From the IMG/VR virus record IMGVR_UViG_3300028048_001320: a stretch of DNA of 64,000 bases; one strand, given 5' to 3'. Made by a program: the position numbers and the translations under genes. Positions within the stretch are counted from its first letter, which is position 1, and each line of letters begins with the position of its first letter. Below the pieces are notes generated by a model, which had not been told where the DNA came from, did no database searches, and saw only the letters and a list, made by a program, of their open reading frames with translations. This stretch comes from an uncultured virus (IMG/VR IMGVR_UViG_3300028048_001320). Lineage: Duplodnaviria > Heunggongvirae > Uroviricota > Caudoviricetes. Of this stretch, positions 1 to 64,000 are shown in pieces.

Positions 1-1730
1 GACATATTTTTACCCTTATGTTTTTCTCTATATTCATCAAGAGCATTATCATCTTTAAGATAAATATAAGTATCTTTTCCTTCTGTTATTTTATAAAGCG
101 GTGGCACTCCTGCATAAATATATCCTTCCTCAATAAGCTGAGGACAAAAATTCCAAATAAACGTATAAAATAAATTCTTAATATGCGCACCATCTACATC
201 GGCATCTGACATTATAATTATCTTACCATAACGAAGGTCATTTACATCGTATGTAAGCTTCATTGTCTTAGGGTCTACCTTCAAGCCAAAAGCTTCAATC
301 ATTGTCATAATTTCAGCATTTTTTCTAATCTTATCAAGACTAGCTTTTTGTGTATTTAATATTTTTCCGCGCACAGGAATAACAGCTTGAAATTCATTGT
401 TTCGCGCCATTTTTAAGTTACCTGATGCTGAATCACCTTCTGTTATATATATTTCACATTTACTTCTATCTTTTGAATAACAATCTGCAAGTTTTGAATC
501 AAATTTTAATGCTTTTTCCTTCTTTTTCTTTTCTCCTCTTGCAGCTTCTCTTGCTTTCTTAGCAGCTTCGCGCGCCTTACGTGCATTAAGACCTTTCTGT
601 ACTACTTCCTTTACCTCTGCTTTTGATGCATTTAGATAATCATAAATACAGTTAGAAATTAATTTGTTAGTATAAGTTCTACCTTCCGCAGACGTAAGAT
701 TACCTTTAACCTGACCTTCAAAGATAGGATTAATCATCTTAAAATTAATAATTAAAATTTGTCCTTCTGCAAGGTCGTCGCCTGTAAGATTTTCATCTTT
801 ATCTTTTAACCAACCATTTTCTCTTGCAAATTTATTAATTGCAGTAGTCCATGCAGTTTTAAAACCTGTTAAATGAGTACCCTTAATCTGTGGTACACTA
901 TTTGTATACAGTTTTATAGTAGGTGAATAATTAGTATTATAAGCTATACCAACTTCAATACTAAAAGAACCCTCTTCCTCAGAAAGATATAATGGATGAA
1001 GGATATATTCCTTACCGCCATTTAAAAAGTCAAGATAATCTTTTATACCATTTTCTGAATAGTAAGTCTTTTCATAATTATCTCTTTCATCTTTAATAAC
1101 AAAAGTAAGACCACTATTAAGAAAGCAGTACTCTTGACAAAGTTCTTTTTCTATTCTATTTCTATCAAATTCTTGAGTTTCTTTAAAAATCTCTTTATCT
1201 GGATACCAAATTACAAGAGTTCCATGCTTATCTTTTGCGCACTTACCATCTGTAATCTGCTTTAACATATCTCCCTGAGAAAATTCAACCATTTCTTCAA
1301 TGCCATCTCTATAAGAATATGCTATTGTTTTAATTCCAAGTGCGGCTGCGCACTTGCATCCTATACCATGCATACCTCCAGATGAATTATAACCTGATTC
1401 TCCATCATTTAAAAACTTACCACCGGTATGCTCTTTTCCGAAACAAGCGCCTAATACAGAGAAAGTTTCATCCTGCATACCATGCGGGAATCCTCTACCG
1501 TTATCTTCTATACTTATTCCGCCATCTTTAAGTAATGTGACAGTAATTTTATCACAGTTACCATTTAATTTTTCATCAACACTATTATTGACTATTTCTT
1601 TAACTATATGAAATAAGCCATTAGCGTCTGTTGCTCCAATATACATTCCTGGAGATTGTCTAAAAGGTGTTAAGCCTTCAAGAGTTTTAACTGTTTCAGC
1701 AGTATAATTTGTATTATTCTGTAGACTCAT
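1..1730 (-). CDS. gyrB: Type II DNA topoisomerase subunit B (GyrB/ParE), 3' end runs off the window
   Basis: Manual translation from ATG 1730: MSLQNNTNYTAETVKTLEGLTPFRQSPGMYIG...EIVNNSVDE...DNGRGFP...HTGGKF (GHKL ATPase) and EGDSA, PVRGKILN, MSDADVDGAHI (TOPRIM). Absent from the ORF track because there is no stop in the window. GyrB vs ParE not resolved. Confidence 0.92.
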   Translation of the reverse strand, partial: MSLQNNTNYTAETVKTLEGLTPFRQSPGMYIGATDANGLFHIVKEIVNNSVDEKLNGNCDKITVTLLKDGGISIEDNGRGFPHGMQDETFSVLGACFGKEHTGGKFLNDGESGYNSSGGMHGIGCKCAAALGIKTIAYSYRDGIEEMVEFSQGDMLKQITDGKCAKDKHGTLVIWYPDKEIFKETQEFDRNRIEKELCQEYCFLNSGLTFVIKDERDNYEKTYYSENGIKDYLDFLNGGKEYILHPLYLSEEEGSFSIEVGIAYNTNYSPTIKLYTNSVPQIKGTHLTGFKTAWTTAINKFARENGWLKDKDENLTGDDLAEGQILIINFKMINPIFEGQVKGNLTSAEGRTYTNKLISNCIYDYLNASKAEVKEVVQKGLNARKAREAAKKAREAARGEKKKKEKALKFDSKLADCYSKDRSKCEIYITEGDSASGNLKMARNNEFQAVIPVRGKILNTQKASLDKIRKNAEIMTMIEAFGLKVDPKTMKLTYDVNDLRYGKIIIMSDADVDGAHIKNLFYTFIWNFCPQLIEEGYIYAGVPPLYKITEGKDTYIYLKDDNALDEYREKHKGKNM

Positions 1731-1893
1731 TATTTTCTCCTTCGATTTTTTTCATTATATAATAATTATATCATATTTTTTAAATTTTGTCAAATTTAGA
1801 TATAATCCTCTTCTCTAGTTATTGCAGTTTTTCATTTTTTCTGTTTTTTATATTATACAAAAAAATTTTTTGAATGTCAAGAGGGCAAAAAAA

Positions 1894-1924
1894 TAAGGAG
1901 TTTCGTTTAACACGAAACTCCTTA
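1894..1924 (-). terminator. Intrinsic terminator after endolysin
   Basis: TAAGGAGTTTCG/CGAAACTCCTTA inverted repeat followed by a T-run on the minus strand. Confidence 0.8.
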
Positions 1925-1937
1925 AATGTTTATTATT

Positions 1938-2867
1938 TTATACTGCTTCAGTATATTTTAAATAAATCCAACCAGCGCCGGACTTTAATTTGCCCCAACC
2001 GTCATCTTCATCTACAATAGTAAAGACTTCTCCATCTTTTACGACAGTCGTTACTTCATACTCTGTACCTGGGCCTTTTCTTACATTAAGTGATTGAACA
2101 TCAATTTTAACAAGGTAGCCTGCGCTAGCACTTCCTTTAATTGCATCTGGCTTAACCACACCTGTTATATCTCCAGTTTTTTGTGTACTAAAAATAATAC
2201 CATTTTTATTAGCACCTCTATAGTATAATGTTGAATTAAATACCCAATTTGGAATAGTTGTTCCATCATAATATGTTGCATCAGGTTTTAATTCAATTAC
2301 ATCTCCAACTTTATATCCATTACTTGGAGTTGGTGTAGGTGTCGGTTGAGGGGTAGGCGCGCTGCCGCCACTTAACTTTTTATTAACTTCATCTGCAATA
2401 TAGTTGAATTTACTATAGAGATATGGACCAGGACACTCGGTATTTGCATACCATTTATGAGCATGAAGATTACCACTCTTATCTCCTGTAAATACTAATT
2501 TGCTAATACCATTTCTCTTGCAAATATCTACACATAAATCAATAGTCTTATTAAGTGCTGTATCTGAAACGTGCCAATTTCCACCAATTTGGTCATTAGC
2601 TACTTCAATAGTTACAGCTTTACTATCTATTTCTCTATTTGCTGTTGCCCATGAACGGTCTTTTTCTTCGACATATAATCCAACTCTTCCTTCGCCATCA
2701 ACACCATAGTTAGCACTTGATTGACTTGACTGGAATATATCGCCGCAAGTTTCAACACTAAGATTACCAGCCATATGATGAATTACAATATGTGTGTTCT
2801 TCTTATTGGTCATTACATTTTTGTAAGGACTTATTCTTGTATATGTTACTAATGGACTATTACTCAT
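1938..2867 (-). CDS. Endolysin: N-acetylmuramoyl-L-alanine amidase (Amidase_2) with PT linker and C-terminal SH3b
   Basis: IVIHHMAG, SANYGV, TIEVAN, HKWYANTECPG amidase motifs; LNVRKGPGT...GWGKLKSGAGWI SH3b; start moved to MSNSPLV behind GGAGG. Confidence 0.92.
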   Translation of the reverse strand: MSNSPLVTYTRISPYKNVMTNKKNTHIVIHHMAGNLSVETCGDIFQSSQSSANYGVDGEGRVGLYVEEKDRSWATANREIDSKAVTIEVANDQIGGNWHVSDTALNKTIDLCVDICKRNGISKLVFTGDKSGNLHAHKWYANTECPGPYLYSKFNYIADEVNKKLSGGSAPTPQPTPTPTPSNGYKVGDVIELKPDATYYDGTTIPNWVFNSTLYYRGANKNGIIFSTQKTGDITGVVKPDAIKGSASAGYLVKIDVQSLNVRKGPGTEYEVTTVVKDGEVFTIVDEDDGWGKLKSGAGWIYLKYTEAV

Positions 2868-3255
2868 CTTGTCCTCCATCCTCCTTTTCTTCATCTAAAT
2901 TATCCCACATATAAATTGCGCTTATTGATTTATTATTTTTTAATAAATCTTCAAATTTATTTAATGCTTTATCAACCATTTTACTGAATTCTTCAAAACT
3001 AATAAATAATGCAATACCTGGGAATTTAGTTACAAACATATTATAAACATATCTAAGTTTAAGTTGTCCTGTACCAGAACCAAGTACTTGTTCTGCTTTT
3101 GCAACAGCATATAATAACCATTCTTGAACTTTTGCTATTTGTTCTTCAGTTGGCTTTTTAAACCATTTATAAAGAGTTATAGAAATCTCAGCTATAACTG
3201 CAATAGCAAGAATAATTATAAACCAATATTCTTTAACAAAAACTAAAAATGACAT
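2860..3255 (-). CDS. Holin (LL-H-like)
   Basis: N-terminal TM helix, WLLYAVAKAEQVLGSGTGQLKL motif, overlaps the endolysin start. Confidence 0.8.
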   Translation of the reverse strand: MSFLVFVKEYWFIIILAIAVIAEISITLYKWFKKPTEEQIAKVQEWLLYAVAKAEQVLGSGTGQLKLRYVYNMFVTKFPGIALFISFEEFSKMVDKALNKFEDLLKNNKSISAIYMWDNLDEEKEDGGQDE

Positions 3256-3301
3256 ATATTTTTTCCTCCTTTATTATTTTTATTTATAAAAAAATAACAC
3301 T

Positions 3302-4543
3302 TTACATTTTATCAGCAATTTCAGCAATTTTTGAACGGTGACATATAGGCAAGGTAATTTCACTATAAAAGTTTTGTCCTCTAAAGACTTCTGATACTCG
3401 ACGCATACCATTATTATTACCAGAGTATGTGTCTAAATCCACCTGTGCATTACTATCACCATCAAGAATACATATTGCGTCTTCGCCAATTCTTTGAAGT
3501 GCTAATTTCATTAAATCAATTGTTAAGTTTTGAGCTTCTGTTATATAAATACCTGCGCGCATACCAGTTGTATCAAAACCACGTATATCTGACATTGGTA
3601 GAAGTACAAGAGTTCCTTCGTTTATCATACGTTCAACTTGGGAGCGGTCGCCTAATTTTGCAGAGAGAAAGTTTCCTATTTGAGAATCAAGTAATTTTTC
3701 TGTACGAGAACCAGGATAGTATCCAAGTTTAGCTGAGTCCTTTGTTGCAACTGTATTACAGAAAATAATAATTTTATCAATTTTATTACGTTCAAGGCAC
3801 TCAAATAAATATCCTAGACTAAGATATGATTTACCTGCGCCCGCCTTTCCGCGTAACATAATAAGATGATTATTCTTCATAGCATCTATTGCAGCACGTT
3901 GAAATATATCAAGTGGTTTAACTTCTCCAAACATACTAGATACTAACATATCAAATTGTACTTGTTCATATTTTCCTTCTCTTAAAACAAAACAATCAAT
4001 AAACTTATTATTTTGTTGAATAACAAGATATTGATTGTTTAATAATCCCATATTATCATTATCATAAATTCTTGTGTATAAATCAGATAAGTCTTCGTCT
4101 GTAATACAAGATTTAATAAAATATCCTGTATAATTATCCGCATCTTTATCAGATAGCATATTTGTAGTTAATCCTATGCTACGAGCAATATTATTGCAAT
4201 TAATATCATGCGTAACAAAGATTACAGGGTTTTTTTCAGAATATACAAAAGCTGAAATGACAATACGAGAATCATTATTATCTAATAAAATAGGATTGGG
4301 TTCAAGATAAGTTGAATCCCAATCCTTTTCATAATTCACTATTATATATTGTCCATAATAAAAGTTAAGTAATTTACTTAATTTTTTCGCTTTATACTTA
4401 ACTTCATTGTCTTTTGTTTTAGATGTTTTGATTGTTTCAATTTCGCTTAAAGTTAAATTGCTTATCACAAATGGTTCATCTTTGATATTTTTAAAAATGT
4501 CAATATAACCATTTAATAAGCTGCAAGTATCATAAAATATCAT
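3302..4543 (-). CDS. phoH: PIN-PhoH protein (PhoH2-like)
   Basis: N-terminal PIN-like (YDTCSLL, DSRIV, THDIN); Walker A GKAGAGKS; LGYYPG, RGFD, EAQN, GDSNAQVD. Confidence 0.9.
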   Translation of the reverse strand: MIFYDTCSLLNGYIDIFKNIKDEPFVISNLTLSEIETIKTSKTKDNEVKYKAKKLSKLLNFYYGQYIIVNYEKDWDSTYLEPNPILLDNNDSRIVISAFVYSEKNPVIFVTHDINCNNIARSIGLTTNMLSDKDADNYTGYFIKSCITDEDLSDLYTRIYDNDNMGLLNNQYLVIQQNNKFIDCFVLREGKYEQVQFDMLVSSMFGEVKPLDIFQRAAIDAMKNNHLIMLRGKAGAGKSYLSLGYLFECLERNKIDKIIIFCNTVATKDSAKLGYYPGSRTEKLLDSQIGNFLSAKLGDRSQVERMINEGTLVLLPMSDIRGFDTTGMRAGIYITEAQNLTIDLMKLALQRIGEDAICILDGDSNAQVDLDTYSGNNNGMRRVSEVFRGQNFYSEITLPICHRSKIAEIADKM

Positions 4544-4600
4544 TAAATGAATCTCTCCCATCTTTATAATATATTCTATATAAAAAGTGGGATTACAAAA

Positions 4601-5077
4601 TTAATTATTTTTGTCCTTAGTTAATTTATCAAGCTGTTGAAGTGATTCACCAAGTTGTTGGAAAAAATTATTTCGTTCTTTTTTATCTATACTACGAGAG
4701 CGCACATACATAGAACGTCCTTCAATAGCCATCTTAATATTATAATCATATTCTTGCCATTCAGATATATAATCTTCAATTTCTTTTTTAATAGCATCTC
4801 GTAAACGAATAGCATATACATAGCCCTGTTTTGAAGGCGGCATTGAGGCAAGAAGTCTTTTTATACCTTTAAGTTCGTATTCTTTTCTTTTAATTTTTTC
4901 TTTTACATATTTAATTCTTGCACGATTTTCTGCAATTTTCCCGCCAGTTATAGTTGATGGATTAAACTTATCCTCTTCGGCATTGAAATATGCTCTACCT
5001 TCAAATTCTCCAATTTCAGTAGCTATTGTGACTATTGTAACTGTTGATGAAGTTTCAACTTTTTTTACTCGTATCAC
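4601..5077 (-). CDS. Hypothetical phage protein
   Basis: 158-aa ORF with RBS and upstream promoter. Confidence 0.6.
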   Translation of the reverse strand: MIRVKKVETSSTVTIVTIATEIGEFEGRAYFNAEEDKFNPSTITGGKIAENRARIKYVKEKIKRKEYELKGIKRLLASMPPSKQGYVYAIRLRDAIKKEIEDYISEWQEYDYNIKMAIEGRSMYVRSRSIDKKERNNFFQQLGESLQQLDKLTKDKNN

Positions 5078-5099
5078 AACTTTAATCTCCTTAATTTTC

Positions 5100-5142
5100 T
5101 TTATATATAATTATTATATCAAAAATTTTCAGAGTTGTCAAA
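5100..5142 (-). promoter_or_regulatory. Representative sigma-A-type phage promoter (TTGACA..TGnTATAAT-AT-rich-AGAAA), repeated about 20 times or more
   Basis: Near-identical motif also at about 1755, 8150, 9510, 26740, 29190, 29480, 30615, 33420, 35300, 36150, 37660, 42870, 43680, 49180, 58160. Confidence 0.8.
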
Positions 5143-5143
5143 T

Positions 5144-5701
5144 TTAGAATTTAAATTCATGACGCTCTTCTTCGCGCTTCTTAAATGCTTCTATAATTTC
5201 TTCTATTGATACTGGATAATTTTCATGCGCTTCTGGTGCTACATTATAACCGCCTGCCTCATCCCAAATTTTAGAAAGATGAGTATGTCCGCTAATTGAA
5301 AGCATACGTCTTTCTAATGGTTTATTATAATCATTATTACTTGTCATAGTTGGATAATGACATAAATAAAAACTGTATCCTTTGTATTTGAGTATATGCG
5401 CATGACCAAGCGAAATAAAATTAATACCCGCGTTCATAAGTAACTTCTTACGAGCATCTGTATCATGATTTCCCCAAATAATATATTTAGTACCAGGCAG
5501 CTGTTTCATAAGTCTCATACCTTCTTCGTTATCATTAAGAAAACAATCGCCTAATATATAAAGTTCATCATTCCAAGATACTTTCTCTTTTATATTACTC
5601 AAAAGAGTTTCATTCATCTCTTGTACTGAACTAAAACCACGAGGTTTATATATAAATGACCTATCATGGCAAAAATGTAAATCTGATATAAACCACTTCA
5701 T
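5144..5701 (-). CDS. Calcineurin-like metallophosphoesterase
   Basis: SDLHF, LGD, GNHD, CHYP, GHTH motifs. Confidence 0.9.
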   Translation of the reverse strand: MKWFISDLHFCHDRSFIYKPRGFSSVQEMNETLLSNIKEKVSWNDELYILGDCFLNDNEEGMRLMKQLPGTKYIIWGNHDTDARKKLLMNAGINFISLGHAHILKYKGYSFYLCHYPTMTSNNDYNKPLERRMLSISGHTHLSKIWDEAGGYNVAPEAHENYPVSIEEIIEAFKKREEERHEFKF

Positions 5702-5796
5702 AATTCATACCTCATTTCTTTATTTTATATAAATATTATAACAAAAAATTTAAAAAAAATAAAGGAAGCAATATTTTGCTTCCTTTATAATAATAT

Positions 5797-6036
5797 TTAT
5801 CTATTCCATAACCATATAAAACCAAAAATACTACCAAATACTCCTGCTATACTTACAAGAGTACCAATACCTAAAAATATTACATTTTTATAATCTTCAA
5901 ATCCTAAAGACCTCTTTGTTCTAACTCTTAACATTTCCTTATAATTCTTTAAAAAAGCGCGAATTGCTATAATTGATACAATTCCAGCTATACCAAATAA
6001 AATTATAAAAACAATAGATAATACAATATTTAACAT
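5797..6036 (-). CDS. Small membrane protein
   Basis: Two hydrophobic helices, AGGAG RBS. Confidence 0.6.
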   Translation of the reverse strand: MLNIVLSIVFIILFGIAGIVSIIAIRAFLKNYKEMLRVRTKRSLGFEDYKNVIFLGIGTLVSIAGVFGSIFGFIWLWNR

Positions 6037-6046
6037 ATATACTCCT

Positions 6047-6379
6047 TTATATATTTATTACACTTCCATGTTTACCAGTTTGTCTATAAGTCATTAAAAA
6101 TCTTTTCATAATCTGTGAACCGTCATATAAAAATATTATATAATCTGCGGCAGCGGCGACTCCACGTATCATAGACCCCAGGTCTTTATATTCTTTAGGT
6201 TCATAAGGTAACCCACGATATGTAGCCCAAAGTTGTCCTAAAGGGGCGTCCGCGCATTCTCCTATATATCCGCCAATTACAGTGAAAAGATAATTTCCAC
6301 TTGATTCAATTAAATTCATTAATTCTGCATCAACTATATTTAAATGTTGTTGGCTTCCGCCAATTATCGCCACTTTCAT
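6047..6379 (-). CDS. Hypothetical protein, possibly SLOG/YspA-like
   Basis: MKVAIIGG start, ADAPLGQLWA, ADYIIFLYDG pattern. Confidence 0.45.
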   Translation of the reverse strand: MKVAIIGGSQQHLNIVDAELMNLIESSGNYLFTVIGGYIGECADAPLGQLWATYRGLPYEPKEYKDLGSMIRGVAAAADYIIFLYDGSQIMKRFLMTYRQTGKHGSVINI

Positions 6380-6385
6380 CGCTAA

Positions 6386-7174
6386 TTAAAAAAGATACTC
6401 TTCAGCTTCTTCTCTTGTCATAAAGAAATGAATACCTTCTCCACATTGACTATTATACGCACAATCAAAATTATAAACTGTAAATTCATCTCCTACATAA
6501 TACGACATATCTTTAAAATGAGATATAGCTCTTTTTGCTCCATCAATAGCAATTACTTTTGCTTTATTTGTTCTGCACTTGCTTCCATTAATAGAAAAGA
6601 CAATAGCTCCTCTTGGGATTTTCAATGTAACTATTACATCATCTTGACATTTTTTATATCCAATTATATCTTCTGTAAGTATTTTTCCTTTACGATATTC
6701 AATTAATTTACCATCAGCCCATTTAAGAGTTGTACCATAACTAAGGTTACAATTATTAAAATCAGCATTATAAATTTTTGATTCATTTAAATTTGCACCA
6801 CAAATATAGGCTCCTAAAAACTTTCCACCACAAAGATTTGCGTAGATAAAATCTGTGTGATAAAGTCGCGCTTCTGAAAAATTAGCTTCGTAAAGATTAG
6901 CTTTATTGAAATAAGTAAAACTAATATCTGCTTGGCTAAAATTAGCAAAGCGAATATCGGCTTGGCTAAAATTTGTTTCGTGTATAACTGCTTTATGAAA
7001 ATTAACACATCTAAGGTCCATTCCACTAAAATCTATATCACTAAGATTAGCTTCAGATAAATTAGCTTTCATATTTTCCCATCCTTCACAGTCTGCATTA
7101 AGCCAGTGAAGATGGTCTTCAAGAATTATTGAAAGTGGTTTGCCATTTATTATTACTTTATCCAGTTTTCTCAT
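6386..7174 (-). CDS. Pentapeptide-repeat protein with C-terminal phage domain (DUF5758-like)
   Basis: A(N/D)(L/F)xx repeats; IGYKKC...KCRTNKAKV...CGEGIHFF tail. Confidence 0.88.
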   Translation of the reverse strand: MRKLDKVIINGKPLSIILEDHLHWLNADCEGWENMKANLSEANLSDIDFSGMDLRCVNFHKAVIHETNFSQADIRFANFSQADISFTYFNKANLYEANFSEARLYHTDFIYANLCGGKFLGAYICGANLNESKIYNADFNNCNLSYGTTLKWADGKLIEYRKGKILTEDIIGYKKCQDDVIVTLKIPRGAIVFSINGSKCRTNKAKVIAIDGAKRAISHFKDMSYYVGDEFTVYNFDCAYNSQCGEGIHFFMTREEAEEYLF

Positions 7175-7193
7175 GTACTTTATCCTTTCATTT

Positions 7194-7655
7194 TTATATA
7201 TAAACTATTCTATTAATATAAGTTTCAACTACAGGATTCGGCGCTCTATAGTTATTTTTCATATTATACATTGTTTTATCAGGCACTCTAACTATTCCTT
7301 CTCTTGCAGCATTTCTTTTAAAACATACTTCAAAAGGAGTTCTCATTATAACTACACATATCTCATCAGGTACGACTGCAAGGTTATCCAGCAGCTTTCG
7401 TCTACTTCCAACGGTTAAATGTGTAGCGTCCGCAATTACAGTTTTTTCATCTAACAAGTGTTTATCTATTCTATTGCAAAACTCTTTATACACTTCAAAT
7501 TCATGGTCAAAATAATGTTTCTGGTCAGTTACATATTCATATCTTACTTCATCTCTTGAAACATATTCCCAATTAGGATTTAGTTCAAGAAGTTTTTTCG
7601 CATATGTACTTTTACCTGAACCGGGCAATCCAACCATTATTACTAATCTATTCAT
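7194..7655 (-). CDS. Polynucleotide kinase-like P-loop kinase (AAA_33)
   Basis: MVGLPGSGKST, SRDEVR, ADATH, RNAARE. Confidence 0.85.
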   Translation of the reverse strand: MNRLVIMVGLPGSGKSTYAKKLLELNPNWEYVSRDEVRYEYVTDQKHYFDHEFEVYKEFCNRIDKHLLDEKTVIADATHLTVGSRRKLLDNLAVVPDEICVVIMRTPFEVCFKRNAAREGIVRVPDKTMYNMKNNYRAPNPVVETYINRIVYI

Positions 7656-7947
7656 TAACATCACCTTTCTTTTCTAAATTATTCATTTTAATTTTAAAAT
7701 CACTAAAACTTAATATTCTCATTCCTTTTTTATTAAAATTACCATTTTCATATTCCCAATAGAAATCTTCTCTTGTATAACTTGAACCAAAACCTTTAAC
7801 TTCTACCATGTTTACTTTTCTTTTACAATAGATACAATACATACGTTTCAAATGACCTGGCTCGCGCTCGCGCCCTGACTTTCGCGGAACTGGGATATTT
7901 TTTCTACCACATTGAGTACAATACATATCACTATAAGTCATATTCAT
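7648..7947 (-). CDS. Zn-ribbon protein
   Basis: CTQC ... CIYC. Confidence 0.6.
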   Translation of the reverse strand: MNMTYSDMYCTQCGRKNIPVPRKSGREREPGHLKRMYCIYCKRKVNMVEVKGFGSSYTREDFYWEYENGNFNKKGMRILSFSDFKIKMNNLEKKGDVNE

Positions 7948-7949
7948 AT

Positions 7950-8120
7950 TTAATTATCCTCCTTTTTAATAGGATAAAAATATTCACAATGATTTTTATC
8001 TGCTTGATAAAATAATGACACTGTATAAATACCAGCTGGGCGACTTTGCGCGCGTACGCAATTATCTTTTAATGGACAATTCTCACTATTTCCACAATAA
8101 CAAATGTCATATTCAAACAT
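7950..8120 (-). CDS. Small Cys-rich protein
   Basis: Manual: MFEYDICYCGNSENCPLKDNCVRA...CEYFYP; GAGGTG RBS. Confidence 0.6.
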   Translation of the reverse strand: MFEYDICYCGNSENCPLKDNCVRAQSRPAGIYTVSLFYQADKNHCEYFYPIKKEDN

Positions 8121-8237
8121 ATTAATAACACCTCATTTCTTTTTTATTTTATATATATATTATAACAAAATTTTTAAATTTTTGCAATAAAAATTGTCAC
8201 GATTTTTATATAAAAATCGTGACAAAATTTTATAAAA

Positions 8238-9488
8238 TTATCCATGATATTTTGCTAAAAATTCATTTGATACTGCTTTGAATGAACGCTCGCCGCGTCT
8301 ATCTCTAAAGACAATTCCCTCTCTCATTTCATGGTCGAGTGCAGACTCTCCAGTTGCCTGAAGAAGTAAAGTATCGCAATCCATTGGTAGTTTATAAAGT
8401 TCACTGATGATTGGAACACAGGGTACTCCATAAGGAGTAAGAGTATCAGTCATTTCACGAGGATTTAAACGTACAGAGCGCCCATTCTTATATCCATAAA
8501 TAAGATTGAAAGCCATAAAGTCATGGTATCCACTTGGAACAGAGTAAGTTCTTTTCTGTATACCATCGCCATAAGTCTCACCCTGAATAGTAACGAAATC
8601 AAGGTTAGGATTCTTCTTTAAAAGCATTTCTAACACATTCTGTATATTATACTTAACAGCCATCTCAATATATACATTAGACTCATAAAAACACTTATTT
8701 ATTCTTTCAGGTGTATCAAAGCATACATTTCTTGAACAAACATAAAACTCTGGCTTATGAAAAAGTTTACCACGACGTACAGTAAATGTAGTGCTGGTTC
8801 CATCTATTTTTTCTGTAGCAAACCATTCTGTATCATGCCAGTCTTTATCTGTAAATAACCAAGGCATGTTCTGACATCTCTCTTCATCAGTTTTCTTAAC
8901 CCATGAAGGCCATCCGCCATTTTTATCCTTCTTCTTTCCAAAAAAGAAGAACATTATCTCCTTACCCCATTTACGATTCATCATCCATCTTGCCCATTTC
9001 TTTTTAAATATATTTGGATGACGCTGTGCCATTTTCTTATATTTATCTACAGATGGTGCTTTACGCTTATTATCTTCAGCAACCGCATAAATTATACCAA
9101 GTTGTTTTGTAAGAAAACGAGATTCTTCATCTACTCTATGAAATGTTCCTTTATCATCTTTTAAAACATTATTATGCTGTCCTTCAACTACTTCCCATCC
9201 AAAATCAGATGGATGCATAAGAAGTCCCTGTGAATAAAAAGTCTTAAATTTCTGAGTTTTAATCTTAAAATGATATTTTGCAAGAAAATCGAAAGGTGAA
9301 GTCTCTGGTGTCTGTGAATCAATTTCGATATAGATACCTATATCACCAGGTTTAAATTGTCCTTTCTTTACCATTGTGCGCCAGCCGCCTATAACAGCCG
9401 CCTCAACCCTATCTTTACCTTCTATTGGCTCTATTGCATCAACTGTCACAAGATAAGCTAATTCTCTTTCATTATCTTTATTTAACAT
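8238..9488 (-). CDS. RNA ligase, Rnl2/DRB0094 family, with N-terminal OB-like domain
   Basis: Motifs I TEKIDGTS, III QGETYG, IIIa AFNL, IV EGIVF, V FKAVS; N-terminus LAYLVTVDAIEPIEGKDRVE. Confidence 0.9.
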   Translation of the reverse strand: MLNKDNERELAYLVTVDAIEPIEGKDRVEAAVIGGWRTMVKKGQFKPGDIGIYIEIDSQTPETSPFDFLAKYHFKIKTQKFKTFYSQGLLMHPSDFGWEVVEGQHNNVLKDDKGTFHRVDEESRFLTKQLGIIYAVAEDNKRKAPSVDKYKKMAQRHPNIFKKKWARWMMNRKWGKEIMFFFFGKKKDKNGGWPSWVKKTDEERCQNMPWLFTDKDWHDTEWFATEKIDGTSTTFTVRRGKLFHKPEFYVCSRNVCFDTPERINKCFYESNVYIEMAVKYNIQNVLEMLLKKNPNLDFVTIQGETYGDGIQKRTYSVPSGYHDFMAFNLIYGYKNGRSVRLNPREMTDTLTPYGVPCVPIISELYKLPMDCDTLLLQATGESALDHEMREGIVFRDRRGERSFKAVSNEFLAKYHG

Positions 9489-9556
9489 TATTTATCACCT
9501 CTTTTTCATTTTCTATAATAATTATAACAAAATTTTTAAAAAATTACAATAAAAAA

Positions 9557-9580
9557 AAGAGAGCGCGTTTGCGCTCTCTT
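9557..9580 (-). terminator. Intrinsic terminator ending the tail gene block
   Basis: AAGAGAGCGC/GCGCTCTCTT plus T-run. Confidence 0.8.
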
Positions 9581-10656
9581 TAATTTTTAGCTAACTCTTC
9601 TGATACTGTTGTAACTTCCCAATGAGACATATCCCAGGGTTCAGGACTATCTATATTTGTAGTACATATATATAATAGTCCATTATAAATACAATAGTCA
9701 CCTATTCTATATAATGTATTTTGATTATATGCTTGTGTAGAAGTATGATTATTTACAGTTTGTTCATTATCTGCTAATAAAAAGCAAATTGGTCTATATA
9801 ATAAAGAATCTCGTTGTGGAGCGTCTGAGTCATATATGATTTGACCTTCACTGTCTTTATAACAGAAATAAGCTTCATTTAAAGATTCTGGACATAAACT
9901 AATATATCTTTGTCCATTGATAGTAAATACCATACCAGGTACTTCATTATCACCCATAACTTGCATATATATATTATTACTTAAAGACCCTTGTGGTAAG
10001 TAAACTTTAGATAAGGCAAGCGCGAATTGCACATCCCATCTTTGTACACTTGGTAAAGCACTTACATTACCTGGTAATCCATTATCTATAATCCATTGAA
10101 AGCTAGGTGGATAATAACTATTTGGAGTAGTAACATTTGAAGAATACATTTGATTTCTCCATGAATATCTCCATCTTCCATCTTCTTCCGCAGGAGTGCA
10201 AGCAATTAATGCATTTTGACTATAATGTTCTGCGTAATTTAATAATTGACAACTTATAGTAAATTCATTTTGCATATCTCTAGCAATATTCATTGTTTGT
10301 CCAGTAGGACCTGCTCCATCTGTCAAATAACTCGCATCAAAAGTTTTAAAGTTAATAATACAACCATTATTTTTTAATGCACAAAAAACTACTCCTGTTG
10401 TCCTAAATGTTGTAATGTCTCCTGTTGAAGGATCTCTAGACGGCCACCTTGAGATTGGGTCATAGAAGACACTAGTTTCATTTGAATCTAAAAATTCTGT
10501 TACTCCACTATTGTCATCCCATATCCAATAACAAGCTGAATCTTGGTCTGCATACCCCCAACGCATATGATTTTCTTCATCTATTACAAATCCAAGTTCC
10601 TCTAAATATGTCTTTAAATCAGAAGGGTATAAAAAGAATTTTTTATCATAAAACAT
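9580..10656 (-). CDS. Putative virion/tail protein with C-terminal carbohydrate-binding-like module
   Basis: YRIGDYCIYNGLLYICTT...PWDMSHW (CBM5/12-like); structural gene context. Confidence 0.55.
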   Translation of the reverse strand: MFYDKKFFLYPSDLKTYLEELGFVIDEENHMRWGYADQDSACYWIWDDNSGVTEFLDSNETSVFYDPISRWPSRDPSTGDITTFRTTGVVFCALKNNGCIINFKTFDASYLTDGAGPTGQTMNIARDMQNEFTISCQLLNYAEHYSQNALIACTPAEEDGRWRYSWRNQMYSSNVTTPNSYYPPSFQWIIDNGLPGNVSALPSVQRWDVQFALALSKVYLPQGSLSNNIYMQVMGDNEVPGMVFTINGQRYISLCPESLNEAYFCYKDSEGQIIYDSDAPQRDSLLYRPICFLLADNEQTVNNHTSTQAYNQNTLYRIGDYCIYNGLLYICTTNIDSPEPWDMSHWEVTTVSEELAKN

Positions 10657-10670
10657 ATCTCTGCCCTCCT

Positions 10671-11687
10671 TTAGTTACTTGGTAATTCAACTACAATATT
10701 TTCAAATACTTTCATAAAATTTCTATTATTTATAGTAAAGAAACTAGCTTCATCTGTAATTGTAGTTGGTGCAGTTGTCATAATATATAAATTATTTAAA
10801 AATGTATTTCCATAAGGGAACTTAACTAACGTACATACATTTCGAGCCAAATTTATATGAGATTGATAAAATGTATCTGCTGTTGCTTGTTGCGCTTTAG
10901 TTCCAATATTATTCTCTATAATTTGACTATATTGACTAAAATCTGGTATTGGCTCACGTAATGTTAAATTATTATCATTAACACTATCAATTATTCTTAT
11001 CCAACTTTTTCCAGTTCCATTATTTCCACCATATTTATATTTAGATAATATTAAATATATAAAATCATTTCCAATAATATCGTTCATAACAGGAATACCT
11101 AAAATATTAACACAGCTAGTATAAGAGCCAACTGTATTAAAATTTAGTTGTCGCCCTGCTGTTTTTTCATAATTTTCTTCATAACCCGTTCCAGTAGTCC
11201 ATAATTTAGGTATTTGACTTTTATCATTATCTATTTGATATCCTGAATTATCTTGACCATAATTTCTTTCATTAAAGAAAAATCCATTATTTTTTAAAGG
11301 AATAAAAAAAGTTTTGTATGTTTGATAAGTACCGGTTATAATACTATCTCCATAATTTCTCATTGCTGTTAAATTGTATCTCCCATTATGCCCATAAAAG
11401 TCCATTCCAGTTACACCATTGTTTGCAGCTTCACCCCATCCATCATTTGGTCTAAGCGTATTCCAATTTACAACAATATTATTAAAAGTTGAATTTGCAT
11501 AAGTATCATATTTCCATTTTATTTTTGCACTACTTGTATAATTATGTACTAAATTTTGAGTTCCATTTTGAGTATCATCAATTTCTGTGTTATCTGAATT
11601 AATAAAACCAAAATTTTTAAAATAATATAATATATTAGGTTGATTGTACCAATCATTTATACTCCATCCATGTCTCCAAAAATACAT
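10671..11687 (-). CDS. Putative virion/tail protein
   Basis: N/T/G-rich; C-terminus resembles part of the neighbouring ORF (LNNLYI...FTINNRNF vs LSNNIYM...FTINGQRY). Confidence 0.5.
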   Translation of the reverse strand: MYFWRHGWSINDWYNQPNILYYFKNFGFINSDNTEIDDTQNGTQNLVHNYTSSAKIKWKYDTYANSTFNNIVVNWNTLRPNDGWGEAANNGVTGMDFYGHNGRYNLTAMRNYGDSIITGTYQTYKTFFIPLKNNGFFFNERNYGQDNSGYQIDNDKSQIPKLWTTGTGYEENYEKTAGRQLNFNTVGSYTSCVNILGIPVMNDIIGNDFIYLILSKYKYGGNNGTGKSWIRIIDSVNDNNLTLREPIPDFSQYSQIIENNIGTKAQQATADTFYQSHINLARNVCTLVKFPYGNTFLNNLYIMTTAPTTITDEASFFTINNRNFMKVFENIVVELPSN

Positions 11688-11699
11688 TCCTTTTACCTC

Positions 11700-13163
11700 C
11701 TAATCTATATAAATTTCCATAATTTGAAATCTATTAGGAACAAAATTTCCTAAATAAATTCCTTCATTTGGATTAATTAAATACTCAATATCTTGTATTC
11801 GACTTGATTCAGTAAATGGTAATGTAAATTGTTGATATTTAGTAACTGCACCAGGTTTTGTATTTTTAATTACATCTGGAAGGGTAACTGTTTCACCTGT
11901 AAAGGTTCCAACTTCTAATTTTAGACTAGATTCATTCATTCCTTGTATAGCTTTAATTATAAAATGTATATGTCCATTTAATCCATTAAGATAACTAGAT
12001 TTAAATAATATACCTTCTCCATATTCATGATTTCCCATTGATGGATTTATAATTTCTTTATATGTGTTAGTAAGATTATTTTCATCTGTCGGGTCATCAT
12101 AATTATAATACATATCATAAAAATAAAAACCTCTAAGGTCATCTGAAAAGATACCATCTTTATATAAATATGTACGATTATGGAAAAAGTCATTTATATT
12201 TACAGCGGTTGCAGTTGCTGTTAATACAAGATTATCATCATTTAAACTTGGGTCTCCTTGTAAAATTCCATTTTCCGCAAAAGAATTCATGAAGTTACCA
12301 TTGGTAATTAATGCCTCTGTAGACATTAAATTATCTGTATTAGTATGGTCAAAAGGTATTAAAGTTTGTGAATTATTATAATAATATCCATACTTGCCTT
12401 CTGTGGATATACCAAATCTAAAATATTTATCTTCACCTTGATAAGAATATTTTAATCTATTTTCAAGATTTTCAACTCTTACTTCTAATTCTCTAAGTCT
12501 ATCAATTACATTATTTTTAAAAGTCTGAAAAGCGTCATTAATGACTTTATTTTGTACGGGATTAATTGAATTTGAATCAAAATGGTCGTCTACAAAAATT
12601 TGACCATCGCGCACCCATGCAAGAAAATCAGCTTCAGTTCCATAATGTCCATTTTCAAGCCAAATTTCATATGTTGATTTACCATCCTGTCCTCTTAATT
12701 CTTCAATTTGAGAAGGTGTTAATTCAACTTCGCCCATTGGACCTTGCGGGCCGGTCGGTCCTTGCGGTCCTTGAGGACCCATAAGTCCTTGAGGACCACG
12801 TATTTGTTCCAATTGAGCTGGCGTTAAATCATCAAAAGAAATAGATGTAGAACCCGCGGGACCACGTACATTAATGCCTGTATTTTCATTATTTACATAC
12901 ACCCAGCCCGCGCTGTCTATATAAATATTATCTCTATTCCAAAAATTTTCGTCTCCACTATATTCTAAACCATCCATAACAGTGGAGTCTTTTATATATA
13001 TATCTAAAGGCTTCCAATATTCAGGAGAGTAGTCTGGACGATTATTAATAGAAGTTTGTTCACATCTATAAATAATATAATCATATACTACTAAATCTCC
13101 TTCATTATATGTAATATTGTCATGCCAATCATTAGGTAAAGTTCGATTTATTGTTGTTGGCAT
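11700..13163 (-). CDS. Collagen-like tail fibre protein
   Basis: GPQ repeats, GINVRGPAG, DGKSTYEIWL...FLAW, NPVQNKVI. Confidence 0.75.
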   Translation of the reverse strand: MPTTINRTLPNDWHDNITYNEGDLVVYDYIIYRCEQTSINNRPDYSPEYWKPLDIYIKDSTVMDGLEYSGDENFWNRDNIYIDSAGWVYVNNENTGINVRGPAGSTSISFDDLTPAQLEQIRGPQGLMGPQGPQGPTGPQGPMGEVELTPSQIEELRGQDGKSTYEIWLENGHYGTEADFLAWVRDGQIFVDDHFDSNSINPVQNKVINDAFQTFKNNVIDRLRELEVRVENLENRLKYSYQGEDKYFRFGISTEGKYGYYYNNSQTLIPFDHTNTDNLMSTEALITNGNFMNSFAENGILQGDPSLNDDNLVLTATATAVNINDFFHNRTYLYKDGIFSDDLRGFYFYDMYYNYDDPTDENNLTNTYKEIINPSMGNHEYGEGILFKSSYLNGLNGHIHFIIKAIQGMNESSLKLEVGTFTGETVTLPDVIKNTKPGAVTKYQQFTLPFTESSRIQDIEYLINPNEGIYLGNFVPNRFQIMEIYID

Positions 13164-13182
13164 AATTTAATCTCCTTCAATT

Positions 13183-13560
13183 TTATACTTCTGATACCCA
13201 ACTATAAGTTGGAACTCCACTAGATATAGTTAATTGTAATATATAGGTGCCATCTGTATCTGGCGCGCTTGGTATTGTAAGTAAATCAGCAATTGTAGTA
13301 GTTTCCCATTTTTCAGAATCCCATTCTCCATATACTTCATCATCTATACATTTATATAAAGCTTTATTATATATTACAATATCGCCAGTATTATAAGCAT
13401 TAGAAGAAGTTGTTGTAGCATCATATAAAGGTGCAATATTATTTTGAGTATAATATAGAACTTCATCTATTGTATCCATGTTTGAATTAATTGGAGCGAT
13501 ACTTGCTGATTCTCCAATTGCCGGCTTAATTAAATTATAATATGTAGTAGTTGTTGCCAT
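13183..13560 (-). CDS. Tail-associated protein with CBM-like module
   Basis: YNLIKP...NMDTID; YNTGDIVIYNKALYKC...WDSEKW. Confidence 0.6.
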   Translation of the reverse strand: MATTTTYYNLIKPAIGESASIAPINSNMDTIDEVLYYTQNNIAPLYDATTTSSNAYNTGDIVIYNKALYKCIDDEVYGEWDSEKWETTTIADLLTIPSAPDTDGTYILQLTISSGVPTYSWVSEV

Positions 13561-13580
13561 TTTTATCCTCCTTTTATCTC

Positions 13581-15320
13581 TTACCAAGTAAATTTATTTT
13601 CTACTTGTGACCATGTAAAATTACCTAATTCACCCCATGCCATATCTGCTGTTGATGATAATAATTTAATATATAAATCGTCTTTATCAACGCCAAGATA
13701 ATATGTTTTATAAGTATAAGTATCATCTATGAACATTCTTGGATTAGTAAGACTATTTACAATATTAGTTAAAAACTGTACTTGAGCAGTTAACTCTCTT
13801 ACTTGATTTTGTAATATATCAACTTGAGGTAAAATAATACCTCCATCAGGGTCAAATCCATGTGCAACAAGATAATCATATAAGTCACCTGATTTAATTA
13901 AATTATCACTATTTTGAGTTGGAACTTCATCATAATTTAAAATATCTTGTTTAGCATTTAATGCATTACCTTCACCATCTATAAAAGTTCCTTCCGCATA
14001 TGAATTACCATTTTTATTAACACGAAAAGCATTTTTATAAGTGCTTCCGCTACCATTTCCAATTTCAAATAAATCATTTTCAATATTTAAATTATTTCTA
14101 CCTATTATAGTTTGATAACTATAATTAGTTGTTAAATTATTTCCATATAATAAACAATACTCAGCATTGTCATCTATTGTATTATTATTATTTGTTAAAA
14201 TATTGCGACTAGGATTAAGTTTTAATGCAGTTGTAAAATTAGCTTGTGAAAGAATACCATTTATTAAAGAATAAGGATGAAAAAAGCTAAAGAAATCATC
14301 ACTTGATACTTGAGTTTGATTAGGTTTACCATTTTGATAAGCTAAATCATTAATCGCATTAGCAATAGCCGCATTAGTTACAGGATTTAAAGAGCTTGTA
14401 TTTAATGACGTATCTACTGTATAATTGTCTAAGAAATTTTTATATTGTGTAGTAAAATCTTCTGTAGATAATCCTTTTCCTGATACTTTATCTACTTTTG
14501 CGGATAAAGTATTATTGTTTCCATCTTTTATTTCTCCTGCAACGGTTAAATTACCTGTTTTACTTAACCATAAGGCATTTGAACGACTACCTTCTGAGCC
14601 ATTACCTATTTCTAATATTGAATTAGTTTCCGTTTTATTGTATACACCAAAAGCAACTTGATATGGATTTGCGGCAACGGTATTATTACCAGTTGTAAAA
14701 CTATAATTACCAGAAGCATTTGTTCTATATCCTGATGCAAGAGAGCCAATTCCAGAAGCAGTATTATATAAACCTTTATAATTTAAAATTAATGAACCTC
14801 CACCAGTACCAGCTTTAATTAAACTATCTTGAATATTAGCTAAATAAGCATAAAATTCAGAATGAGGATGTTCTTCAGGATGGTCACTCCATCCATTATC
14901 TGCAAGCCATAACTGATAAGCATCTAAACCATCTTTTCCGTTTGTACCATTGACACCATTCGTGCCATTGATACCATCTATACCTGGCTCACCTTTTAAA
15001 GTAGCTTTCTGCGCGGGAGTTAGTTCATCAAAACTTAAATGTGAAGCACCAGCGGGTCCACGCACGTTAATTCCTGTATTTTGACCATTATAAAAGATAT
15101 ATCCATTAATATCTATTGTAATAGGGTAGTCTGTCCAAAAATCGTTTGTTGGACCTGTATTATTTGGATCCATGTCCATCATTGATTTTTCAATAGTAGA
15201 CATAGGAAAATAATATGGTTCATTATTATCTGATGTAGGAGACCCTTGTCGAACATTAGGAGTATCTCCTTGACCATATAAATCATAATCATCTGTGTCA
15301 ACTGTCCAATTATTAGGCAT
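13581..15320 (-). CDS. Tail fibre/adhesin-like protein
   Basis: GxNG collagen-like stretch, YadA-head-like ASG repeats, EIGNG...NA repeats, KVDKVSGKGLSTEDFT. Confidence 0.75.
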   Translation of the reverse strand: MPNNWTVDTDDYDLYGQGDTPNVRQGSPTSDNNEPYYFPMSTIEKSMMDMDPNNTGPTNDFWTDYPITIDINGYIFYNGQNTGINVRGPAGASHLSFDELTPAQKATLKGEPGIDGINGTNGVNGTNGKDGLDAYQLWLADNGWSDHPEEHPHSEFYAYLANIQDSLIKAGTGGGSLILNYKGLYNTASGIGSLASGYRTNASGNYSFTTGNNTVAANPYQVAFGVYNKTETNSILEIGNGSEGSRSNALWLSKTGNLTVAGEIKDGNNNTLSAKVDKVSGKGLSTEDFTTQYKNFLDNYTVDTSLNTSSLNPVTNAAIANAINDLAYQNGKPNQTQVSSDDFFSFFHPYSLINGILSQANFTTALKLNPSRNILTNNNNTIDDNAEYCLLYGNNLTTNYSYQTIIGRNNLNIENDLFEIGNGSGSTYKNAFRVNKNGNSYAEGTFIDGEGNALNAKQDILNYDEVPTQNSDNLIKSGDLYDYLVAHGFDPDGGIILPQVDILQNQVRELTAQVQFLTNIVNSLTNPRMFIDDTYTYKTYYLGVDKDDLYIKLLSSTADMAWGELGNFTWSQVENKFTW

Positions 15321-15447
15321 TGATAGAATCTCCTTTCTTTTTAATATATATTATATTATAAAAAATAATATACTTCATTAATTAATTATGTCCTTGAAAT
15401 AAAAAAATTGCGGAAGTTGCTAGAAAAATAGCAACTTCCGCCCTTTG

Positions 15448-15666
15448 TTAAATTTCAGGTTCTACTTCTTCTATTGTAATTGTATTAGTAATAATACAAT
15501 TCTTTACAACTTTAATATCACCTAAAACATAAGAATTAAGTAATTCTACAACTTTAGTTTGAACATTTGTTAAATCATCTTCTACATAAATAGTGCCATC
15601 TTGATTAGTTAAAAATTTCCATTTAACTTGACTTGATGTAGCAGTTTTAATTAAAATTGAATACAT
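15448..15666 (-). CDS. Hypothetical protein
   Basis: 72 aa, GGAGG RBS. Confidence 0.55.
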   Translation of the reverse strand: MYSILIKTATSSQVKWKFLTNQDGTIYVEDDLTNVQTKVVELLNSYVLGDIKVVKNCIITNTITIEEVEPEI

Positions 15667-15670
15667 TATT

Positions 15671-16225
15671 TTAAACCTCCTTGCACATTTCTTTATACTT
15701 TTTATGTAAACTCTTTTGTTCTTCTATGATAACATTCATATCATAGTCAATAGAGAGTTTATTTAATTGATATTTTTCTGCGGTTTGCAATTCTTCTTCA
15801 ACTTCTTTTATTAAATTACAAATTTCAGTAGCTGCCGCAAACTCACCTAAATCTATCAATTCTTTATACATTTTTTCGTATAATGTGCAAGTGCTACCTT
15901 CCCATTTTACCCATTCATTGAGTCCATTTTTTACTCCATCGCGCTTAGTGTTTATGTCAACCTGTTGTCTATAATAACCTAACCATCCTTGTGGAATTAT
16001 GTTAGGGTTTTCAAAACGAAATTCGGGTAAAAGTTTATTATATTTTTTAATGTAGTAATGGTATAATTTTCTATAACAGCGACTTTCACTTAGAAAATGA
16101 TATTCGTGGCATCTTCTATAGCCTTGTAAACCTAAAAAATCATAATAGTTGGCTAATTGTTCATGAACCATTAACCCCTTTACCATATGATTAAGTATTT
16201 TTGTAAAAATTTCTTCAGGTGTCAT
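15671..16225 (-). CDS. Ferritin-like/spore-coat-like protein
   Basis: HMVKGLMVHEQLANYYDFLGLQGYRRCHEYH; helical, His/Glu-rich. Confidence 0.55.
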   Translation of the reverse strand: MTPEEIFTKILNHMVKGLMVHEQLANYYDFLGLQGYRRCHEYHFLSESRCYRKLYHYYIKKYNKLLPEFRFENPNIIPQGWLGYYRQQVDINTKRDGVKNGLNEWVKWEGSTCTLYEKMYKELIDLGEFAAATEICNLIKEVEEELQTAEKYQLNKLSIDYDMNVIIEEQKSLHKKYKEMCKEV

Positions 16226-16442
16226 TTTCTAATTTCTCCAATCTTTGTAATATATTATCAAGTTTATTATCTTGATTACTTAAATGATTATGAATTTCTT
16301 CTAAAAGAACTTCAGCTCTTGTTGCAAAATCATGTTGTAAATCTTGCATATCACCTTGTGTTATGTTTTCATCTAAATTCATAAGACATATACAAAAGCT
16401 TGCTATGCTAAGTAAGTCTAAAAATTCTAATTGATTTTTCAT
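16215..16442 (-). CDS. Small coiled-coil protein of the conserved cassette
   Basis: FLDLLSIASF...NLDEN...HNHLSNQDNKLDNIL. Confidence 0.6.
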   Translation of the reverse strand: MKNQLEFLDLLSIASFCICLMNLDENITQGDMQDLQHDFATRAEVLLEEIHNHLSNQDNKLDNILQRLEKLENDT

Positions 16443-16443
16443 A

Positions 16444-16848
16444 TTAGCATAACTTTGTTATTACAATATTGGCAATTGGAAATTCACCAGCAGCACTATT
16501 GATTACTTGTATATTAGTAGGACTTGTACAACAGCTACAAGTATTATTCTCTTGAACTTGAACTAAAGTACAAAAACTCATATTAGTTGGAGTAGCTGCA
16601 GTACCTTGTTCTATAGCAATAGCTTCAGGTTGTAATATACCATTTTTACTTAATTGAATTGATACTTCGCCTGCGGCGGTCGGTGCTAAACTGACATCAC
16701 ATGATACCATGTAAATACCGGCTTTGTTAAGTTGAAAAGTTGCGGGTCCAGCTTGTACAGCACTACATCCTTTCTTTAAAACTATATTATTAAAAGGTAT
16801 AGCTGTATCAGCTTCCACAGTAATATTTGTACTATAAGCTTGAATCAT
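16444..16848 (-). CDS. BclA C-terminal/C1q-like beta protein
   Basis: AIPFNN...FQLNKAGIYMV...ANIVITKL. Confidence 0.55.
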   Translation of the reverse strand: MIQAYSTNITVEADTAIPFNNIVLKKGCSAVQAGPATFQLNKAGIYMVSCDVSLAPTAAGEVSIQLSKNGILQPEAIAIEQGTAATPTNMSFCTLVQVQENNTCSCCTSPTNIQVINSAAGEFPIANIVITKLC

Positions 16849-16934
16849 CGTTCTTTTCCTCCATATATAAAAAAATCGGGTGTACTTAAAAATAAGTACA
16901 CCCGTGTTGTTTTAGGCGTACTAAATACGCTCGA

Positions 16935-17588
16935 TTACATCATTCCACAATTGCATCCACAGAAAGGACTAATGCCAGCATTATATGTCCAAGCATTAGG
17001 ATATCTTACAACTCCAGCCATAGCATTTTGGAGTTGAAGTTCATTAATCTGATTCTGCATATCTGCTATTCTATTTCCAGAAATCATATCTTTAACGCTC
17101 TGAATTTGTGCTGTAAAATTAGCATTTGTTGCAGCATCGCGCATAGCTCCATCATAATTAGATTGCATAATCATCTGTTTTGTTTCGCAGCAGCATTCAT
17201 TAGCTTTTGCAAGCTGATTAGCTTGACCTACCGCTAATCCAGCAATATCTCTTTCTATTTCATTATAGAGATTCTGATTAGCCATTAAACTATCATGGAA
17301 TGTTTGATTTGTAGCAGCTACTGACTGAGCTGTTCCTGCATTAACTGCTGCAAGAATATCTCTAGTTTGTGCTTGAAGATTTTGATTGTCAAATCCTCTC
17401 TGTACTTCATTTGAAGTTGCAAGGTTTTCATAACCTATAGCATTAGCAAAGTTATTATTACCCCAGCCGCCAAATCCTCCGCCCATAAGCGCAAGAATTG
17501 CAAAAAGCCAGATAAAGGAATTATTTCCAAGTCCTCCATCATTAAGTAAAGCAACATCAGAAGCTGATAATCCTGTTCCTTCTCCCAT
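16935..17588 (-). CDS. Gly-rich membrane/coiled-coil protein (spore-coat-like phage family)
   Basis: IWLFAILALMGGGFGGWG, VQRGFDNQ, ECCCETK, C-terminal CGCNCG. Confidence 0.65.
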   Translation of the reverse strand: MGEGTGLSASDVALLNDGGLGNNSFIWLFAILALMGGGFGGWGNNNFANAIGYENLATSNEVQRGFDNQNLQAQTRDILAAVNAGTAQSVAATNQTFHDSLMANQNLYNEIERDIAGLAVGQANQLAKANECCCETKQMIMQSNYDGAMRDAATNANFTAQIQSVKDMISGNRIADMQNQINELQLQNAMAGVVRYPNAWTYNAGISPFCGCNCGMM

Positions 17589-17634
17589 CGTTTTTTCCTT
17601 CTAAAAAATATATTTATATTATAGAGCGCGCACT

Positions 17635-17901
17635 CTATTTAAACATATTTAAAACTGAGTCTGGGTCGACTCCTTTTTCTTCAGCTAATTTATAAAAGAT
17701 ATTTTTCATATCTCCTCCGTTCTGCTGAACCATATTAAAGACCTCTTTTATTTTTGGGTCTGATTGTATCATATTTTGAATATAAGCTGTAGGATTTATA
17801 GCCATTTTACATTCTTGAAATTTTCTTTGTAAGAAATTCATTTTTGGCTTAGTTTGCTGTCCTTTTGATAATTGGTTTAATTGTTGAAATAGTTGATTCA
17901 T
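17635..17901 (-). CDS. Small Q/M/N-rich protein of the cassette
   Basis: NPTAYIQNM...FYKLAEEKGVDP. Confidence 0.6.
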   Translation of the reverse strand: MNQLFQQLNQLSKGQQTKPKMNFLQRKFQECKMAINPTAYIQNMIQSDPKIKEVFNMVQQNGGDMKNIFYKLAEEKGVDPDSVLNMFK

Positions 17902-18307
17902 CTTGTATTACCTCGCTTTCTTGAATATTTGATTGAGGTAAAATAGACATAATTAAACTCTGTAATTCATCTTTACGAACATAATCTGATAATTTTGCGG
18001 GCTGCTCATCTTCTTGAATTTCTGTTAATTCAAATTTTCTTAATTTTGTTGCACCTAATTCATCTGCAATTTTAATATATGCACGATTTTCAATTTCACT
18101 ATCAAGCATAATTACTTTTGCATTAGGTTGTAACATAAATGCTTTAGCGCCTTCAATGCCTTGCACCCATATTAGGTTATTTCCCGTTCCTTGAACTGGC
18201 GTCGTGTTGTAATTACCCGCCATCCCGCGAGAGCCAAAAAAATTGGAATAATCTTGTTGTCCGTAAGGAGACATAAGACTATTCCCATATTGTTGAGTTA
18301 TATTCAT
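17849..18307 (-). CDS. Conserved cassette protein
   Basis: LIWVQGIEGAKAF...LDSE...YIKIADELG...YVRKDEL; start moved to MNITQQ behind AGGAGG. Confidence 0.65.
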   Translation of the reverse strand: MNITQQYGNSLMSPYGQQDYSNFFGSRGMAGNYNTTPVQGTGNNLIWVQGIEGAKAFMLQPNAKVIMLDSEIENRAYIKIADELGATKLRKFELTEIQEDEQPAKLSDYVRKDELQSLIMSILPQSNIQESEVIQDESTISTIKPIIKRTAN

Positions 18308-18508
18308 GTCGTTCTTCCTCCTTAAACTCCATATGGAGCATATAAACGGAAGCAATAGAATATATTGTTTTCCGTTCATATACTCTATGCCATAATCTAA
18401 TAGATGAGGCAGATTAAATTATTCTCTACCCCATCTATTATAATTAAAATTTTTGTGCTATAATTTTATATAAAATGTCCTTATTGGTAAAAAAATTTTT
18501 TATTTATT

Positions 18509-19723
18509 TTATGTTGTTTTGGTATACCGTATGGTTGTTCTTAAGGTTACTTGTCCAGAAGAACCAAGGTCTCTAAAATAATGACGAGTATATCCAGAAG
18601 TATGATTGTATGAAACAGTTATATACGGAGCTACAAATGAAACAGTTCCACTACTTAAATATCCACTACATACTATATCAACTATATCCTTTATTCCAGT
18701 TATTTGAATATCATTTACCCAATCCGATGGATTTGGAGCTAAGTTGTCAATTATATAACTCTTTTCATACAGCGTTTCGCCGAACCATGTGCCAATCACT
18801 TTTTCATCACCATTATAAGTAACCATCGGCACACCTAATGTTCCATAACTGCCAGAACCCGGAGTGTCACTATTTTTAGTATACTGAATTGTAACACGAT
18901 TGATAGTAACTGATGTGCCACCATTGATGTTTGGTCGAATATTTATATCGTCATTATCAACAGCTATCATAGCTGTGAAAAATTCGCCACTGTTTCTATA
19001 ATATGAAAAATCACTAAATTCATAATTAGCAGAACCAAGACCAAATATTCCTTCATAGTGTGTTATATTAATTCCAGTACCAGTAGTGTTTAATAGATTA
19101 TTAGTCCATGTATTATCTGGGACAGTCATGTTATTTAAATCATATGTCTTTTGATATAGCGGTTTATCATCAATCCATACACCTATTTCTTTTTCTTCGG
19201 TACTGAATATTTGTGGTGCGAGAGTACCGCAAAATTTAATACCTTGTATCTTATGATATATTGCAGGTGTTGCTGATGCGGTTGACTTGACGGTTATACT
19301 TGTATCACTTGTGTAATTTATAAATGCAATTAAAGCAACTGAATTAGCATAAAAATATCCAGTTAACATATAATCTTGTCCAATTACCATAGAATCTGTT
19401 TGGAAAGTTGCGATTTCTTTATATGTTGCATTTGTAGCTGTAAGCGTAATTACAATAACATCATAATCTGAAACTTTATGATTTAAAGCAACCTCTGTTC
19501 CTGCTGTTGGTGGAGTAATTGTACCCTCCCATAAGGTATCAACTATCTTGACACTTCTACCATCGCCACCACTACCACTACCAGCTATGTCATATATTGT
19601 ACTGTCTATTTCAATTGTATTTAAAGTATCCGTAGGTATACCTTGCGGATTTGGAATTACCGATGAACCACCACCCCCGCCTCCACCAGAATAACTTATA
19701 TCATTTAACATTAGTTTTCCCAT
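18509..19723 (-). CDS. Tail fibre/receptor-binding protein
   Basis: Gly linker, PNPQG-PTDTLNTIEID module, two EKxIGxW...LYQKT domains. Confidence 0.7.
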   Translation of the reverse strand: MGKLMLNDISYSGGGGGGGSSVIPNPQGIPTDTLNTIEIDSTIYDIAGSGSGGDGRSVKIVDTLWEGTITPPTAGTEVALNHKVSDYDVIVITLTATNATYKEIATFQTDSMVIGQDYMLTGYFYANSVALIAFINYTSDTSITVKSTASATPAIYHKIQGIKFCGTLAPQIFSTEEKEIGVWIDDKPLYQKTYDLNNMTVPDNTWTNNLLNTTGTGINITHYEGIFGLGSANYEFSDFSYYRNSGEFFTAMIAVDNDDINIRPNINGGTSVTINRVTIQYTKNSDTPGSGSYGTLGVPMVTYNGDEKVIGTWFGETLYEKSYIIDNLAPNPSDWVNDIQITGIKDIVDIVCSGYLSSGTVSFVAPYITVSYNHTSGYTRHYFRDLGSSGQVTLRTTIRYTKTT

Positions 19724-19735
19724 TTTTCATTCTCC

Positions 19736-21262
19736 TTATGTTGATGATTTGGTGTATTTGATGGTTATATCCACCGTGCTACCATTAAACCAGCTTGAGC
19801 ATATAACTCTAATGTCGTTATTAATTCCTTCAACGTCAAGCCTGTCTCCTCCATCGTTATATGACTCTTTAAATCTTATTATATTGCCGCCTCCATCTAT
19901 CTTGTATCCCGTTGCTTCTACAGCAACAAGTGAACCGATATTCTCTCCTGTTTGTATTGTAGTAGTTGTTCCTGTAATGGAGATATTTGGAATTGTCTTT
20001 TGATACAACGTCTCTCCAAAGTAAGTGCCGACAACTCGCTCTGTATCGTCGTAATGAACCATTGGTACACCTAAAGAATCATAATTTCCACTTCCTGCCG
20101 TATCGGATATTTTTGTATATTGTACGGTCAATACAAATGTTCCGCCAGAAAAGTAATTTGATGTAATCACTCTAACACCGTTGCTGTCAAAGCCCACGGA
20201 TGCATAGTCACTGAAGTCTCTGTAAGGTATATTGTATTTATACGAACCATCGCTTACATAGCCGCTAATAGCTGCCACTTCTTCCATGTCGGTTGTATTT
20301 GGTATATAAAAACTTGTGGAACTTATTGTCCCCGTGAATGTCTTTTGATACAGTGGCTTATCGTTCTTCCACGCTCCAATTTCACGTTCTTCTAATGAAT
20401 AGATTTGCGGTGTAAAATAATTTCCACTAACCTTAATACCAACTACTTTCCAAGCTACCATAGGATTAACAGATGCATATCCAACTAATGTTAAATGGGT
20501 TTCATCAACTACAGCGTAACTTGGACAGTTGTTAACATTACTTCCAATATTAACAACACCATTAAATTTACCATCTCTATATAAACTTTTTACTGATACG
20601 ATATTTGTATTGTGATAATTAGTATCACCATTAATTGTCGTATCAAGATATAACAAATCAAACTTATCTATACTTTCTGAAAGAGTAATGGTTTGCGGCG
20701 ATTGTGGATAAAATGTGAGACCATTAGGGTCTTCCCATAAAACAGTTTCGGTATAAACTCCGCCCGATGTGCCACCACCACTTCCGGCTATATCATATAT
20801 AACATCATCAATCTCAATAGTGTTAAGAGTATCGGTTGGCGTACCTTGTGGGTTCGGCACAACAGATGAACTTCCACCACCTCCGCCTCCACCATCAGTA
20901 ATGAAATACATTTTACCATTCATTTTTTCAGCTGGCGTTAAAAGGTCATATTCAGCCTGTGTCAATTCAACATAATCAGCATTTCCACCACCACCCTGTA
21001 ATTCATAAACAGTTCCATTAATTTCAACAGATGTTAATGTATCAGTAGGAGTATCTATTGGATTAGGGCTAACAGTATCTACTTCAACTCTTGCAACACT
21101 ATCCAATCCAATTACAGATTGATTATTAACTAATACATCAACAACTGGCGCTTGAGCTGATATACGATTATTAATTATTGTAATATTATCTCCAGGCGTT
21201 AATAAATCTTGTTTTGTATTTAAAAGCGATTTTTTCGCTAAATATTCTTTTTCATTTGGCAT
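19736..21262 (-). CDS. Tail fibre/receptor-binding protein, paralog of 18509-19723
   Basis: KQDLLTPGDNITI, ELTQAEYDLL...YFITD, same repeated modules. Confidence 0.7.
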   Translation of the reverse strand: MPNEKEYLAKKSLLNTKQDLLTPGDNITIINNRISAQAPVVDVLVNNQSVIGLDSVARVEVDTVSPNPIDTPTDTLTSVEINGTVYELQGGGGNADYVELTQAEYDLLTPAEKMNGKMYFITDGGGGGGGSSSVVPNPQGTPTDTLNTIEIDDVIYDIAGSGGGTSGGVYTETVLWEDPNGLTFYPQSPQTITLSESIDKFDLLYLDTTINGDTNYHNTNIVSVKSLYRDGKFNGVVNIGSNVNNCPSYAVVDETHLTLVGYASVNPMVAWKVVGIKVSGNYFTPQIYSLEEREIGAWKNDKPLYQKTFTGTISSTSFYIPNTTDMEEVAAISGYVSDGSYKYNIPYRDFSDYASVGFDSNGVRVITSNYFSGGTFVLTVQYTKISDTAGSGNYDSLGVPMVHYDDTERVVGTYFGETLYQKTIPNISITGTTTTIQTGENIGSLVAVEATGYKIDGGGNIIRFKESYNDGGDRLDVEGINNDIRVICSSWFNGSTVDITIKYTKSST

Positions 21263-21325
21263 TTAATTCACCTCTTTATGCGGCGGGGGCGTTTAATCCT
21301 ACATTAAACGCCATCCCCGCTTATT

Positions 21326-23779
21326 TTATCTTGCATATAAATATAATATAGAACTAGATGTAACATTTGATTTTCCATTATAAACAGCATTGAGCGATAC
21401 TTGTGCTGTACTAACATTAACCGCAATATAACCATCTGATACACTCGTATATGCATTTGTGTATCTCCAGCTTGTGCTAGATAATGCTACATATGGTAAT
21501 GTAAATGTCCATGCAATAGTATTGTTACCTACAGTTATAACGCAGCATATTTCTGTTGTACCACTTGGTATAGGAATTGCAGTAGTTCCACCTTTATGGT
21601 CTACTTCTACCCAATCTTTTAATCCAAGAGCTGTTCTCCATGCCGAAGGACTTGAAACTGACACTACGTTATTACCCGATGAATCAATACCTAAATTCAA
21701 GTTATTATATTTAACTGTACCACCGACAGTTCGTTTAGTTTCATATTCAACACCAACTTCACCATCAGTTAGATAATAACCTCTAACACGTCCAAATTCT
21801 GTTTGATTAGTATCTCTGAAATAAATACCGTATTGACTCCAATAATCAGATGATGGAGCAGATGTGGTTATATCTAAACTGGAATCATCAGAAAGTATGT
21901 TGTCTGATACAGATATTGAACCATTGATTGTAGCTCCGCTTGCTGTTAACGTACCAGCTAACCATTCATTACCACTCCAATCAAGTGTACGGGCATTACT
22001 AGTGTTTTGCAAAGATGTACCATTTCCAACTATTTCTACATATTGACCTTCACTAGAATTTCGTTCATGGTCAAATCGGATACCCATCGGATGCGTATCC
22101 CAAACAGTAGGATCTTCTCTATTCCATCGTCCAAATACAAGTTGATTCTTTGCAGAAGAACACACATGCTCACCAACAGCAATTGAATTATCTCCGCCAG
22201 CACATAACATGGATTCGTAAGTACCACCTGAACCTATAGCCAATGAATTATATCCAGCAGCTGAAGCTCCTGTCGCTCCAATAATTAATGAATGACCCGT
22301 AATAGTTATATCGTCAGAATAATATGTGCCTCTTATATGAGGAGATGATGTATCATAAGGGTATCCACCTAATATAGGGTAGTCGCTGTTTATTGATGTT
22401 GATATTTGAGTTTGTTTAACATTTTCATCTGTAGTTGCCTTATTATTCCAAACATATTTCTCATGCGTAGTAACAAGTGATAAATCTGTACCACCACTCG
22501 CTGCTGGTTTAGATTCTAATCCTAAGTTAGCTGGCGTAAGATTTACATTTCCAGTTCTGTAAGTAGATTCTGCATTACCTTTAACACCAGTAACGCCACC
22601 ACCAGCACCCGGAGGAACCGCCCATTCTCCATCATTTCGCAAGAATTTGGTTGTATCCGAGCCTAATTGTGCTCCATTGGTGATAGTATTTGCTCCATTA
22701 AATTTAGCAAGATATCCGCTTGTACCTGAACCCGTTACATTGTTTGTAATACTTGGAGTAACTGTTACTGTTTGTGCCGTACCACCTGATGGTGTAACAG
22801 TAAATCCATTAGTACCATTTGCAAATGTATAGGTAGTATCTGTAAATGTTGCATTACTCGGTACATCTGAGTTAACTGTATGACCATTAACTGTCTGTGC
22901 GTTACTTGCAGTGTTTGCATTACCTTGTAATGCACCGATGAATTTTGGCGCAGTTACGTTACCTGAAAAGGTTACATTTTGATTTTCGTCATAGCTATAT
23001 ATGTGACCAGTTTTAGCCATCGTGGACGGCGTAGACCATCCAACACCACCAAAAGCTTTAATTTGTGAAACACTTAAACCAATATAGTTAGTATTTCCAC
23101 CTGTGCCATCTTTAAATATGAAACGAACTCTTCCATATTGAGAAGATGGACTATTACCATAGGTAGCAAATGAATTTACATTTAATACATTATAACCACT
23201 CCAACCACCGATAGGTATCCAATCAGTATGGTCTATAAAAGTAGTAGGAGTGCTCTGTAATGCTTTTTGTATTTTACATATACAATTTGCACTCCCGTTA
23301 GTACCTACGTAAATAATAAATTTATTTAAATAAGTATAAACTCCCGCAACCCCTGTATCTATTGTGATTCTCAATTGATACAAACCAGGATGTTCGGTTG
23401 CTTTATGTGTACTATCTGCTTTACCTATTATAAGACCTCCACCTTGAGCAAATATCTGTTGTTTTTGAGTGTTTGTAGCACCATAGTCAGTCCAAGTAGT
23501 TCCACCATCTCTAGTATACTCAACAGTAATTGCATCAGCTTTAATAAATTGAAATCTATTAGCGCCAAGTTCATCCATAAGAGCGGCATCAATACATCCA
23601 TAACTTGCTGAAAAATTCTTGCCACCCCATGTTAAATTTGCTTCATCAAGAGCACCAATAAACTTTGGAGCAGTGAGGTTTCCTGTCATAGTGTCACCAG
23701 TTTTGGCAACTTTACTATTATCCTTTATATCATAAACTTTATTATCGGGAAGTTTTATTTGGCTTATTATGTCTGCCAT
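21326..23779 (-). CDS. Long tail fibre protein
   Basis: KTGDTMTGNL, repeated TAPKFIGAL, GVKGNAESTYRTGNVNLT, VGNG...SNARTLDWSGN. Confidence 0.75.
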   Translation of the reverse strand: MADIISQIKLPDNKVYDIKDNSKVAKTGDTMTGNLTAPKFIGALDEANLTWGGKNFSASYGCIDAALMDELGANRFQFIKADAITVEYTRDGGTTWTDYGATNTQKQQIFAQGGGLIIGKADSTHKATEHPGLYQLRITIDTGVAGVYTYLNKFIIYVGTNGSANCICKIQKALQSTPTTFIDHTDWIPIGGWSGYNVLNVNSFATYGNSPSSQYGRVRFIFKDGTGGNTNYIGLSVSQIKAFGGVGWSTPSTMAKTGHIYSYDENQNVTFSGNVTAPKFIGALQGNANTASNAQTVNGHTVNSDVPSNATFTDTTYTFANGTNGFTVTPSGGTAQTVTVTPSITNNVTGSGTSGYLAKFNGANTITNGAQLGSDTTKFLRNDGEWAVPPGAGGGVTGVKGNAESTYRTGNVNLTPANLGLESKPAASGGTDLSLVTTHEKYVWNNKATTDENVKQTQISTSINSDYPILGGYPYDTSSPHIRGTYYSDDITITGHSLIIGATGASAAGYNSLAIGSGGTYESMLCAGGDNSIAVGEHVCSSAKNQLVFGRWNREDPTVWDTHPMGIRFDHERNSSEGQYVEIVGNGTSLQNTSNARTLDWSGNEWLAGTLTASGATINGSISVSDNILSDDSSLDITTSAPSSDYWSQYGIYFRDTNQTEFGRVRGYYLTDGEVGVEYETKRTVGGTVKYNNLNLGIDSSGNNVVSVSSPSAWRTALGLKDWVEVDHKGGTTAIPIPSGTTEICCVITVGNNTIAWTFTLPYVALSSTSWRYTNAYTSVSDGYIAVNVSTAQVSLNAVYNGKSNVTSSSILYLYAR

Positions 23780-23793
23780 AATATCCCTCCTTC

Positions 23794-24882
23794 CTATGAG
23801 ACTGTGACAGACTTTCCTTCTGTAGTTGCAACTGCTGTACTAGAAGTAAAGGTTGCTGGAACATTTACCGAACCAGTTGAAGTCATTGATGCACCACTGA
23901 ATGATGCGTCTGTTGCTACGTTTGAAGCCGTCTTAAAATAAGTATCAGTACCAGTAAATGTTTGAGCTGCAGCAGTACCACTGATCGTACCTGAACTGGA
24001 TGAACCTTCAAATACAAGATTAGTACCAGTGCCAGCAAATGAATAAGATGCGTCACCATTCTTTACTGTTACATTAGACGTAGTAATAGAATCTCCACTT
24101 GTTTCAATTATTTTCTTTAACGACAATGTTTCGTCTGAAACTGAAAAATATATGAGTTCCCCAGTTGCTGTAGTTGAACTAGGATTTGCAACATCCATGT
24201 CTGTAACAACAGTCTTTGATGTCGGATTCTTTATTGTTGTGGTTGAACCCGCCGAAGAAACTGACACGCTACCCGCTGGTGTATAATTAGCAGTACCGCT
24301 ACCAGTTTTAATACTTCCTGAAGGAGTTACCGAACAAGTACCCGAAACGCTTGAAGATGCATTACTACCAGCTGGAGTATACTTGTTAGCAGCAGTTCCC
24401 GTAGATGACGGGGTAATTTCTACCGCACTTTTAGTAACACTTACTGAACCTGTAGTTGTACCAGTTACGCTTACGGATTCACTAGAAGAAGTGGCAGTAG
24501 TAGTGGTAGTAGTAAATGTTTTCGGGATTCCCGAAACAGTACCTGATGCTGAATCCTTCCATGCAAGAGCACCTAAATCCGCACTCTTCGCATATTCGGA
24601 AAGATCAGGTGCAGTAATAGTACCGAGTTTCTCCCAAACATATCTAGGAGATGCACCACTACCTTTATCAATTGTAATATATTCTTCATAAGTATCTTGA
24701 GTTCCCGGAGTCTCGGCAGCTACAAGATATATTTTATACATTGTTGTGGATGCAGCAGTCGGTAATTCGTTAACCACTAAATAATCAAACTGATTCAGCT
24801 GACTTATCATCTGACGAGCTGTAGCATCCTTGAGATCATAAGTAGACCCACTAGGCAACATGATTTTACTTAAATCTGGCAT
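23794..24882 (-). CDS. S/T/G-rich virion fibre protein
   Basis: YDLKDATAR, LGALAWKDSASG, YTPAGS repeats. Confidence 0.7.
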   Translation of the reverse strand: MPDLSKIMLPSGSTYDLKDATARQMISQLNQFDYLVVNELPTAASTTMYKIYLVAAETPGTQDTYEEYITIDKGSGASPRYVWEKLGTITAPDLSEYAKSADLGALAWKDSASGTVSGIPKTFTTTTTTATSSSESVSVTGTTTGSVSVTKSAVEITPSSTGTAANKYTPAGSNASSSVSGTCSVTPSGSIKTGSGTANYTPAGSVSVSSAGSTTTIKNPTSKTVVTDMDVANPSSTTATGELIYFSVSDETLSLKKIIETSGDSITTSNVTVKNGDASYSFAGTGTNLVFEGSSSSGTISGTAAAQTFTGTDTYFKTASNVATDASFSGASMTSTGSVNVPATFTSSTAVATTEGKSVTVS

Positions 24883-24899
24883 ATGTATTTCCTCCTTTT

Positions 24900-25454
24900 T
24901 TAATCTTTAGTAAAAACTAATTTCTCATTATCTAATGTAGAAATAAAACAAGTAACTTTATTATCCCATTTATCTCTATCTTTTTGGCTAACATGAATTA
25001 ATTCGTCAGTAATATGTTTAGCATATATTTCATCTATAAATGGTAAATCTATAACATAGGCTTTACCATCTCCAATTTTAACACCAGGTATAAAATTACC
25101 TTCATCATCTTGAGTATAATCTGCCCAAATATACAAAGCGCCTTCTTCAGAGATTATAGAAGGTGTATTATTCCACTCTTCAGTTGTTTTGTAAATAAAT
25201 GGAAGTTGTACTTGTGATTGAACAACACCCCCGCCATCCAATACTATTATATTACCTTCTCTTGATAAAGTATAGACAGTACCTGGTCCTATTTCTTGAA
25301 TAGCATCTTTAACAAATTCAGTAGTAGCAATTCTTGTGGAATCATCACCTGTGGCGGGTGTAGGCGCGGTAGGCTCACCTGTAAAATGTGGACTATTTAA
25401 ATCAGCTTTCTTTTCTAATTTTTTCTTTAATAAGCCATATGTAATTATATCCAT
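24900..25454 (-). CDS. Tail fibre-related protein
   Basis: SPHFTGEPTAPTPATGDDSTRIATTEFV fibre repeat; KIGDG; HVSQKDRDKWDNK. Confidence 0.7.
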   Translation of the reverse strand: MDIITYGLLKKKLEKKADLNSPHFTGEPTAPTPATGDDSTRIATTEFVKDAIQEIGPGTVYTLSREGNIIVLDGGGVVQSQVQLPFIYKTTEEWNNTPSIISEEGALYIWADYTQDDEGNFIPGVKIGDGKAYVIDLPFIDEIYAKHITDELIHVSQKDRDKWDNKVTCFISTLDNEKLVFTKD

Positions 25455-25645
25455 TAAATCATCACCCACTCTCCTTGTGTATTTAACATATATACATCAC
25501 TAGTAGATATTACAATTGCAACACTACCAGATTTAACCTCTTTTTTATCTGTTGGAAGAGAAGCTATATCTGCGGGTGTATCAACAGCATATTCTGTATA
25601 ATAAGCATCTTGTTGATTTCCTTGTTTGATTGTAGTAAAACCCAT
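25454..25645 (-). CDS. Small virion-associated protein
   Basis: DIASLPT...GSVAIV...YMLNTQGEW. Confidence 0.6.
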   Translation of the reverse strand: MGFTTIKQGNQQDAYYTEYAVDTPADIASLPTDKKEVKSGSVAIVISTSDVYMLNTQGEWVMI

Positions 25646-25874
25646 ATTATAAGTCCTCCTTATTTCTTATTTATAGTTTATTTAAAAAAAACATACCAGA
25701 GTTTAAAGTGATTTGTCTTAAATCGGTTTAAAAAAGTTGAAATCCTATTTTGATTTCGTGCGGCGGCCGCTCCCATCCCAGCCCCCCATAAACACAAAAA
25801 AGCAGAGAACTTATAAAAGTTCTCTGCTTAAAATATGTACTCAGAGAGGTAAAAAGTACATAAAAAGGGAAATC

Positions 25875-26099
25875 TTATTCAGATTTTGTAGCGGCTTCGC
25901 GCCTTGCTTTAATCATTTTAGCCTTACGAATAGTATCTTTATTCGTTAGCTTTTTCTGTTCATATAGTTGGAGAAGTTTGTCCTCTTCTGCAATTCGCTT
26001 ATCATAAAGTTTCTGTGCTTCTTTTTCTAACTCTTCTCTTGTCATTTTATTACCATATTTTGCCATAAAACTCTGAATCTGTCCATACTTTGTTTTCAT
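25875..26099 (-). CDS. Small basic protein
   Basis: AGGAG RBS; terminator at 25801-25828. Confidence 0.55.
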   Translation of the reverse strand: MKTKYGQIQSFMAKYGNKMTREELEKEAQKLYDKRIAEEDKLLQLYEQKKLTNKDTIRKAKMIKARREAATKSE

Positions 26100-26121
26100 A
26101 ACTCTTCTCCTTCTATTAACT

Positions 26122-26729
26122 TTGATAACTTAATTATAATAATATTATTTAGACTTTCGCCTTACTTACGATACCTTCTTCTTTATTAGACTAATGAAAC
26201 GATAAGGCTGAGCTAAGGTAGCTACTCCTTAACTTCTTACCGTGGATTAAATCCTTAAAATTCATAGTGGATTGTTTACCACTAACTTTCACGCGCCATT
26301 CAGCATATTTTTTAAAAACTGAGTATCCCAAACTCATTCATTAAAATTATATCTTTTAATTGTACCGTGGATTTGCGCTACTTGTACCTGACACCTTCTC
26401 ATTATAGATTATCACTAATCATCAACCACGTACCCTCTTGTTTGGTATTTCAAAGGTTTACCACAGTCACCAGCTAAAGCCTAACTTTGATTCTTCTCCA
26501 CAGGAGCGTCTATTACGAAAGCGAGAAGACCAGTGTCCTAAAAAGCGATATTTTCAGTACTTGCTACTCTTGACCAATCTTTTTATAGACGGGCATTATT
26601 TACATCACTGCAAATAATTTAAAACTTCAAAGTATCCTTATCAGTTTTATTTATCATTTAGTAGCAATCTCAGCAGCATGGTATTGCTTCTTCACTGAGT
26701 TAAAAATATTATTATAATTAAGTTATCAA
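26122..26729 (-). ncRNA. ROOL-like large structured RNA
   Basis: About 600 nt without a long ORF, closed by a perfect 25-bp inverted repeat (26122-26146/26705-26729). Own TTGACA/TATAAT promoter (about 26748-26776). 3' half reads CAAGTAGCGCAAAT, GTGAAAGTTAGTGGTAAACAATCCAC, GGAGTAGCTACCTTAGCTCAG, GGCGAAAGTCT, which I recall from ROOL; adjacent to tRNAs. Confidence 0.75.
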
Positions 26730-26780
26730 TGTTCATTTTCTATAAATATTATATCAAAAAATTTTTAATTTGTCAAATTA

Positions 26781-26896
26781 TTCTCTAAGTGGAGATTTGC
26801 ACTCCACATAACACATTGGTTTCACCCAACACGGTTTATGACAACCGTTCGTCTATTGATGCACCAAATAGCGTCTACCTATTCCGCCACTAGAGA
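26781..26896 (-). ncRNA. tRNA-like RNA with enlarged anticodon region
   Basis: Acceptor TCTCTAG/TTAGAGA, D-arm GCGGAATAGGTAGACGC, T-arm GTGGAG-TGCAAAT-CTCCAC; about 60 nt between D and T arms. Confidence 0.7.
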
Positions 26897-26927
26897 AACT
26901 AACCTTTTTGTTTTTGAAAGAAGATCG

Positions 26928-26998
26928 CTGGGGGCGAGGGTTACGCTCCCCCACCTCATGAGTCAAAGTCATGCGCGCTGCTACTACGCTAGCCCCCA
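26928..26998 (-). tRNA. tRNA-Gln(TTG)
   Basis: Cloverleaf; CATGA-CTTTGAC-TCATG. Confidence 0.88.
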
Positions 26999-27008
26999 TT
27001 ATATTAAT

Positions 27009-27767
27009 CTAAATATTCTCCCATTCTATATCAGAATATTTAGTAATATCAACTTTTTTACTAGGAAGATTATATTTTTTACACCATTTACGAATAGCAT
27101 TATCGCTTACACCATAATCTTTACCTATTTGAGTAAAAGGCATAGTTCTAATTTTCATCTTTAATTCATCTCTTGTTAAGGGTAAGATATTTTGCTGTGC
27201 TTTATATTTATTAGCACAATCTCTACATCTTATAGCTTGAATAGAAATTTCTTTCCCACAATCAATACATTTATGTTGAGTAAAACCTTTCTTTTTAGAA
27301 AAATCTCTATTTACTCTCATCTTTTTATATCCTGTTGTTTCTAATTGTTGATTACAATTAGGGCAAACCCATCTTAAATTTTCTAGTCTATTATCTTTAT
27401 TATGTCCATTAATATGGTCAAGTATTAAAGTTAATTCTTTATTTTGCCATATTGGTAACTGCCCACAAATACTACAAACATAAGGAGTATAGTTACCTCT
27501 TATATACCACTTTCTTAAAGTTGCTTGTGATGCAGTTGAGTTTTCCATAAAAACATTTTCTTCTGTTCTTACAACTTTTTTATTTTGTAACGATGTAAAG
27601 TGAGAATAATCAATATTATATAATTCTAATCTTTTTTTAACTGTTTGATGATTATTACCGCTATGTGTTGTATATCCAATAGCTTGAATAACTTCTTTCA
27701 TATTATGAGATTTATTTACAATTTCTTGTAGTTCTTCTTTTGAATATTGGTCTATAATTGATGACAT
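27009..27767 (-). CDS. Free-standing HNH homing endonuclease
   Basis: CSICG...LDHINGHNKDNRLENLRWVCPNCN; C-terminal Zn finger and HTH. Confidence 0.9.
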   Translation of the reverse strand: MSSIIDQYSKEELQEIVNKSHNMKEVIQAIGYTTHSGNNHQTVKKRLELYNIDYSHFTSLQNKKVVRTEENVFMENSTASQATLRKWYIRGNYTPYVCSICGQLPIWQNKELTLILDHINGHNKDNRLENLRWVCPNCNQQLETTGYKKMRVNRDFSKKKGFTQHKCIDCGKEISIQAIRCRDCANKYKAQQNILPLTRDELKMKIRTMPFTQIGKDYGVSDNAIRKWCKKYNLPSKKVDITKYSDIEWENI

Positions 27768-27961
27768 TATTTTTCTCCTTTCTTTTTCATATTATATATA
27801 AAAAAGATTGAAGTTCAATTTTTGAAATTCGACCAAAAAATTTTTTACTATTTGCCTTTACAGACGCATCTGTGTTTGCTGACTACCAATAGTTTGGCGG
27901 AAGTAGTTTTCATCCTTCGATATGTCCTAAAACATAACCCGCTATTTAATTTAATTTTATA

Positions 27962-28075
27962 AATAGTTAAGGTTCAGGCGTCAAGGATAACATGTTCCTT
28001 CCGTCGCTTTCACCAGCATAGCTGTTTCCATCTTTTAATACTTAACGGACTAAAACGATAAGTACCTTAACTATT
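27962..28075 (-). ncRNA. Unassigned small structured RNA
   Basis: 12-bp closing stem AATAGTTAAGGT/ACCTTAACTATT with internal hairpins, directly 3' of tRNA-Leu. Confidence 0.45.
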
Positions 28076-28077
28076 AG

Positions 28078-28161
28078 TGCGACTGATGGGATTCGAACCC
28101 ATAATGTCTCTTCGTGACGGATTTTAAGTCCGTTGTGTCTCGCCTATTGCACCACAGTCGC
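28078..28161 (-). tRNA. tRNA-Leu(TAA)
   Basis: ACGGA-CTTAAAA-TCCGT, long variable arm, GGTTCGAATCC. Confidence 0.92.
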
Positions 28162-28356
28162 ATATTGCGGGGAGCACGTTCAAGGAGTCCTTGAACGCCA
28201 GCCCGCGCTCCTTTTATCTCTTTCTATTGTGAAACCTCTGTGCTAATATGCTTACACCACTTGACCTGAGGAAGAAAGAAAATGTACAGCTAATATAGGA
28301 AAGAGGAAGTTCCACTGTACATTTGTAAAAAGCATATAAGTATAAATACTTATTCT

Positions 28357-28716
28357 AGGACATATGCTAAATCCTGTGTAGTTTAGTAAGTCTACCAACT
28401 TTTTGCCAGTCTTAGCCTGCCGAGAACGGACAGCGATTCCTTTATCTCCAGAGTCTATTGTCTGGCGAGTTTTCGTAGTTCCCTAGTCCACCGTATGACC
28501 GTGAGTCTCCACTTGATTTTACTCTACTCGGTTATCTAATCCCTACTGGCTTAATTAAAAATTAAGATATTTTCAATGCGCATTTACTCATATAGCTTCT
28601 CTCGCAGCCACCCGCCATGTCTCTTCCATATGGTACGTCATCTGAATTAACCCTCCATCAGCATAGGATACCTTCCAACGTCATTTTACATAGGCAAGAC
28701 TAGTCGGTATATTCCT
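28357..28716 (-). ncRNA. Unassigned large (about 360 nt) multi-stem RNA
   Basis: No ORF; nested long-range helices AGGAATAT/ATATGTCCT, TACCGACT/AGTTGGTA, CTAGTCTTGCCT/AGGCTAAGACTGG. Confidence 0.6.
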
Positions 28717-28728
28717 GAGAGCCTTGAG

Positions 28729-28800
28729 TTGCAGAGACGGGACTTGAACCCGTAACACGTGAGCATGAATCACGCAAGTTTCCAATTACTCCACTCTGCG
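28729..28800 (-). tRNA. tRNA-Met(CAT), initiator-like C1xA72
   Basis: CGCAGAG/CTCTGCA acceptor; CGTGA-TTCATGC-TCACG. Confidence 0.85.
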
Positions 28801-28949
28801 ATATATAACTCCGAATTATTTATCCTCCCTCGGAGCAACAGGACTTAACTCACTTCTTCTCGGAGCTATAGAGCAGTCGGTTCTATGTCAAGGCTCGCAG
28901 TAAAAACTGGATTTAGACGGAAACCGATAAGCCACTTAATATCCTTTTT

Positions 28950-29021
28950 TACCCCATACAGGAGTCGAACCCGTATCTTGCGGTTCGTAGCCGCTTGCTT
29001 TCTCCATTAAGCTAATGGGAT
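28950..29021 (-). tRNA. tRNA-Arg(ACG)
   Basis: GCGG-CTACGAA-CCGC; GGTTCGACTCC. Confidence 0.9.
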
Positions 29022-29023
29022 AC

Positions 29024-29148
29024 ATTTGAACAGTATTATGACACTCTATTTGTCTGCAATACACACAGTTGTAGAAGTTTTATAAAAGTTATTATTCACA
29101 GGTATGGGCGGGGCGTGCTTAATAACAATTATTTTTATTTGTTCAAAT
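29024..29148 (-). ncRNA. Small RNA with C-rich loop
   Basis: ATTTGAACA/TGTTCAAAT closing stem; GTTATTA..CAC-GCCCCGCCCATACCT-GTG..TAATAAC; promoter at about 29190-29226. Confidence 0.5.
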
Positions 29149-29229
29149 TATATATAAAAGCTAAAGCTTTTATTACTTTTTTCATCTTACATATATATTA
29201 TATCAAAAATTTTTATAAAATGCAAATTA

Positions 29230-29451
29230 TTACCAAGTAACATCAATATAAACTTTTTCACCTGGCTGACATCCATGTTCAAGAAGATAATCATTAAGTA
29301 GTTTAAGCGAAGGCTCTGCTTCTTCTGAAGATTCTACCCAAAAACCAGTAGCAACATCATTACTACCTTCATAACCTATATAATCAAGCAAATCATCAAT
29401 ACCAATAGCATCTTCAAGTTTTTGTCTGTCAAACATTTTTACTAATTTCAT
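29230..29451 (-). CDS. Hypothetical protein
   Basis: GAGGTG RBS and promoter. Confidence 0.6.
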   Translation of the reverse strand: MKLVKMFDRQKLEDAIGIDDLLDYIGYEGSNDVATGFWVESSEEAEPSLKLLNDYLLEHGCQPGEKVYIDVTW

Positions 29452-29515
29452 ATAATTATCACCTCATTTATTTTTTCTATAATAATTATAACAAAAATTT
29501 AATAAAAATACAAAT

Positions 29516-29588
29516 GGTGACTAATGGGACTTGCACCCATATCTTTCAGAATCACAATCTGAAGCATTGCTAATTATGCTATAGTCAC
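29516..29588 (-). tRNA. tRNA-His(GTG)
   Basis: TCAGA-TTGTGAT-TCTGA; C73. Confidence 0.88.
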
Positions 29589-29590
29589 AG

Positions 29591-29662
29591 TCACTCCTAT
29601 GGTAGTCGAAACCATGTCTACGGGATGAAAACCCGTTGTTCTTACCGCTAAACTAAGGAGCG
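29591..29662 (-). tRNA. tRNA-Glu(TTC)
   Basis: ACGGG-TTTTCAT-CCCGT. Confidence 0.88.
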
Positions 29663-29797
29663 TTATAAGCAACTTTCTTTCGCTTTTAAAGCTAAGATGG
29701 TTTATGGTAAGTTGCCACCTTTATAATTCTCCACGTTCACTGATACCATCCCAGATTCCGTTTCATAGATTCTACACTTAGGCGGTGAGCACCATAA

Positions 29798-29869
29798 CGA
29801 CTCTACAGAGAATTGAACTCTGACCTACGGAGCGACAGTCCGTCATTCTAACCATTAAACCACAGAGCC
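29798..29869 (-). tRNA. tRNA-Asp(GTC)
   Basis: ACGGA-CTGTCGC-TCCGT. Confidence 0.92.
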
Positions 29870-29902
29870 ATATTCGGACTTTTGTTTCATCAACAAAAGT
29901 CC

Positions 29903-30320
29903 ATTTCTACTCTCATACGTTATGCAACTCTTTACTTTACGAAGCAGTTGCCGCACCGTGTACTACATTGGTACAACTATCACTGGGTGAACCGTAAGCT
30001 TGACCTGTCCCAGCTTGTTGATTGGGTCTCTCAGTCATCAACTTGTTGATGCTGTCACTCGTAGCCGCTTACTCAGTTATATCTCAACTTCACACCTCGT
30101 TCTACGACTCCCCTATCTATAGTCGGAATTCCGTTAACAATGGGTACTGTTGTATCGCCCGCCTATCTTGGGTGACCTGGGGTCTTCAGGTGGATGTTCT
30201 CTAAAGCATTACGCGTAGCTTTAGTTTTTGTTGTTGATTTGTTGTTTTCGCCGTATACCTTACCATTCCTTTTAGAGGCTCTTCCTCATTACCGACGCAA
30301 ATGTTTTTAATGTAAGGTTT
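29903..30320 (-). ncRNA. Unassigned large (about 420 nt) structured RNA
   Basis: GC-richer non-coding interval between tRNA-Pro and tRNA-Asp with about 10 hairpins and an A/C-rich linker. Confidence 0.55.
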
Positions 30321-30322
30321 AT

Positions 30323-30391
30323 TGGAAATGTAGGACTCGAACCTCTCAACAACATCCCAAATGTCGTATGCTACCATTACATCACATTCCC
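30323..30391 (-). tRNA. tRNA-Pro(TGG)
   Basis: CGACA-TTTGGGA-TGTTG; AGGTTCGAGTCCT. Confidence 0.8.
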
Positions 30392-30430
30392 ATCATGCAA
30401 TTTACCCATGCACCAAATTGCGAAATGTAC

Positions 30431-30603
30431 ATGAGAAGCGAGTTTCCAGGGAACCCTTTCTCTTCCTAAACCTGCATTGGCGTGACATCTTTTTCTCATT
30501 TACGTTGATATGGTGAGGAACGCCTAATGCTAAGGCAATCTCCATGTACGCTTATTAGCCGAGTTAATAAGACCGAGTTTTTATAGTGAGTTTGCTTTCT
30601 CAT
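30431..30603 (-). ncRNA. About 173-nt structured RNA starting just after a promoter
   Basis: ATGAGAAAGC/GCTTCTCAT closing stem; GCATTAGGCGT/ACGCCAATGC inner stem; promoter at about 30615-30647. Confidence 0.5.
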
Positions 30604-30726
30604 TTATTTTCTATATATATTATAGCAAAAATTTTTTATTTTTGCAAATTTTTTATCAAGGTAGAGAGAGCGTTTCCTCATTTAATCCTGACTAACTGCT
30701 CGTAAAATCCAGTCCCCTTGATAGAG

Positions 30727-31279
30727 TAGACCGTACAGGATGTGCGCCTGTGACCTCGTGTTTGATTCAACAATGTTACTTATTAATTATTTTATTCACC
30801 ACCTTTTCTAATTCATATTCTTCTGCAAAAGTAATCCCTTTTGTCTGACCATTTTTTGGTGCAGTAAATCTAAGTCTTTTTCGAGTTGAACATTCCTCAA
30901 CAGGAATTAGATAAGCTTTTTCATTATAAAATGTCATAAAATAATCAATTTGTTCTTTATTATATGTATGTCTAACAAATTTACCATTATGAGTTGTTTT
31001 ATTAGCACATTGAAATTCAATATACCCTTCATTAATATGAGTATTTGAAGAGGTTTTAACTTGAATTTTTAATAGTCTACCTTGAATATCAACTACAAAA
31101 TCATATCGTTCACAATCTCCATAAGGAGTTAAAACATTGTAACCAAGTTTCAAAAATGCTAACATACATTCTATTTCTGTTATATTGCCTTTTTGTTTAC
31201 TATTTAACATTATATTAAATAATATAATAAGTAATTTGCTAAATCAGACACGCGCTCTGACTGACTGAGCTAACGGTCT
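30727..31279 (-). tRNA. tRNA-Ile(GAT) interrupted in the anticodon loop by a 479-nt insert (exons 31279-31243 and 30763-30727)
   Basis: AGACCGT-TA-GCTC..GAGC-G-CGTGT-CTGAT | insert | AA-ACACG-AGGTC-ACAGG-CGCACAT-CCTGT-ACGGTCT-A; joined exons give a 74-nt cloverleaf. Confidence 0.8.
30776..31210 (-). CDS. PD-(D/E)XK homing-type endonuclease (I-Ssp6803I/PDDEXK_5-like) inside the tRNA insert
   Basis: KGNITE...PYGDCERYDFVVD...KIQVKT...IDYF...YLIPV. Confidence 0.88.
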   Translation of the reverse strand: MLNSKQKGNITEIECMLAFLKLGYNVLTPYGDCERYDFVVDIQGRLLKIQVKTSSNTHINEGYIEFQCANKTTHNGKFVRHTYNKEQIDYFMTFYNEKAYLIPVEECSTRKRLRFTAPKNGQTKGITFAEEYELEKVVNKIINK

Positions 31280-31285
31280 ATAAAG

Positions 31286-31368
31286 CGTAGAGTGAGGGAC
31301 TCGAACCCCCAACGCCTTTCAGCGCGACTGTTTTCAGGACAGTATCTTCATCCAGCCAGATACTCTAC
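31286..31368 (-). tRNA. tRNA-Ser(TGA)
   Basis: ACTGT-CCTGAAA-ACAGT (unusual C33), long variable arm. Confidence 0.85.
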
Positions 31369-31372
31369 AAAT

Positions 31373-31448
31373 ATGATATTACGAACCCATTCCGGTATGG
31401 ACCTTCCCCATACCACACATTATACGATGCGCGGCTCTATAATATCAT
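31373..31448 (-). ncRNA. Small three-way-junction RNA between the tRNA-Ser genes
   Basis: ATGATATTA/TAATATCAT, GCGCAT/ATGTGT, GGTATGG/CCATACC. Confidence 0.5.
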
Positions 31449-31453
31449 CATGA

Positions 31454-31539
31454 CGCGAAGAGGAAGATTCGAACTTCCGAAACAAAATTCGTTTAACAGA
31501 TTAGCAATCTGCCGCTTTCAGCCACTCAGCCATCTCCGC
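31454..31539 (-). tRNA. tRNA-Ser(GCT)
   Basis: GCAGA-TTGCTAA-TCTGT, long variable arm. Confidence 0.92.
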
Positions 31540-31542
31540 AAA

Positions 31543-31613
31543 AGCTCCCGCACGGACTCGGACCGTGATTGAGTGATTACAAATCACCTCGCCTACCATT
31601 AGCGGACAAGAGC
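31543..31613 (-). tRNA. tRNA-Thr(TGT)
   Basis: GTGA-TTTGTAA-TCAC; GCTCTTG/CGGGAGC. Confidence 0.85.
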
Positions 31614-31809
31614 ATTTTCAAGAGCCTAATGCCATATCTACATATAACACTAAACCCTTGTTATTATATATTAAATTTTTTTAAAATCAAGTTAATTGAA
31701 TATGTCCAAAAATTTACTTTTGTCATACTGGTAACAAAAGTATTTTTATTTCTTTTTTTATCTTACATATATATTATATCAAAATTTTTTCAAAAAATCA
31801 AACAAAAAA

Positions 31810-32589
31810 TTAATTAACAATATATATATTCGCACCTTGTCTACCGAATTGAATACAAGTATCAACATCGCCCATATATATATCAACGACTCCGCCGCCC
31901 ATTCCTCCGGTATCTTCTACAACATAAGTTCCATAACCCTCAATGTAAATTGTAGTTCCAAGAGGTAAACTGTTACATGCTACGGTATAACCAGTAGTTG
32001 GATAGTTCCCGTTAGCACAGGTATTTCCTGTCCACTCGTAGGCTGTGAGTTCATAATAACCAACATATGTCATGCCATTTTCATCGGTTACTGGTGCGGG
32101 ATCCGAGGCCTGTGATTCATCAACCCAAGTTGAATATGATTCTTCAGGTTGGGTTGCGATGTATTGAGGCTCGGGCGCCGCAATTTCATAAGTTAAATAT
32201 TCATACCAAATAAAATATAAATTATCATTATACTCAATTAAATCCCACCCATTTGGAGATATGCCGACTCTTTTTACAGATGTGCCTGCCCCTAATAGAG
32301 GACCCGCCTTATCTTCCATATTAGGCTTATAACGAGCATATACAATAGTTGATGTGTACATATCTTCATCAACTTTTTCTGCATCCCAAATATTACGTTG
32401 TGTAAATGCATCTTTTACAAATATACTATTCTCTTGTGTCTCAATTTGATAAGATACCATTAAATTATAGTATCCAGTATAGTAATCTTCATTTACGTTT
32501 CTATCTTCTGCTGCGAACACGGTCAAATTACTACATAATAATAGACCAGCTATGATTAAGCTGGTCATTAATTTTATTATTCTTTTCAT
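31810..32589 (-). CDS. Secreted 3D-domain cell-wall protein with SH3-like domain
   Basis: Signal peptide; ELTAY...TVACNSLPLGT...VEDTGG...VDIYM (3D domain). Confidence 0.85.
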   Translation of the reverse strand: MKRIIKLMTSLIIAGLLLCSNLTVFAAEDRNVNEDYYTGYYNLMVSYQIETQENSIFVKDAFTQRNIWDAEKVDEDMYTSTIVYARYKPNMEDKAGPLLGAGTSVKRVGISPNGWDLIEYNDNLYFIWYEYLTYEIAAPEPQYIATQPEESYSTWVDESQASDPAPVTDENGMTYVGYYELTAYEWTGNTCANGNYPTTGYTVACNSLPLGTTIYIEGYGTYVVEDTGGMGGGVVDIYMGDVDTCIQFGRQGANIYIVN

Positions 32590-32793
32590 TGTTACTTCTC
32601 CTTTTTCTTTCTTAATGTTTTTGTAACAAAACCTATACAAAGAAAATATCGAAAAACGCTGAAACTGTCACTTTCTTTTAACGCATTTTCCCCAGTATAT
32701 AAGATATTTTTCTAAAGCTTTATATCTCCATTAAAGTAAGCTCCTTTAATGCAACGAGACACCATATATAAAAATTAAATCATCCTTTTTTAA

Positions 32794-33093
32794 TTAGATT
32801 GTCCAATTTTTATTTCGCGCAATACGATTTATATATAGTAAATATCTATGGGCATCCGCGTATTTATTCCAATGAAATAATAATAAAGATTTACCATTAT
32901 TGCTTTTTGGATAGAACTTTTCTATTGTTGCATGATATTCATTTATTAATAAATTGACATAATCTTCAAGAGAAATACCTAATATATGAGCGGGAATCCA
33001 CCATGCCGCGCTATCATTACCTAAATCAGATGTGTCTGCTACATACCATCTTCCGGTTGGCGACTCCCATTCTGAAGCTTTATAAACGTGCAT
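32794..33093 (-). CDS. Hypothetical protein
   Basis: AGGAG RBS. Confidence 0.6.
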   Translation of the reverse strand: MHVYKASEWESPTGRWYVADTSDLGNDSAAWWIPAHILGISLEDYVNLLINEYHATIEKFYPKSNNGKSLLLFHWNKYADAHRYLLYINRIARNKNWTI

Positions 33094-33111
33094 AGTGAAC
33101 TCCTTTCTTAA

Positions 33112-33393
33112 TTAAATACCTAATCTATCTAACAAATTTGCTATATTCTGTTTCTCTTCTTCTGTAGGCGGACCTGCTGCTACATTGGTTGATGCGGTTG
33201 CCGGTGCTGAATTTACCTGACCGTCATCCCCGCCAACATTAGTCTTTGCGCAAGTAAGAGTAACCTTGATTTCTACTCTTTCACCATTCTCCATAATTGG
33301 TATACGCAATTCTTTTCCATATTCAAAACTACCTTCAAATGTTTCAAGGATTGTCTGTGTTACCTTAGCTTTACTTTCTGCTCCACGTGCCAT
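33112..33393 (-). CDS. Hypothetical phage protein
   Basis: AGGAG RBS, promoter. Confidence 0.6.
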   Translation of the reverse strand: MARGAESKAKVTQTILETFEGSFEYGKELRIPIMENGERVEIKVTLTCAKTNVGGDDGQVNSAPATASTNVAAGPPTEEEKQNIANLLDRLGI

Positions 33394-33448
33394 AAATCTT
33401 CACTCCTTTTATATTTTCTATAATTATTATAACAAAAAATTTTAATTT

Positions 33449-34279
33449 TTACAATTTTTGTTTTGAATCTGGTATAATTTGAGTATCTGTTTTTTCCATT
33501 AATTCGGCAAATTGCTCCATAGTTCGACAAGTTGAGCAAGATGAACCGGAAAGGCAGCGTTTATGACATTCTACTCGCAATAGACCAAATGTAGTTGGAA
33601 GTCGGCGGCTGTCAAGTGAAGTGTCTAAACCAATGATAATTTCTGATAAATTACCAAACCAATATCCACGTTCATATGCATCATAAATTACTTCTTGAGC
33701 AACTGATGTAGGAGTTTTAAATTCAATACCGCCATCAACATAATTTTCATAATAACGCACATCTTCAGGTCTAATAAAAAATTTCTTAACTGCGGGGAGG
33801 CCGTTCCATGCACTTTGGGCGATGTTCGCATACACTCTAACCTTCATCCCCGCACGTTTACATACAATGGATACTTGGTCTAAACAAAATCCTAATATAT
33901 TTGTAATATAAACTTCGCTTGGTTGAAGACGAATTATAAATTGTAATATTTCCCAATTACCAATTAAGTCAGTGAACATATATTTATTACAACAATCTTT
34001 AATAGCATTAAATTTAATTTCGTCTACTTCATCACCATTAGCTATTGTTTTTAAAGGAATTTGTAAAGTCCAATTTTTATATTTACAAAGTTCATGAAGC
34101 CTATTAAGATGTTCTTTTGTTTGAAATAAATCTTCTCTATTTACTACAAGGTATATATGTTTATCCGCATTTGTCTCAATAAATTGTTCAAGCGTATCAT
34201 CTTGAGGTCTATAATCAATTTTTACTTGTCTTGCTTTTGAAATATCCATATTCGGATTATCGTAATATATACATAACAT
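33449..34279 (-). CDS. Hypothetical protein, possibly U32-peptidase-like
   Basis: FFIRPEDVRYY, C-terminal CxxxC..CxxC. Confidence 0.45.
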   Translation of the reverse strand: MLCIYYDNPNMDISKARQVKIDYRPQDDTLEQFIETNADKHIYLVVNREDLFQTKEHLNRLHELCKYKNWTLQIPLKTIANGDEVDEIKFNAIKDCCNKYMFTDLIGNWEILQFIIRLQPSEVYITNILGFCLDQVSIVCKRAGMKVRVYANIAQSAWNGLPAVKKFFIRPEDVRYYENYVDGGIEFKTPTSVAQEVIYDAYERGYWFGNLSEIIIGLDTSLDSRRLPTTFGLLRVECHKRCLSGSSCSTCRTMEQFAELMEKTDTQIIPDSKQKL

Positions 34280-34360
34280 TTTTTATTCTCCTTATACTGA
34301 AATTAGGGTAGCGATATTCGCTACCCTAATCCTATTATTAAGTTGTATACCTATAGATGA

Positions 34361-34783
34361 CTACTCTGCGTCACCCTCAGCTGCTGCATCTACATATCCA
34401 GCTGGTGCATATGCAACTCTCTTGTTCTTATCAACCTTAATCTCTGTCTTATCAATCTCGCCAGCCTTAACGAGTGCGCTAGCTCTGTTGATTACCTTAG
34501 CCTTTGTAACTTCTGGAAAGTTCTCAATAAGCTTTTCTGCAATATCTTCTGGGAAGATTGGAGCGCCTGCTGCTTCAATAACGTTCTTAACTGCATCCTT
34601 GAGTTCATCTCCAGCAGCCTTCTTCTCAGCACGCTTCTCAGCTTCCTTTCTTGCTCTTTCTGCAATAGCATCAAGCTCCTTGTCAAGAAACTCTACGTAC
34701 TCTGCAATTTCATCTGCTTCAAAATTCTCAACAAGTGTTGCCTTAATTCCTTCAAACATATCCTTACGTGTAACCTTAGCCAT
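34361..34783 (-). CDS. Coiled-coil plus winged-HTH protein
   Basis: Highly biased codons; TKAKVINRASALVKAGEI wHTH-like. Confidence 0.6.
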   Translation of the reverse strand: MAKVTRKDMFEGIKATLVENFEADEIAEYVEFLDKELDAIAERARKEAEKRAEKKAAGDELKDAVKNVIEAAGAPIFPEDIAEKLIENFPEVTKAKVINRASALVKAGEIDKTEIKVDKNKRVAYAPAGYVDAAAEGDAE

Positions 34784-34902
34784 AATCGTGTTCTCCTTTT
34801 TTAACTAATTTAATTATATTTTTCTTATCTTTGTAATTACATTATATCAAAAATTTTTATATTTTTCAAGTGGCGGTTATTGGTAACCGCCACTTTATAA
34901 TC

Positions 34903-35259
34903 TCAGGCAAGTGCATAAGTAGTCAATCTACGGTCATCAATTTTAACCTTTGCCTTTACAATAGTGCCGTCCTCTACAAGAGGTCTGATGTGATAAATTA
35001 CCTTGTTAGGAGTTTTATCAATTAGTGTAATTCCTGCAACAAGCTCTGCAAGAGTAATAGGTCTTCCCGCATTTTCAAGAACCTTAACTGCATCATCACG
35101 GATAATAGCACCAGCTTCGCCAACTCTCTCAGCTCTCTTCTCTTTTTCCTTAGCTTTTCTATTGTCAATCTTTGCAATCTCATTCTCAAGGAAAGCAACA
35201 TACTCGGCATTGTCTTTTACAAGTTCCATAATAGCTACTAAATTCTCTCTTCTATTCAT
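34903..35259 (-). CDS. Coiled-coil plus winged-HTH protein (paralog of 34361-34783)
   Basis: EYVAFLENEIAKID; TPNKVIYHIRPLVEDGTI. Confidence 0.6.
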   Translation of the reverse strand: MNRRENLVAIMELVKDNAEYVAFLENEIAKIDNRKAKEKEKRAERVGEAGAIIRDDAVKVLENAGRPITLAELVAGITLIDKTPNKVIYHIRPLVEDGTIVKAKVKIDDRRLTTYALA

Positions 35260-35417
35260 ATTAACACCTCTTTCATAAAATTAATTATTTGTTTCATTTT
35301 CTATAATTATTATACTAAAAATTTTTGAAAATTGCAAACCGAGTATTTTTATTTATTTTTCTCTGTTTCATTTTCTATATATATTATATAAAAAATTTTT
35401 AAAAATTGCAACTTCTT

Positions 35418-36119
35418 TTAGTATTCTTCTGCGCGAGCTTCTCTATCTGCACTAAAATCATGGTATCCACTAAAGTCAAAGATAACAGGACTATCATTTT
35501 CATCATATCCAACATTACCTGAATGTAAATCATTAATATCATGAGCATCAAGAAACCTACCAAGTTTGTCAAATTTATCTTCGCCATAATATTCTATAAA
35601 ATCATTTATCCATTTAAGCGGAAGCCGCTCTGTACCTGTATAAGACTTAGCCTTACTTTTATAGTAACTATATTGTTCATTAGATACTCCCATTGAACAG
35701 ACATCTGTAAAAGGCTTTACTCTTTCTTGAATATATACTGGTAGACGCACACCATCATCAGTCTTAAAATCATCAAAATATTTTATAGTTGCGAAATACA
35801 TTTCTATACCTTCATGTACTGCCGCCTCGTAATTCTTAACTTCTACATCACAATAATTATAAGTCAGCATTTCTCCACAATCATCTTCATCAAAAGGCAT
35901 TTTAAATACAAAGTCCTCTTGCTCTGGAACGAGAACGCCTTTACTAACACCATAGTGAACTCCAACATAGTATTCTTTATGAAGTTTATGCATAGCTTCA
36001 CTAAAATCATAGTCAAAACTTTCATCATACATTCCATTTTCTGCTATTGTCTGTAAACCTGACTGTATTGCATCTTGAATTTTTAAGAATGATTCTATTG
36101 CTTTTAATTCACTATACAT
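35418..36119 (-). CDS. Protein kinase-like fold protein
   Basis: GVSKGV, VFKMP, E in CDVEVKNY, DLHSGNVG catalytic loop, IFDFSG; start at MYSE behind AGGAG. Confidence 0.7.
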   Translation of the reverse strand: MYSELKAIESFLKIQDAIQSGLQTIAENGMYDESFDYDFSEAMHKLHKEYYVGVHYGVSKGVLVPEQEDFVFKMPFDEDDCGEMLTYNYCDVEVKNYEAAVHEGIEMYFATIKYFDDFKTDDGVRLPVYIQERVKPFTDVCSMGVSNEQYSYYKSKAKSYTGTERLPLKWINDFIEYYGEDKFDKLGRFLDAHDINDLHSGNVGYDENDSPVIFDFSGYHDFSADREARAEEY

Positions 36120-36223
36120 GGTGCAATTCTCCTTTACAATTTCATTTTCTATATATATTATAACAAAAATTTTATAAAAATACAAAATAGCCTTGTGACA
36201 TCACAAGGCTATTGTTTTCATAA

Positions 36224-36466
36224 TTAATTTTCAAATTGTTTTGAAGCATCCATAATTTCTGCAAAAGTAACTGGCTTATATTTTCCATAAGCAAGAACAC
36301 AAGCGGAAATCATATAAGGACTTGTTAAGTCAGTATGATTATACCAATCTTGGCATAAATTCAGTGCCTCGTCCCATGTCATAGAAGTCTGATAGTTCGC
36401 ATCCTGATATTTAACCACCTCGCGCGCAGCCTTATCAATTACACTATAATTCATCATATTTATCAC
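36224..36466 (-). CDS. Hypothetical protein
   Basis: ORF coupled to neighbour. Confidence 0.5.
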   Translation of the reverse strand: MINMMNYSVIDKAAREVVKYQDANYQTSMTWDEALNLCQDWYNHTDLTSPYMISACVLAYGKYKPVTFAEIMDASKQFEN

Positions 36467-36669
36467 TCCTTTCCTTTAAGAGAATTTATATATTCATTTA
36501 ATCTTTCTATAAATTTCGCATCTTCTACATAAAAAGACTCTCCATACTTATTAAAATGCCATACAAGAAAATTATTAAAAAATTGTCCAATTCTCCAATC
36601 AGGATAATTATTTTTATGGATTTCTTTTATTTCGTTATAAAACTTATCAAGTCTCTCTGGGTCTCTCAT
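36463..36669 (-). CDS. Conserved small phage protein
   Basis: MRDPERL...PDWRIGQ...FYVED. Confidence 0.65.
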   Translation of the reverse strand: MRDPERLDKFYNEIKEIHKNNYPDWRIGQFFNNFLVWHFNKYGESFYVEDAKFIERLNEYINSLKGKE

Positions 36670-36740
36670 ATTTACACCTCTTTTCTTATTTTCTATATAT
36701 ATTATAACAAATTTTTTATAAGAAATAAAGCAAGGCTTGT

Positions 36741-37634
36741 TTAGCCTTGCTTTTTAACGATACATCTGCTTAACTGAGTCTGTAAAATACCATTATATTC
36801 GGTATGAGCTTTAATAGTTCCACTTAATATAACAGTATCTCCAGGATTAATATCATCATCTATAATAGACTGAGTAAACCATGTTAAGATATTATCTCCA
36901 ATAGCAAATGTGTAAAGAAGTGAACCACCCCAATCATTATTAATAGTTCTTACTTCTTTGTATACAGCAAGTTCTTTTCTAATACGGTCACCAATTGTAC
37001 CATAATGCTGTGAATTAGATGTTTTCTTATTTGCTTCAATTTTAATTTCAGCTACTCTTTTTTCCATTTCTGGAATAGCTCCCTCTTTAAAGAAAGCTGT
37101 TTTATGATAACAATTCCAAGTAAACATTTTATCAAAAGTAATATGATAGAAAAAGTAAGGGTCTGTTAAAAAGTCATCTGCGGGCTTGGTGCTATCAGTA
37201 AAAAACCATCCTAAGCCCTGATAATAGCGGGCGCCCGCTTCTTTTAACTTATCCTTAATCTGATAAGTATTTGCGCCAACAACAATATAAAGATTACCAC
37301 CTTCCATTCCATATTTAGCAAGCCATGCTGTTTTATTAGAGTCAGATGCATTTTCGAGTTCTACTTTCTTTTTCTCTTGTTTTTTTTGATATGCTTCATC
37401 AAGTTTAGCGCGCTCTTCTTCTGTATAGGCGCGAAATGTCTTATAAAAATACTTAGCTCCTCCGCACTTAAAACAAATACCCTGGTCTATATGACCATAA
37501 TAAGGAAGCTGTCCTGTACCACCGCATCTCTCACAAGGTCTGCGGCAATCTGCATACATTTTACCATTCTCTTCATAAACTTTTATAATCTTATATCCAG
37601 TTTCTTCATTGGTTCGCGCAAGTCTATATTCCAT
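36741..37634 (-). CDS. Zn-finger (DnaJ-type CxxCxGxG) plus C-terminal OB-fold protein
   Basis: CERCGGTG, CFKCGG; GTIKAHTEYNGILQTQLSRC. Confidence 0.65.
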   Translation of the reverse strand: MEYRLARTNEETGYKIIKVYEENGKMYADCRRPCERCGGTGQLPYYGHIDQGICFKCGGAKYFYKTFRAYTEEERAKLDEAYQKKQEKKKVELENASDSNKTAWLAKYGMEGGNLYIVVGANTYQIKDKLKEAGARYYQGLGWFFTDSTKPADDFLTDPYFFYHITFDKMFTWNCYHKTAFFKEGAIPEMEKRVAEIKIEANKKTSNSQHYGTIGDRIRKELAVYKEVRTINNDWGGSLLYTFAIGDNILTWFTQSIIDDDINPGDTVILSGTIKAHTEYNGILQTQLSRCIVKKQG

Positions 37635-37745
37635 TAAATATCACCTCTCTCTTTCATTTTCTATAATAATTATAACAAAAAATTTTAAAAAATGCAAAAT
37701 AGCCTTGTGATACCACAAGGCTATAATAATTATTTATTAAAATTC

Positions 37746-38354
37746 TTATTCTTCTACGATTTCAAGATTCTCAATACCAAGTTTTTCTTCAATCTCTTTA
37801 ATAGTCATACGAACTTTTTCTGGTCTTTCCCAAATTTTTTCTAGTCGGTCGTTCATACCTTCTTTAAATAAATCAAGAGTGCATAAGTTATTTACTACAA
37901 AAACTGCTTTAATATTAAATTCAGGGTCATCATAATCATATTTGTTAGTTAAATCATCATTATAACTATTAAGCCGTAGATACCCATCTTCTTTAATGAA
38001 CCTTTCAAACTTTTTAAAATACATATAATAGTCGCCACCATTTGTTTGCACAACCATGCCATCTTCTAAGTCTGCTTTTGTAAAAGATGATGGATGTAAT
38101 GGATGTAGTTCTATAAATTTTTCTAATGGCATAATATTATCATATTCTTTTTTTTCTGGTTTTATTGTAGTAAATGTTATGGTTTTGTTATCATCATAAA
38201 GATATAAATAAATTAATCTATCTACTCCACAAATTGGCTCCCATTCTGCATCGCATGGATCACTATCACGCCATGTATAATCCAATTTATCTAATATTTT
38301 CATAGCTTTACGATATTCTTCTTTATTTATGGTATAAATAACTGTTCTACTCAT
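37746..38354 (-). CDS. Hypothetical phage protein
   Basis: FTKADLEDGMVV; MTIKEIEEKLG. Confidence 0.6.
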   Translation of the reverse strand: MSRTVIYTINKEEYRKAMKILDKLDYTWRDSDPCDAEWEPICGVDRLIYLYLYDDNKTITFTTIKPEKKEYDNIMPLEKFIELHPLHPSSFTKADLEDGMVVQTNGGDYYMYFKKFERFIKEDGYLRLNSYNDDLTNKYDYDDPEFNIKAVFVVNNLCTLDLFKEGMNDRLEKIWERPEKVRMTIKEIEEKLGIENLEIVEE

Positions 38355-41300
38355 TCTCTTTCTCCTTTTTTGACTCTATTAAAGTACCCATTCTCTCAAT
38401 ACGAAATCTGCTTGTTATTCCATAGTCGCAATTTTGACATGTAAAATCATAAGAAGATGGACATTTATTAACATTGTTTGGGCATCTAAAAAAAGGTAAT
38501 TCATCTATATTTATCAGCATTAATCTTCCTTTATGTTGCGGGAGCGGTGTGCCATCTGCAATTGATTTACATACCTCAGTAATTTGTGATAGATAATATT
38601 CATTACGTTTAATACAATCATATATGGCTTCATCTATATCAATTACCAGTTTCATCTTTCAACCTCTCTTTCAGAATATTCACCGCTTCAAAACACTTCG
38701 TTGCTGAGTCTGTATTAAAGCTGTCTAACCAGTCCTCTATCATTTCATCTATCATATGACTTAAAGTTTCATATTCATATGGTCTATTATACATGAAGTT
38801 TATATTTTTGTAATGTTCCAATATATCAGCTTTCGTCATCTTCCTCACCTCTATTTTTGTCCTTTCGACTAAACACTAAATATGAAATTATTGCAGTTAC
38901 AAGCAGAATTAATATGAAGCTAATGGTTAATATTATTGTCATCTTCTCCACCTCCATTTTAATTCTTTAAAAATTCTTTATCCGATTCAAATCTTTGCCA
39001 ACTAATTACAGTTACATCACTTGTACCAGGGTGTGACCGCTCCCATTCATATTTGAAAATCTCAAGTTCATCATAGCTCATTGCATCAGCTTCCCATATA
39101 TCTGAATCTAATAGATATGGAACATCTGCATCATTGTATCTGCGTTTATATGCTACAGATATAAAATATTTCGCCATAAATTTATACCTCATCAAATTCA
39201 ATTTTCACTCACTCATCAATACTATCGTATAGTTCATTTAGCATAGCCCCTAATTTTTCTGTTGCTCCAGCAGCTCTACAATATAGTCGTGCTTCTCGCG
39301 AGCCTATCCAATGTTTTACTAATCCTATTTCCGCAAGTGTATCATATATTTCTATATCACTTGACAACTCGTAGTCCCTAAGAGAATAATCTCCATAACG
39401 GTCATTCTCATCTGTGTCGAGCATGTCGCATAAAGCAGAGATTACGCTACTTGCTCTGAATTCTTTTCCATTAATCTCTACATATTTAATTGGTTCTAAT
39501 TTTTCATATATTTTCATTCTCTCCTCCGCTCATGTAAGCACCGCAGTTCGGACAATATTTACTCATTACAAATATCTTCCCTATTGGTTCACCATGCTCA
39601 TTAAAATCTATATGACTATTCTCGCCTTTACATCGTGAACAAACTATGCTTTCAGGAAAGTCCTCATCACCGCTTTGTATTTTTATCCACTTTCCCTTTG
39701 GTCTTTTTACTTCCTCAACCGCTAACTCCACCATCTTATCAACGTAAGCCTGCTCAACCGCTTGCGCCTTGTCAATTTCTTCATCGGTGTACTTAGGTTT
39801 TACGGGTTTGGCAGTCTCAATAATCTTTTTAAACCATCTATAATCATTAATTTCTTGAATTTCAGCATCGGAATCTGTCCAACACATGGGTTCGCTTCCT
39901 AATTCCTTAAGCACCGCTTGTCTGCTGATAGCATCCTCGCAAGGCTCATAGTCCTTGCATTCACCAATTGAATAACCTATAGAAGTTCCATTTTCATGTC
40001 CTTCTTTTCCGCAAGGGCATTTATTCCATTTCTTGCAATTTCTGCAATCCTCACTTTCTGTCAACCTATCTATTTTTTCAAGCATCATATAAAGAATTGC
40101 ATCTTTACTGATTATATTAAATAATGGATTGTCGCTTATATTTTTTATATCTTCCTTTAACTTGTTTGCTTCTTCTCTTGTCATTTTTCATCCTCCTTAT
40201 CCTAATCCTTGTATAAACAACCCTAAACTATAACCAAACAATAAACATAAATGTACCATTATAAAGCTATATGTATATCCTTCTAATGAATCAAATATGT
40301 ATTTAATCTTGATTCGTCTGGTTGCTTCTATAAAATCTTTAAGTGAAGCTATGAACCATATTATGTCTATGATGATTAACATCACAATCCATATATATTT
40401 CATTTTTTACTCTCCTTGTCACTGTCTGACTTGTATGGTGCATTTAACCAATTAATAAAGTCCTTATAACTAACAACCATTACTTCTTTATGGTCTGTTA
40501 AAACCGAACCTTTAATATGGCGGAATATTGCTTTTATCATATCTCCATTAGTTGGATTATTTGGAATAGTTAGTATAGGATTACAATTATAATTTATACT
40601 ACTATGAGCTTCTCCTAAATCCCCAGATTCATCAATTATTTTTAATACTTCTTTCTTATCTATTAATTCAATCATCTTCGTCATCCTTTCTGTACTTATA
40701 GCGATTTAATATTCATACAGTGAGATTACTTTTTCTATTGTATTATCATCTTTGTCATAAATCTCTTCTTCATAACAGCCCAATATTTCATTTTGTTCTG
40801 ATGTATCACATGCTCCATGTGCATATAACAATACTCGCTGATTTTCATCATACTTTTCTAATTCTTTAATCAATTCTCCTACTGTCATTCTCTTCCTCCT
40901 TACATAATTTAATAAAATCATCTTTCGCTTTTTCCTTTATTTCATTTGCAAGAAATCCTAACTCATGTGTATAGACAGGTCGTCCCATTAATTCTTCAAC
41001 ATACTTGTGGAATATATTAAATTTATCTTCTGTTAACATACACACTCCCGTAAATGCCATTACTATTGCTTTTTCTCTATTCGTCATTTTTTTCTCACTT
41101 TCCTGTAGCTCAACCATTTTAAATTTCTTTGTTTTTACCCTTTATAAAATTTAAATTTTGTCTTATATTATCTGCCAATGTTTTATCTGTAATCATATAT
41201 AATTTATCATCTTCGCATGCATCATTCCCTACGATACAAAAATCATATTGCGGCAGCGCTGTTTGAATTGCATATTTCATATGACGATTACATATAAAAA

Positions 41301-41409
41301 CAGCTTCCTCAATTTGCTTTTTAAACTCTAATTCTTTAATGCGCTCAGCTTCTTCTAGTTGCGCTATTACTTCGCATGCTCTTTCTATATCATAAATCGT
41401 ATTTTCCAT
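38347..41409 (-). other. Array of translationally coupled small accessory ORFs (38347-38655, 38639-38848, 38959-39201, 39209-39517, 39504-40184, 40197-40403, 40400-40684, 40706-40888, 40866-41117, 41119-41409)
   Basis: Overlapping stop/start junctions with SD sequences; 39504-40184 has DAISRQAVL and Zn-ribbon modules. Confidence 0.65.
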
Positions 41410-41495
41410 TGTCTTATTCCCCTTATATTTTTCTCTATATAAATATTATAACAAAAAATTTAAAAAAAATAAAGGGATAGCATATAGCTATCCCC

Positions 41496-41726
41496 TTAAA
41501 AATCGCTTGCCCGCATATCTTCTTCTGTTTTTTCTTCATGAACATAACAATTTGTATCATCAACCCATTTAATGTCAATTCTACTAACTTCATCTTCACC
41601 ATACATCTTTATAAGATATTCCATAGCTTCTGCAAAAGTACAACCAAAGACATAACCTTCACTAATATTTTCTGTATTATTACTATCGCAATACCACATT
41701 ATTCGATACCAGTATTTATTAATCAT
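41496..41726 (-). CDS. Hypothetical protein
   Basis: Coupled to the HAD gene. Confidence 0.55.
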   Translation of the reverse strand: MINKYWYRIMWYCDSNNTENISEGYVFGCTFAEAMEYLIKMYGEDEVSRIDIKWVDDTNCYVHEEKTEEDMRASDF

Positions 41727-42244
41727 GTGTTATCACCTTTCCATTCATATTTATCATTATTTAATATTTCTATAGCTTCTTTAGTATCTTCATCGGTCAA
41801 TCCTGTTTTGCAATCAACCCAAATCCAGCGTTTCAAAATAGCATCTCCATATTTGTAAAAATCATCAAAATAATGGTCATCTAAAACTACCCAAGCAGTT
41901 ATATTTGTATGAGTGTTTAACCAATTCATAATACCTTCGCCGCGGTTATAGTTTCTATCTATTGTTTTATCATAGACTTTCAACCCTTGCTTGCGCAGTT
42001 TATTTGATAAATATTTAGCATCTTGATGAGTTTGTTTATATGCGCCAGGCATAAAATTCTCTTTCCATGTAGATGTTAATACTATTTCTGCATTTGTTTC
42101 TTGTATAATTTTTGCTAACTTCCGCACCAATACAGTATCTATTCCAACCCATCCATTACAATTAGATACAGAAGTAGCACAATTTAATACATTATCTATA
42201 TCCAAAAAAACAATTTTCAATAATTTCACCGCCTTTATAGCCAA
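41723..42244 (-). CDS. HAD-family phosphatase (Swiss Army Knife RNA-repair-like HAD)
   Basis: FLDIDNVLN, IVLTSTW, RGEGI, WVVLDD, GLT. Confidence 0.8.
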   Translation of the reverse strand: MAIKAVKLLKIVFLDIDNVLNCATSVSNCNGWVGIDTVLVRKLAKIIQETNAEIVLTSTWKENFMPGAYKQTHQDAKYLSNKLRKQGLKVYDKTIDRNYNRGEGIMNWLNTHTNITAWVVLDDHYFDDFYKYGDAILKRWIWVDCKTGLTDEDTKEAIEILNNDKYEWKGDNT

Positions 42245-42456
42245 TGCTCTTCTATATAATTTATATCCTGGTCAGTTATATCTTCAATACCGCGATTTTT
42301 ACATACTGCAATAAACATAGCTGCGGGAACAACTTCACCAGCATATCCCATATCACGTAAATCCTTGCCTATTGCGTTCAATTTTGTTTCGCGGGTATCG
42401 ACTAATTCGTCATGACCTTCAGCTTCCGCCATATATAAAAAATAATCTAATCTCAT
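42235..42456 (-). CDS. Hypothetical protein
   Basis: GAGGTG RBS. Confidence 0.55.
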   Translation of the reverse strand: MRLDYFLYMAEAEGHDELVDTRETKLNAIGKDLRDMGYAGEVVPAAMFIAVCKNRGIEDITDQDINYIEEHWL

Positions 42457-42467
42457 ATTCTCACCTC

Positions 42468-42845
42468 TTAATAATCTAAATAATAAACAAGTCTTATCTG
42501 GTCCAAAGATGAATATACTTCAGCAAGTTCTATAATAGTTTCAACTTTATTACTCAGTCCTGCCATATGTGCAACGCCTTTACTTGCAAGATATTTAAGA
42601 GTAGCAAGATGAACAGCTCTCCAATTAGGAGCATCATAATCATCTTCATAAAAACCAAGAGTATCGCTAAGAGCGGTTGCATCACTTGACTCAAGAATAT
42701 AACAATACTCCTGTAAATAGTCATAAGTATCTCTTCCGCTAATCCAAATGTCAACGAGTTTATTATCTTCCTTATAAAGTGGTACATTTTCCCAAGTACC
42801 TTTACCTGTCATATATTGAACTACACCTATCATTTCTTGACTCAT
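42468..42845 (-). CDS. Hypothetical protein
   Basis: RBS and promoter. Confidence 0.55.
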   Translation of the reverse strand: MSQEMIGVVQYMTGKGTWENVPLYKEDNKLVDIWISGRDTYDYLQEYCYILESSDATALSDTLGFYEDDYDAPNWRAVHLATLKYLASKGVAHMAGLSNKVETIIELAEVYSSLDQIRLVYYLDY

Positions 42846-42900
42846 AAAAACACCTCTTTCTTATTTTTTCTATATATATTATAACAAAAATTTTATAAAA

Positions 42901-43419
42901 TTACCAATTTTGTTTAACAACAAGCTGCTTTCCGCCACAGACCCCGCATTTACAAGAGCTAATGTTGTTAAGAGTTTTACATTTGCGGGAGTAGGTACCT
43001 ATTAGTTTACAGCAATCTACACACCATACCTCATATTTAGATTTTGTATTCTCTTCGCGGAAGCCCTCTACATGCTGACTAGCTTTACTATGTGTACATC
43101 CTATTGCCGCACACTTATTCTTAAATACTGCATCATGATGATGATTTACTGTGGGGTCTTCTGTTACTAAAAAGTAATGTACATATTCATGCTTAATTAC
43201 CTGAAGAATATCTTCATCACTTGCATTTTCAATAAGATTACGTGAGAACTCAATACGGTTAGGAATATATACACCATCTATTACATCATATACTACTCTA
43301 CCCATCGCGCGAGTCAGTCTACCATTTATAGATACGGGTACATCAAGTATAATATGGTCTGCCGCACATAGCTTCTGAAGTTCTCCTATTATTCTATCTA
43401 TTGTCCACATAATCATCAT
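42901..43419 (-). CDS. SprT-like zinc metalloprotease
   Basis: NGRLTRAMG, HEYVH, HDAVFK, C-terminal CxxC..CxxC. Confidence 0.85.
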   Translation of the reverse strand: MMIMWTIDRIIGELQKLCAADHIILDVPVSINGRLTRAMGRVVYDVIDGVYIPNRIEFSRNLIENASDEDILQVIKHEYVHYFLVTEDPTVNHHHDAVFKNKCAAIGCTHSKASQHVEGFREENTKSKYEVWCVDCCKLIGTYSRKCKTLNNISSCKCGVCGGKQLVVKQNW

Positions 43420-43426
43420 CTCCTAT

Positions 43427-43657
43427 CTAATCATGCATAATCAAGTCAAAATCATCAACATGATAATCTGTTTTTATCCATTCCGCAGGGTATCCTGTCG
43501 TTTCTGTTATATCCCACTCTTTATAAACTTCATTAAGGCGTGTTTCGTAAGTAACGCCTGTCTTATGTAATTTAGTTTCCATAGCTCCCATTGTTGTAAA
43601 AGCAGCGATTATATCTCCATGCGGTGTTGTTATAATTATTTTATATAACTTATCCAT
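43427..43657 (-). CDS. Hypothetical protein
   Basis: RBS and promoter. Confidence 0.55.
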   Translation of the reverse strand: MDKLYKIIITTPHGDIIAAFTTMGAMETKLHKTGVTYETRLNEVYKEWDITETTGYPAEWIKTDYHVDDFDLIMHD

Positions 43658-43756
43658 AACTATACCTCTCTTTATCTTTCTATATATATTATAACAAAAA
43701 TTTTTAAAAAAATAAAGCGAGACTTATGACGTCATAAGCCTCGCTTCCCGCACTTC

Positions 43757-46314
43757 TTATAATATTAATACACTTAATAAAATGATTAATCCAAGCCATT
43801 CAATTAATACAAAAATAGCAAGAAATATAAGTGAATTTTCTTCTTCTCTATCTTGTTCAATTCCCATTCCAAATAATATAGGAATAAGTACAAGCACAGC
43901 TGAAACAAAAATCACTCCTATTAGAATAAAAAATGTTGTAACTGCTGTTGCCATCTTTACTTCTCACTTTCTGGTTCGTTTACTATTTCTATCAATTTAC
44001 CATCATCAAATTTACAAAGACGTCCATTTTTAGAATAATAAGGGGTATATACATGATAAGTATAAAGACCTTTGTCTCCAGTATCAATAGCATTATCTAT
44101 GTATACAATTTTAGTTTTGTCATCTACTATAAGATTAAAATCTGAATACTCTATTGAATTTTCTACGGGGGTGTTATATGCGGTATCACATCCTGATAAA
44201 AGGAAAGCGCATGATAACAACAGAATACCACTTATAAATATTTTTCTCATTATTTATTCTTAACCTCCTTATCATTTGTAATAGCCTTCAAAACTCCAAT
44301 AATACCAAGTACGATTACTATTATTGGTGCAAGCGCTGGAACTGCACAACTTATATAAATCAATATGCAAAGTAATGAGAATGCTACTATATCTTTTATT
44401 ATTTTATTCATTTTGTATCCTCACTTTCTATTCTATACTCACAATCCTTTGGGAAATCTCCATTACACGGACAAGATATATGCCCTCCCCCATAGTAAGC
44501 TACACAATCTGCACATTCCGGCGGAGCATACGCAATCGCCCTTAATATGGATAGCATTTCTCTTTGTCTTGTATTTAAACCCGTATCATTCTGAGTCATT
44601 TCTCTTCCTCACTTTCTACATTCAGGAACTACCCAAAATTCGTGAAATTCTCCCTTCGGATAGTCCTCACCGTCCCAGAAAGAAATACCAAAATCTCCCG
44701 CACCGTCACAATAAAACGGTTCAATAAAGATTATATTCCCTTCAACCTCAAATTTAACTCCAAGTTCTTTTAGAAGTTTAATTACTTTATCTTGATCTGT
44801 CATTCCGCATCCTCCTTATCCCAATCCTTTTATAAATAACCCTAAACTATAGCTGAATAATAAACATAAATTAAAGAATATAAAGCCAACTGTATATGCT
44901 TCTAATGAATCCAATATGTATTTGATTTTGTATTGCTTGGCTGTTTCTATAAAATCTTTAAGTGAAAATACGAACCATATTAGTTCCACTATGATTAACA
45001 TCACAATCCATATGTATTTCATTCTTTACTCTCCTTATCACTTTCCTTGTACCTATCAATAATCTCAACAGCTCTCTCTAATCCATATCTGAAATCGTCA
45101 TCCGGCAACTCATCTGGTTCTACGTATAATATATCCTCTTTGTATCTGTCAAAGTCTGCATATGCATACTCGGCTTCATCCAATATCTCCGCTCTTATTT
45201 TCTCAATCATGTTGATGCTATTCTTCTTGTATTCTCTTAGCTCATCAAGCTCGGCACACATATGATTAAATTGCCTTAATAAGATAGTTACTGTCTGGTT
45301 ATCTTCTGCCATTTATTCATCCTCACTTTCTACAAACATATCTATTTTTTCAAGCACTATTTCAAGAATTGTATCTTTGCTAACCATATTAAATAATGGA
45401 TTGTCGCTTATGCTTTTTATATCTTCCTTTAACTTGTTTGCTTCTTGTATTGTCATTCCTCTTCCTCGCTTTCTACCTTAATAGAATAGTCTTGTGTATT
45501 TCCATCTGCAAAACACAAGCATATTTCGTCATCATCGACATCTATGGAATAGATATCCTTTGCCATTAAATATATATCTTTGTCACTTGCTTGCTTACAT
45601 AGCAAAGCTATCACTTCTCCTACTGTCATGCTTCCTGTCATGCTTCATCCTCGCTTTCTGCTACACTGCCATCCCACCATATCTTTTTTGATTTAAGACC
45701 ACAGGAATATTCTTCTTCTTCTCTCCAACGACCTTCACTAGTCGCATTTATGACCACTGCATTCGTTGATTGTGCTTCAAATGGCGTAAAATTCCACCAA
45801 TTTTCAAGCTCGGTATAGCATGATTCACACAAATCTTTTGGTTCATCAAGATATGGGTCGCCATCATCATGTACAAATTCCGCAATGCCATATAACTCTG
45901 ACTTTTTATGATTCCACTTTTCAAATTCCTTTTTACATCTATCACAATACATTACAATTTTACGCATACTTACTCCTCACTTTCTGGTTTGTATGGTTCG
46001 GGTAGCGGCATCCATGCAACAACATCGTTATTGAATCCAAAATGTGGATTGTAACAAGTAAAAGATGTTGAATATGTATACTCTGGTAAATCTTCAAATA
46101 AATCGTTGTCATGATGTCCCCACCGTTTAATTGTTACCAATACAATTTCATTTGGTTTCGGTAATTGTCCGCTACTAACAAAAATCCAACGCTGTGATTC
46201 AAGAGCTTGAACCATTACTTTTAATGAATCCAAATACTCATTTCCCTCTATATCTTTATCGAGAGCTAAATATTCTTTTATAACATTTACCGCATTTTGA
46301 ACTTCATTCGTCAT
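43757..46314 (-). other. Second array of coupled small accessory ORFs (43757-43954, 43957-44250 lipoprotein-like, 44408-44599, 44609-44803, 44816-45022, 45019-45312, 45313-45456, 45453-45641, 45638-45967, 45970-46314 DUF551-like)
   Basis: LLSGC lipobox; VVAWMPLPEPY motif; junctions share AGAAAG(T/C)GAGG. Confidence 0.65.
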
Positions 46315-46855
46315 TCCTGCACCTTCTTATCCTCTCTATACATATGTTTATCAATGGTTTTTGACATTTCTCTAGCTCTAAGGATACCAACAATGTATCC
46401 AACCATAAATCCTATGAACAATCCTACTAATGACATTGACGTTATAAGTAGTAACTCAGCTATCATATCTATTCTCCTCTTTTTTATTTCTTCATATAAT
46501 AATTATAGCAAAATTTTTAATAAAATACAAAAAATGGCGGGGGTGAGGTTAAAGATGCGGTTAACAAGCTTTATGACGTCATAAGGCGCCAATCCCGCAT
46601 AAATAGCAAAAAGTGTTAAAAAGAAGGGGCGAGATAATTAGGGGAATATTTCGATTTTACGGGGTGTTTGGACGAGAATGTTTAATTTATAGGGGAGATT
46701 ATATGAGGAATTGAATTAATGGTGATTTTTATTGGGGGTAGAGTAAATATTTTTTTATCGGGGGAGGACAATTTATTTAAATTTATTAGGGGGTATTTTT
46801 ATATAAAGAAAAGGAGGAAATATCTGCTTGAATTCCCGCAGATATTTAAGACCGC

Positions 46856-47641
46856 ATGACAAGAAAAGAATTATGTGATAAATATGATGTTCCTGAACAG
46901 TCTTTAAAAAATAATTTTGGTCGAGTGAAAGCTTCTTTATTAAGAAGATATAATATAATTTTAACTAAAACTGGAAGAGGAGATAATGTTGATTATCAAG
47001 TTGAATTTGGTGGAGATAAAAGAGCTTTAACTATGATGAAAGAGCAAAAAAGAGAAGTAATGATAAATGAAAAAAGCTTTTCTACATTACTTGACTTTAA
47101 TTTTATGGTGTTTTTAGCTATTTGTACTACTCCAATGGGTACTTTTTATGGTAGTTATGACGATTTCCTTGATTATGTAGAGATTAAACGGTCAAAATAT
47201 AATATTACCAACCTCAAAAACGCTCTTTCAGCGCTTGCCGCAGCTCATTATATTAAATATGAAGAAGATGAAACTAATTCAGAGTATTTTAACGCTTATT
47301 TGTTTTACGAAACACGTCAGAATATGGCAATCAGTTTAGATATGGCTGAAAGATGTCAAAAACTAGCTGATAAATATAATAAAAGGTCATGGATTCCGCT
47401 TTTAAAGACTTGGATTGGTGTACAATATATGTATGATAAACAGCCTTTTACTATGCAGGAATTATGTAGTATAACTGGATTATCTGAATATCAGTTGAGA
47501 GAGAGTAAGAAGATACTTGAGAAGGACGAATTATTTGTTACTTCTAAGGCATATATAAGTTATGATAGATGTATAGGTAGTAATGTAGAATTAAATGGTA
47601 TTTATGAGGAGAATAGGAAAATTGCAGAAAAATTAATTTGA
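46856..47641 (+). CDS. HTH DNA-binding protein, candidate replication initiator or regulator
   Basis: Only convincing plus-strand gene; HTH-like ends MTRKELCDKYDV and TMQELCSITGLSEYQLRES; flanked by long non-coding hairpin DNA. Confidence 0.55.
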   Translation: MTRKELCDKYDVPEQSLKNNFGRVKASLLRRYNIILTKTGRGDNVDYQVEFGGDKRALTMMKEQKREVMINEKSFSTLLDFNFMVFLAICTTPMGTFYGSYDDFLDYVEIKRSKYNITNLKNALSALAAAHYIKYEEDETNSEYFNAYLFYETRQNMAISLDMAERCQKLADKYNKRSWIPLLKTWIGVQYMYDKQPFTMQELCSITGLSEYQLRESKKILEKDELFVTSKAYISYDRCIGSNVELNGIYEENRKIAEKLI

Positions 47642-48548
47642 GTTCCCCATTTTTATGTAGAAGTCTTAAGGAATAATAATATAATATATTCCTTAAGAAA
47701 ACTTCAAGGAAATGGGGAACTCGAAAAGGATTTCTTGCAAATTGCAGGATAATTATATATTGGTGCAGAGATAATAGCAAGTTGTCGCGATTAATATATA
47801 TTTTCAACAAAAAGATAATAAATTGGTGTAAATGTCGTAAATATGGATAACTCTGGGGTTGAGGTGGCCCACCGACTGCCATCCACTACTAATTTTAATA
47901 ACGTTCGCTAACAATCATAATAAGATTTCTGAATTTTGCACGAAGTGCAAAATGAAGAAATCGGGTTTCTGCTGCGAAGCAGCTGAAACCCCTCCTGTTT
48001 CCGCATTTGACTTTTTATAAAATTTATTATATAATAAAGAAAAAGGCTCTTTATTTTTATAAAAATAAACATTCTTCTATTATATATATTATAATATATT
48101 TTTTTAAATATTACAACAACTATATTTCAGGAGCCTATGCGCGTAATAGTGCGCGCGAAGTGTGAACTAAACAACTGGAGCGGCCCTTAGAATCCCATGT
48201 GCGGTCGGGCGCGCCCCGCTCCCAAGTTCAAATAACCAAATAACCACGCGATATGAGCATATGGGTGCGGGAAGGCGGTCAAAGTATGTATTTGAGCTTG
48301 GGTAGCGCGCAGTTAACCATAATAATATTATGTAAACTTGTTGTCTTTTGTACAAAATGTACAATAATTTTGGGATTTGACATAAAAAATTTGTATAATA
48401 TTTTCTGAAAAAAATTTGACAATAAGTGGATTTTATGGTAGAATCGGGGCTGCACTGAACGTGCGCGCCCCGGTTTTTTGTCAATATGTAAAAATATACA
48501 AAAATTTAGCGCGAATTTGCAATTTTTTTAGCAAATTCGCGCATTTTT

Positions 48549-48929
48549 TCACTTTTTAGGGCGATGTTTTGTTAATTTTAACGTATATTCCGCATTTTCT
48601 AGCGAAAAACTTAACTCTGTTTCAGTTTTTACCGCAAAATTTACACAATCTGTGCTATTTTCGAGTGCTTTTTGCACAATTTCAAGCAAAAACCGCTTGG
48701 TTTCATCTACTTTTCTTTCTTTTGTAGACTTTTTGCGGGCATCTCCGCTCTTTTCATAACGTCTCTTGCCCTTGGCTGTCTTATCGAGGGCATTCTGTTC
48801 CTCATTTTCAATTTTATCATTATCCGCAAGCCATGTCTCACAAGCCTCTGCAAGTGAAATATCAAGGTTCTCCATTAACTTATCAATTTCCGCATCTGGG
48901 ATATTATAGCCATTATACTTCATACTCAT
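48549..48929 (-). CDS. Hypothetical phage protein (paralog of 49252-49629)
   Basis: EIDKLMENLDISLAEAC, RRYEKS, KERKVDE, AVKTETE, KLTKHR. Confidence 0.7.
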   Translation of the reverse strand: MSMKYNGYNIPDAEIDKLMENLDISLAEACETWLADNDKIENEEQNALDKTAKGKRRYEKSGDARKKSTKERKVDETKRFLLEIVQKALENSTDCVNFAVKTETELSFSLENAEYTLKLTKHRPKK

Positions 48930-49059
48930 TACCTCTCTTTCTTTTGTAACTAAATTATACTACATTTAGCACTATTTGTCAAGATTTTTTTCGCATGATT
49001 ATTTTTCCGAGAATAGACAAAAATTGCCGAATTTGACTCTCTTATTGCCTTTTGTGGTA

Positions 49060-49180
49060 ATAAAAAAAGAAAGAACCCGCGACAAAGAACGGAAAATTTG
49101 CCGCGGGTAGGAGGGGACACGAACCTTGAAATCAAGGGCGTGTTGAACGACGAGAAGATGTTTTATTTCTCATCTTCTAA
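49060..49180 (-). ncRNA. Small RNA with own promoter, CCCCTCCT segment and terminator
   Basis: TTGACA-N17-TATAAT at 49213-49185; hairpins; ACCCGCGGCAAA/TTTGTCGCGGGT plus T-run. Confidence 0.55.
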
Positions 49181-49251
49181 ATATATTATATCAAAAATTT
49201 TTTGAATTGTCAAGAAAAATTTTTGACCGGGCGCCAAATTCACAGACCGCC

Positions 49252-49629
49252 TTATTTCTTCGGCGGTCTGTGTTTAGTCAGTTTAAATGTGTAAGCGTTT
49301 TCGCCGTACTGAAAACTAACTTCGGTTTCAGTTTTTACTGCGATTGCGCTTGCGCCCAACTTTTCAAGAACGTCTTTTACGCATCCGAGAAGATACCCTT
49401 TCTCTTCATCAACTTTTCTTTCTTTTGTGGTTGCCTTGCGTGTTCTATCGCTTTTCTCATATCTGCGTTGTGGCTTAATTGATTCTATCGCTTTTGTAGT
49501 TTCTTCAGATTCCTCAAGTTTACCACTCTCCTCAAGTATCAATTCACACGCTTCCGCAATAGTACAATCGAGTTTTTCAGTGTACTCATCAATTTTTTTG
49601 TCATCAACTTCAAAACCTTTATACTTCAT
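49252..49629 (-). CDS. Hypothetical phage protein (paralog of 48549-48929)
   Basis: Same motifs. Confidence 0.7.
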   Translation of the reverse strand: MKYKGFEVDDKKIDEYTEKLDCTIAEACELILEESGKLEESEETTKAIESIKPQRRYEKSDRTRKATTKERKVDEEKGYLLGCVKDVLEKLGASAIAVKTETEVSFQYGENAYTFKLTKHRPPKK

Positions 49630-49684
49630 TTAATCACTTCCTTTCTCTATTGTACTTTGATTATATCACAAAGGGTTGAGGTTG

Positions 49685-50389
49685 TCAACCCTTTGCATAC
49701 AATTCCTTTCTCATTTTTTGATGTTTTGAAAAGCAATAAGCTAAAATTTCTTTTTCAATTAACACATCTTCAAGTCCTGTGTGAGATTCCGTAAAATTAA
49801 GGTCTCCAGTAATATATTTGTAAAGGACTTCCGCTTTTACTTGCGGTCTTGGTGTTTTATGCTTTGTCATAAAACCGTTTTCTTCACAAAATCTTTTATA
49901 AGTTGGAGTTTTTGCGACAACATCAAGTGCCATCTTCATTGTATCCCAAACTTCTGTGCCATAAGGCAAGAAGTTTCTATATTTTGATTTTGTCAACCAT
50001 CTCTGTGTATTTTTTGTTGCTCCATCATCAAACCTTGCATTGTGGGCGCATATTGTTTTCGTGTCGTATTTCTTCATTGTGTCGGCGAGGTCTTTTCTAA
50101 TTGTATACCACGTTGCGACTTTCCGCTTTCCGCTTTTTATATCTTCCCAATATTTAGGAATTTTATCGCTATAATAAGCACTATTCATTAAAGCCTTTTC
50201 ATCCATAAAGATGTCACGATTTATATAGGACTTTGTTTCATAAACATTACCCTTTTTGTCAACAACTGCCCATCCAATGTCATATACAAACATATTGAAG
50301 GGCGAGACACCCTCAAAATCTTTATCGAGTGGACAAGTCTCAGTATCAAGCACAATGATGTAATGCTTTCTTTTGTCAATTTTAACCAT
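49685..50389 (-). CDS. DEDDh 3'-5' exonuclease
   Basis: LDTET, AHNARFD, DTM, HTGLED. Confidence 0.88.
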   Translation of the reverse strand: MVKIDKRKHYIIVLDTETCPLDKDFEGVSPFNMFVYDIGWAVVDKKGNVYETKSYINRDIFMDEKALMNSAYYSDKIPKYWEDIKSGKRKVATWYTIRKDLADTMKKYDTKTICAHNARFDDGATKNTQRWLTKSKYRNFLPYGTEVWDTMKMALDVVAKTPTYKRFCEENGFMTKHKTPRPQVKAEVLYKYITGDLNFTESHTGLEDVLIEKEILAYCFSKHQKMRKELYAKG

Positions 50390-50446
50390 TAATTTATACA
50401 CCTCTTTCATTTGATAAACTTATTATAGCACTTTTAAAAGAATTTG

Positions 50447-50896
50447 TCAAGCAAGATTTTTAAGTTCTTTTAAAATATTTTTGTTTGCATCTATTGTTGC
50501 GCCTAATCTCCAACCTTTTCTAACCATTTCGTTATCGTCAACCAAAACCTGAAAACCGCCATTTTTTCTTGTACAATTAGCTTTTGTAGTTCCATACTTT
50601 ACAAGGTGAATTTCATCATAAGGGAAACGATATTTTTCAAGCCATTCAAGTTTAGCTTTTCGTGTCCTATCGTTGTATTCTTTTGTACCATTCTTTGCAA
50701 GCCATGTTGTAACCGCAATTTTCCAACCATTCTTTTTAAGATTTACAAGGATGTTTGCAAGTTCAACCATATCATACAATGGTTCAGCAATTTCATAAGG
50801 TGTAGTATCTTCATTTTCAAGATAAGCAAGCCAACCATCAACACCATAGAAGTTAGCTATTGTACCATCCATATCAAATACGAGTGTTCTGTTCAT
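50447..50896 (-). CDS. HAD 5'-nucleotidase-like protein
   Basis: VFDMDGTIA, KLEWL, LVDDN; start at MNRTL. Confidence 0.8.
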   Translation of the reverse strand: MNRTLVFDMDGTIANFYGVDGWLAYLENEDTTPYEIAEPLYDMVELANILVNLKKNGWKIAVTTWLAKNGTKEYNDRTRKAKLEWLEKYRFPYDEIHLVKYGTTKANCTRKNGGFQVLVDDNEMVRKGWRLGATIDANKNILKELKNLA

Positions 50897-51175
50897 TTTA
50901 TTTACCTCTCTTTCACTTACTATAGTTATTATACTACTATCATTTGAAAAATGCAATAGGTAAAAATGCACAAAATTATAGGCGCGCGGTTGTGCAAAAT
51001 GACGGCGCGCCCGGGCAAAAAATTGAAGAGCCTTACGGCTCTTCCTCGTCTTCGATATAAATAGTATGGTCAGTCTTTTTAAACATTTCGTCAGCTTTTT
51101 TACAAGCTTCATCTTCACTATTTGCAATTATTTCATAAGTTTCTACACATTCAACTATAATCGTATATTTTTTCA

Positions 51176-51382
51176 TTATTCATCATCCTCCTCTTCATCA
51201 TCTTCATCTTCATAATCATATTCAATGAAGTAATGTGGAAATTCACAATTAGTAAGGGCATTTAAAATTTCTGTGCTGTAAACATGATTTCTATCAAATT
51301 CTTCAGCGCTATCACATTCAATTTCAATAGTCTCTGGTTCACATCCGCAATAGGTAGTTCCAATAGTTACTTTTACTTTCAT
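51176..51382 (-). CDS. Small acidic protein
   Basis: RBS and promoter. Confidence 0.55.
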   Translation of the reverse strand: MKVKVTIGTTYCGCEPETIEIECDSAEEFDRNHVYSTEILNALTNCEFPHYFIEYDYEDEDDEEEDDE

Positions 51383-51437
51383 TTCATTACCTCTCTTTCA
51401 TTTGATACATTTATTATATCACTTTTGCGGTTGTTTG

Positions 51438-51686
51438 TCAACCGCAATATAGTAAAATAATAAAATAAATATTGAGTGCCACACTTGCAAGGTGCATTAC
51501 AAGTCCGTTAATATGTCTATCAATCTTTAAATCTTTAACTACTCCAATAAGCGCAACCGCAAGACCGAACCACGCAATAGACAGACCAAAAATCATAATA
51601 AGGATAACATTAATTACTGTAATAAATGCGCGAAGGTCGTTGTATTCAAATTTATATGGTGTCTCAATTCTGAAAAATTCTTTCAT
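51438..51686 (-). CDS. Small membrane protein
   Basis: Hydrophobic helices. Confidence 0.55.
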   Translation of the reverse strand: MKEFFRIETPYKFEYNDLRAFITVINVILIMIFGLSIAWFGLAVALIGVVKDLKIDRHINGLVMHLASVALNIYFIILLYCG

Positions 51687-52093
51687 GCATCTTCTCCTTC
51701 CTATACTTCCGAAACTTCATATACTGTAATTTTTATACCAACTTTTTTAAACTGTTTTTTAAGTGTTTTAATAGCTTTTCGTTTCGACTTTGCTTGAACA
51801 TCTAAACATCCGCCCATGAATCCACCATTAAAGCTAATTCTATATGTTTTCATCTGTCCTCTCCTTTCTTTACTGTAAATACATTATATCATAGCAATAG
51901 AAGAGAATCAAGCAGGAATATTGCACAAATTTTAGGATAAATTTTTGTGCAACATTTTCAAAAAAGTGCTTGACAAAAACTTTGAGTAGTGGTATAATAG
52001 AATTTCGGAACATTTGCGCAAGGGACGCGCGCAAATGTTCCGCCAAATCAAAAAGGAGTGGCTTTCGCCACCCCTCTTCTTTTTTGATTCAGA

Positions 52094-52468
52094 TTACTCT
52101 GCATCTGTAGGTGCGTCATAAGGTTCAGCACCCTCGACACCTACATACTTTGGAGCGTCCTTAGACTTCTCGCCCTTAATCTTTTCAGCCTTGCCATCCT
52201 TTACGATAGCAGTAAGGAGAGAAGCGACCTTGTTTGTGGTCTGACCAACCTCGTCCGCAATTTCCTTTGCGGTTCTTGCCTTACCATCAGCAACTACTGC
52301 AAGAATCTCGTTCTTGACACCGATGTTAGCAACTACTGCCTTAGATGGCTTTCCAGTTGGCTTTCTGTTGAGCGACTTGAGAATCTTATCAAGAACCTCA
52401 ACCTCTTCATCTGTCCAAACATCAGCAATATTCAGAGCCTTTGTGATAACTTCCTTACGTGTAGCCAT
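52094..52468 (-). CDS. Winged-HTH protein (paralog of 55411-55725)
   Basis: TAKEIADEVGQTTNKVASLL, GEKSKDAPKY. Confidence 0.7.
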   Translation of the reverse strand: MATRKEVITKALNIADVWTDEEVEVLDKILKSLNRKPTGKPSKAVVANIGVKNEILAVVADGKARTAKEIADEVGQTTNKVASLLTAIVKDGKAEKIKGEKSKDAPKYVGVEGAEPYDAPTDAE

Positions 52469-52694
52469 AATTAACACCTCTTTCTTTCTTTATCTTTGTT
52501 TATCTTACATATTTATTATATCATTTTTTTATTTAGTTGTCAAGTATTTTTTTTATTTTTTTTGAAGTGGTTTGCAGTGGGTTTTCTCTTAATACCTTGC
52601 AAGGATTTTTGATTAGAGGAGTTTTCCTCACCGTCTTTCAAAACCATTTCTTATCTCTTTTGTAATTTAATTATATCATTTTTTTATTTATTTG

Positions 52695-52937
52695 TCAATA
52701 GTTTTTTTGAATTTCTGAAAATTTTTTTCTGTAGTCATCATACCAACTTACATCTTCATACTTAACTCCGCAAGTCTGAATAAACTGCACAACAGCTAAA
52801 CAATACTTCAACCCTGTTTTAACTATAGAATCATCGTGGTAAAAGTAACTTCCTTTTCTATTGTAAAGCATTTTAGTATCACGATATTCCTCTTCACAAT
52901 ACTCTTTAGCTTTTTCTACTAATTCTTCTGTAGTCAC
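52695..52937 (-). CDS. Hypothetical protein
   Basis: GAGGTGAG RBS, GTG start. Confidence 0.55.
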   Translation of the reverse strand: MTTEELVEKAKEYCEEEYRDTKMLYNRKGSYFYHDDSIVKTGLKYCLAVVQFIQTCGVKYEDVSWYDDYRKKFSEIQKNY

Positions 52938-53109
52938 TGTCTCACCTCACTTTCTATAGTAATTATAGCAAAATTTTCTTTGTGCGTCAAGTACAAATTT
53001 GGGAATTATTTTTGTGCAAAATTTTTTCATTTTTTACTTGACAAAATTTGCGGCGGGTGGTATAATGGAAATTTGGGGTTTTCGCGCGCGAAAACCCGCC
53101 GCCAAAAAG

Positions 53110-53340
53110 AAAAAGAAGAACCTTTTGAGGTTCTTCTTCTCCCGACTGCGCAATATCTAACATTTTCGGTTTTCTTCTTTGTCGTAATAACCTGTGGGTG
53201 CTCCCCTGTCTTAAACAACGCCAATCATACATTTATTGAGTTCTTGCTGAACCAGAGTGAACATTGGTCTTCTCTAAAGTCGGCTAGAGTCCCAACCTAC
53301 TAGCAAGGGAGTTTTAATGACTTTGCTTTGTCATTTGATA
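53110..53340 (-). ncRNA. Candidate structured small RNA
   Basis: Promoter-like TTGACA at 53375-53370; CTCCCCT/AGGGGAG and CTTGCT/AGCAAG pairings; ends at GAAGAACCT/AGGTTCTTC terminator. Confidence 0.4.
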
Positions 53341-53363
53341 TATCTATTATACCACGAGGTTGA

Positions 53364-53858
53364 CTAATTGTCAACCTCGATTTCATTTTTTTCATAAATT
53401 TCTAAAATCTTTGGCTGAATCTTATTCCAAAATTTAGCTATCTTTTTAGGGTGCGCGGTCATGTAATCGCCCGCCCATCTCGTTGCAAAGAATTCATTCG
53501 GTATTGAATAGTACCAATAGCTTTTATCTTTTGTATTTTCAATCTCGGTCATTCTTTCGAGTTCGGCATCAAATCTTTCTTGCTCTTCTTCCGACCACAT
53601 TTCATCCGTCATACAATGTCCGATTTCATGAAGTAAGCACCAAAGAAAATAATCAGCTTTAATATCGGGATACCTTGTAGAAACATCTTCAAGGAACGTT
53701 TCGGCATCTTGTGAACAAACTACTAAAGTATATCCTATCTTAAATTCATCACACCATGCGCAAAAATCTTCATTCAATACTGTTTTGATACCAAAATTCT
53801 TCTGTGTCCATTTATTAATCTCTTTTGTAAGATTCTTTATACCTTTAAGTTTTGCCAT
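53364..53858 (-). CDS. HExxH metallopeptidase-like protein
   Basis: LLHEIGH, PNEFFATRWA. Confidence 0.7.
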   Translation of the reverse strand: MAKLKGIKNLTKEINKWTQKNFGIKTVLNEDFCAWCDEFKIGYTLVVCSQDAETFLEDVSTRYPDIKADYFLWCLLHEIGHCMTDEMWSEEEQERFDAELERMTEIENTKDKSYWYYSIPNEFFATRWAGDYMTAHPKKIAKFWNKIQPKILEIYEKNEIEVDN

Positions 53859-54009
53859 AGTTCTTATCTCCTTTACCTTTTGTAATTAAATTATAGCATA
53901 AATTGTAAAGGAAAGCAATATCAATTTTCTGTCTTTTATATCAAATTTATGCGGGCGCCCGGGCAAAAATAGAGGGGTGGCCCCTCTATCTCGACATTTT
54001 TATGCTACC

Positions 54010-55027
54010 TTATTTAATTTGAACAGTTATTGTTCCGTTTAATCTCGTTGCGTATTCTGTTTCATCAAAAGGAATTAAAGAACCAAAATCAGATTCATCA
54101 GTTATTATCAAAGCAAGTTTATCTCCATTACAATCTGCTTCATCTGTCATTAGATATATATTATCATTGTAACGAAATAACTCGCCTGGCATAATAAATT
54201 TAATTTCTTGTTCTTTTACTGGGGGTCTATCATTTATTTGTACTGTTGTCATTTTTAATTCTCCTTTTTTTCTTTTATTATAGCAAATTTTTATTTATTT
54301 GTCAAGCTTTTAATTGGGGCATTAAATCTTCTATTACGCCATTCCAGAAATCGCCATCGCTTAATATATCACTAACAGTTCCCATAGGATAGCCGTCATT
54401 TTCTAACAGTTCTCTTATTGTGTCATTAATATAATCCGCTACTGTATCAGCAATCTTTTTAGCTATATCAGCTGAATCAATTGATAATTCTATTGTTTTT
54501 GTATAACCCATTACTCTTCATCTCCTATTCTTAAAAGATATATTATGTTACAAATCAGCGCGAAAGCTTCACCGCCACTTTCCGCTATTTTATTAGGTAT
54601 AGCTTCATAAACTTCAGGTCTTAATTTTTCAATACCTGATAAAAGCATAGCGCCCCAATTTCCACCACAAGCTGTGCAATATTCAAAGAATTCTTTCATT
54701 GACATATTCACTGGATTATTAAGACAAAGCGCTATTACTTTTTCGGCATCTTCTATTGTCCAATATTCATAAAATGAATTAATAGCCTCTGAAACGCCTT
54801 TTCCTGTGTAGTTCATTTTGTTACCATCCTTTCTTACCGAGTTTTTTGGCTTTATATCTAAAATAAGCTGAAAGAATTGCTATTTTAAAATAAGATTTAG
54901 CTTTTTCTTTTATTTCATCCATTTCTTCATCATCTCTTGCAGATGGATAAAACTCCTCAAAAAGTTTATTTTCAAACTCTTTTGACATTTTAAATAAAGC
55001 TGTTTCAATTTCCTCTCTCATGTTCAT
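54010..55027 (-). other. Small early-region ORFs (54010-54252, 54302-54511, 54511-54816, 54821-55027)
   Basis: RBSs and promoters upstream. Confidence 0.55.
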
Positions 55028-55265
55028 TTCCTCTCTTTCATTTGATAAATCAATTATAGCATTAAAAGAGTAGTTTGTCAACACTTTTTTAAAATTTTTT
55101 GGTTAGAGTAGACTAACTGCGCCCGGTCAAAAAATTTTCAATTTGTCAAGTATTAATTTTAAAACAAAAACCGCATCACTTTTACATGATGCGGTTTCGG
55201 GTGTCCTCTCTACTCGTGGCAGAGGGACAAAGGAAAGGAGGGTTTTCGGTTTTCATCTCATTGAG

Positions 55266-55361
55266 TGGAGCGAGTAGGAGTCGAACCTACATCCCAAGTA
55301 ACTGACGAACCCTTTATTATTTATCGTCAGGACTTTTCTTTTCCAATTAAGCTATCGCCCC
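55266..55361 (-). ncRNA. tRNA-Ala-like RNA (G3:U70) with elongated anticodon arm
   Basis: GGGGCGA/TCGCTCC-A acceptor, GTAGG-TTCGACT-CCTAC T-arm, arm AAGT-C-CTGACGA-[15 nt]-TCGTCAG-TT-ACTT. Confidence 0.72.
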
Positions 55362-55410
55362 TTATTATTTCCACCCCCTACCCCATTGGATAGGGGGAGC
55401 AACATTTAGA

Positions 55411-55725
55411 CTACTCGGCTATGCGATACTTTGGAGCATCCTTTGCCTTTTCGCCCGCAACCTTCTCAACAGGCATCTGTCTGAGAAGAGCCGCAACCTT
55501 ATTTGTTGTCTGACCAACTGCATCAGCGATTTCCTTTGCAGTAAGTTCCTTACCAGCAAGGACTTCCGCAATCTCGTCCTTAATGCCTTCATTAGCAATC
55601 TGTGCCTTTGTTGGCTTTGTATTGCGCTTGTCAAGACCCTTAAGCATCTCTGCGCCCTTTGCCTTGAACTCTTCTGTAGCACCTTCAAACTCAATTGCCA
55701 TTTCAATAAACTCACGCTTTGTCAT
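55411..55725 (-). CDS. Winged-HTH protein (paralog of 52094-52468)
   Basis: TAKEIADAVGQTTNKVAALL, GEKAKDAPKY. Confidence 0.7.
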   Translation of the reverse strand: MTKREFIEMAIEFEGATEEFKAKGAEMLKGLDKRNTKPTKAQIANEGIKDEIAEVLAGKELTAKEIADAVGQTTNKVAALLRQMPVEKVAGEKAKDAPKYRIAE

Positions 55726-56413
55726 AATTAACACCTTTTTCTTAATTCTTTATTTATCTTACATATACATTATAACATTTTATTTTTGCTTTGTCAAGCA
55801 TTTTTTTATTTTTTTTGAAAGTTTGTGGAAACGTTCTTTCTGTTCTACTCCAAAACCACTGATTATAATATGTACACTTTTATAATCTTGTATAGGGCTT
55901 TAATCCTAAATCCGTTTTTTATTTAACTTTCTATATTTATTATAACAAATTTTTAAGTGTTTGTCAAGAGGTTTTTTTGAAATTTTTAAAATTTCTTCTA
56001 TCCTTGTCTTTCGGTTATGTGGCGCGCTTCACAGTTGCCTACCTCACTTCTCCCCTTGACAAATACATTATAGCATAATGGGAAAGGATTGTCAAGACCC
56101 TTTTTAAAAGATTATTTCAACCCTTTGCGCACCTTGACCTCCTTACTACACCTGACGGGGTTTTGGAGCAGGTTTTATGAGCCTTTCCTCATTTGCTAAA
56201 TATATTATAACAAATTTTTATTTATAAGTCAAGCACAAAATTTTGGGAAATCTTTGTGCAAATTGCACAAAAGAAAATACTTGACAAAAATCTCGCAGTA
56301 TGGTATAATGTTGAATTCGGCGCTCACACGGGCCCTGAGGCACGTGCTCGCGCCGACAAAAATAAAAAGAGCCTTTCGGCTCTTTTTACTACCAAGGGAA
56401 CCATCCAATTTTT

Positions 56414-57725
56414 TTACTCATCGTCCTCTTCATCTCCTTTATGACTCATGTAAATCGGAATGCGTCTTCCGCCGTTTGCTTCTTTCCATTCTTCCATTAT
56501 TTCAGCCATCTTTTCAATAGCATAGGTGCTACTTCTGTCAAGTTCTTCTTCTGTAGGGGCTAATGGATTCTTTGCGGACAGCATAACCGCCATCATAGTT
56601 AAACCTTCAATAAGTTCATGGAGTAATTCTTCAGGCATTCTACTTCACCGCCTTTCTTGCCTTACGTCTTGCCTTTATGAGGGCGTTAACTGCATCTTTC
56701 TTATAGTCTTCTTCTATTGGAATGTAAACTACTTTCTCGATTCCACACTCTTTAGCATGATTATAATTTGTAATAACCTTACCGCTCTTAATCTGATAAC
56801 CTACAACGTTCATATTTGTTTCCTCTCTTTCATTTTTTGTAATTATATTATATCACACATTTTGTTACTTGTCAAACATTTTTTACTACTAAAACTTTTT
56901 CATTTAAACCATCATTACTTGCTATTTCCATTTCAAATGTGTTTTCAAAAACTTTACCAAGTTTCATGTAGTTTATTTGGGGGCTGTTATCCATCATTTC
57001 AAAGAACAGCCTTGCGCTCATAAATACATTATTGTTAGCTTTTAACCAATTCTTAATTTCCCAAGTATACATAGACTGTTCTCCTTTCTTTTGATGGTTT
57101 AATTATATCACATTTTATTAGGGGTGTCAAGCATTTTTTTGTCGGCCCGGGCAAAAATTAGGGCGGTGTCCGCCCTAATCATTATAAATCTCATCTTCCC
57201 ACGAGTCTTCATCATCCTCTTCTTCCTCGCCAAAAACTTTCTTCTGGCAAGTATCACAAAGACCTGATACGAGGTATTCTCTCTCAGTAGGGGAGAGTGT
57301 AGGGAATGCGTTCTGAATAAGTGAACCCATTCTATACTCATAGTATCCCTCGGCAGGTACTTCAAATGTATACTCCTTACCGCAGAATGGACACTGCTTT
57401 GCTATTGTTATTACATCCTTATTTCCAGCTATCATCATTTTTGATTCCTCTCTTTCATTTGATAAATCTATTATATCACGGTTATAGTTATTTGTCAAGG
57501 GTTTTATTCTACCCAATCATCATAAATTGTAATTTCTATTTCAGCTTTGCTCAAGCTCTTTTTATCATCTTCTGAAAAACCATCCCAGTCTTTTACAAGG
57601 AGTCCTTTATAAGGGTTTCGTGCAATAATAACATTTGTGTAAATCTTTAAAACATCCTCAATAGTATTTATTTCCTTAAACTCTTTATAAGTCCAATCAC
57701 TTGCTTTAGTAATGTATGCTAACAT
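56414..57725 (-). other. Small early-region ORFs (56414-56638, 56872-57072, 57175-57438 Zn-ribbon, 57504-57725)
   Basis: RBS/promoters; CPFC..CDTC in 57175-57438. Confidence 0.55.
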
Positions 57726-57881
57726 TTTTATTTCCTCTCTTTCATCTTTTGTAATTTTATTATACTATATTTTTATTAATTTGTCAACTACTTTTTTTGC
57801 GCCCGGGCGAAAAGAAAAAGAGCGCCCTATGTCTAGGACGCTCTAAAGGAAAGGAGGATTTTCAAATTTTATCTGTTTTAA

Positions 57882-57953
57882 TGCGCCCGACGGGATTCGA
57901 ACCCGTACCTTACGGATTAAAAGTCCGCTATTCTACCATTATACTACGGGCGC
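57882..57953 (-). tRNA. tRNA-Lys(TTT), isolated from the main cluster
   Basis: GCGGA-CTTTTAA-TCCGT; GGTTCGAATCC. Confidence 0.93.
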
Positions 57954-58484
57954 TTATGTCAAAGCTTGACGATGTTCCCATCTTTGTCAAGCCCGTAACC
58001 GCTATGTGACTTTAAAAAATTTATCTTACTCTGTCTACGTCTATGATATACCATATCCATATAATCAGTAATACTTACTACTATTGCGCCTATACTTAAC
58101 CAACCAAGCATTAGTAAAAGAATTATTATTTCTGCCATATCCTCTTTCCTCACTTTCATTTTCTATATATATTATAGCAAATTTTTTATTATTTGTCAAC
58201 TACTTTTTTAATGAGACATTTAAAAAATATTTTTGGAGTATTTAAAAGTGCAAGATTGAAACACATTTCAATTTCATAAGCTATATCTTCTTTCATATAT
58301 GAAGTAGGAAATTTTGGCTCTTTGCCAAAATGATAATAAATTACTTTTTTAGTTGTATGTGTTTCAAGTTCTGTAACATACCATATTGTTTTATACATAC
58401 TTTTTTACCTCTTTCCTTTTGATATATCTATTATATAATATTTTTTATCATATGTCAATAGTTTTTTATAACTTGCAAGGATTT

Positions 58485-58937
58485 TTACATCCTTGCAAGT
58501 GTCTTTTCATTTGTGAAAGTTGCTTTTTCATACTTTATTTGATAACCAACTGCATCAACTGTGAGGTCAGCGCCTATATTGAAAGGAACGTTGTCTTTTG
58601 ACCATTCCTGACCTACCTTTTCGGTCATCATCTTTTCAAAAACTTCGCCTTTGTTGTACTTGCTATTTTCAACTTCAGCATCGAAGAAAAGTTTCGAGCA
58701 AACAACCTCAGCGCCTTTGCTTATAAGGCTAAGTTTCTGTGCATTTGTAGGACAGAAGCGGAGCGCCATGCCTGCGCCACGACTTGCCTTGTCAAGCTTT
58801 AAGATATACGGAAGCACTTCATTAGTAGTTTTTACCGCATATACAGTACCCTTATAAGTAAAACCAAAAATGTAATTGTGTGTGTATGCAAGTTCGTTAT
58901 AGCGGTTAATCATAGTTTCAAATAAGTTAGTATTCAT
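58485..58937 (-). CDS. Hypothetical phage protein, possibly PD-(D/E)XK-like
   Basis: NKGEVFE...ADL...YQIK. Confidence 0.55.
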   Translation of the reverse strand: MNTNLFETMINRYNELAYTHNYIFGFTYKGTVYAVKTTNEVLPYILKLDKASRGAGMALRFCPTNAQKLSLISKGAEVVCSKLFFDAEVENSKYNKGEVFEKMMTEKVGQEWSKDNVPFNIGADLTVDAVGYQIKYEKATFTNEKTLARM

Positions 58938-59184
58938 AATGTTACCTCTCTTTCCTTACCTTATGTCTATACTATACACCTTTTAAGTGCGGAAGTCAAG
59001 AAAAAAATGCACAAAATTAACGCGTCCGGTTTGTGCAATATTGACAAAATTAATTAGTTATTATCTTTTTGATTATTTGTGCAAAACAGAGAATTTTAGG
59101 ATAAAAAATTTTTAAAATTTGTACAATTTTACTATTGACAAAAGGTGGAGCGGTGTGGTATAATTTTGTTCGGCACTAATTCGA

Positions 59185-59325
59185 GTTAAACGTCTCTAAC
59201 GACAGTTAGATATGTCTAATTTTTAAAATTGTCTCATAAAAATGAAAAAGTTAGACACCTCTAACTAATATTAGGCATGGCTAACCTGAGTTAGAGACCT
59301 CTAACCGCAGTTAAAAATCTCTAAC
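59185..59325. repeat. Array of six 16-bp palindromes GTTAG-N6-CTAAC (20-bp phasing)
   Basis: Units start at 59185, 59205, 59250, 59270, 59290, 59310. Confidence 0.85.
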
Positions 59326-59392
59326 CAACCTCTAATATGAATCCCGGCTGGTTCGCGTGGGCAAGTGGGCGCGAACCAGCCGACCAAACAAA

Positions 59393-59720
59393 AAAAGAGC
59401 AGAGGCTTTTTTGCTTGCTCTTTTTATTAGGGTAGCCTTAGTCCGTTCGCACTTTAAACCCTCGTGCGTCTAGCGTACTATTTATATAGCGGGTGGTAGG
59501 TCTTTGGTGGTGGCTCTGTTCCACGCTCGAATTTACAGTCTTACTACTCCAACTTGTGGGTTCGCCCATCGTCACTTCGCCTTACTAAAATCTTCTTGAC
59601 TCTCCATCACATTCTCTCTTAGGTCTGACAAGAAGAAGAGCATTTAGTAATCGGTGCGTTAGGGTGTTTGCATTCCTACTCTGCTAAGGTTCGCTTACCG
59701 CATCCCCGCTCTTTATTATG
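59393..59720 (-). ncRNA. About 320-nt structured RNA with own promoter and terminator
   Basis: TTGACA-N17-TATAAT at 59754-59726; no ORF; AGCGGG/CCCGCT, CCTTAG/CTAAGG, TTACTAAA/TTTAGTAA, TCTTCTTG/CAAGAAGA; terminator at 59393-59425. Confidence 0.6.
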
Positions 59721-60092
59721 TATTTATTATAACAGATATTCTGTTATTTGTCAACTATTTTTTCAAAAGTTGCGGAATTTTTATTCCGCAACTTCGATGT
59801 AATCGCCACCGACTTCCGTTGCGATAGCTTCAGCAACCGCCTCGTTAGTCTCTACACAGAGCATCTGTCCGTTTCTATCTACTACGTAATATCTTGTCAT
59901 TTTGTTGTCCTCCCTTATCTCTTTGATGATTTAATTATACATTATAAAACCGGTTTTGTCAACAAAAATTTTACACAAAATAGGATTTTATTTTTTGTGC
60001 AATTTTTTATATTTTTTCACTTGACAATTTCCCAACCTATATGATATAATTTTTCGGCGGCAGATTGACCGCCATCGAAAATAAAAATGGGT

Positions 60093-60401
60093 TTAGCAGT
60101 AAACTAAACCCATGTCGCGCCATCTTAAAACGCTTATTTGATTGCACTCGCGCCCTATTTCCATTGCTTCGCGCTTTGTATTTACTCTCTTGCTTTTGTC
60201 GATGTAGTAAATTCCATTTTCAAGCCATACTCCACAGTCACCGCCGTAAGCTCTAATCATTTTCATGGCTTCTTTAATATCTGTAGTTTCCATACCTTCT
60301 GTTGCTACTTGCCAACCGCTTTTATAAGTAATTACTTTACCCTTCTTAAGTGTAAGACCGCCATTATTTGTTACTTTTCTAAGTGTTCTGATGTTTATCA
60401 T
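60093..60401 (-). CDS. Hypothetical phage protein
   Basis: GGLTL, GVWLENGIYYID, AMEIGRECNQISV. Confidence 0.65.
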   Translation of the reverse strand: MINIRTLRKVTNNGGLTLKKGKVITYKSGWQVATEGMETTDIKEAMKMIRAYGGDCGVWLENGIYYIDKSKRVNTKREAMEIGRECNQISVLRWRDMGLVYC

Positions 60402-62623
60402 GTTTTTTCTCCCTTCCTTTATTGTAATTACATTATATCACAGCCGGTTTTATTTGTCAAGCCATTTTTTCAATTTTTATTATTTCTATATTTGGATATT
60501 GCTTTTTAATTTCTGCAATAAAATCTTCAACTTCTTCAGAAGTGTCAAAAACCCAAGTTTTTATATATTTATTATTTTTAATTTCAACGTGTATCATTTT
60601 TCTTTTCCTTTCCTTTTGATGATTTAATTATACCATAGAGGTTAACTTTTGTCAACCTCTATTTTACTATTTTATTTTTCCAAGTATCTACTATAGTTCC
60701 CTTGTCAGCGGTCGCCGCATAATCGCGCGCCTGTTCAAGTCCGTATGCATTTTTAACTACTACTTTTGTTCCGTAAGTGAGGATTATCTTATATCTGAGT
60801 TTAGCCATTTTGTGTACCTCTCTTTCCTTTGTTCTGAATACATTATAGCATGCCCGGTTTTGTTTGTCAAGTAAAAAAATGCACAAATTTTAGGATTGTT
60901 CACTATTTAATTTTTATGCAATTTGCCTATTGACAAATCCCAGCTCATGTAGTATAATATATCGCGGCGCGCTGTCGTGGGCAAGTGGGCGACAGCGCGC
61001 CGAGCAATAAAAAAAGGCTTTCGGTACTGTCGGCTGTAGACCATTTTCCCTATTCGCCTGAGTTTACAAGTTACGTGAGAAGGTAGGTGGCTTTCTCAGT
61101 TCCTAAGACCTTAGCTTTCTAAAGCCCTAAGCCCTTACTCTTCGTCCATCAGAGCTTCTCTTCTGTTTCTTTCTGATTATATTATATCAAAGTGGTTACT
61201 ATTTGTCAAGTACTTTTTTTATTTTTTTTATCTTGTTTCGATTGTTGCTCGATAAAAATATGCGGGGGTTTGAATTGCTATCTGTTTAACATTCATCAGA
61301 GCCATGTTAGCTTGATAATATTTGTAGGTGCATTCGGCAAGTGCTACGTTTTCAAACTTCTTATTTATGATTGTTCCCTTATTTGTTGTGATTGTGATTG
61401 TTGCCATTTTATATTCCTCTCTTTCCTTTTTCTGATTTAATTATATCATTTGTTTCCGGTTTTGTCAAGCATTATTTTTCATTTTTATAAATTTTCCGTA
61501 ATCAGATTCCATCTTTTTAAGCTGAGCCTTTGTGTATTTAATCATTGAGTAGAGAATGTTATTTTCAAAATAGTATACATACATTGTTTTGTACCTCTTT
61601 TCCTTTTTTCTGATTTAATTATACCACCGGTTTTAAAGTTTGTCAATACTTTTTTTTATTTTTTTGGGGGCAGTAGTTAAAAATTTTTTTTGGGGACGGT
61701 CTTTTTCCCCGTGGGCAATAGGTGTAAATTTTTCGTACCAACATCAATACTTTTTATTTTAGTATAACATTAAATTAATGTTTTGTCAATTAATAAATTA
61801 TACAAAATTTAAATTAATTTCGTTGAAAATTTTGTACACTTTTTTCAACGATTTTGCTTGACAGAAAGTTGCTTCATGTGGTATAATGTTGTTCGGCAGT
61901 CTGCGAGAAGTACGGCTTGCGCGCTGACCCTCAAAAATAAAAATTAGCTTGCTTTGTGTTGTCACAAAGCAAGCCTTCGCGCATCTACTCATTCATTATT
62001 CTGTCTATTGCTTTTTCATCTTCTTTCTTACATCTAATTATTATTTTTAACCAATTCATTTCAATGTTTTCTATTTTATAAGAAACTGAATAACAATTTA
62101 ACAACTCTTCAAGTTTACATTCTGTTGTATAATTATCTTCTTTGTAATAAATTTTCTTCACTTCCTTTTCCTCTCTTTCCTTTTTGTACTTCTATTATAT
62201 CAAACTATTAACCCTTTGTCAACTACTTTTTAATAGAAAGGATTGATTTTCTTTTTAGCGTTATCAATAAACTGTACACAACCGAAGTTCTGCATTCTCC
62301 ATTTATCAGCTACTCTCATAGCTTCGTATCTATTATCTGTTGTAAACTCTCTATCTTCTCTATCCATCCATGCTGGAGTTATAAGTTTTACTGTCCATCT
62401 CATCATTTTGTTTTCCTCTCTTTCCTTTTTCTTGAGTTAAGTATACCACTTCCAAACCGGTTTGTCAATACCTTTTTATTATTTTTTTATTTGTTATTTT
62501 GCACAAAAAAACTTTATTATTTTATACATTTTGTCTATTGACTTTTGTTGTGTGATGTGTTATAATCAAAATGAGAAACTGCGCTATTTTTATTTATTAT
62601 AATTCTCCCATAATTTTTAAAAA

Positions 62624-62719
62624 GTTAGAGATGCCTAACCAGAGTTAAACGTCTTTAACCAGAGTTAGTCACCTTTAACCAGAGTTAGATGCCATTAACA
62701 GGAGTTAGACACGTCTAAC
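62624..62719. repeat. Array of five GTTAG-N6-CTAAC palindromes, exact 20-bp period
   Basis: Units start at 62624, 62644, 62664, 62684, 62704. Confidence 0.88.
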
Positions 62720-63177
62720 CAATAAGAACATTTCCGAGACAATTTTGCCAAACGGGTATTCTATTGGTTTTGTGGCGCGCCACGCACGTCCGCGCGCCAA
62801 GCAACTAACCCTACATTATTATTTATTAACACCTTTATATCTTTATTTATTATCTTCTTGCATTTGCTCTTTTGTGTAGTTTAACTCTTGTTAAGTTATT
62901 TAATTAAAGTTGAATTTATTTATTTAACTTTAATTTATTAATAAGTTTTTTATTTGTTTAATTATTATTCATTGTATGTTATTTGATTATTTTATAATTA
63001 ATATAATTTTAACAATGAATAAAATCCCAAGAGGTAGTAGAAGAAAATGATTCCATCTACATTGTTACCAGAGCCAGAACGTAGCTAAATAAATTTTCGT
63101 AACAACCTGATGGGGGGTGGTATTTTGGGAAAAGTCCCAAAAGTCCTGGTCGAAATGAAAAGCGCACCCCAATTCTC

Positions 63178-63268
63178 ACAGAAAATGAACCTCAAAATGA
63201 ATAACGAAAACAACAGAAAATGAACCTCAAAATGAATAACGAATAATAACCCTCAAAACGAAAAACGG
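63178..63268 (+). repeat. 31-bp direct repeat x2 plus a degenerate third copy
   Basis: ACAGAAAATGAACCTCAAAATGAATAACGAA at 63178 and 63213. Confidence 0.85.
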
Positions 63269-63346
63269 GAAATATAGTAACCATTTTTTAATTAACAACC
63301 CCATTTTATATTTCCCGCACGCGTGTCAAATTCAAAAAACGGCCCC

Positions 63347-63796
63347 TTAATAATACTTATTACCCTGCTTAAAATTAATCTTTTCCATATCCGGGTCTTG
63401 TATATTTAACTCTCTCTCTTCAATAGAATAAACACATAAAATTTCCAAGTAATCTCTGTCTCCAAAAATCTCTGTAAATAAACTATGCATATCAGGGTAT
63501 AGGCGCGGCAGCACTATCTTCTTCATCTTCATCCACTTAGATGCAATACATAATTTCTTTAAGCATTTTTCAACATCTTCATCTGTGGAAATACACATTT
63601 TAAAAATCTTACCATTAGTAGAGCTTATAATATCACCTTGCTTAAGCTTTACAGGTGAAAATTCATTTTTGTATCTTTTTTCTAACCAATAAGAATCTTT
63701 ATCAAAACCATTACCTTCTTTATCTACATAAAGAACAATAGTCCCATCATTCTCATAATCTAAAATATTTCCAATTACTTCATTATATTTAAACAT
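63347..63796 (-). CDS. Hypothetical protein, possibly degenerate macro-domain
   Basis: VIGNILD start, KCLKKL...KIVLPRL pattern. Confidence 0.45.
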   Translation of the reverse strand: MFKYNEVIGNILDYENDGTIVLYVDKEGNGFDKDSYWLEKRYKNEFSPVKLKQGDIISSTNGKIFKMCISTDEDVEKCLKKLCIASKWMKMKKIVLPRLYPDMHSLFTEIFGDRDYLEILCVYSIEERELNIQDPDMEKINFKQGNKYY

Positions 63797-64000
63797 GCGC
63801 GAATGCGGCCTCATGACGCCACAAGGCTAGGTCGCCGCCTCCTTTCACCAAGATATTATAGTAGTCTCCCAATTGTCTGCCGCTTGCCAGTATATTCTCT
63901 CAACTTTATATCCTAATGTTTCAAGTTTCGTTTTATTTTCTGTATCTATATAAAAATCAAGTGAACATGATGTTTCACCTTTATCTATAGCAAATCCAAT

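Follow-up and report, generated by a model that had tools for sequence, protein, structure and literature searches.

An endonuclease-encoding insert without a known ribozyme core splits a phage tRNA-Ile gene at the anticodon and belongs to a large family whose RNA ends pair with the anticodon

The DNA analysed here, referred to as the window, is a stretch of 64,000 nucleotides from an uncultured virus of the Caudoviricetes (IMG/VR record IMGVR_UViG_3300028048_001320). It carries a tRNA-Ile(GAU) gene whose two halves are held apart by an insert located between tRNA nucleotides 36 and 37 (Table 1). The insert is composed of 32 nt, an open reading frame (ORF) of 435 nt including its stop codon, and 12 nt, so that only 44 nt lie outside the ORF; its first bases are UUAGC and its last AAUC, the final base being C. 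The original prediction had described a tRNA split at the anticodon, and the coordinates and lengths that it gave for halves and insert are exact. When the halves were joined by coordinates with a script, ARAGORN called the 75-nt product as tRNA-Ile(GAU) at its default threshold, while in place, with and without the intron option, it did not find this gene. The observation of a tRNA-Ile gene split by an endonuclease-encoding insert is confirmed as real.

Table 1 Features of the window that bear on the interrupted tRNA-Ile gene
Feature	Position	Strand	Basis
Calcineurin-like metallophosphoesterase, candidate 3′ end healer	5144..5701	-	Pfam Metallophos_2 and Metallophos
Polynucleotide-kinase-like P-loop protein, candidate 5′ end healer	7194..7664	-	Pfam AAA_33 (E 1.5e-20), tRNA_lig_kinase (E 4e-4)
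Phage RNA ligase, candidate sealing enzyme (putative link to the insert)	8238..9488	-	Pfam RNA_ligase PF09414 (E 1.7e-19) and PHA02142 OB domain
3′ half of tRNA-Ile: A37, A38, anticodon-stem 3′ strand, variable loop, T arm, acceptor, A73	30727..30763	-	Starts AA-ACACG
Helix 1, 3′ strand (predicted): insert -10 to -1 and A37	30763..30773	-	Minimum-energy fold, class B covariation
479-nt insert, ribozyme-less intron-like element, between tRNA nt 36 and 37	30764..31242	-	Sequence, joined halves, Rfam
Asymmetric internal loop (predicted): CA opposite A+8 (31235)	30774..30775	-	Conserved in class B
Helix 2, 3′ strand (predicted): insert -13 to -22, last ORF codons and TAA stop	30776..30785	-	Minimum-energy fold, covariation
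Homing-endonuclease ORF, 144 aa, PD-(D/E)XK family PDDEXK_5 (I-Ssp6803I type)	30776..31210	-	Pfam, PDB 2OST
Predicted local hairpin holding the ORF start codon (31210-31208)	31198..31224	-	Minimum-energy fold only
Helix 2, 5′ strand (predicted): insert +9 to +18, part of ORF leader	31225..31234	-	Minimum-energy fold, covariation
Helix 1, 5′ strand (predicted): U33, anticodon G34-U36, insert +1 to +7; contains the 5′ junction (31243/31242)	31236..31246	-	Minimum-energy fold, class B covariation
5′ half of tRNA-Ile(GAU): acceptor, D arm, anticodon-stem 5′ strand, loop nt 32-36	31243..31279	-	Sequence and ARAGORN on joined halves
Anticodon GAT	31245-31243	-	Within 5′ half, ending CGTGT-CTGAT

Every stem pair of the joined tRNA is formed (7/7, 4/4, 5/5 and 5/5) and both C4:G69 and A73 are present, in agreement with the earlier description of acceptor, D and T stems as intact. 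The loops are less regular: canonical tRNAs have GG in the D loop and TTCRA in the T loop, whereas here the D loop is without GG and the T loop reads CGCACAT. An A18/G55 change had been presented as common to intact tRNAs here, and in an alignment at least the tRNA-His of the same window has G55 and a D loop without GG. The features do not extend to the other interrupted tRNA-Ile genes that we collected; none of the 16 shows them, all being canonical. The non-canonical loops of the window's tRNA count against the proposal of splicing that is set out below.

The ORF was assigned to the I-Ssp6803I family of endonucleases, as had been suggested, both by Pfam PDDEXK_5 (E 4.5e-31, 108 bits against a cut-off of 26) and by the I-Ssp6803I structure, PDB 2OST (E 2.2e-12). 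Residues E12, D37, Q50 and K52, which we take by analogy to be catalytic, are invariant across 73 homologues with less than 90% mutual nucleotide identity, and the homologous ORFs have diverged down to 38% identity. The leader of the ORF lacks a Shine-Dalgarno sequence.

Homologous ORFs were found at 130 loci (43 from IMG/VR, 80 from metagenomes, 6 from MAGs and the window itself), and at 114 to 117 of them the ORF lies inside a split tRNA gene; the lower count is that of the ARAGORN intron option, with a tRNA spanning the ORF, and the higher that of our own search at register 36. At 117 of the 130 loci the joined exons were called as a tRNA by ARAGORN at its default threshold. Among 94 distinct inserts, Asn and Ile account for most of the assigned tRNAs, Thr, Lys, Pro and Val being less frequent. 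The family is a large one, and the phages whose tRNA genes harbour it are gut and rumen phages with hosts of Firmicutes type. On one complete phage contig of 190 kb the tRNA cluster contains the ORF four times, with three of these copies assigned by ARAGORN to the inside of a tRNA, and one relative (L016) has an 8-nt duplication in the D arm. As for the intact appearance of the exons, an alternative explanation is that the element, by homing, is continually moved into new alleles that are still functional. A ‘tRNA-Val’ with a 23-nt intron that ARAGORN reported at 55265-55361 was considered as an ORF-less relative and discarded for its weak D arm and mismatched anticodon stem.

Close relatives with uninterrupted alleles reveal where the element inserts. 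The cultured Enterococcus phage EFP01 carries an insert of 463 nt, while the near-identical EFDG1 has an uninterrupted tRNA-Asn; aligned base by base, the two are identical up to CTGTT and from AACCAG on, with the insert in between. The uninterrupted EFDG1 allele therefore establishes that insertion took place after nucleotide 36 and before nucleotide 37, and a second allele pair, the uninterrupted L133 and the interrupted L011, gave the same junction when aligned in the same manner. The insert is missing from EFDG1 and other Schiekvirus records. A further 29 Enterococcus phage records match the flanks of EFP01, none of them covering 80% of the query, and among the matches listed 23 records align to 54% of it in two pieces. 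Mobility, which had been claimed from the window, is accordingly borne out in these relatives, and site-precise insertion is shown for the family; for the window's own tRNA-Ile, a distant blastn search of the phage collection with positions 30400-31700 returned no uninterrupted allele, its only matches being the EFP01 ORF and an unrelated tRNA. Megablast with positions 1-20000 found no relatives of the window. Two DNA runs, X3 and X6, likewise supplied no usable sequence for such an allele, one X6 contig skipping 29514-31386 entirely.

The unconstrained minimum-energy fold of the 553-nt precursor joins the two ends of the insert across the anticodon loop. It comprises 11 bp from U33:A37 to +7:-10 (helix 1), a loop of A opposite CA, and a further 10 bp that include the stop codon (helix 2), with z = -6.2 and none of 100 shuffles folding as well. 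In this predicted fold the last three bases of the insert, AUC, pair with the anticodon GAU. Three duplexes had been proposed to extend the anticodon stem; the first two are present in the minimum-energy fold, whereas the third (AUUAUUU/AAAUAAU) is not, the AUUAUUU stretch forming a local hairpin around the start codon instead. When whole precursors of relatives were folded without constraint, at least 8 of the 10 helix 1 pairs were kept in 26 of 27 class B loci, as they were in the window's own fold.

The helices that continue the anticodon stem covary across relatives. Covariation was assessed in two sets of sequences, class A (51) and class B (32). In class B, 297 of 320 cells of helix 1 are paired against a fraction of 0.62 after partner shuffling and all ten pairs have changed on both sides, figures that are inflated because helix 1 pairing was itself one of the criteria by which the junctions were chosen, extra weight being given if the first three pairs were all formed. 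Helix 2 is exempt from this inflation, as are the Asn and Ile junctions, which uninterrupted alleles support. It is paired in 259 of 320 cells in class B (0.53 after partner shuffling) and in 404 of 459 in class A (0.62 shuffled), where nine of nine pairs have changed on both sides. For each of these three tests, none of 500 shuffles reached the observed value. Within helix 1 of class B the pairs adjacent to the junctions are the best kept (32/32, 30/32, 32/32 and 32/32, against 25-28/32 in mid-helix).

The internal loop and the end of the insert are also conserved. In class B the loop has A at +8 in 31 of 32 sequences and CA opposite in 24 of 32, adjoins a conserved CAA/UUG and, in the register imposed on this class, is separated from the 5′ junction by 7 bp and from the 3′ junction by 10 bp. 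Class A has YUGAC on the top strand in 48 of 51 sequences and CUGAUGU on the bottom strand in 41 of 51; the loop sequences thus differ between the classes, while the geometry is the same. The end of the insert matches the anticodon from one tRNA to another: AUC stands with GAU in 16 of 17 Ile genes and AGC with GUU in 50 of 50 Asn genes, and AAA with UUU and GUA with UAC occur as well. These comparisons show that the RNA is under selection, with the ends of the insert zipping onto the anticodon and the ORF looped out. Two more specific readings of the structure were tried and rejected. A k-turn in the class A loop, with tandem G.A and U.U as in box C/D, disagrees with a bulge of 2 nt opposite 1 rather than 3 opposite 0. 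Helix 1 as a copy of the whole DNA target finds correspondence in the left half and the anticodon triplet only, and insert positions +1 to +7 are, by eye, unlike tRNA nucleotides 37-43.

The insert was then compared with the known classes of intron. Rfam 15, with covariance models suited to detecting the conserved P3-P9 core of group I introns, gave no group I or group II match at E<=10 in window positions 26500-32000 and no other ribozyme in the window, and in the inserts of 15 related loci no ribozyme family, group I and II included, matched at E<=1. The 3′ terminal G of group I introns is absent from the window's insert and present in only 4 of the 94 distinct inserts, which end in C (70), A (19), G (4) or U (1), a base that pairs and covaries with nucleotide 34. 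The last exon base, nucleotide 36, is U in 79 of 94 inserts, as a group I P1 helix with its U.G pair at the splice site would have it, but the exon end pairs with the 3′ end of the insert and not with a 5′-proximal guide. The termini also depart from the group II pattern GUGYG...AY, with no domain V match in Rfam. A known self-splicing core is shown to be absent from the insert, in line with what had been asserted from the window alone. As for protein-processed introns, there is no bulge-helix-bulge, a motif in which two 3-nt bulges on either side of a 4-bp helix contain the splice sites: in the predicted, covarying structure the junctions are 3 bp apart, one of them inside helix 1 and the other where helix 1 borders on the anticodon-loop remnant. 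RNase III leaves a 2-nt stagger, and in the predicted geometry of helix 1 an overhang of 3 nt would be needed to restore CUGAUAA; the 3-nt stagger put forward earlier is geometrically right for the predicted helix.

Transcript evidence is confined to assembled contigs from two RNA runs (X2 and X5) of one sample, and such libraries may contain DNA. Two contigs, X2 record 3 (29910-31269) and X5 record 21 (30716-31203), bridge the 3′ junction unspliced; the former runs on for only 27 letters past the 5′ junction, which is too short a stretch for that junction to be taken as bridged. The exon-exon joint, 31243 to 30763, is not among the X2 and X5 joints listed, but a tRNA of 75 nt would hardly assemble, which makes these contigs uninformative on splicing.

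Our best guess, a tentative one to which we would give somewhat less than an even chance, is that proteins cut the precursor and phage RNA-repair ligases rejoin it. The insert would be a mobile, ribozyme-free, endonuclease-carrying intron-like element placed exactly between nucleotides 36 and 37. A protein endonuclease, either a host enzyme or the insert's own PD-(D/E)XK protein, would cut the transcript at both junctions, which are separated by 3 bp of helix 1, and the cut would have a 3-nt 3′ overhang; the halves might then be rejoined by phage RNA repair, through kinase, phosphoesterase and PF09414 ligase in the window and through RtcB in EFP01. Since a working tRNA would be restored, the insert would be nearly neutral to the phage. 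In a wider form, the inserts would for the first time extend mobile introns that lack a ribozyme and are spliced by proteins beyond archaea and eukaryotes. The homing-endonuclease gene would owe its survival inside phage tRNA genes to the helix, which presents both junctions to a nuclease, and to the phage's own repair ligase (RtcB, or Rnl with kinase and phosphoesterase), which reseals the anticodon loop; this is possible, though we would sooner expect it to fail than to hold. At its boldest, the nuclease would be the intron's own PD-(D/E)XK protein, and the anticodon, paired with the three final bases of the intron, would reproduce as RNA the central part of the target that this enzyme cuts in DNA. 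The RNA cuts would then flank the anticodon with a 3-nt 3′ overhang, just as I-Ssp6803I reportedly cuts DNA to 3-nt 3′ extensions on either side of the anticodon.

The enzymes at hand suit this proposal in part. The RNA ligase gene to which the original prediction pointed indeed matches PF09414, and of 10 insert-bearing phage records 8 have a PF09414-like match, which exceeds the cut-off in 3; the model also matches the E. coli and B. subtilis control genomes, so that weak matches may not be RNA ligases. RtcB was found in EFP01 only, one of the ten insert-bearing records (E 9e-60), and PF09511 (T4 Rnl1) had no match in the phage records or in the control genomes, so that its absence from the phages carries no information. 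Neither EndA (PF01974) nor RNase III was detected in any of five complete insert-bearing phage records, and EndA was likewise absent from the 62 ORFs of the window, which means that any nuclease would have to come from the host or the insert itself. No nuclease of bacteria or phages is known to cut the two strands of an RNA helix at an offset of 3 nt. RtcB and the kinase/phosphoesterase routes act on 2′,3′-cyclic-phosphate/5′-OH ends, which are not made by a metal-dependent PD-(D/E)XK enzyme or by RNase III, and because of these differing end chemistries the candidate nucleases and the candidate ligases fit each other poorly. RNA-repair genes are, moreover, common in large tRNA-rich phages and presumably present in insert-free relatives of EFP01 too, and so they are not specific to the insert.

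A reading without splicing fits nearly as well, and we regard it as a serious if somewhat doubtful possibility. The endonuclease gene would have inserted into a tRNA gene that the phage can do without, putting it out of action, and the conserved helices would serve the selfish gene: thanks to the tRNA body and its long, closed anticodon arm, RNase P and RNase Z would be able to release a discrete, exonuclease-resistant RNA, while the helices would gate translation of the ORF, which has no Shine-Dalgarno sequence, and hide the anticodon. Phage tRNAs are often individually dispensable, neither a ribozyme nor a known splicing nuclease was found, the helices enclose the ORF leader and the stop codon with the start codon in a predicted hairpin, and the two RNA-library contigs keep the insert joined to the 3′ exon. 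The aberrant D and T loops of the window's tRNA and the D-arm duplication in at least one relative point in the same direction. On the other side, pairing within helix 1 is best preserved beside the junctions, although the choice of junctions favoured the first three, and the end of the insert re-adapts to each new anticodon. The joined exons still make an ARAGORN tRNA at 117 of 130 loci despite the divergence of the ORF, one complete phage tolerates four ORF copies in its tRNA cluster, and the four perfect stems of the window's tRNA are unlike free decay.

It is unlikely, in our judgement, that the RNA splices or cleaves itself by a new small catalytic motif to which the conserved internal loop and both helices, and perhaps also the body of the tRNA, would contribute, or, in a variant restricted to self-cleavage, that the exons are then sealed by RtcB or a kinase-plus-ligase route. 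Such a motif would account for the conserved unpaired nucleotides that separate the covarying helices and keep a constant spacing to each junction; for an element entering naive genomes such as that of EFP01, independence of outside factors would be an advantage, and the ligases present suit the 2′,3′-cyclic-phosphate/5′-OH ends of self-cleaving RNAs. The junctions, however, are poorly placed for in-line attack, being situated within a regular helix or at its margin, and the loop sequences differ between the classes whereas catalytic cores are normally conserved in sequence. The 15 loci have no Rfam ribozyme match at the threshold given above, and there are only about 45 nt outside an ORF that is without synonymous-site constraint.

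Very little can be said for a conventional group I (or group II) intron with its core hidden inside the ORF. The endonuclease family was first found in the cyanobacterial tRNA-fMet group I intron, and the U at nucleotide 36 in most inserts would agree with it. Against this stand the Rfam scans, the rarity of a terminal G, the covariation of the last insert base with nucleotide 34, the pairing of the 5′ exon with the 3′ end of the insert instead of a guide near the 5′ end, and synonymous-site conservation along the ORF, which in 73 sequences kept to 0.81-1.20 of expectation throughout the reported windows of 8 codons, taken at steps of 4 alignment columns. That the tRNA halves match by chance or are a decayed remnant, and no longer have any role as RNA, is just as improbable and already contradicted by the comparative data: although ARAGORN misses the gene in place and the T loop is non-canonical, the same architecture recurs at 114-117 of 130 loci with compensatory changes, and the stems are perfect.

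To our knowledge, the bacterial tRNA introns described are all self-splicing. According to a 2014 review, all phage introns known up to then were located in genes for proteins, although phages have many tRNA genes (PMC3984707). A full-text literature search turned up no account of phage tRNA genes with ribozyme-less introns. What is reported here is more than 100 phage tRNA genes with an endonuclease gene at one exact position, no ribozyme, and helices that co-evolve with the anticodon. If the inserts are spliced, bacterial viruses have a form of intron removal that resembles archaeal and eukaryotic tRNA splicing, and phage RNA-repair ligases gain a housekeeping role beyond countering host anticodon nucleases. 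If they are not, they represent a natural tRNA scaffold by which a selfish gene expresses itself, which is also undescribed. Either reading is directly testable, given that EFP01, which carries the insert, is in culture and that the near-identical EFDG1 lacks it.

The closest enzymatic parallel is the tRNA-fMet intron of Synechocystis PCC 6803, inserted directly after the anticodon; Bonocora and Shub are said to have described in 2001 the I-Ssp6803I family in this cyanobacterial group I intron. The endonuclease family (PDDEXK_5, 2OST) is the same and the target is again a tRNA anticodon loop. The present insert differs in having neither a ribozyme core nor a 3′ terminal G, with 44 nt outside the ORF; in occurring in phages and not on a bacterial chromosome; and in a 5′ exon that pairs with the 3′ end of the insert rather than with an internal guide. 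In being ribozyme-free and consisting of an ORF and a helix that joins the ends, it recalls archaeal bulge-helix-bulge introns with homing-endonuclease genes, such as the LAGLIDADG introns of rRNA, and its pairing with the anticodon recalls the anticodon-intron helix of eukaryotic pre-tRNAs; as in both groups, removal would need an endonuclease and a ligase such as RtcB. Unlike the archaeal introns, it has no bulge-helix-bulge, lies at 36/37 instead of 37/38 and occurs in phages of bacterial hosts, and unlike archaeal and eukaryal systems, it is accompanied by no EndA homologue in the five complete phage records or the window's 62 ORFs.

Other likenesses concern the fate of the RNA and the habits of the endonuclease. 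Bacterial 23S rRNA intervening sequences also interrupt a structural RNA gene with ends that form a long duplex, but they are cut by RNase III and not re-ligated, whereas restoring a 7-nt anticodon loop here would take a 3-nt stagger, and a tRNA nicked in its anticodon loop is non-functional unless re-ligated. Laboratory ‘tRNA scaffold’ chimeras, reportedly introduced for recombinant RNAs by Ponchon and Dardel in 2007, likewise place a foreign RNA in the anticodon arm on an extended stem to give a stable, processed RNA; those are man-made and the insert is natural, and we know of no natural mRNA that uses a tRNA scaffold. Finally, the free-standing homing endonuclease SegB of T4/T6 is a selfish nuclease that targets phage tRNA gene regions too, and PDDEXK_5 genes sit just upstream of tRNA-Ile in Pectobacterium phage My1 and of tRNA-Met in Vibrio phage phi-pp2. 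All of these lie between or abut intact tRNAs, whereas the gene described here lies inside the anticodon loop itself, and the RNA ends that surround it have co-evolved with the anticodon.

The original prediction of two tRNA halves around a 479-nt insert with a 435-nt ORF proved exact, coordinates included. Joining the halves by their coordinates with a script gave a 75-nt tRNA-Ile(GAU), which ARAGORN called at its default threshold, with all four stems perfect and with C4:G69 and A73 present. Run on the window in place, intron option included, ARAGORN did not detect this split gene. The insert consists of 32 nt, the ORF (144 aa) and 12 nt, and its assignment to the I-Ssp6803I type of endonuclease was borne out by matches to Pfam PDDEXK_5 (E 4.5e-31) and to the I-Ssp6803I structure 2OST (E 2.2e-12). 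Elsewhere the window, which is a piece of an uncultured phage genome, carries 11 more tRNA genes, plus lysis and tail-like genes. No close relative was found among 50,697 phage records, and the DNA and RNA runs containing the window are bovine and sheep gut samples. Immediately upstream of the split gene lies an unannotated type II tRNA-like gene, called tRNA-Ser(UGA) with C33 by ARAGORN at a relaxed threshold only and scoring 32.4 bits, under the cut-off, with the Rfam tRNA-Sec model.

Features of the window, with positions, strand and the basis of each assignment
Feature	Position	Strand	Basis
5' half of split tRNA gene	31279-31243	-	sequence
3' half of split tRNA gene	30763-30727	-	sequence
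Type II tRNA-like gene	31286-31369	-	ARAGORN, Rfam
Rfam 'drum' RNA match	29664-29771	-	44.1 bits, gathering score 43
HNH_3 protein with zinc ribbons	27009-27767	-	
Promoter-like sequence with TATAAT box	30608-30652		
tRNA-Val(GAC) with 23-nt intron (probably not real)	55265-55361	-	ARAGORN
PF09414 RNA ligase with PHA02142 OB domain	8238-9488	-	profile match
Kinase, polynucleotide-kinase-like	7194-7664	-	profile match
Metallophosphoesterase	5144-5701	-	profile match
RNA-repair-type 'Swiss Army Knife' HAD protein	41723-42244	-	profile match
PIN-PhoH fusion gene	3302-4561		

A protein search provided homologous loci from IMG/VR (43), metagenomes (the best 80 of 134) and Bacillota MAG contigs (6), which together with the window make 130. 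ARAGORN with its intron option placed a tRNA across the ORF in 114 of these, the window not among them. When nucleotide 36 was set as the final exon base, candidate ends were joined and the product was submitted to ARAGORN, a tRNA was recovered around the ORF in 117 of 130; several of the 13 missed loci lie at contig ends. The 117 loci correspond to 94 distinct pairs of insert ends, in tRNAs for Asn(GUU) (50), Ile(GAU) (17), Thr(UGU) (6), Lys(UUU) (4), Pro(UGG) (3), Gln(UUG) (3) and Val(UAC) (2), with a few uncertain. Insert length ranges from 433 to 848 nt (median 469.5); six inserts measure 750-850 nt, and the four of them scanned with Pfam encode PDDEXK_5 with a C-terminal extension. One complete IMG/VR contig (190353 bp, terminal repeats; L018/L045) holds four ORF copies within about 5 kb of its tRNA cluster, and ARAGORN reports an enclosing tRNA for three. 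Free-standing ORFs of the same family also occur, overlapping by a few bases the 5' end of an intact tRNA-Ile in Pectobacterium phage My1 (1501-1968) and of an intact tRNA-Met in Vibrio phage phi-pp2 (1504-1988). Two diverged ORFs (L010 and L029, both at about 2082) have an in-frame TAG at the same codon, Thr28 in the window, and their phages may read TAG as sense.

In the window, the 'drum' RNA match sits between tRNA-Glu and tRNA-Asp, and the HNH_3 gene, a second selfish-looking gene, between tRNA-Gln and tRNA-Leu. Many contigs of relatives stop, join or restart at about 29472-29515, 30603-30652 and 31750-31802, sites that look like repeated promoter-like modules serving as recombination points of related phages. 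Giant structured RNAs adjoin interrupted tRNAs in L004 (3614-4238), the cultured Enterococcus phage EFP01 (2933-3519), L033 (1443-1899) and L034 (1123-1581), with ROOL matches of 341 and 265 bits and GOLLD-like matches of 101-106 bits, under the cut-off of 150. Directly 3' of an interrupted tRNA-Pro exon, L042 has a weak HDV-like ribozyme match (2806-2862; 31.3 bits against a cut-off of 44, E 0.065). The intron-containing tRNA-Val that ARAGORN calls in the window with its intron option is probably not real, given its weak D arm and anticodon-stem mismatch.

Since sliding both junctions together keeps a 7-nt loop, the cloverleaf alone cannot fix the register of insertion. Uninterrupted alleles do so. 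The 463-nt insert of EFP01, whose protein is 56% identical to the one encoded by the window's ORF, has flanks matching 29 further Enterococcus phage records at 90-99% identity, none of which covers 80% of the query; the 23 listed records align with 54% of it, split into two segments, and are annotated mostly as tRNA-Asn. Base-by-base alignment with one relative, EFDG1, places the insert at the slash in ...GGCTGTT/AACCAGTT..., and the interrupted locus L011 differs likewise from an uninterrupted IMG/VR contig, L133 (...GGCTGTT/AACCGCGG...). Both alleles put the element between nucleotides 36 and 37, without target duplication, and its presence or absence among near-identical phages is as expected for homing. 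Register 36 is also the only one with sensible anticodons in every group; others yielded stop-reading or A34 anticodons, or Leu, Ser or Tyr anticodons on tRNAs without a long variable arm. Uninterrupted alleles, which the original prediction proposed to look for, exist for EFP01 (in EFDG1) and for L011 (in L133), but none was found for the window's own tRNA-Ile. The element is genuine and recurs in phage tRNA genes, as a type of mobile insert that has so far gone undescribed.

The first two of the three predicted duplex stretches continuing the anticodon stem were recovered in an unconstrained fold of the 553-nt window precursor (z = -6.2; 0 of 100 shuffles as good), which keeps the cloverleaf arms, extends the anticodon stem and loops out the ORF. 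Numbering insert bases from the 5' (+) and 3' (-) ends, its first helix (11 bp) is built from U33:A37, from the anticodon against the three bases that close the insert, and from +1 to +7 against -4 to -10; an internal loop (A+8 opposite C-12 A-11) leads to a second helix of 10 bp (+9 to +18 with -13 to -22), which includes the stop codon. Relatives fall into two classes with a common geometry: class B, with the window (Ile, Pro, Val and Thr tRNAs; 32 analysed, 5 of them added by eye), and class A, with EFP01 (mostly Asn; the 51 of 58 with anchorable motifs). Conservation of the duplex in homologs is marked, although kinship alone can let sequences beat shuffles without structure: in class B, 297 of 320 helix 1 cells are paired (partner shuffle 0.62 +/- 0.02) and 259 of 320 in helix 2 (0.53), and in class A 404 of 459 in helix 2 (0.62), with 0 of 500 shuffles reaching the observed value in each. 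All pairs changed on both sides (10/10, 10/10 and 9/9), and these changes, like the helix 2 result, are independent of junction choice. In one class A locus (L022), the stop UAA has become UGA along with a matching change in its pairing partner. The loop is conserved as A at +8 (31/32) and CA (24/32) in class B, and as YUGAC (48/51) and CUGAUGU (41/51) in class A.

The last three insert bases track the anticodon, as AUC/GAU (16/17), AGC/GUU (50/50), AAA/UUU (3/4) and GUA/UAC (2/2), with helix 1 and anticodon figures inflated outside the Asn and Ile groups because junctions were partly chosen by helix 1 pairing; in L118, where the insert interrupting a tRNA-Ile is of class A, the final bases are AUC. 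When whole precursors were folded, 26 of 27 class B loci retained 8 or more of the 10 helix 1 pairs; class A has only six Watson-Crick helix 1 pairs, with at least six kept in 37 of 58 folds and none in 16. The RNA architecture of the insert is clearly selected.

How this RNA is used is less certain, and we tentatively favor splicing by proteins, at somewhat short of an even chance. On opposite strands of the predicted helix 1, the two junctions are separated by 3 bp, in agreement with the proposed 3-nt stagger; cleavage at both would turn the anticodon into a 3-nt 3' overhang. With RNase III the overhang would be 2 nt and the loop 6 or 8 nt. Neither EndA nor RNase III was found in five complete insert-bearing phage records (0/5 each), and EFP01 differs from insert-free relatives at the locus essentially by the insert, so that any nuclease would have to come from the host or from the general phage toolkit, or be encoded by the insert. 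The expected RNA ligase of the window was confirmed by its PF09414 match; the window has a full RNA-repair gene set (5144-9488 and 41723-42244, minus strand), also with a pentapeptide/DUF5758 protein, and EFP01 encodes RtcB. PF09414-like matches occur in 8 of 10 insert-bearing records, over the cut-off in only 3, and are absent from one 84%-complete record. Since such enzymes are widespread among tRNA-rich phages, their presence represents opportunity and no proof of splicing. There is also tension within the protein-splicing reading: the RtcB and kinase/phosphoesterase routes imply ends that carry a 2',3'-cyclic phosphate and a 5'-OH, and neither RNase III nor a metal-dependent PD-(D/E)XK enzyme would produce these.

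The main rival, nearly as likely, is that no splicing occurs: the tRNA, its extended anticodon arm closed, would be a scaffold on which the endonuclease mRNA is processed and kept stable, and the tRNA itself would be lost to the phage. Consistent with this, splicing machinery was not identified in the phages searched, contigs from an RNA library keep the insert attached to the 3' exon, and the D arm is damaged in one relative (L016). The odd D and T loops of the window's tRNA-Ile, absent from the other 16 interrupted tRNA-Ile genes, point the same way, but the tRNA-His of this phage has similar ones. Against a mere scaffold, the junction-adjacent pairs are the best kept in helix 1 (though the first three are favored by junction choice), the insert end is re-fitted to each anticodon, the cloverleaf stays intact in those 117 loci despite ORF divergence to 38% identity, and one phage tolerates four ORF copies in its tRNA cluster.

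No known self-splicing RNA is present, and a new small ribozyme is unlikely. Run with permissive filters, Rfam 15 matched neither a group I or group II intron nor any other ribozyme, at E<=10 across positions 26500-32000 of the window or at E<=1 within the inserts at 15 diverse loci, as anticipated for group I and II models. Group I introns require a terminal G; the last insert base, which pairs with nucleotide 34, is G in only 4 of 94 inserts (C in 70, A in 19). Were a catalytic core buried within the ORF, synonymous substitutions should be held back; among 73 ORFs sharing <90% nucleotide identity the observed/expected identity of synonymous codons was 0.81-1.20 in every reported 8-codon window (step of 4 alignment columns). 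A hidden group I intron is highly improbable. The same ORFs share invariant residues including E12, D37, Q50-x-K52, Y83 and D89; the endonuclease is under purifying selection.

Among the closest known systems is the group I intron that encodes I-Ssp6803I, an enzyme that Bonocora and Shub in 2001 reportedly found to cut around the anticodon with a 3-nt 3' overhang. Full-text literature searches turned up no account of inserts in phage tRNA genes that lack a ribozyme. A review places all phage introns known by 2014 in protein-coding genes (PMC3984707), and a 2026 study lists PDDEXK_5 genes as stand-alone endonucleases in huge gut phages (PMC12880540). According to two reviews, I-Ssp6803I is a PD-(D/E)XK enzyme that acts as a tetramer, with two of its subunits doing the cutting (PMC3943268, PMC3017599).
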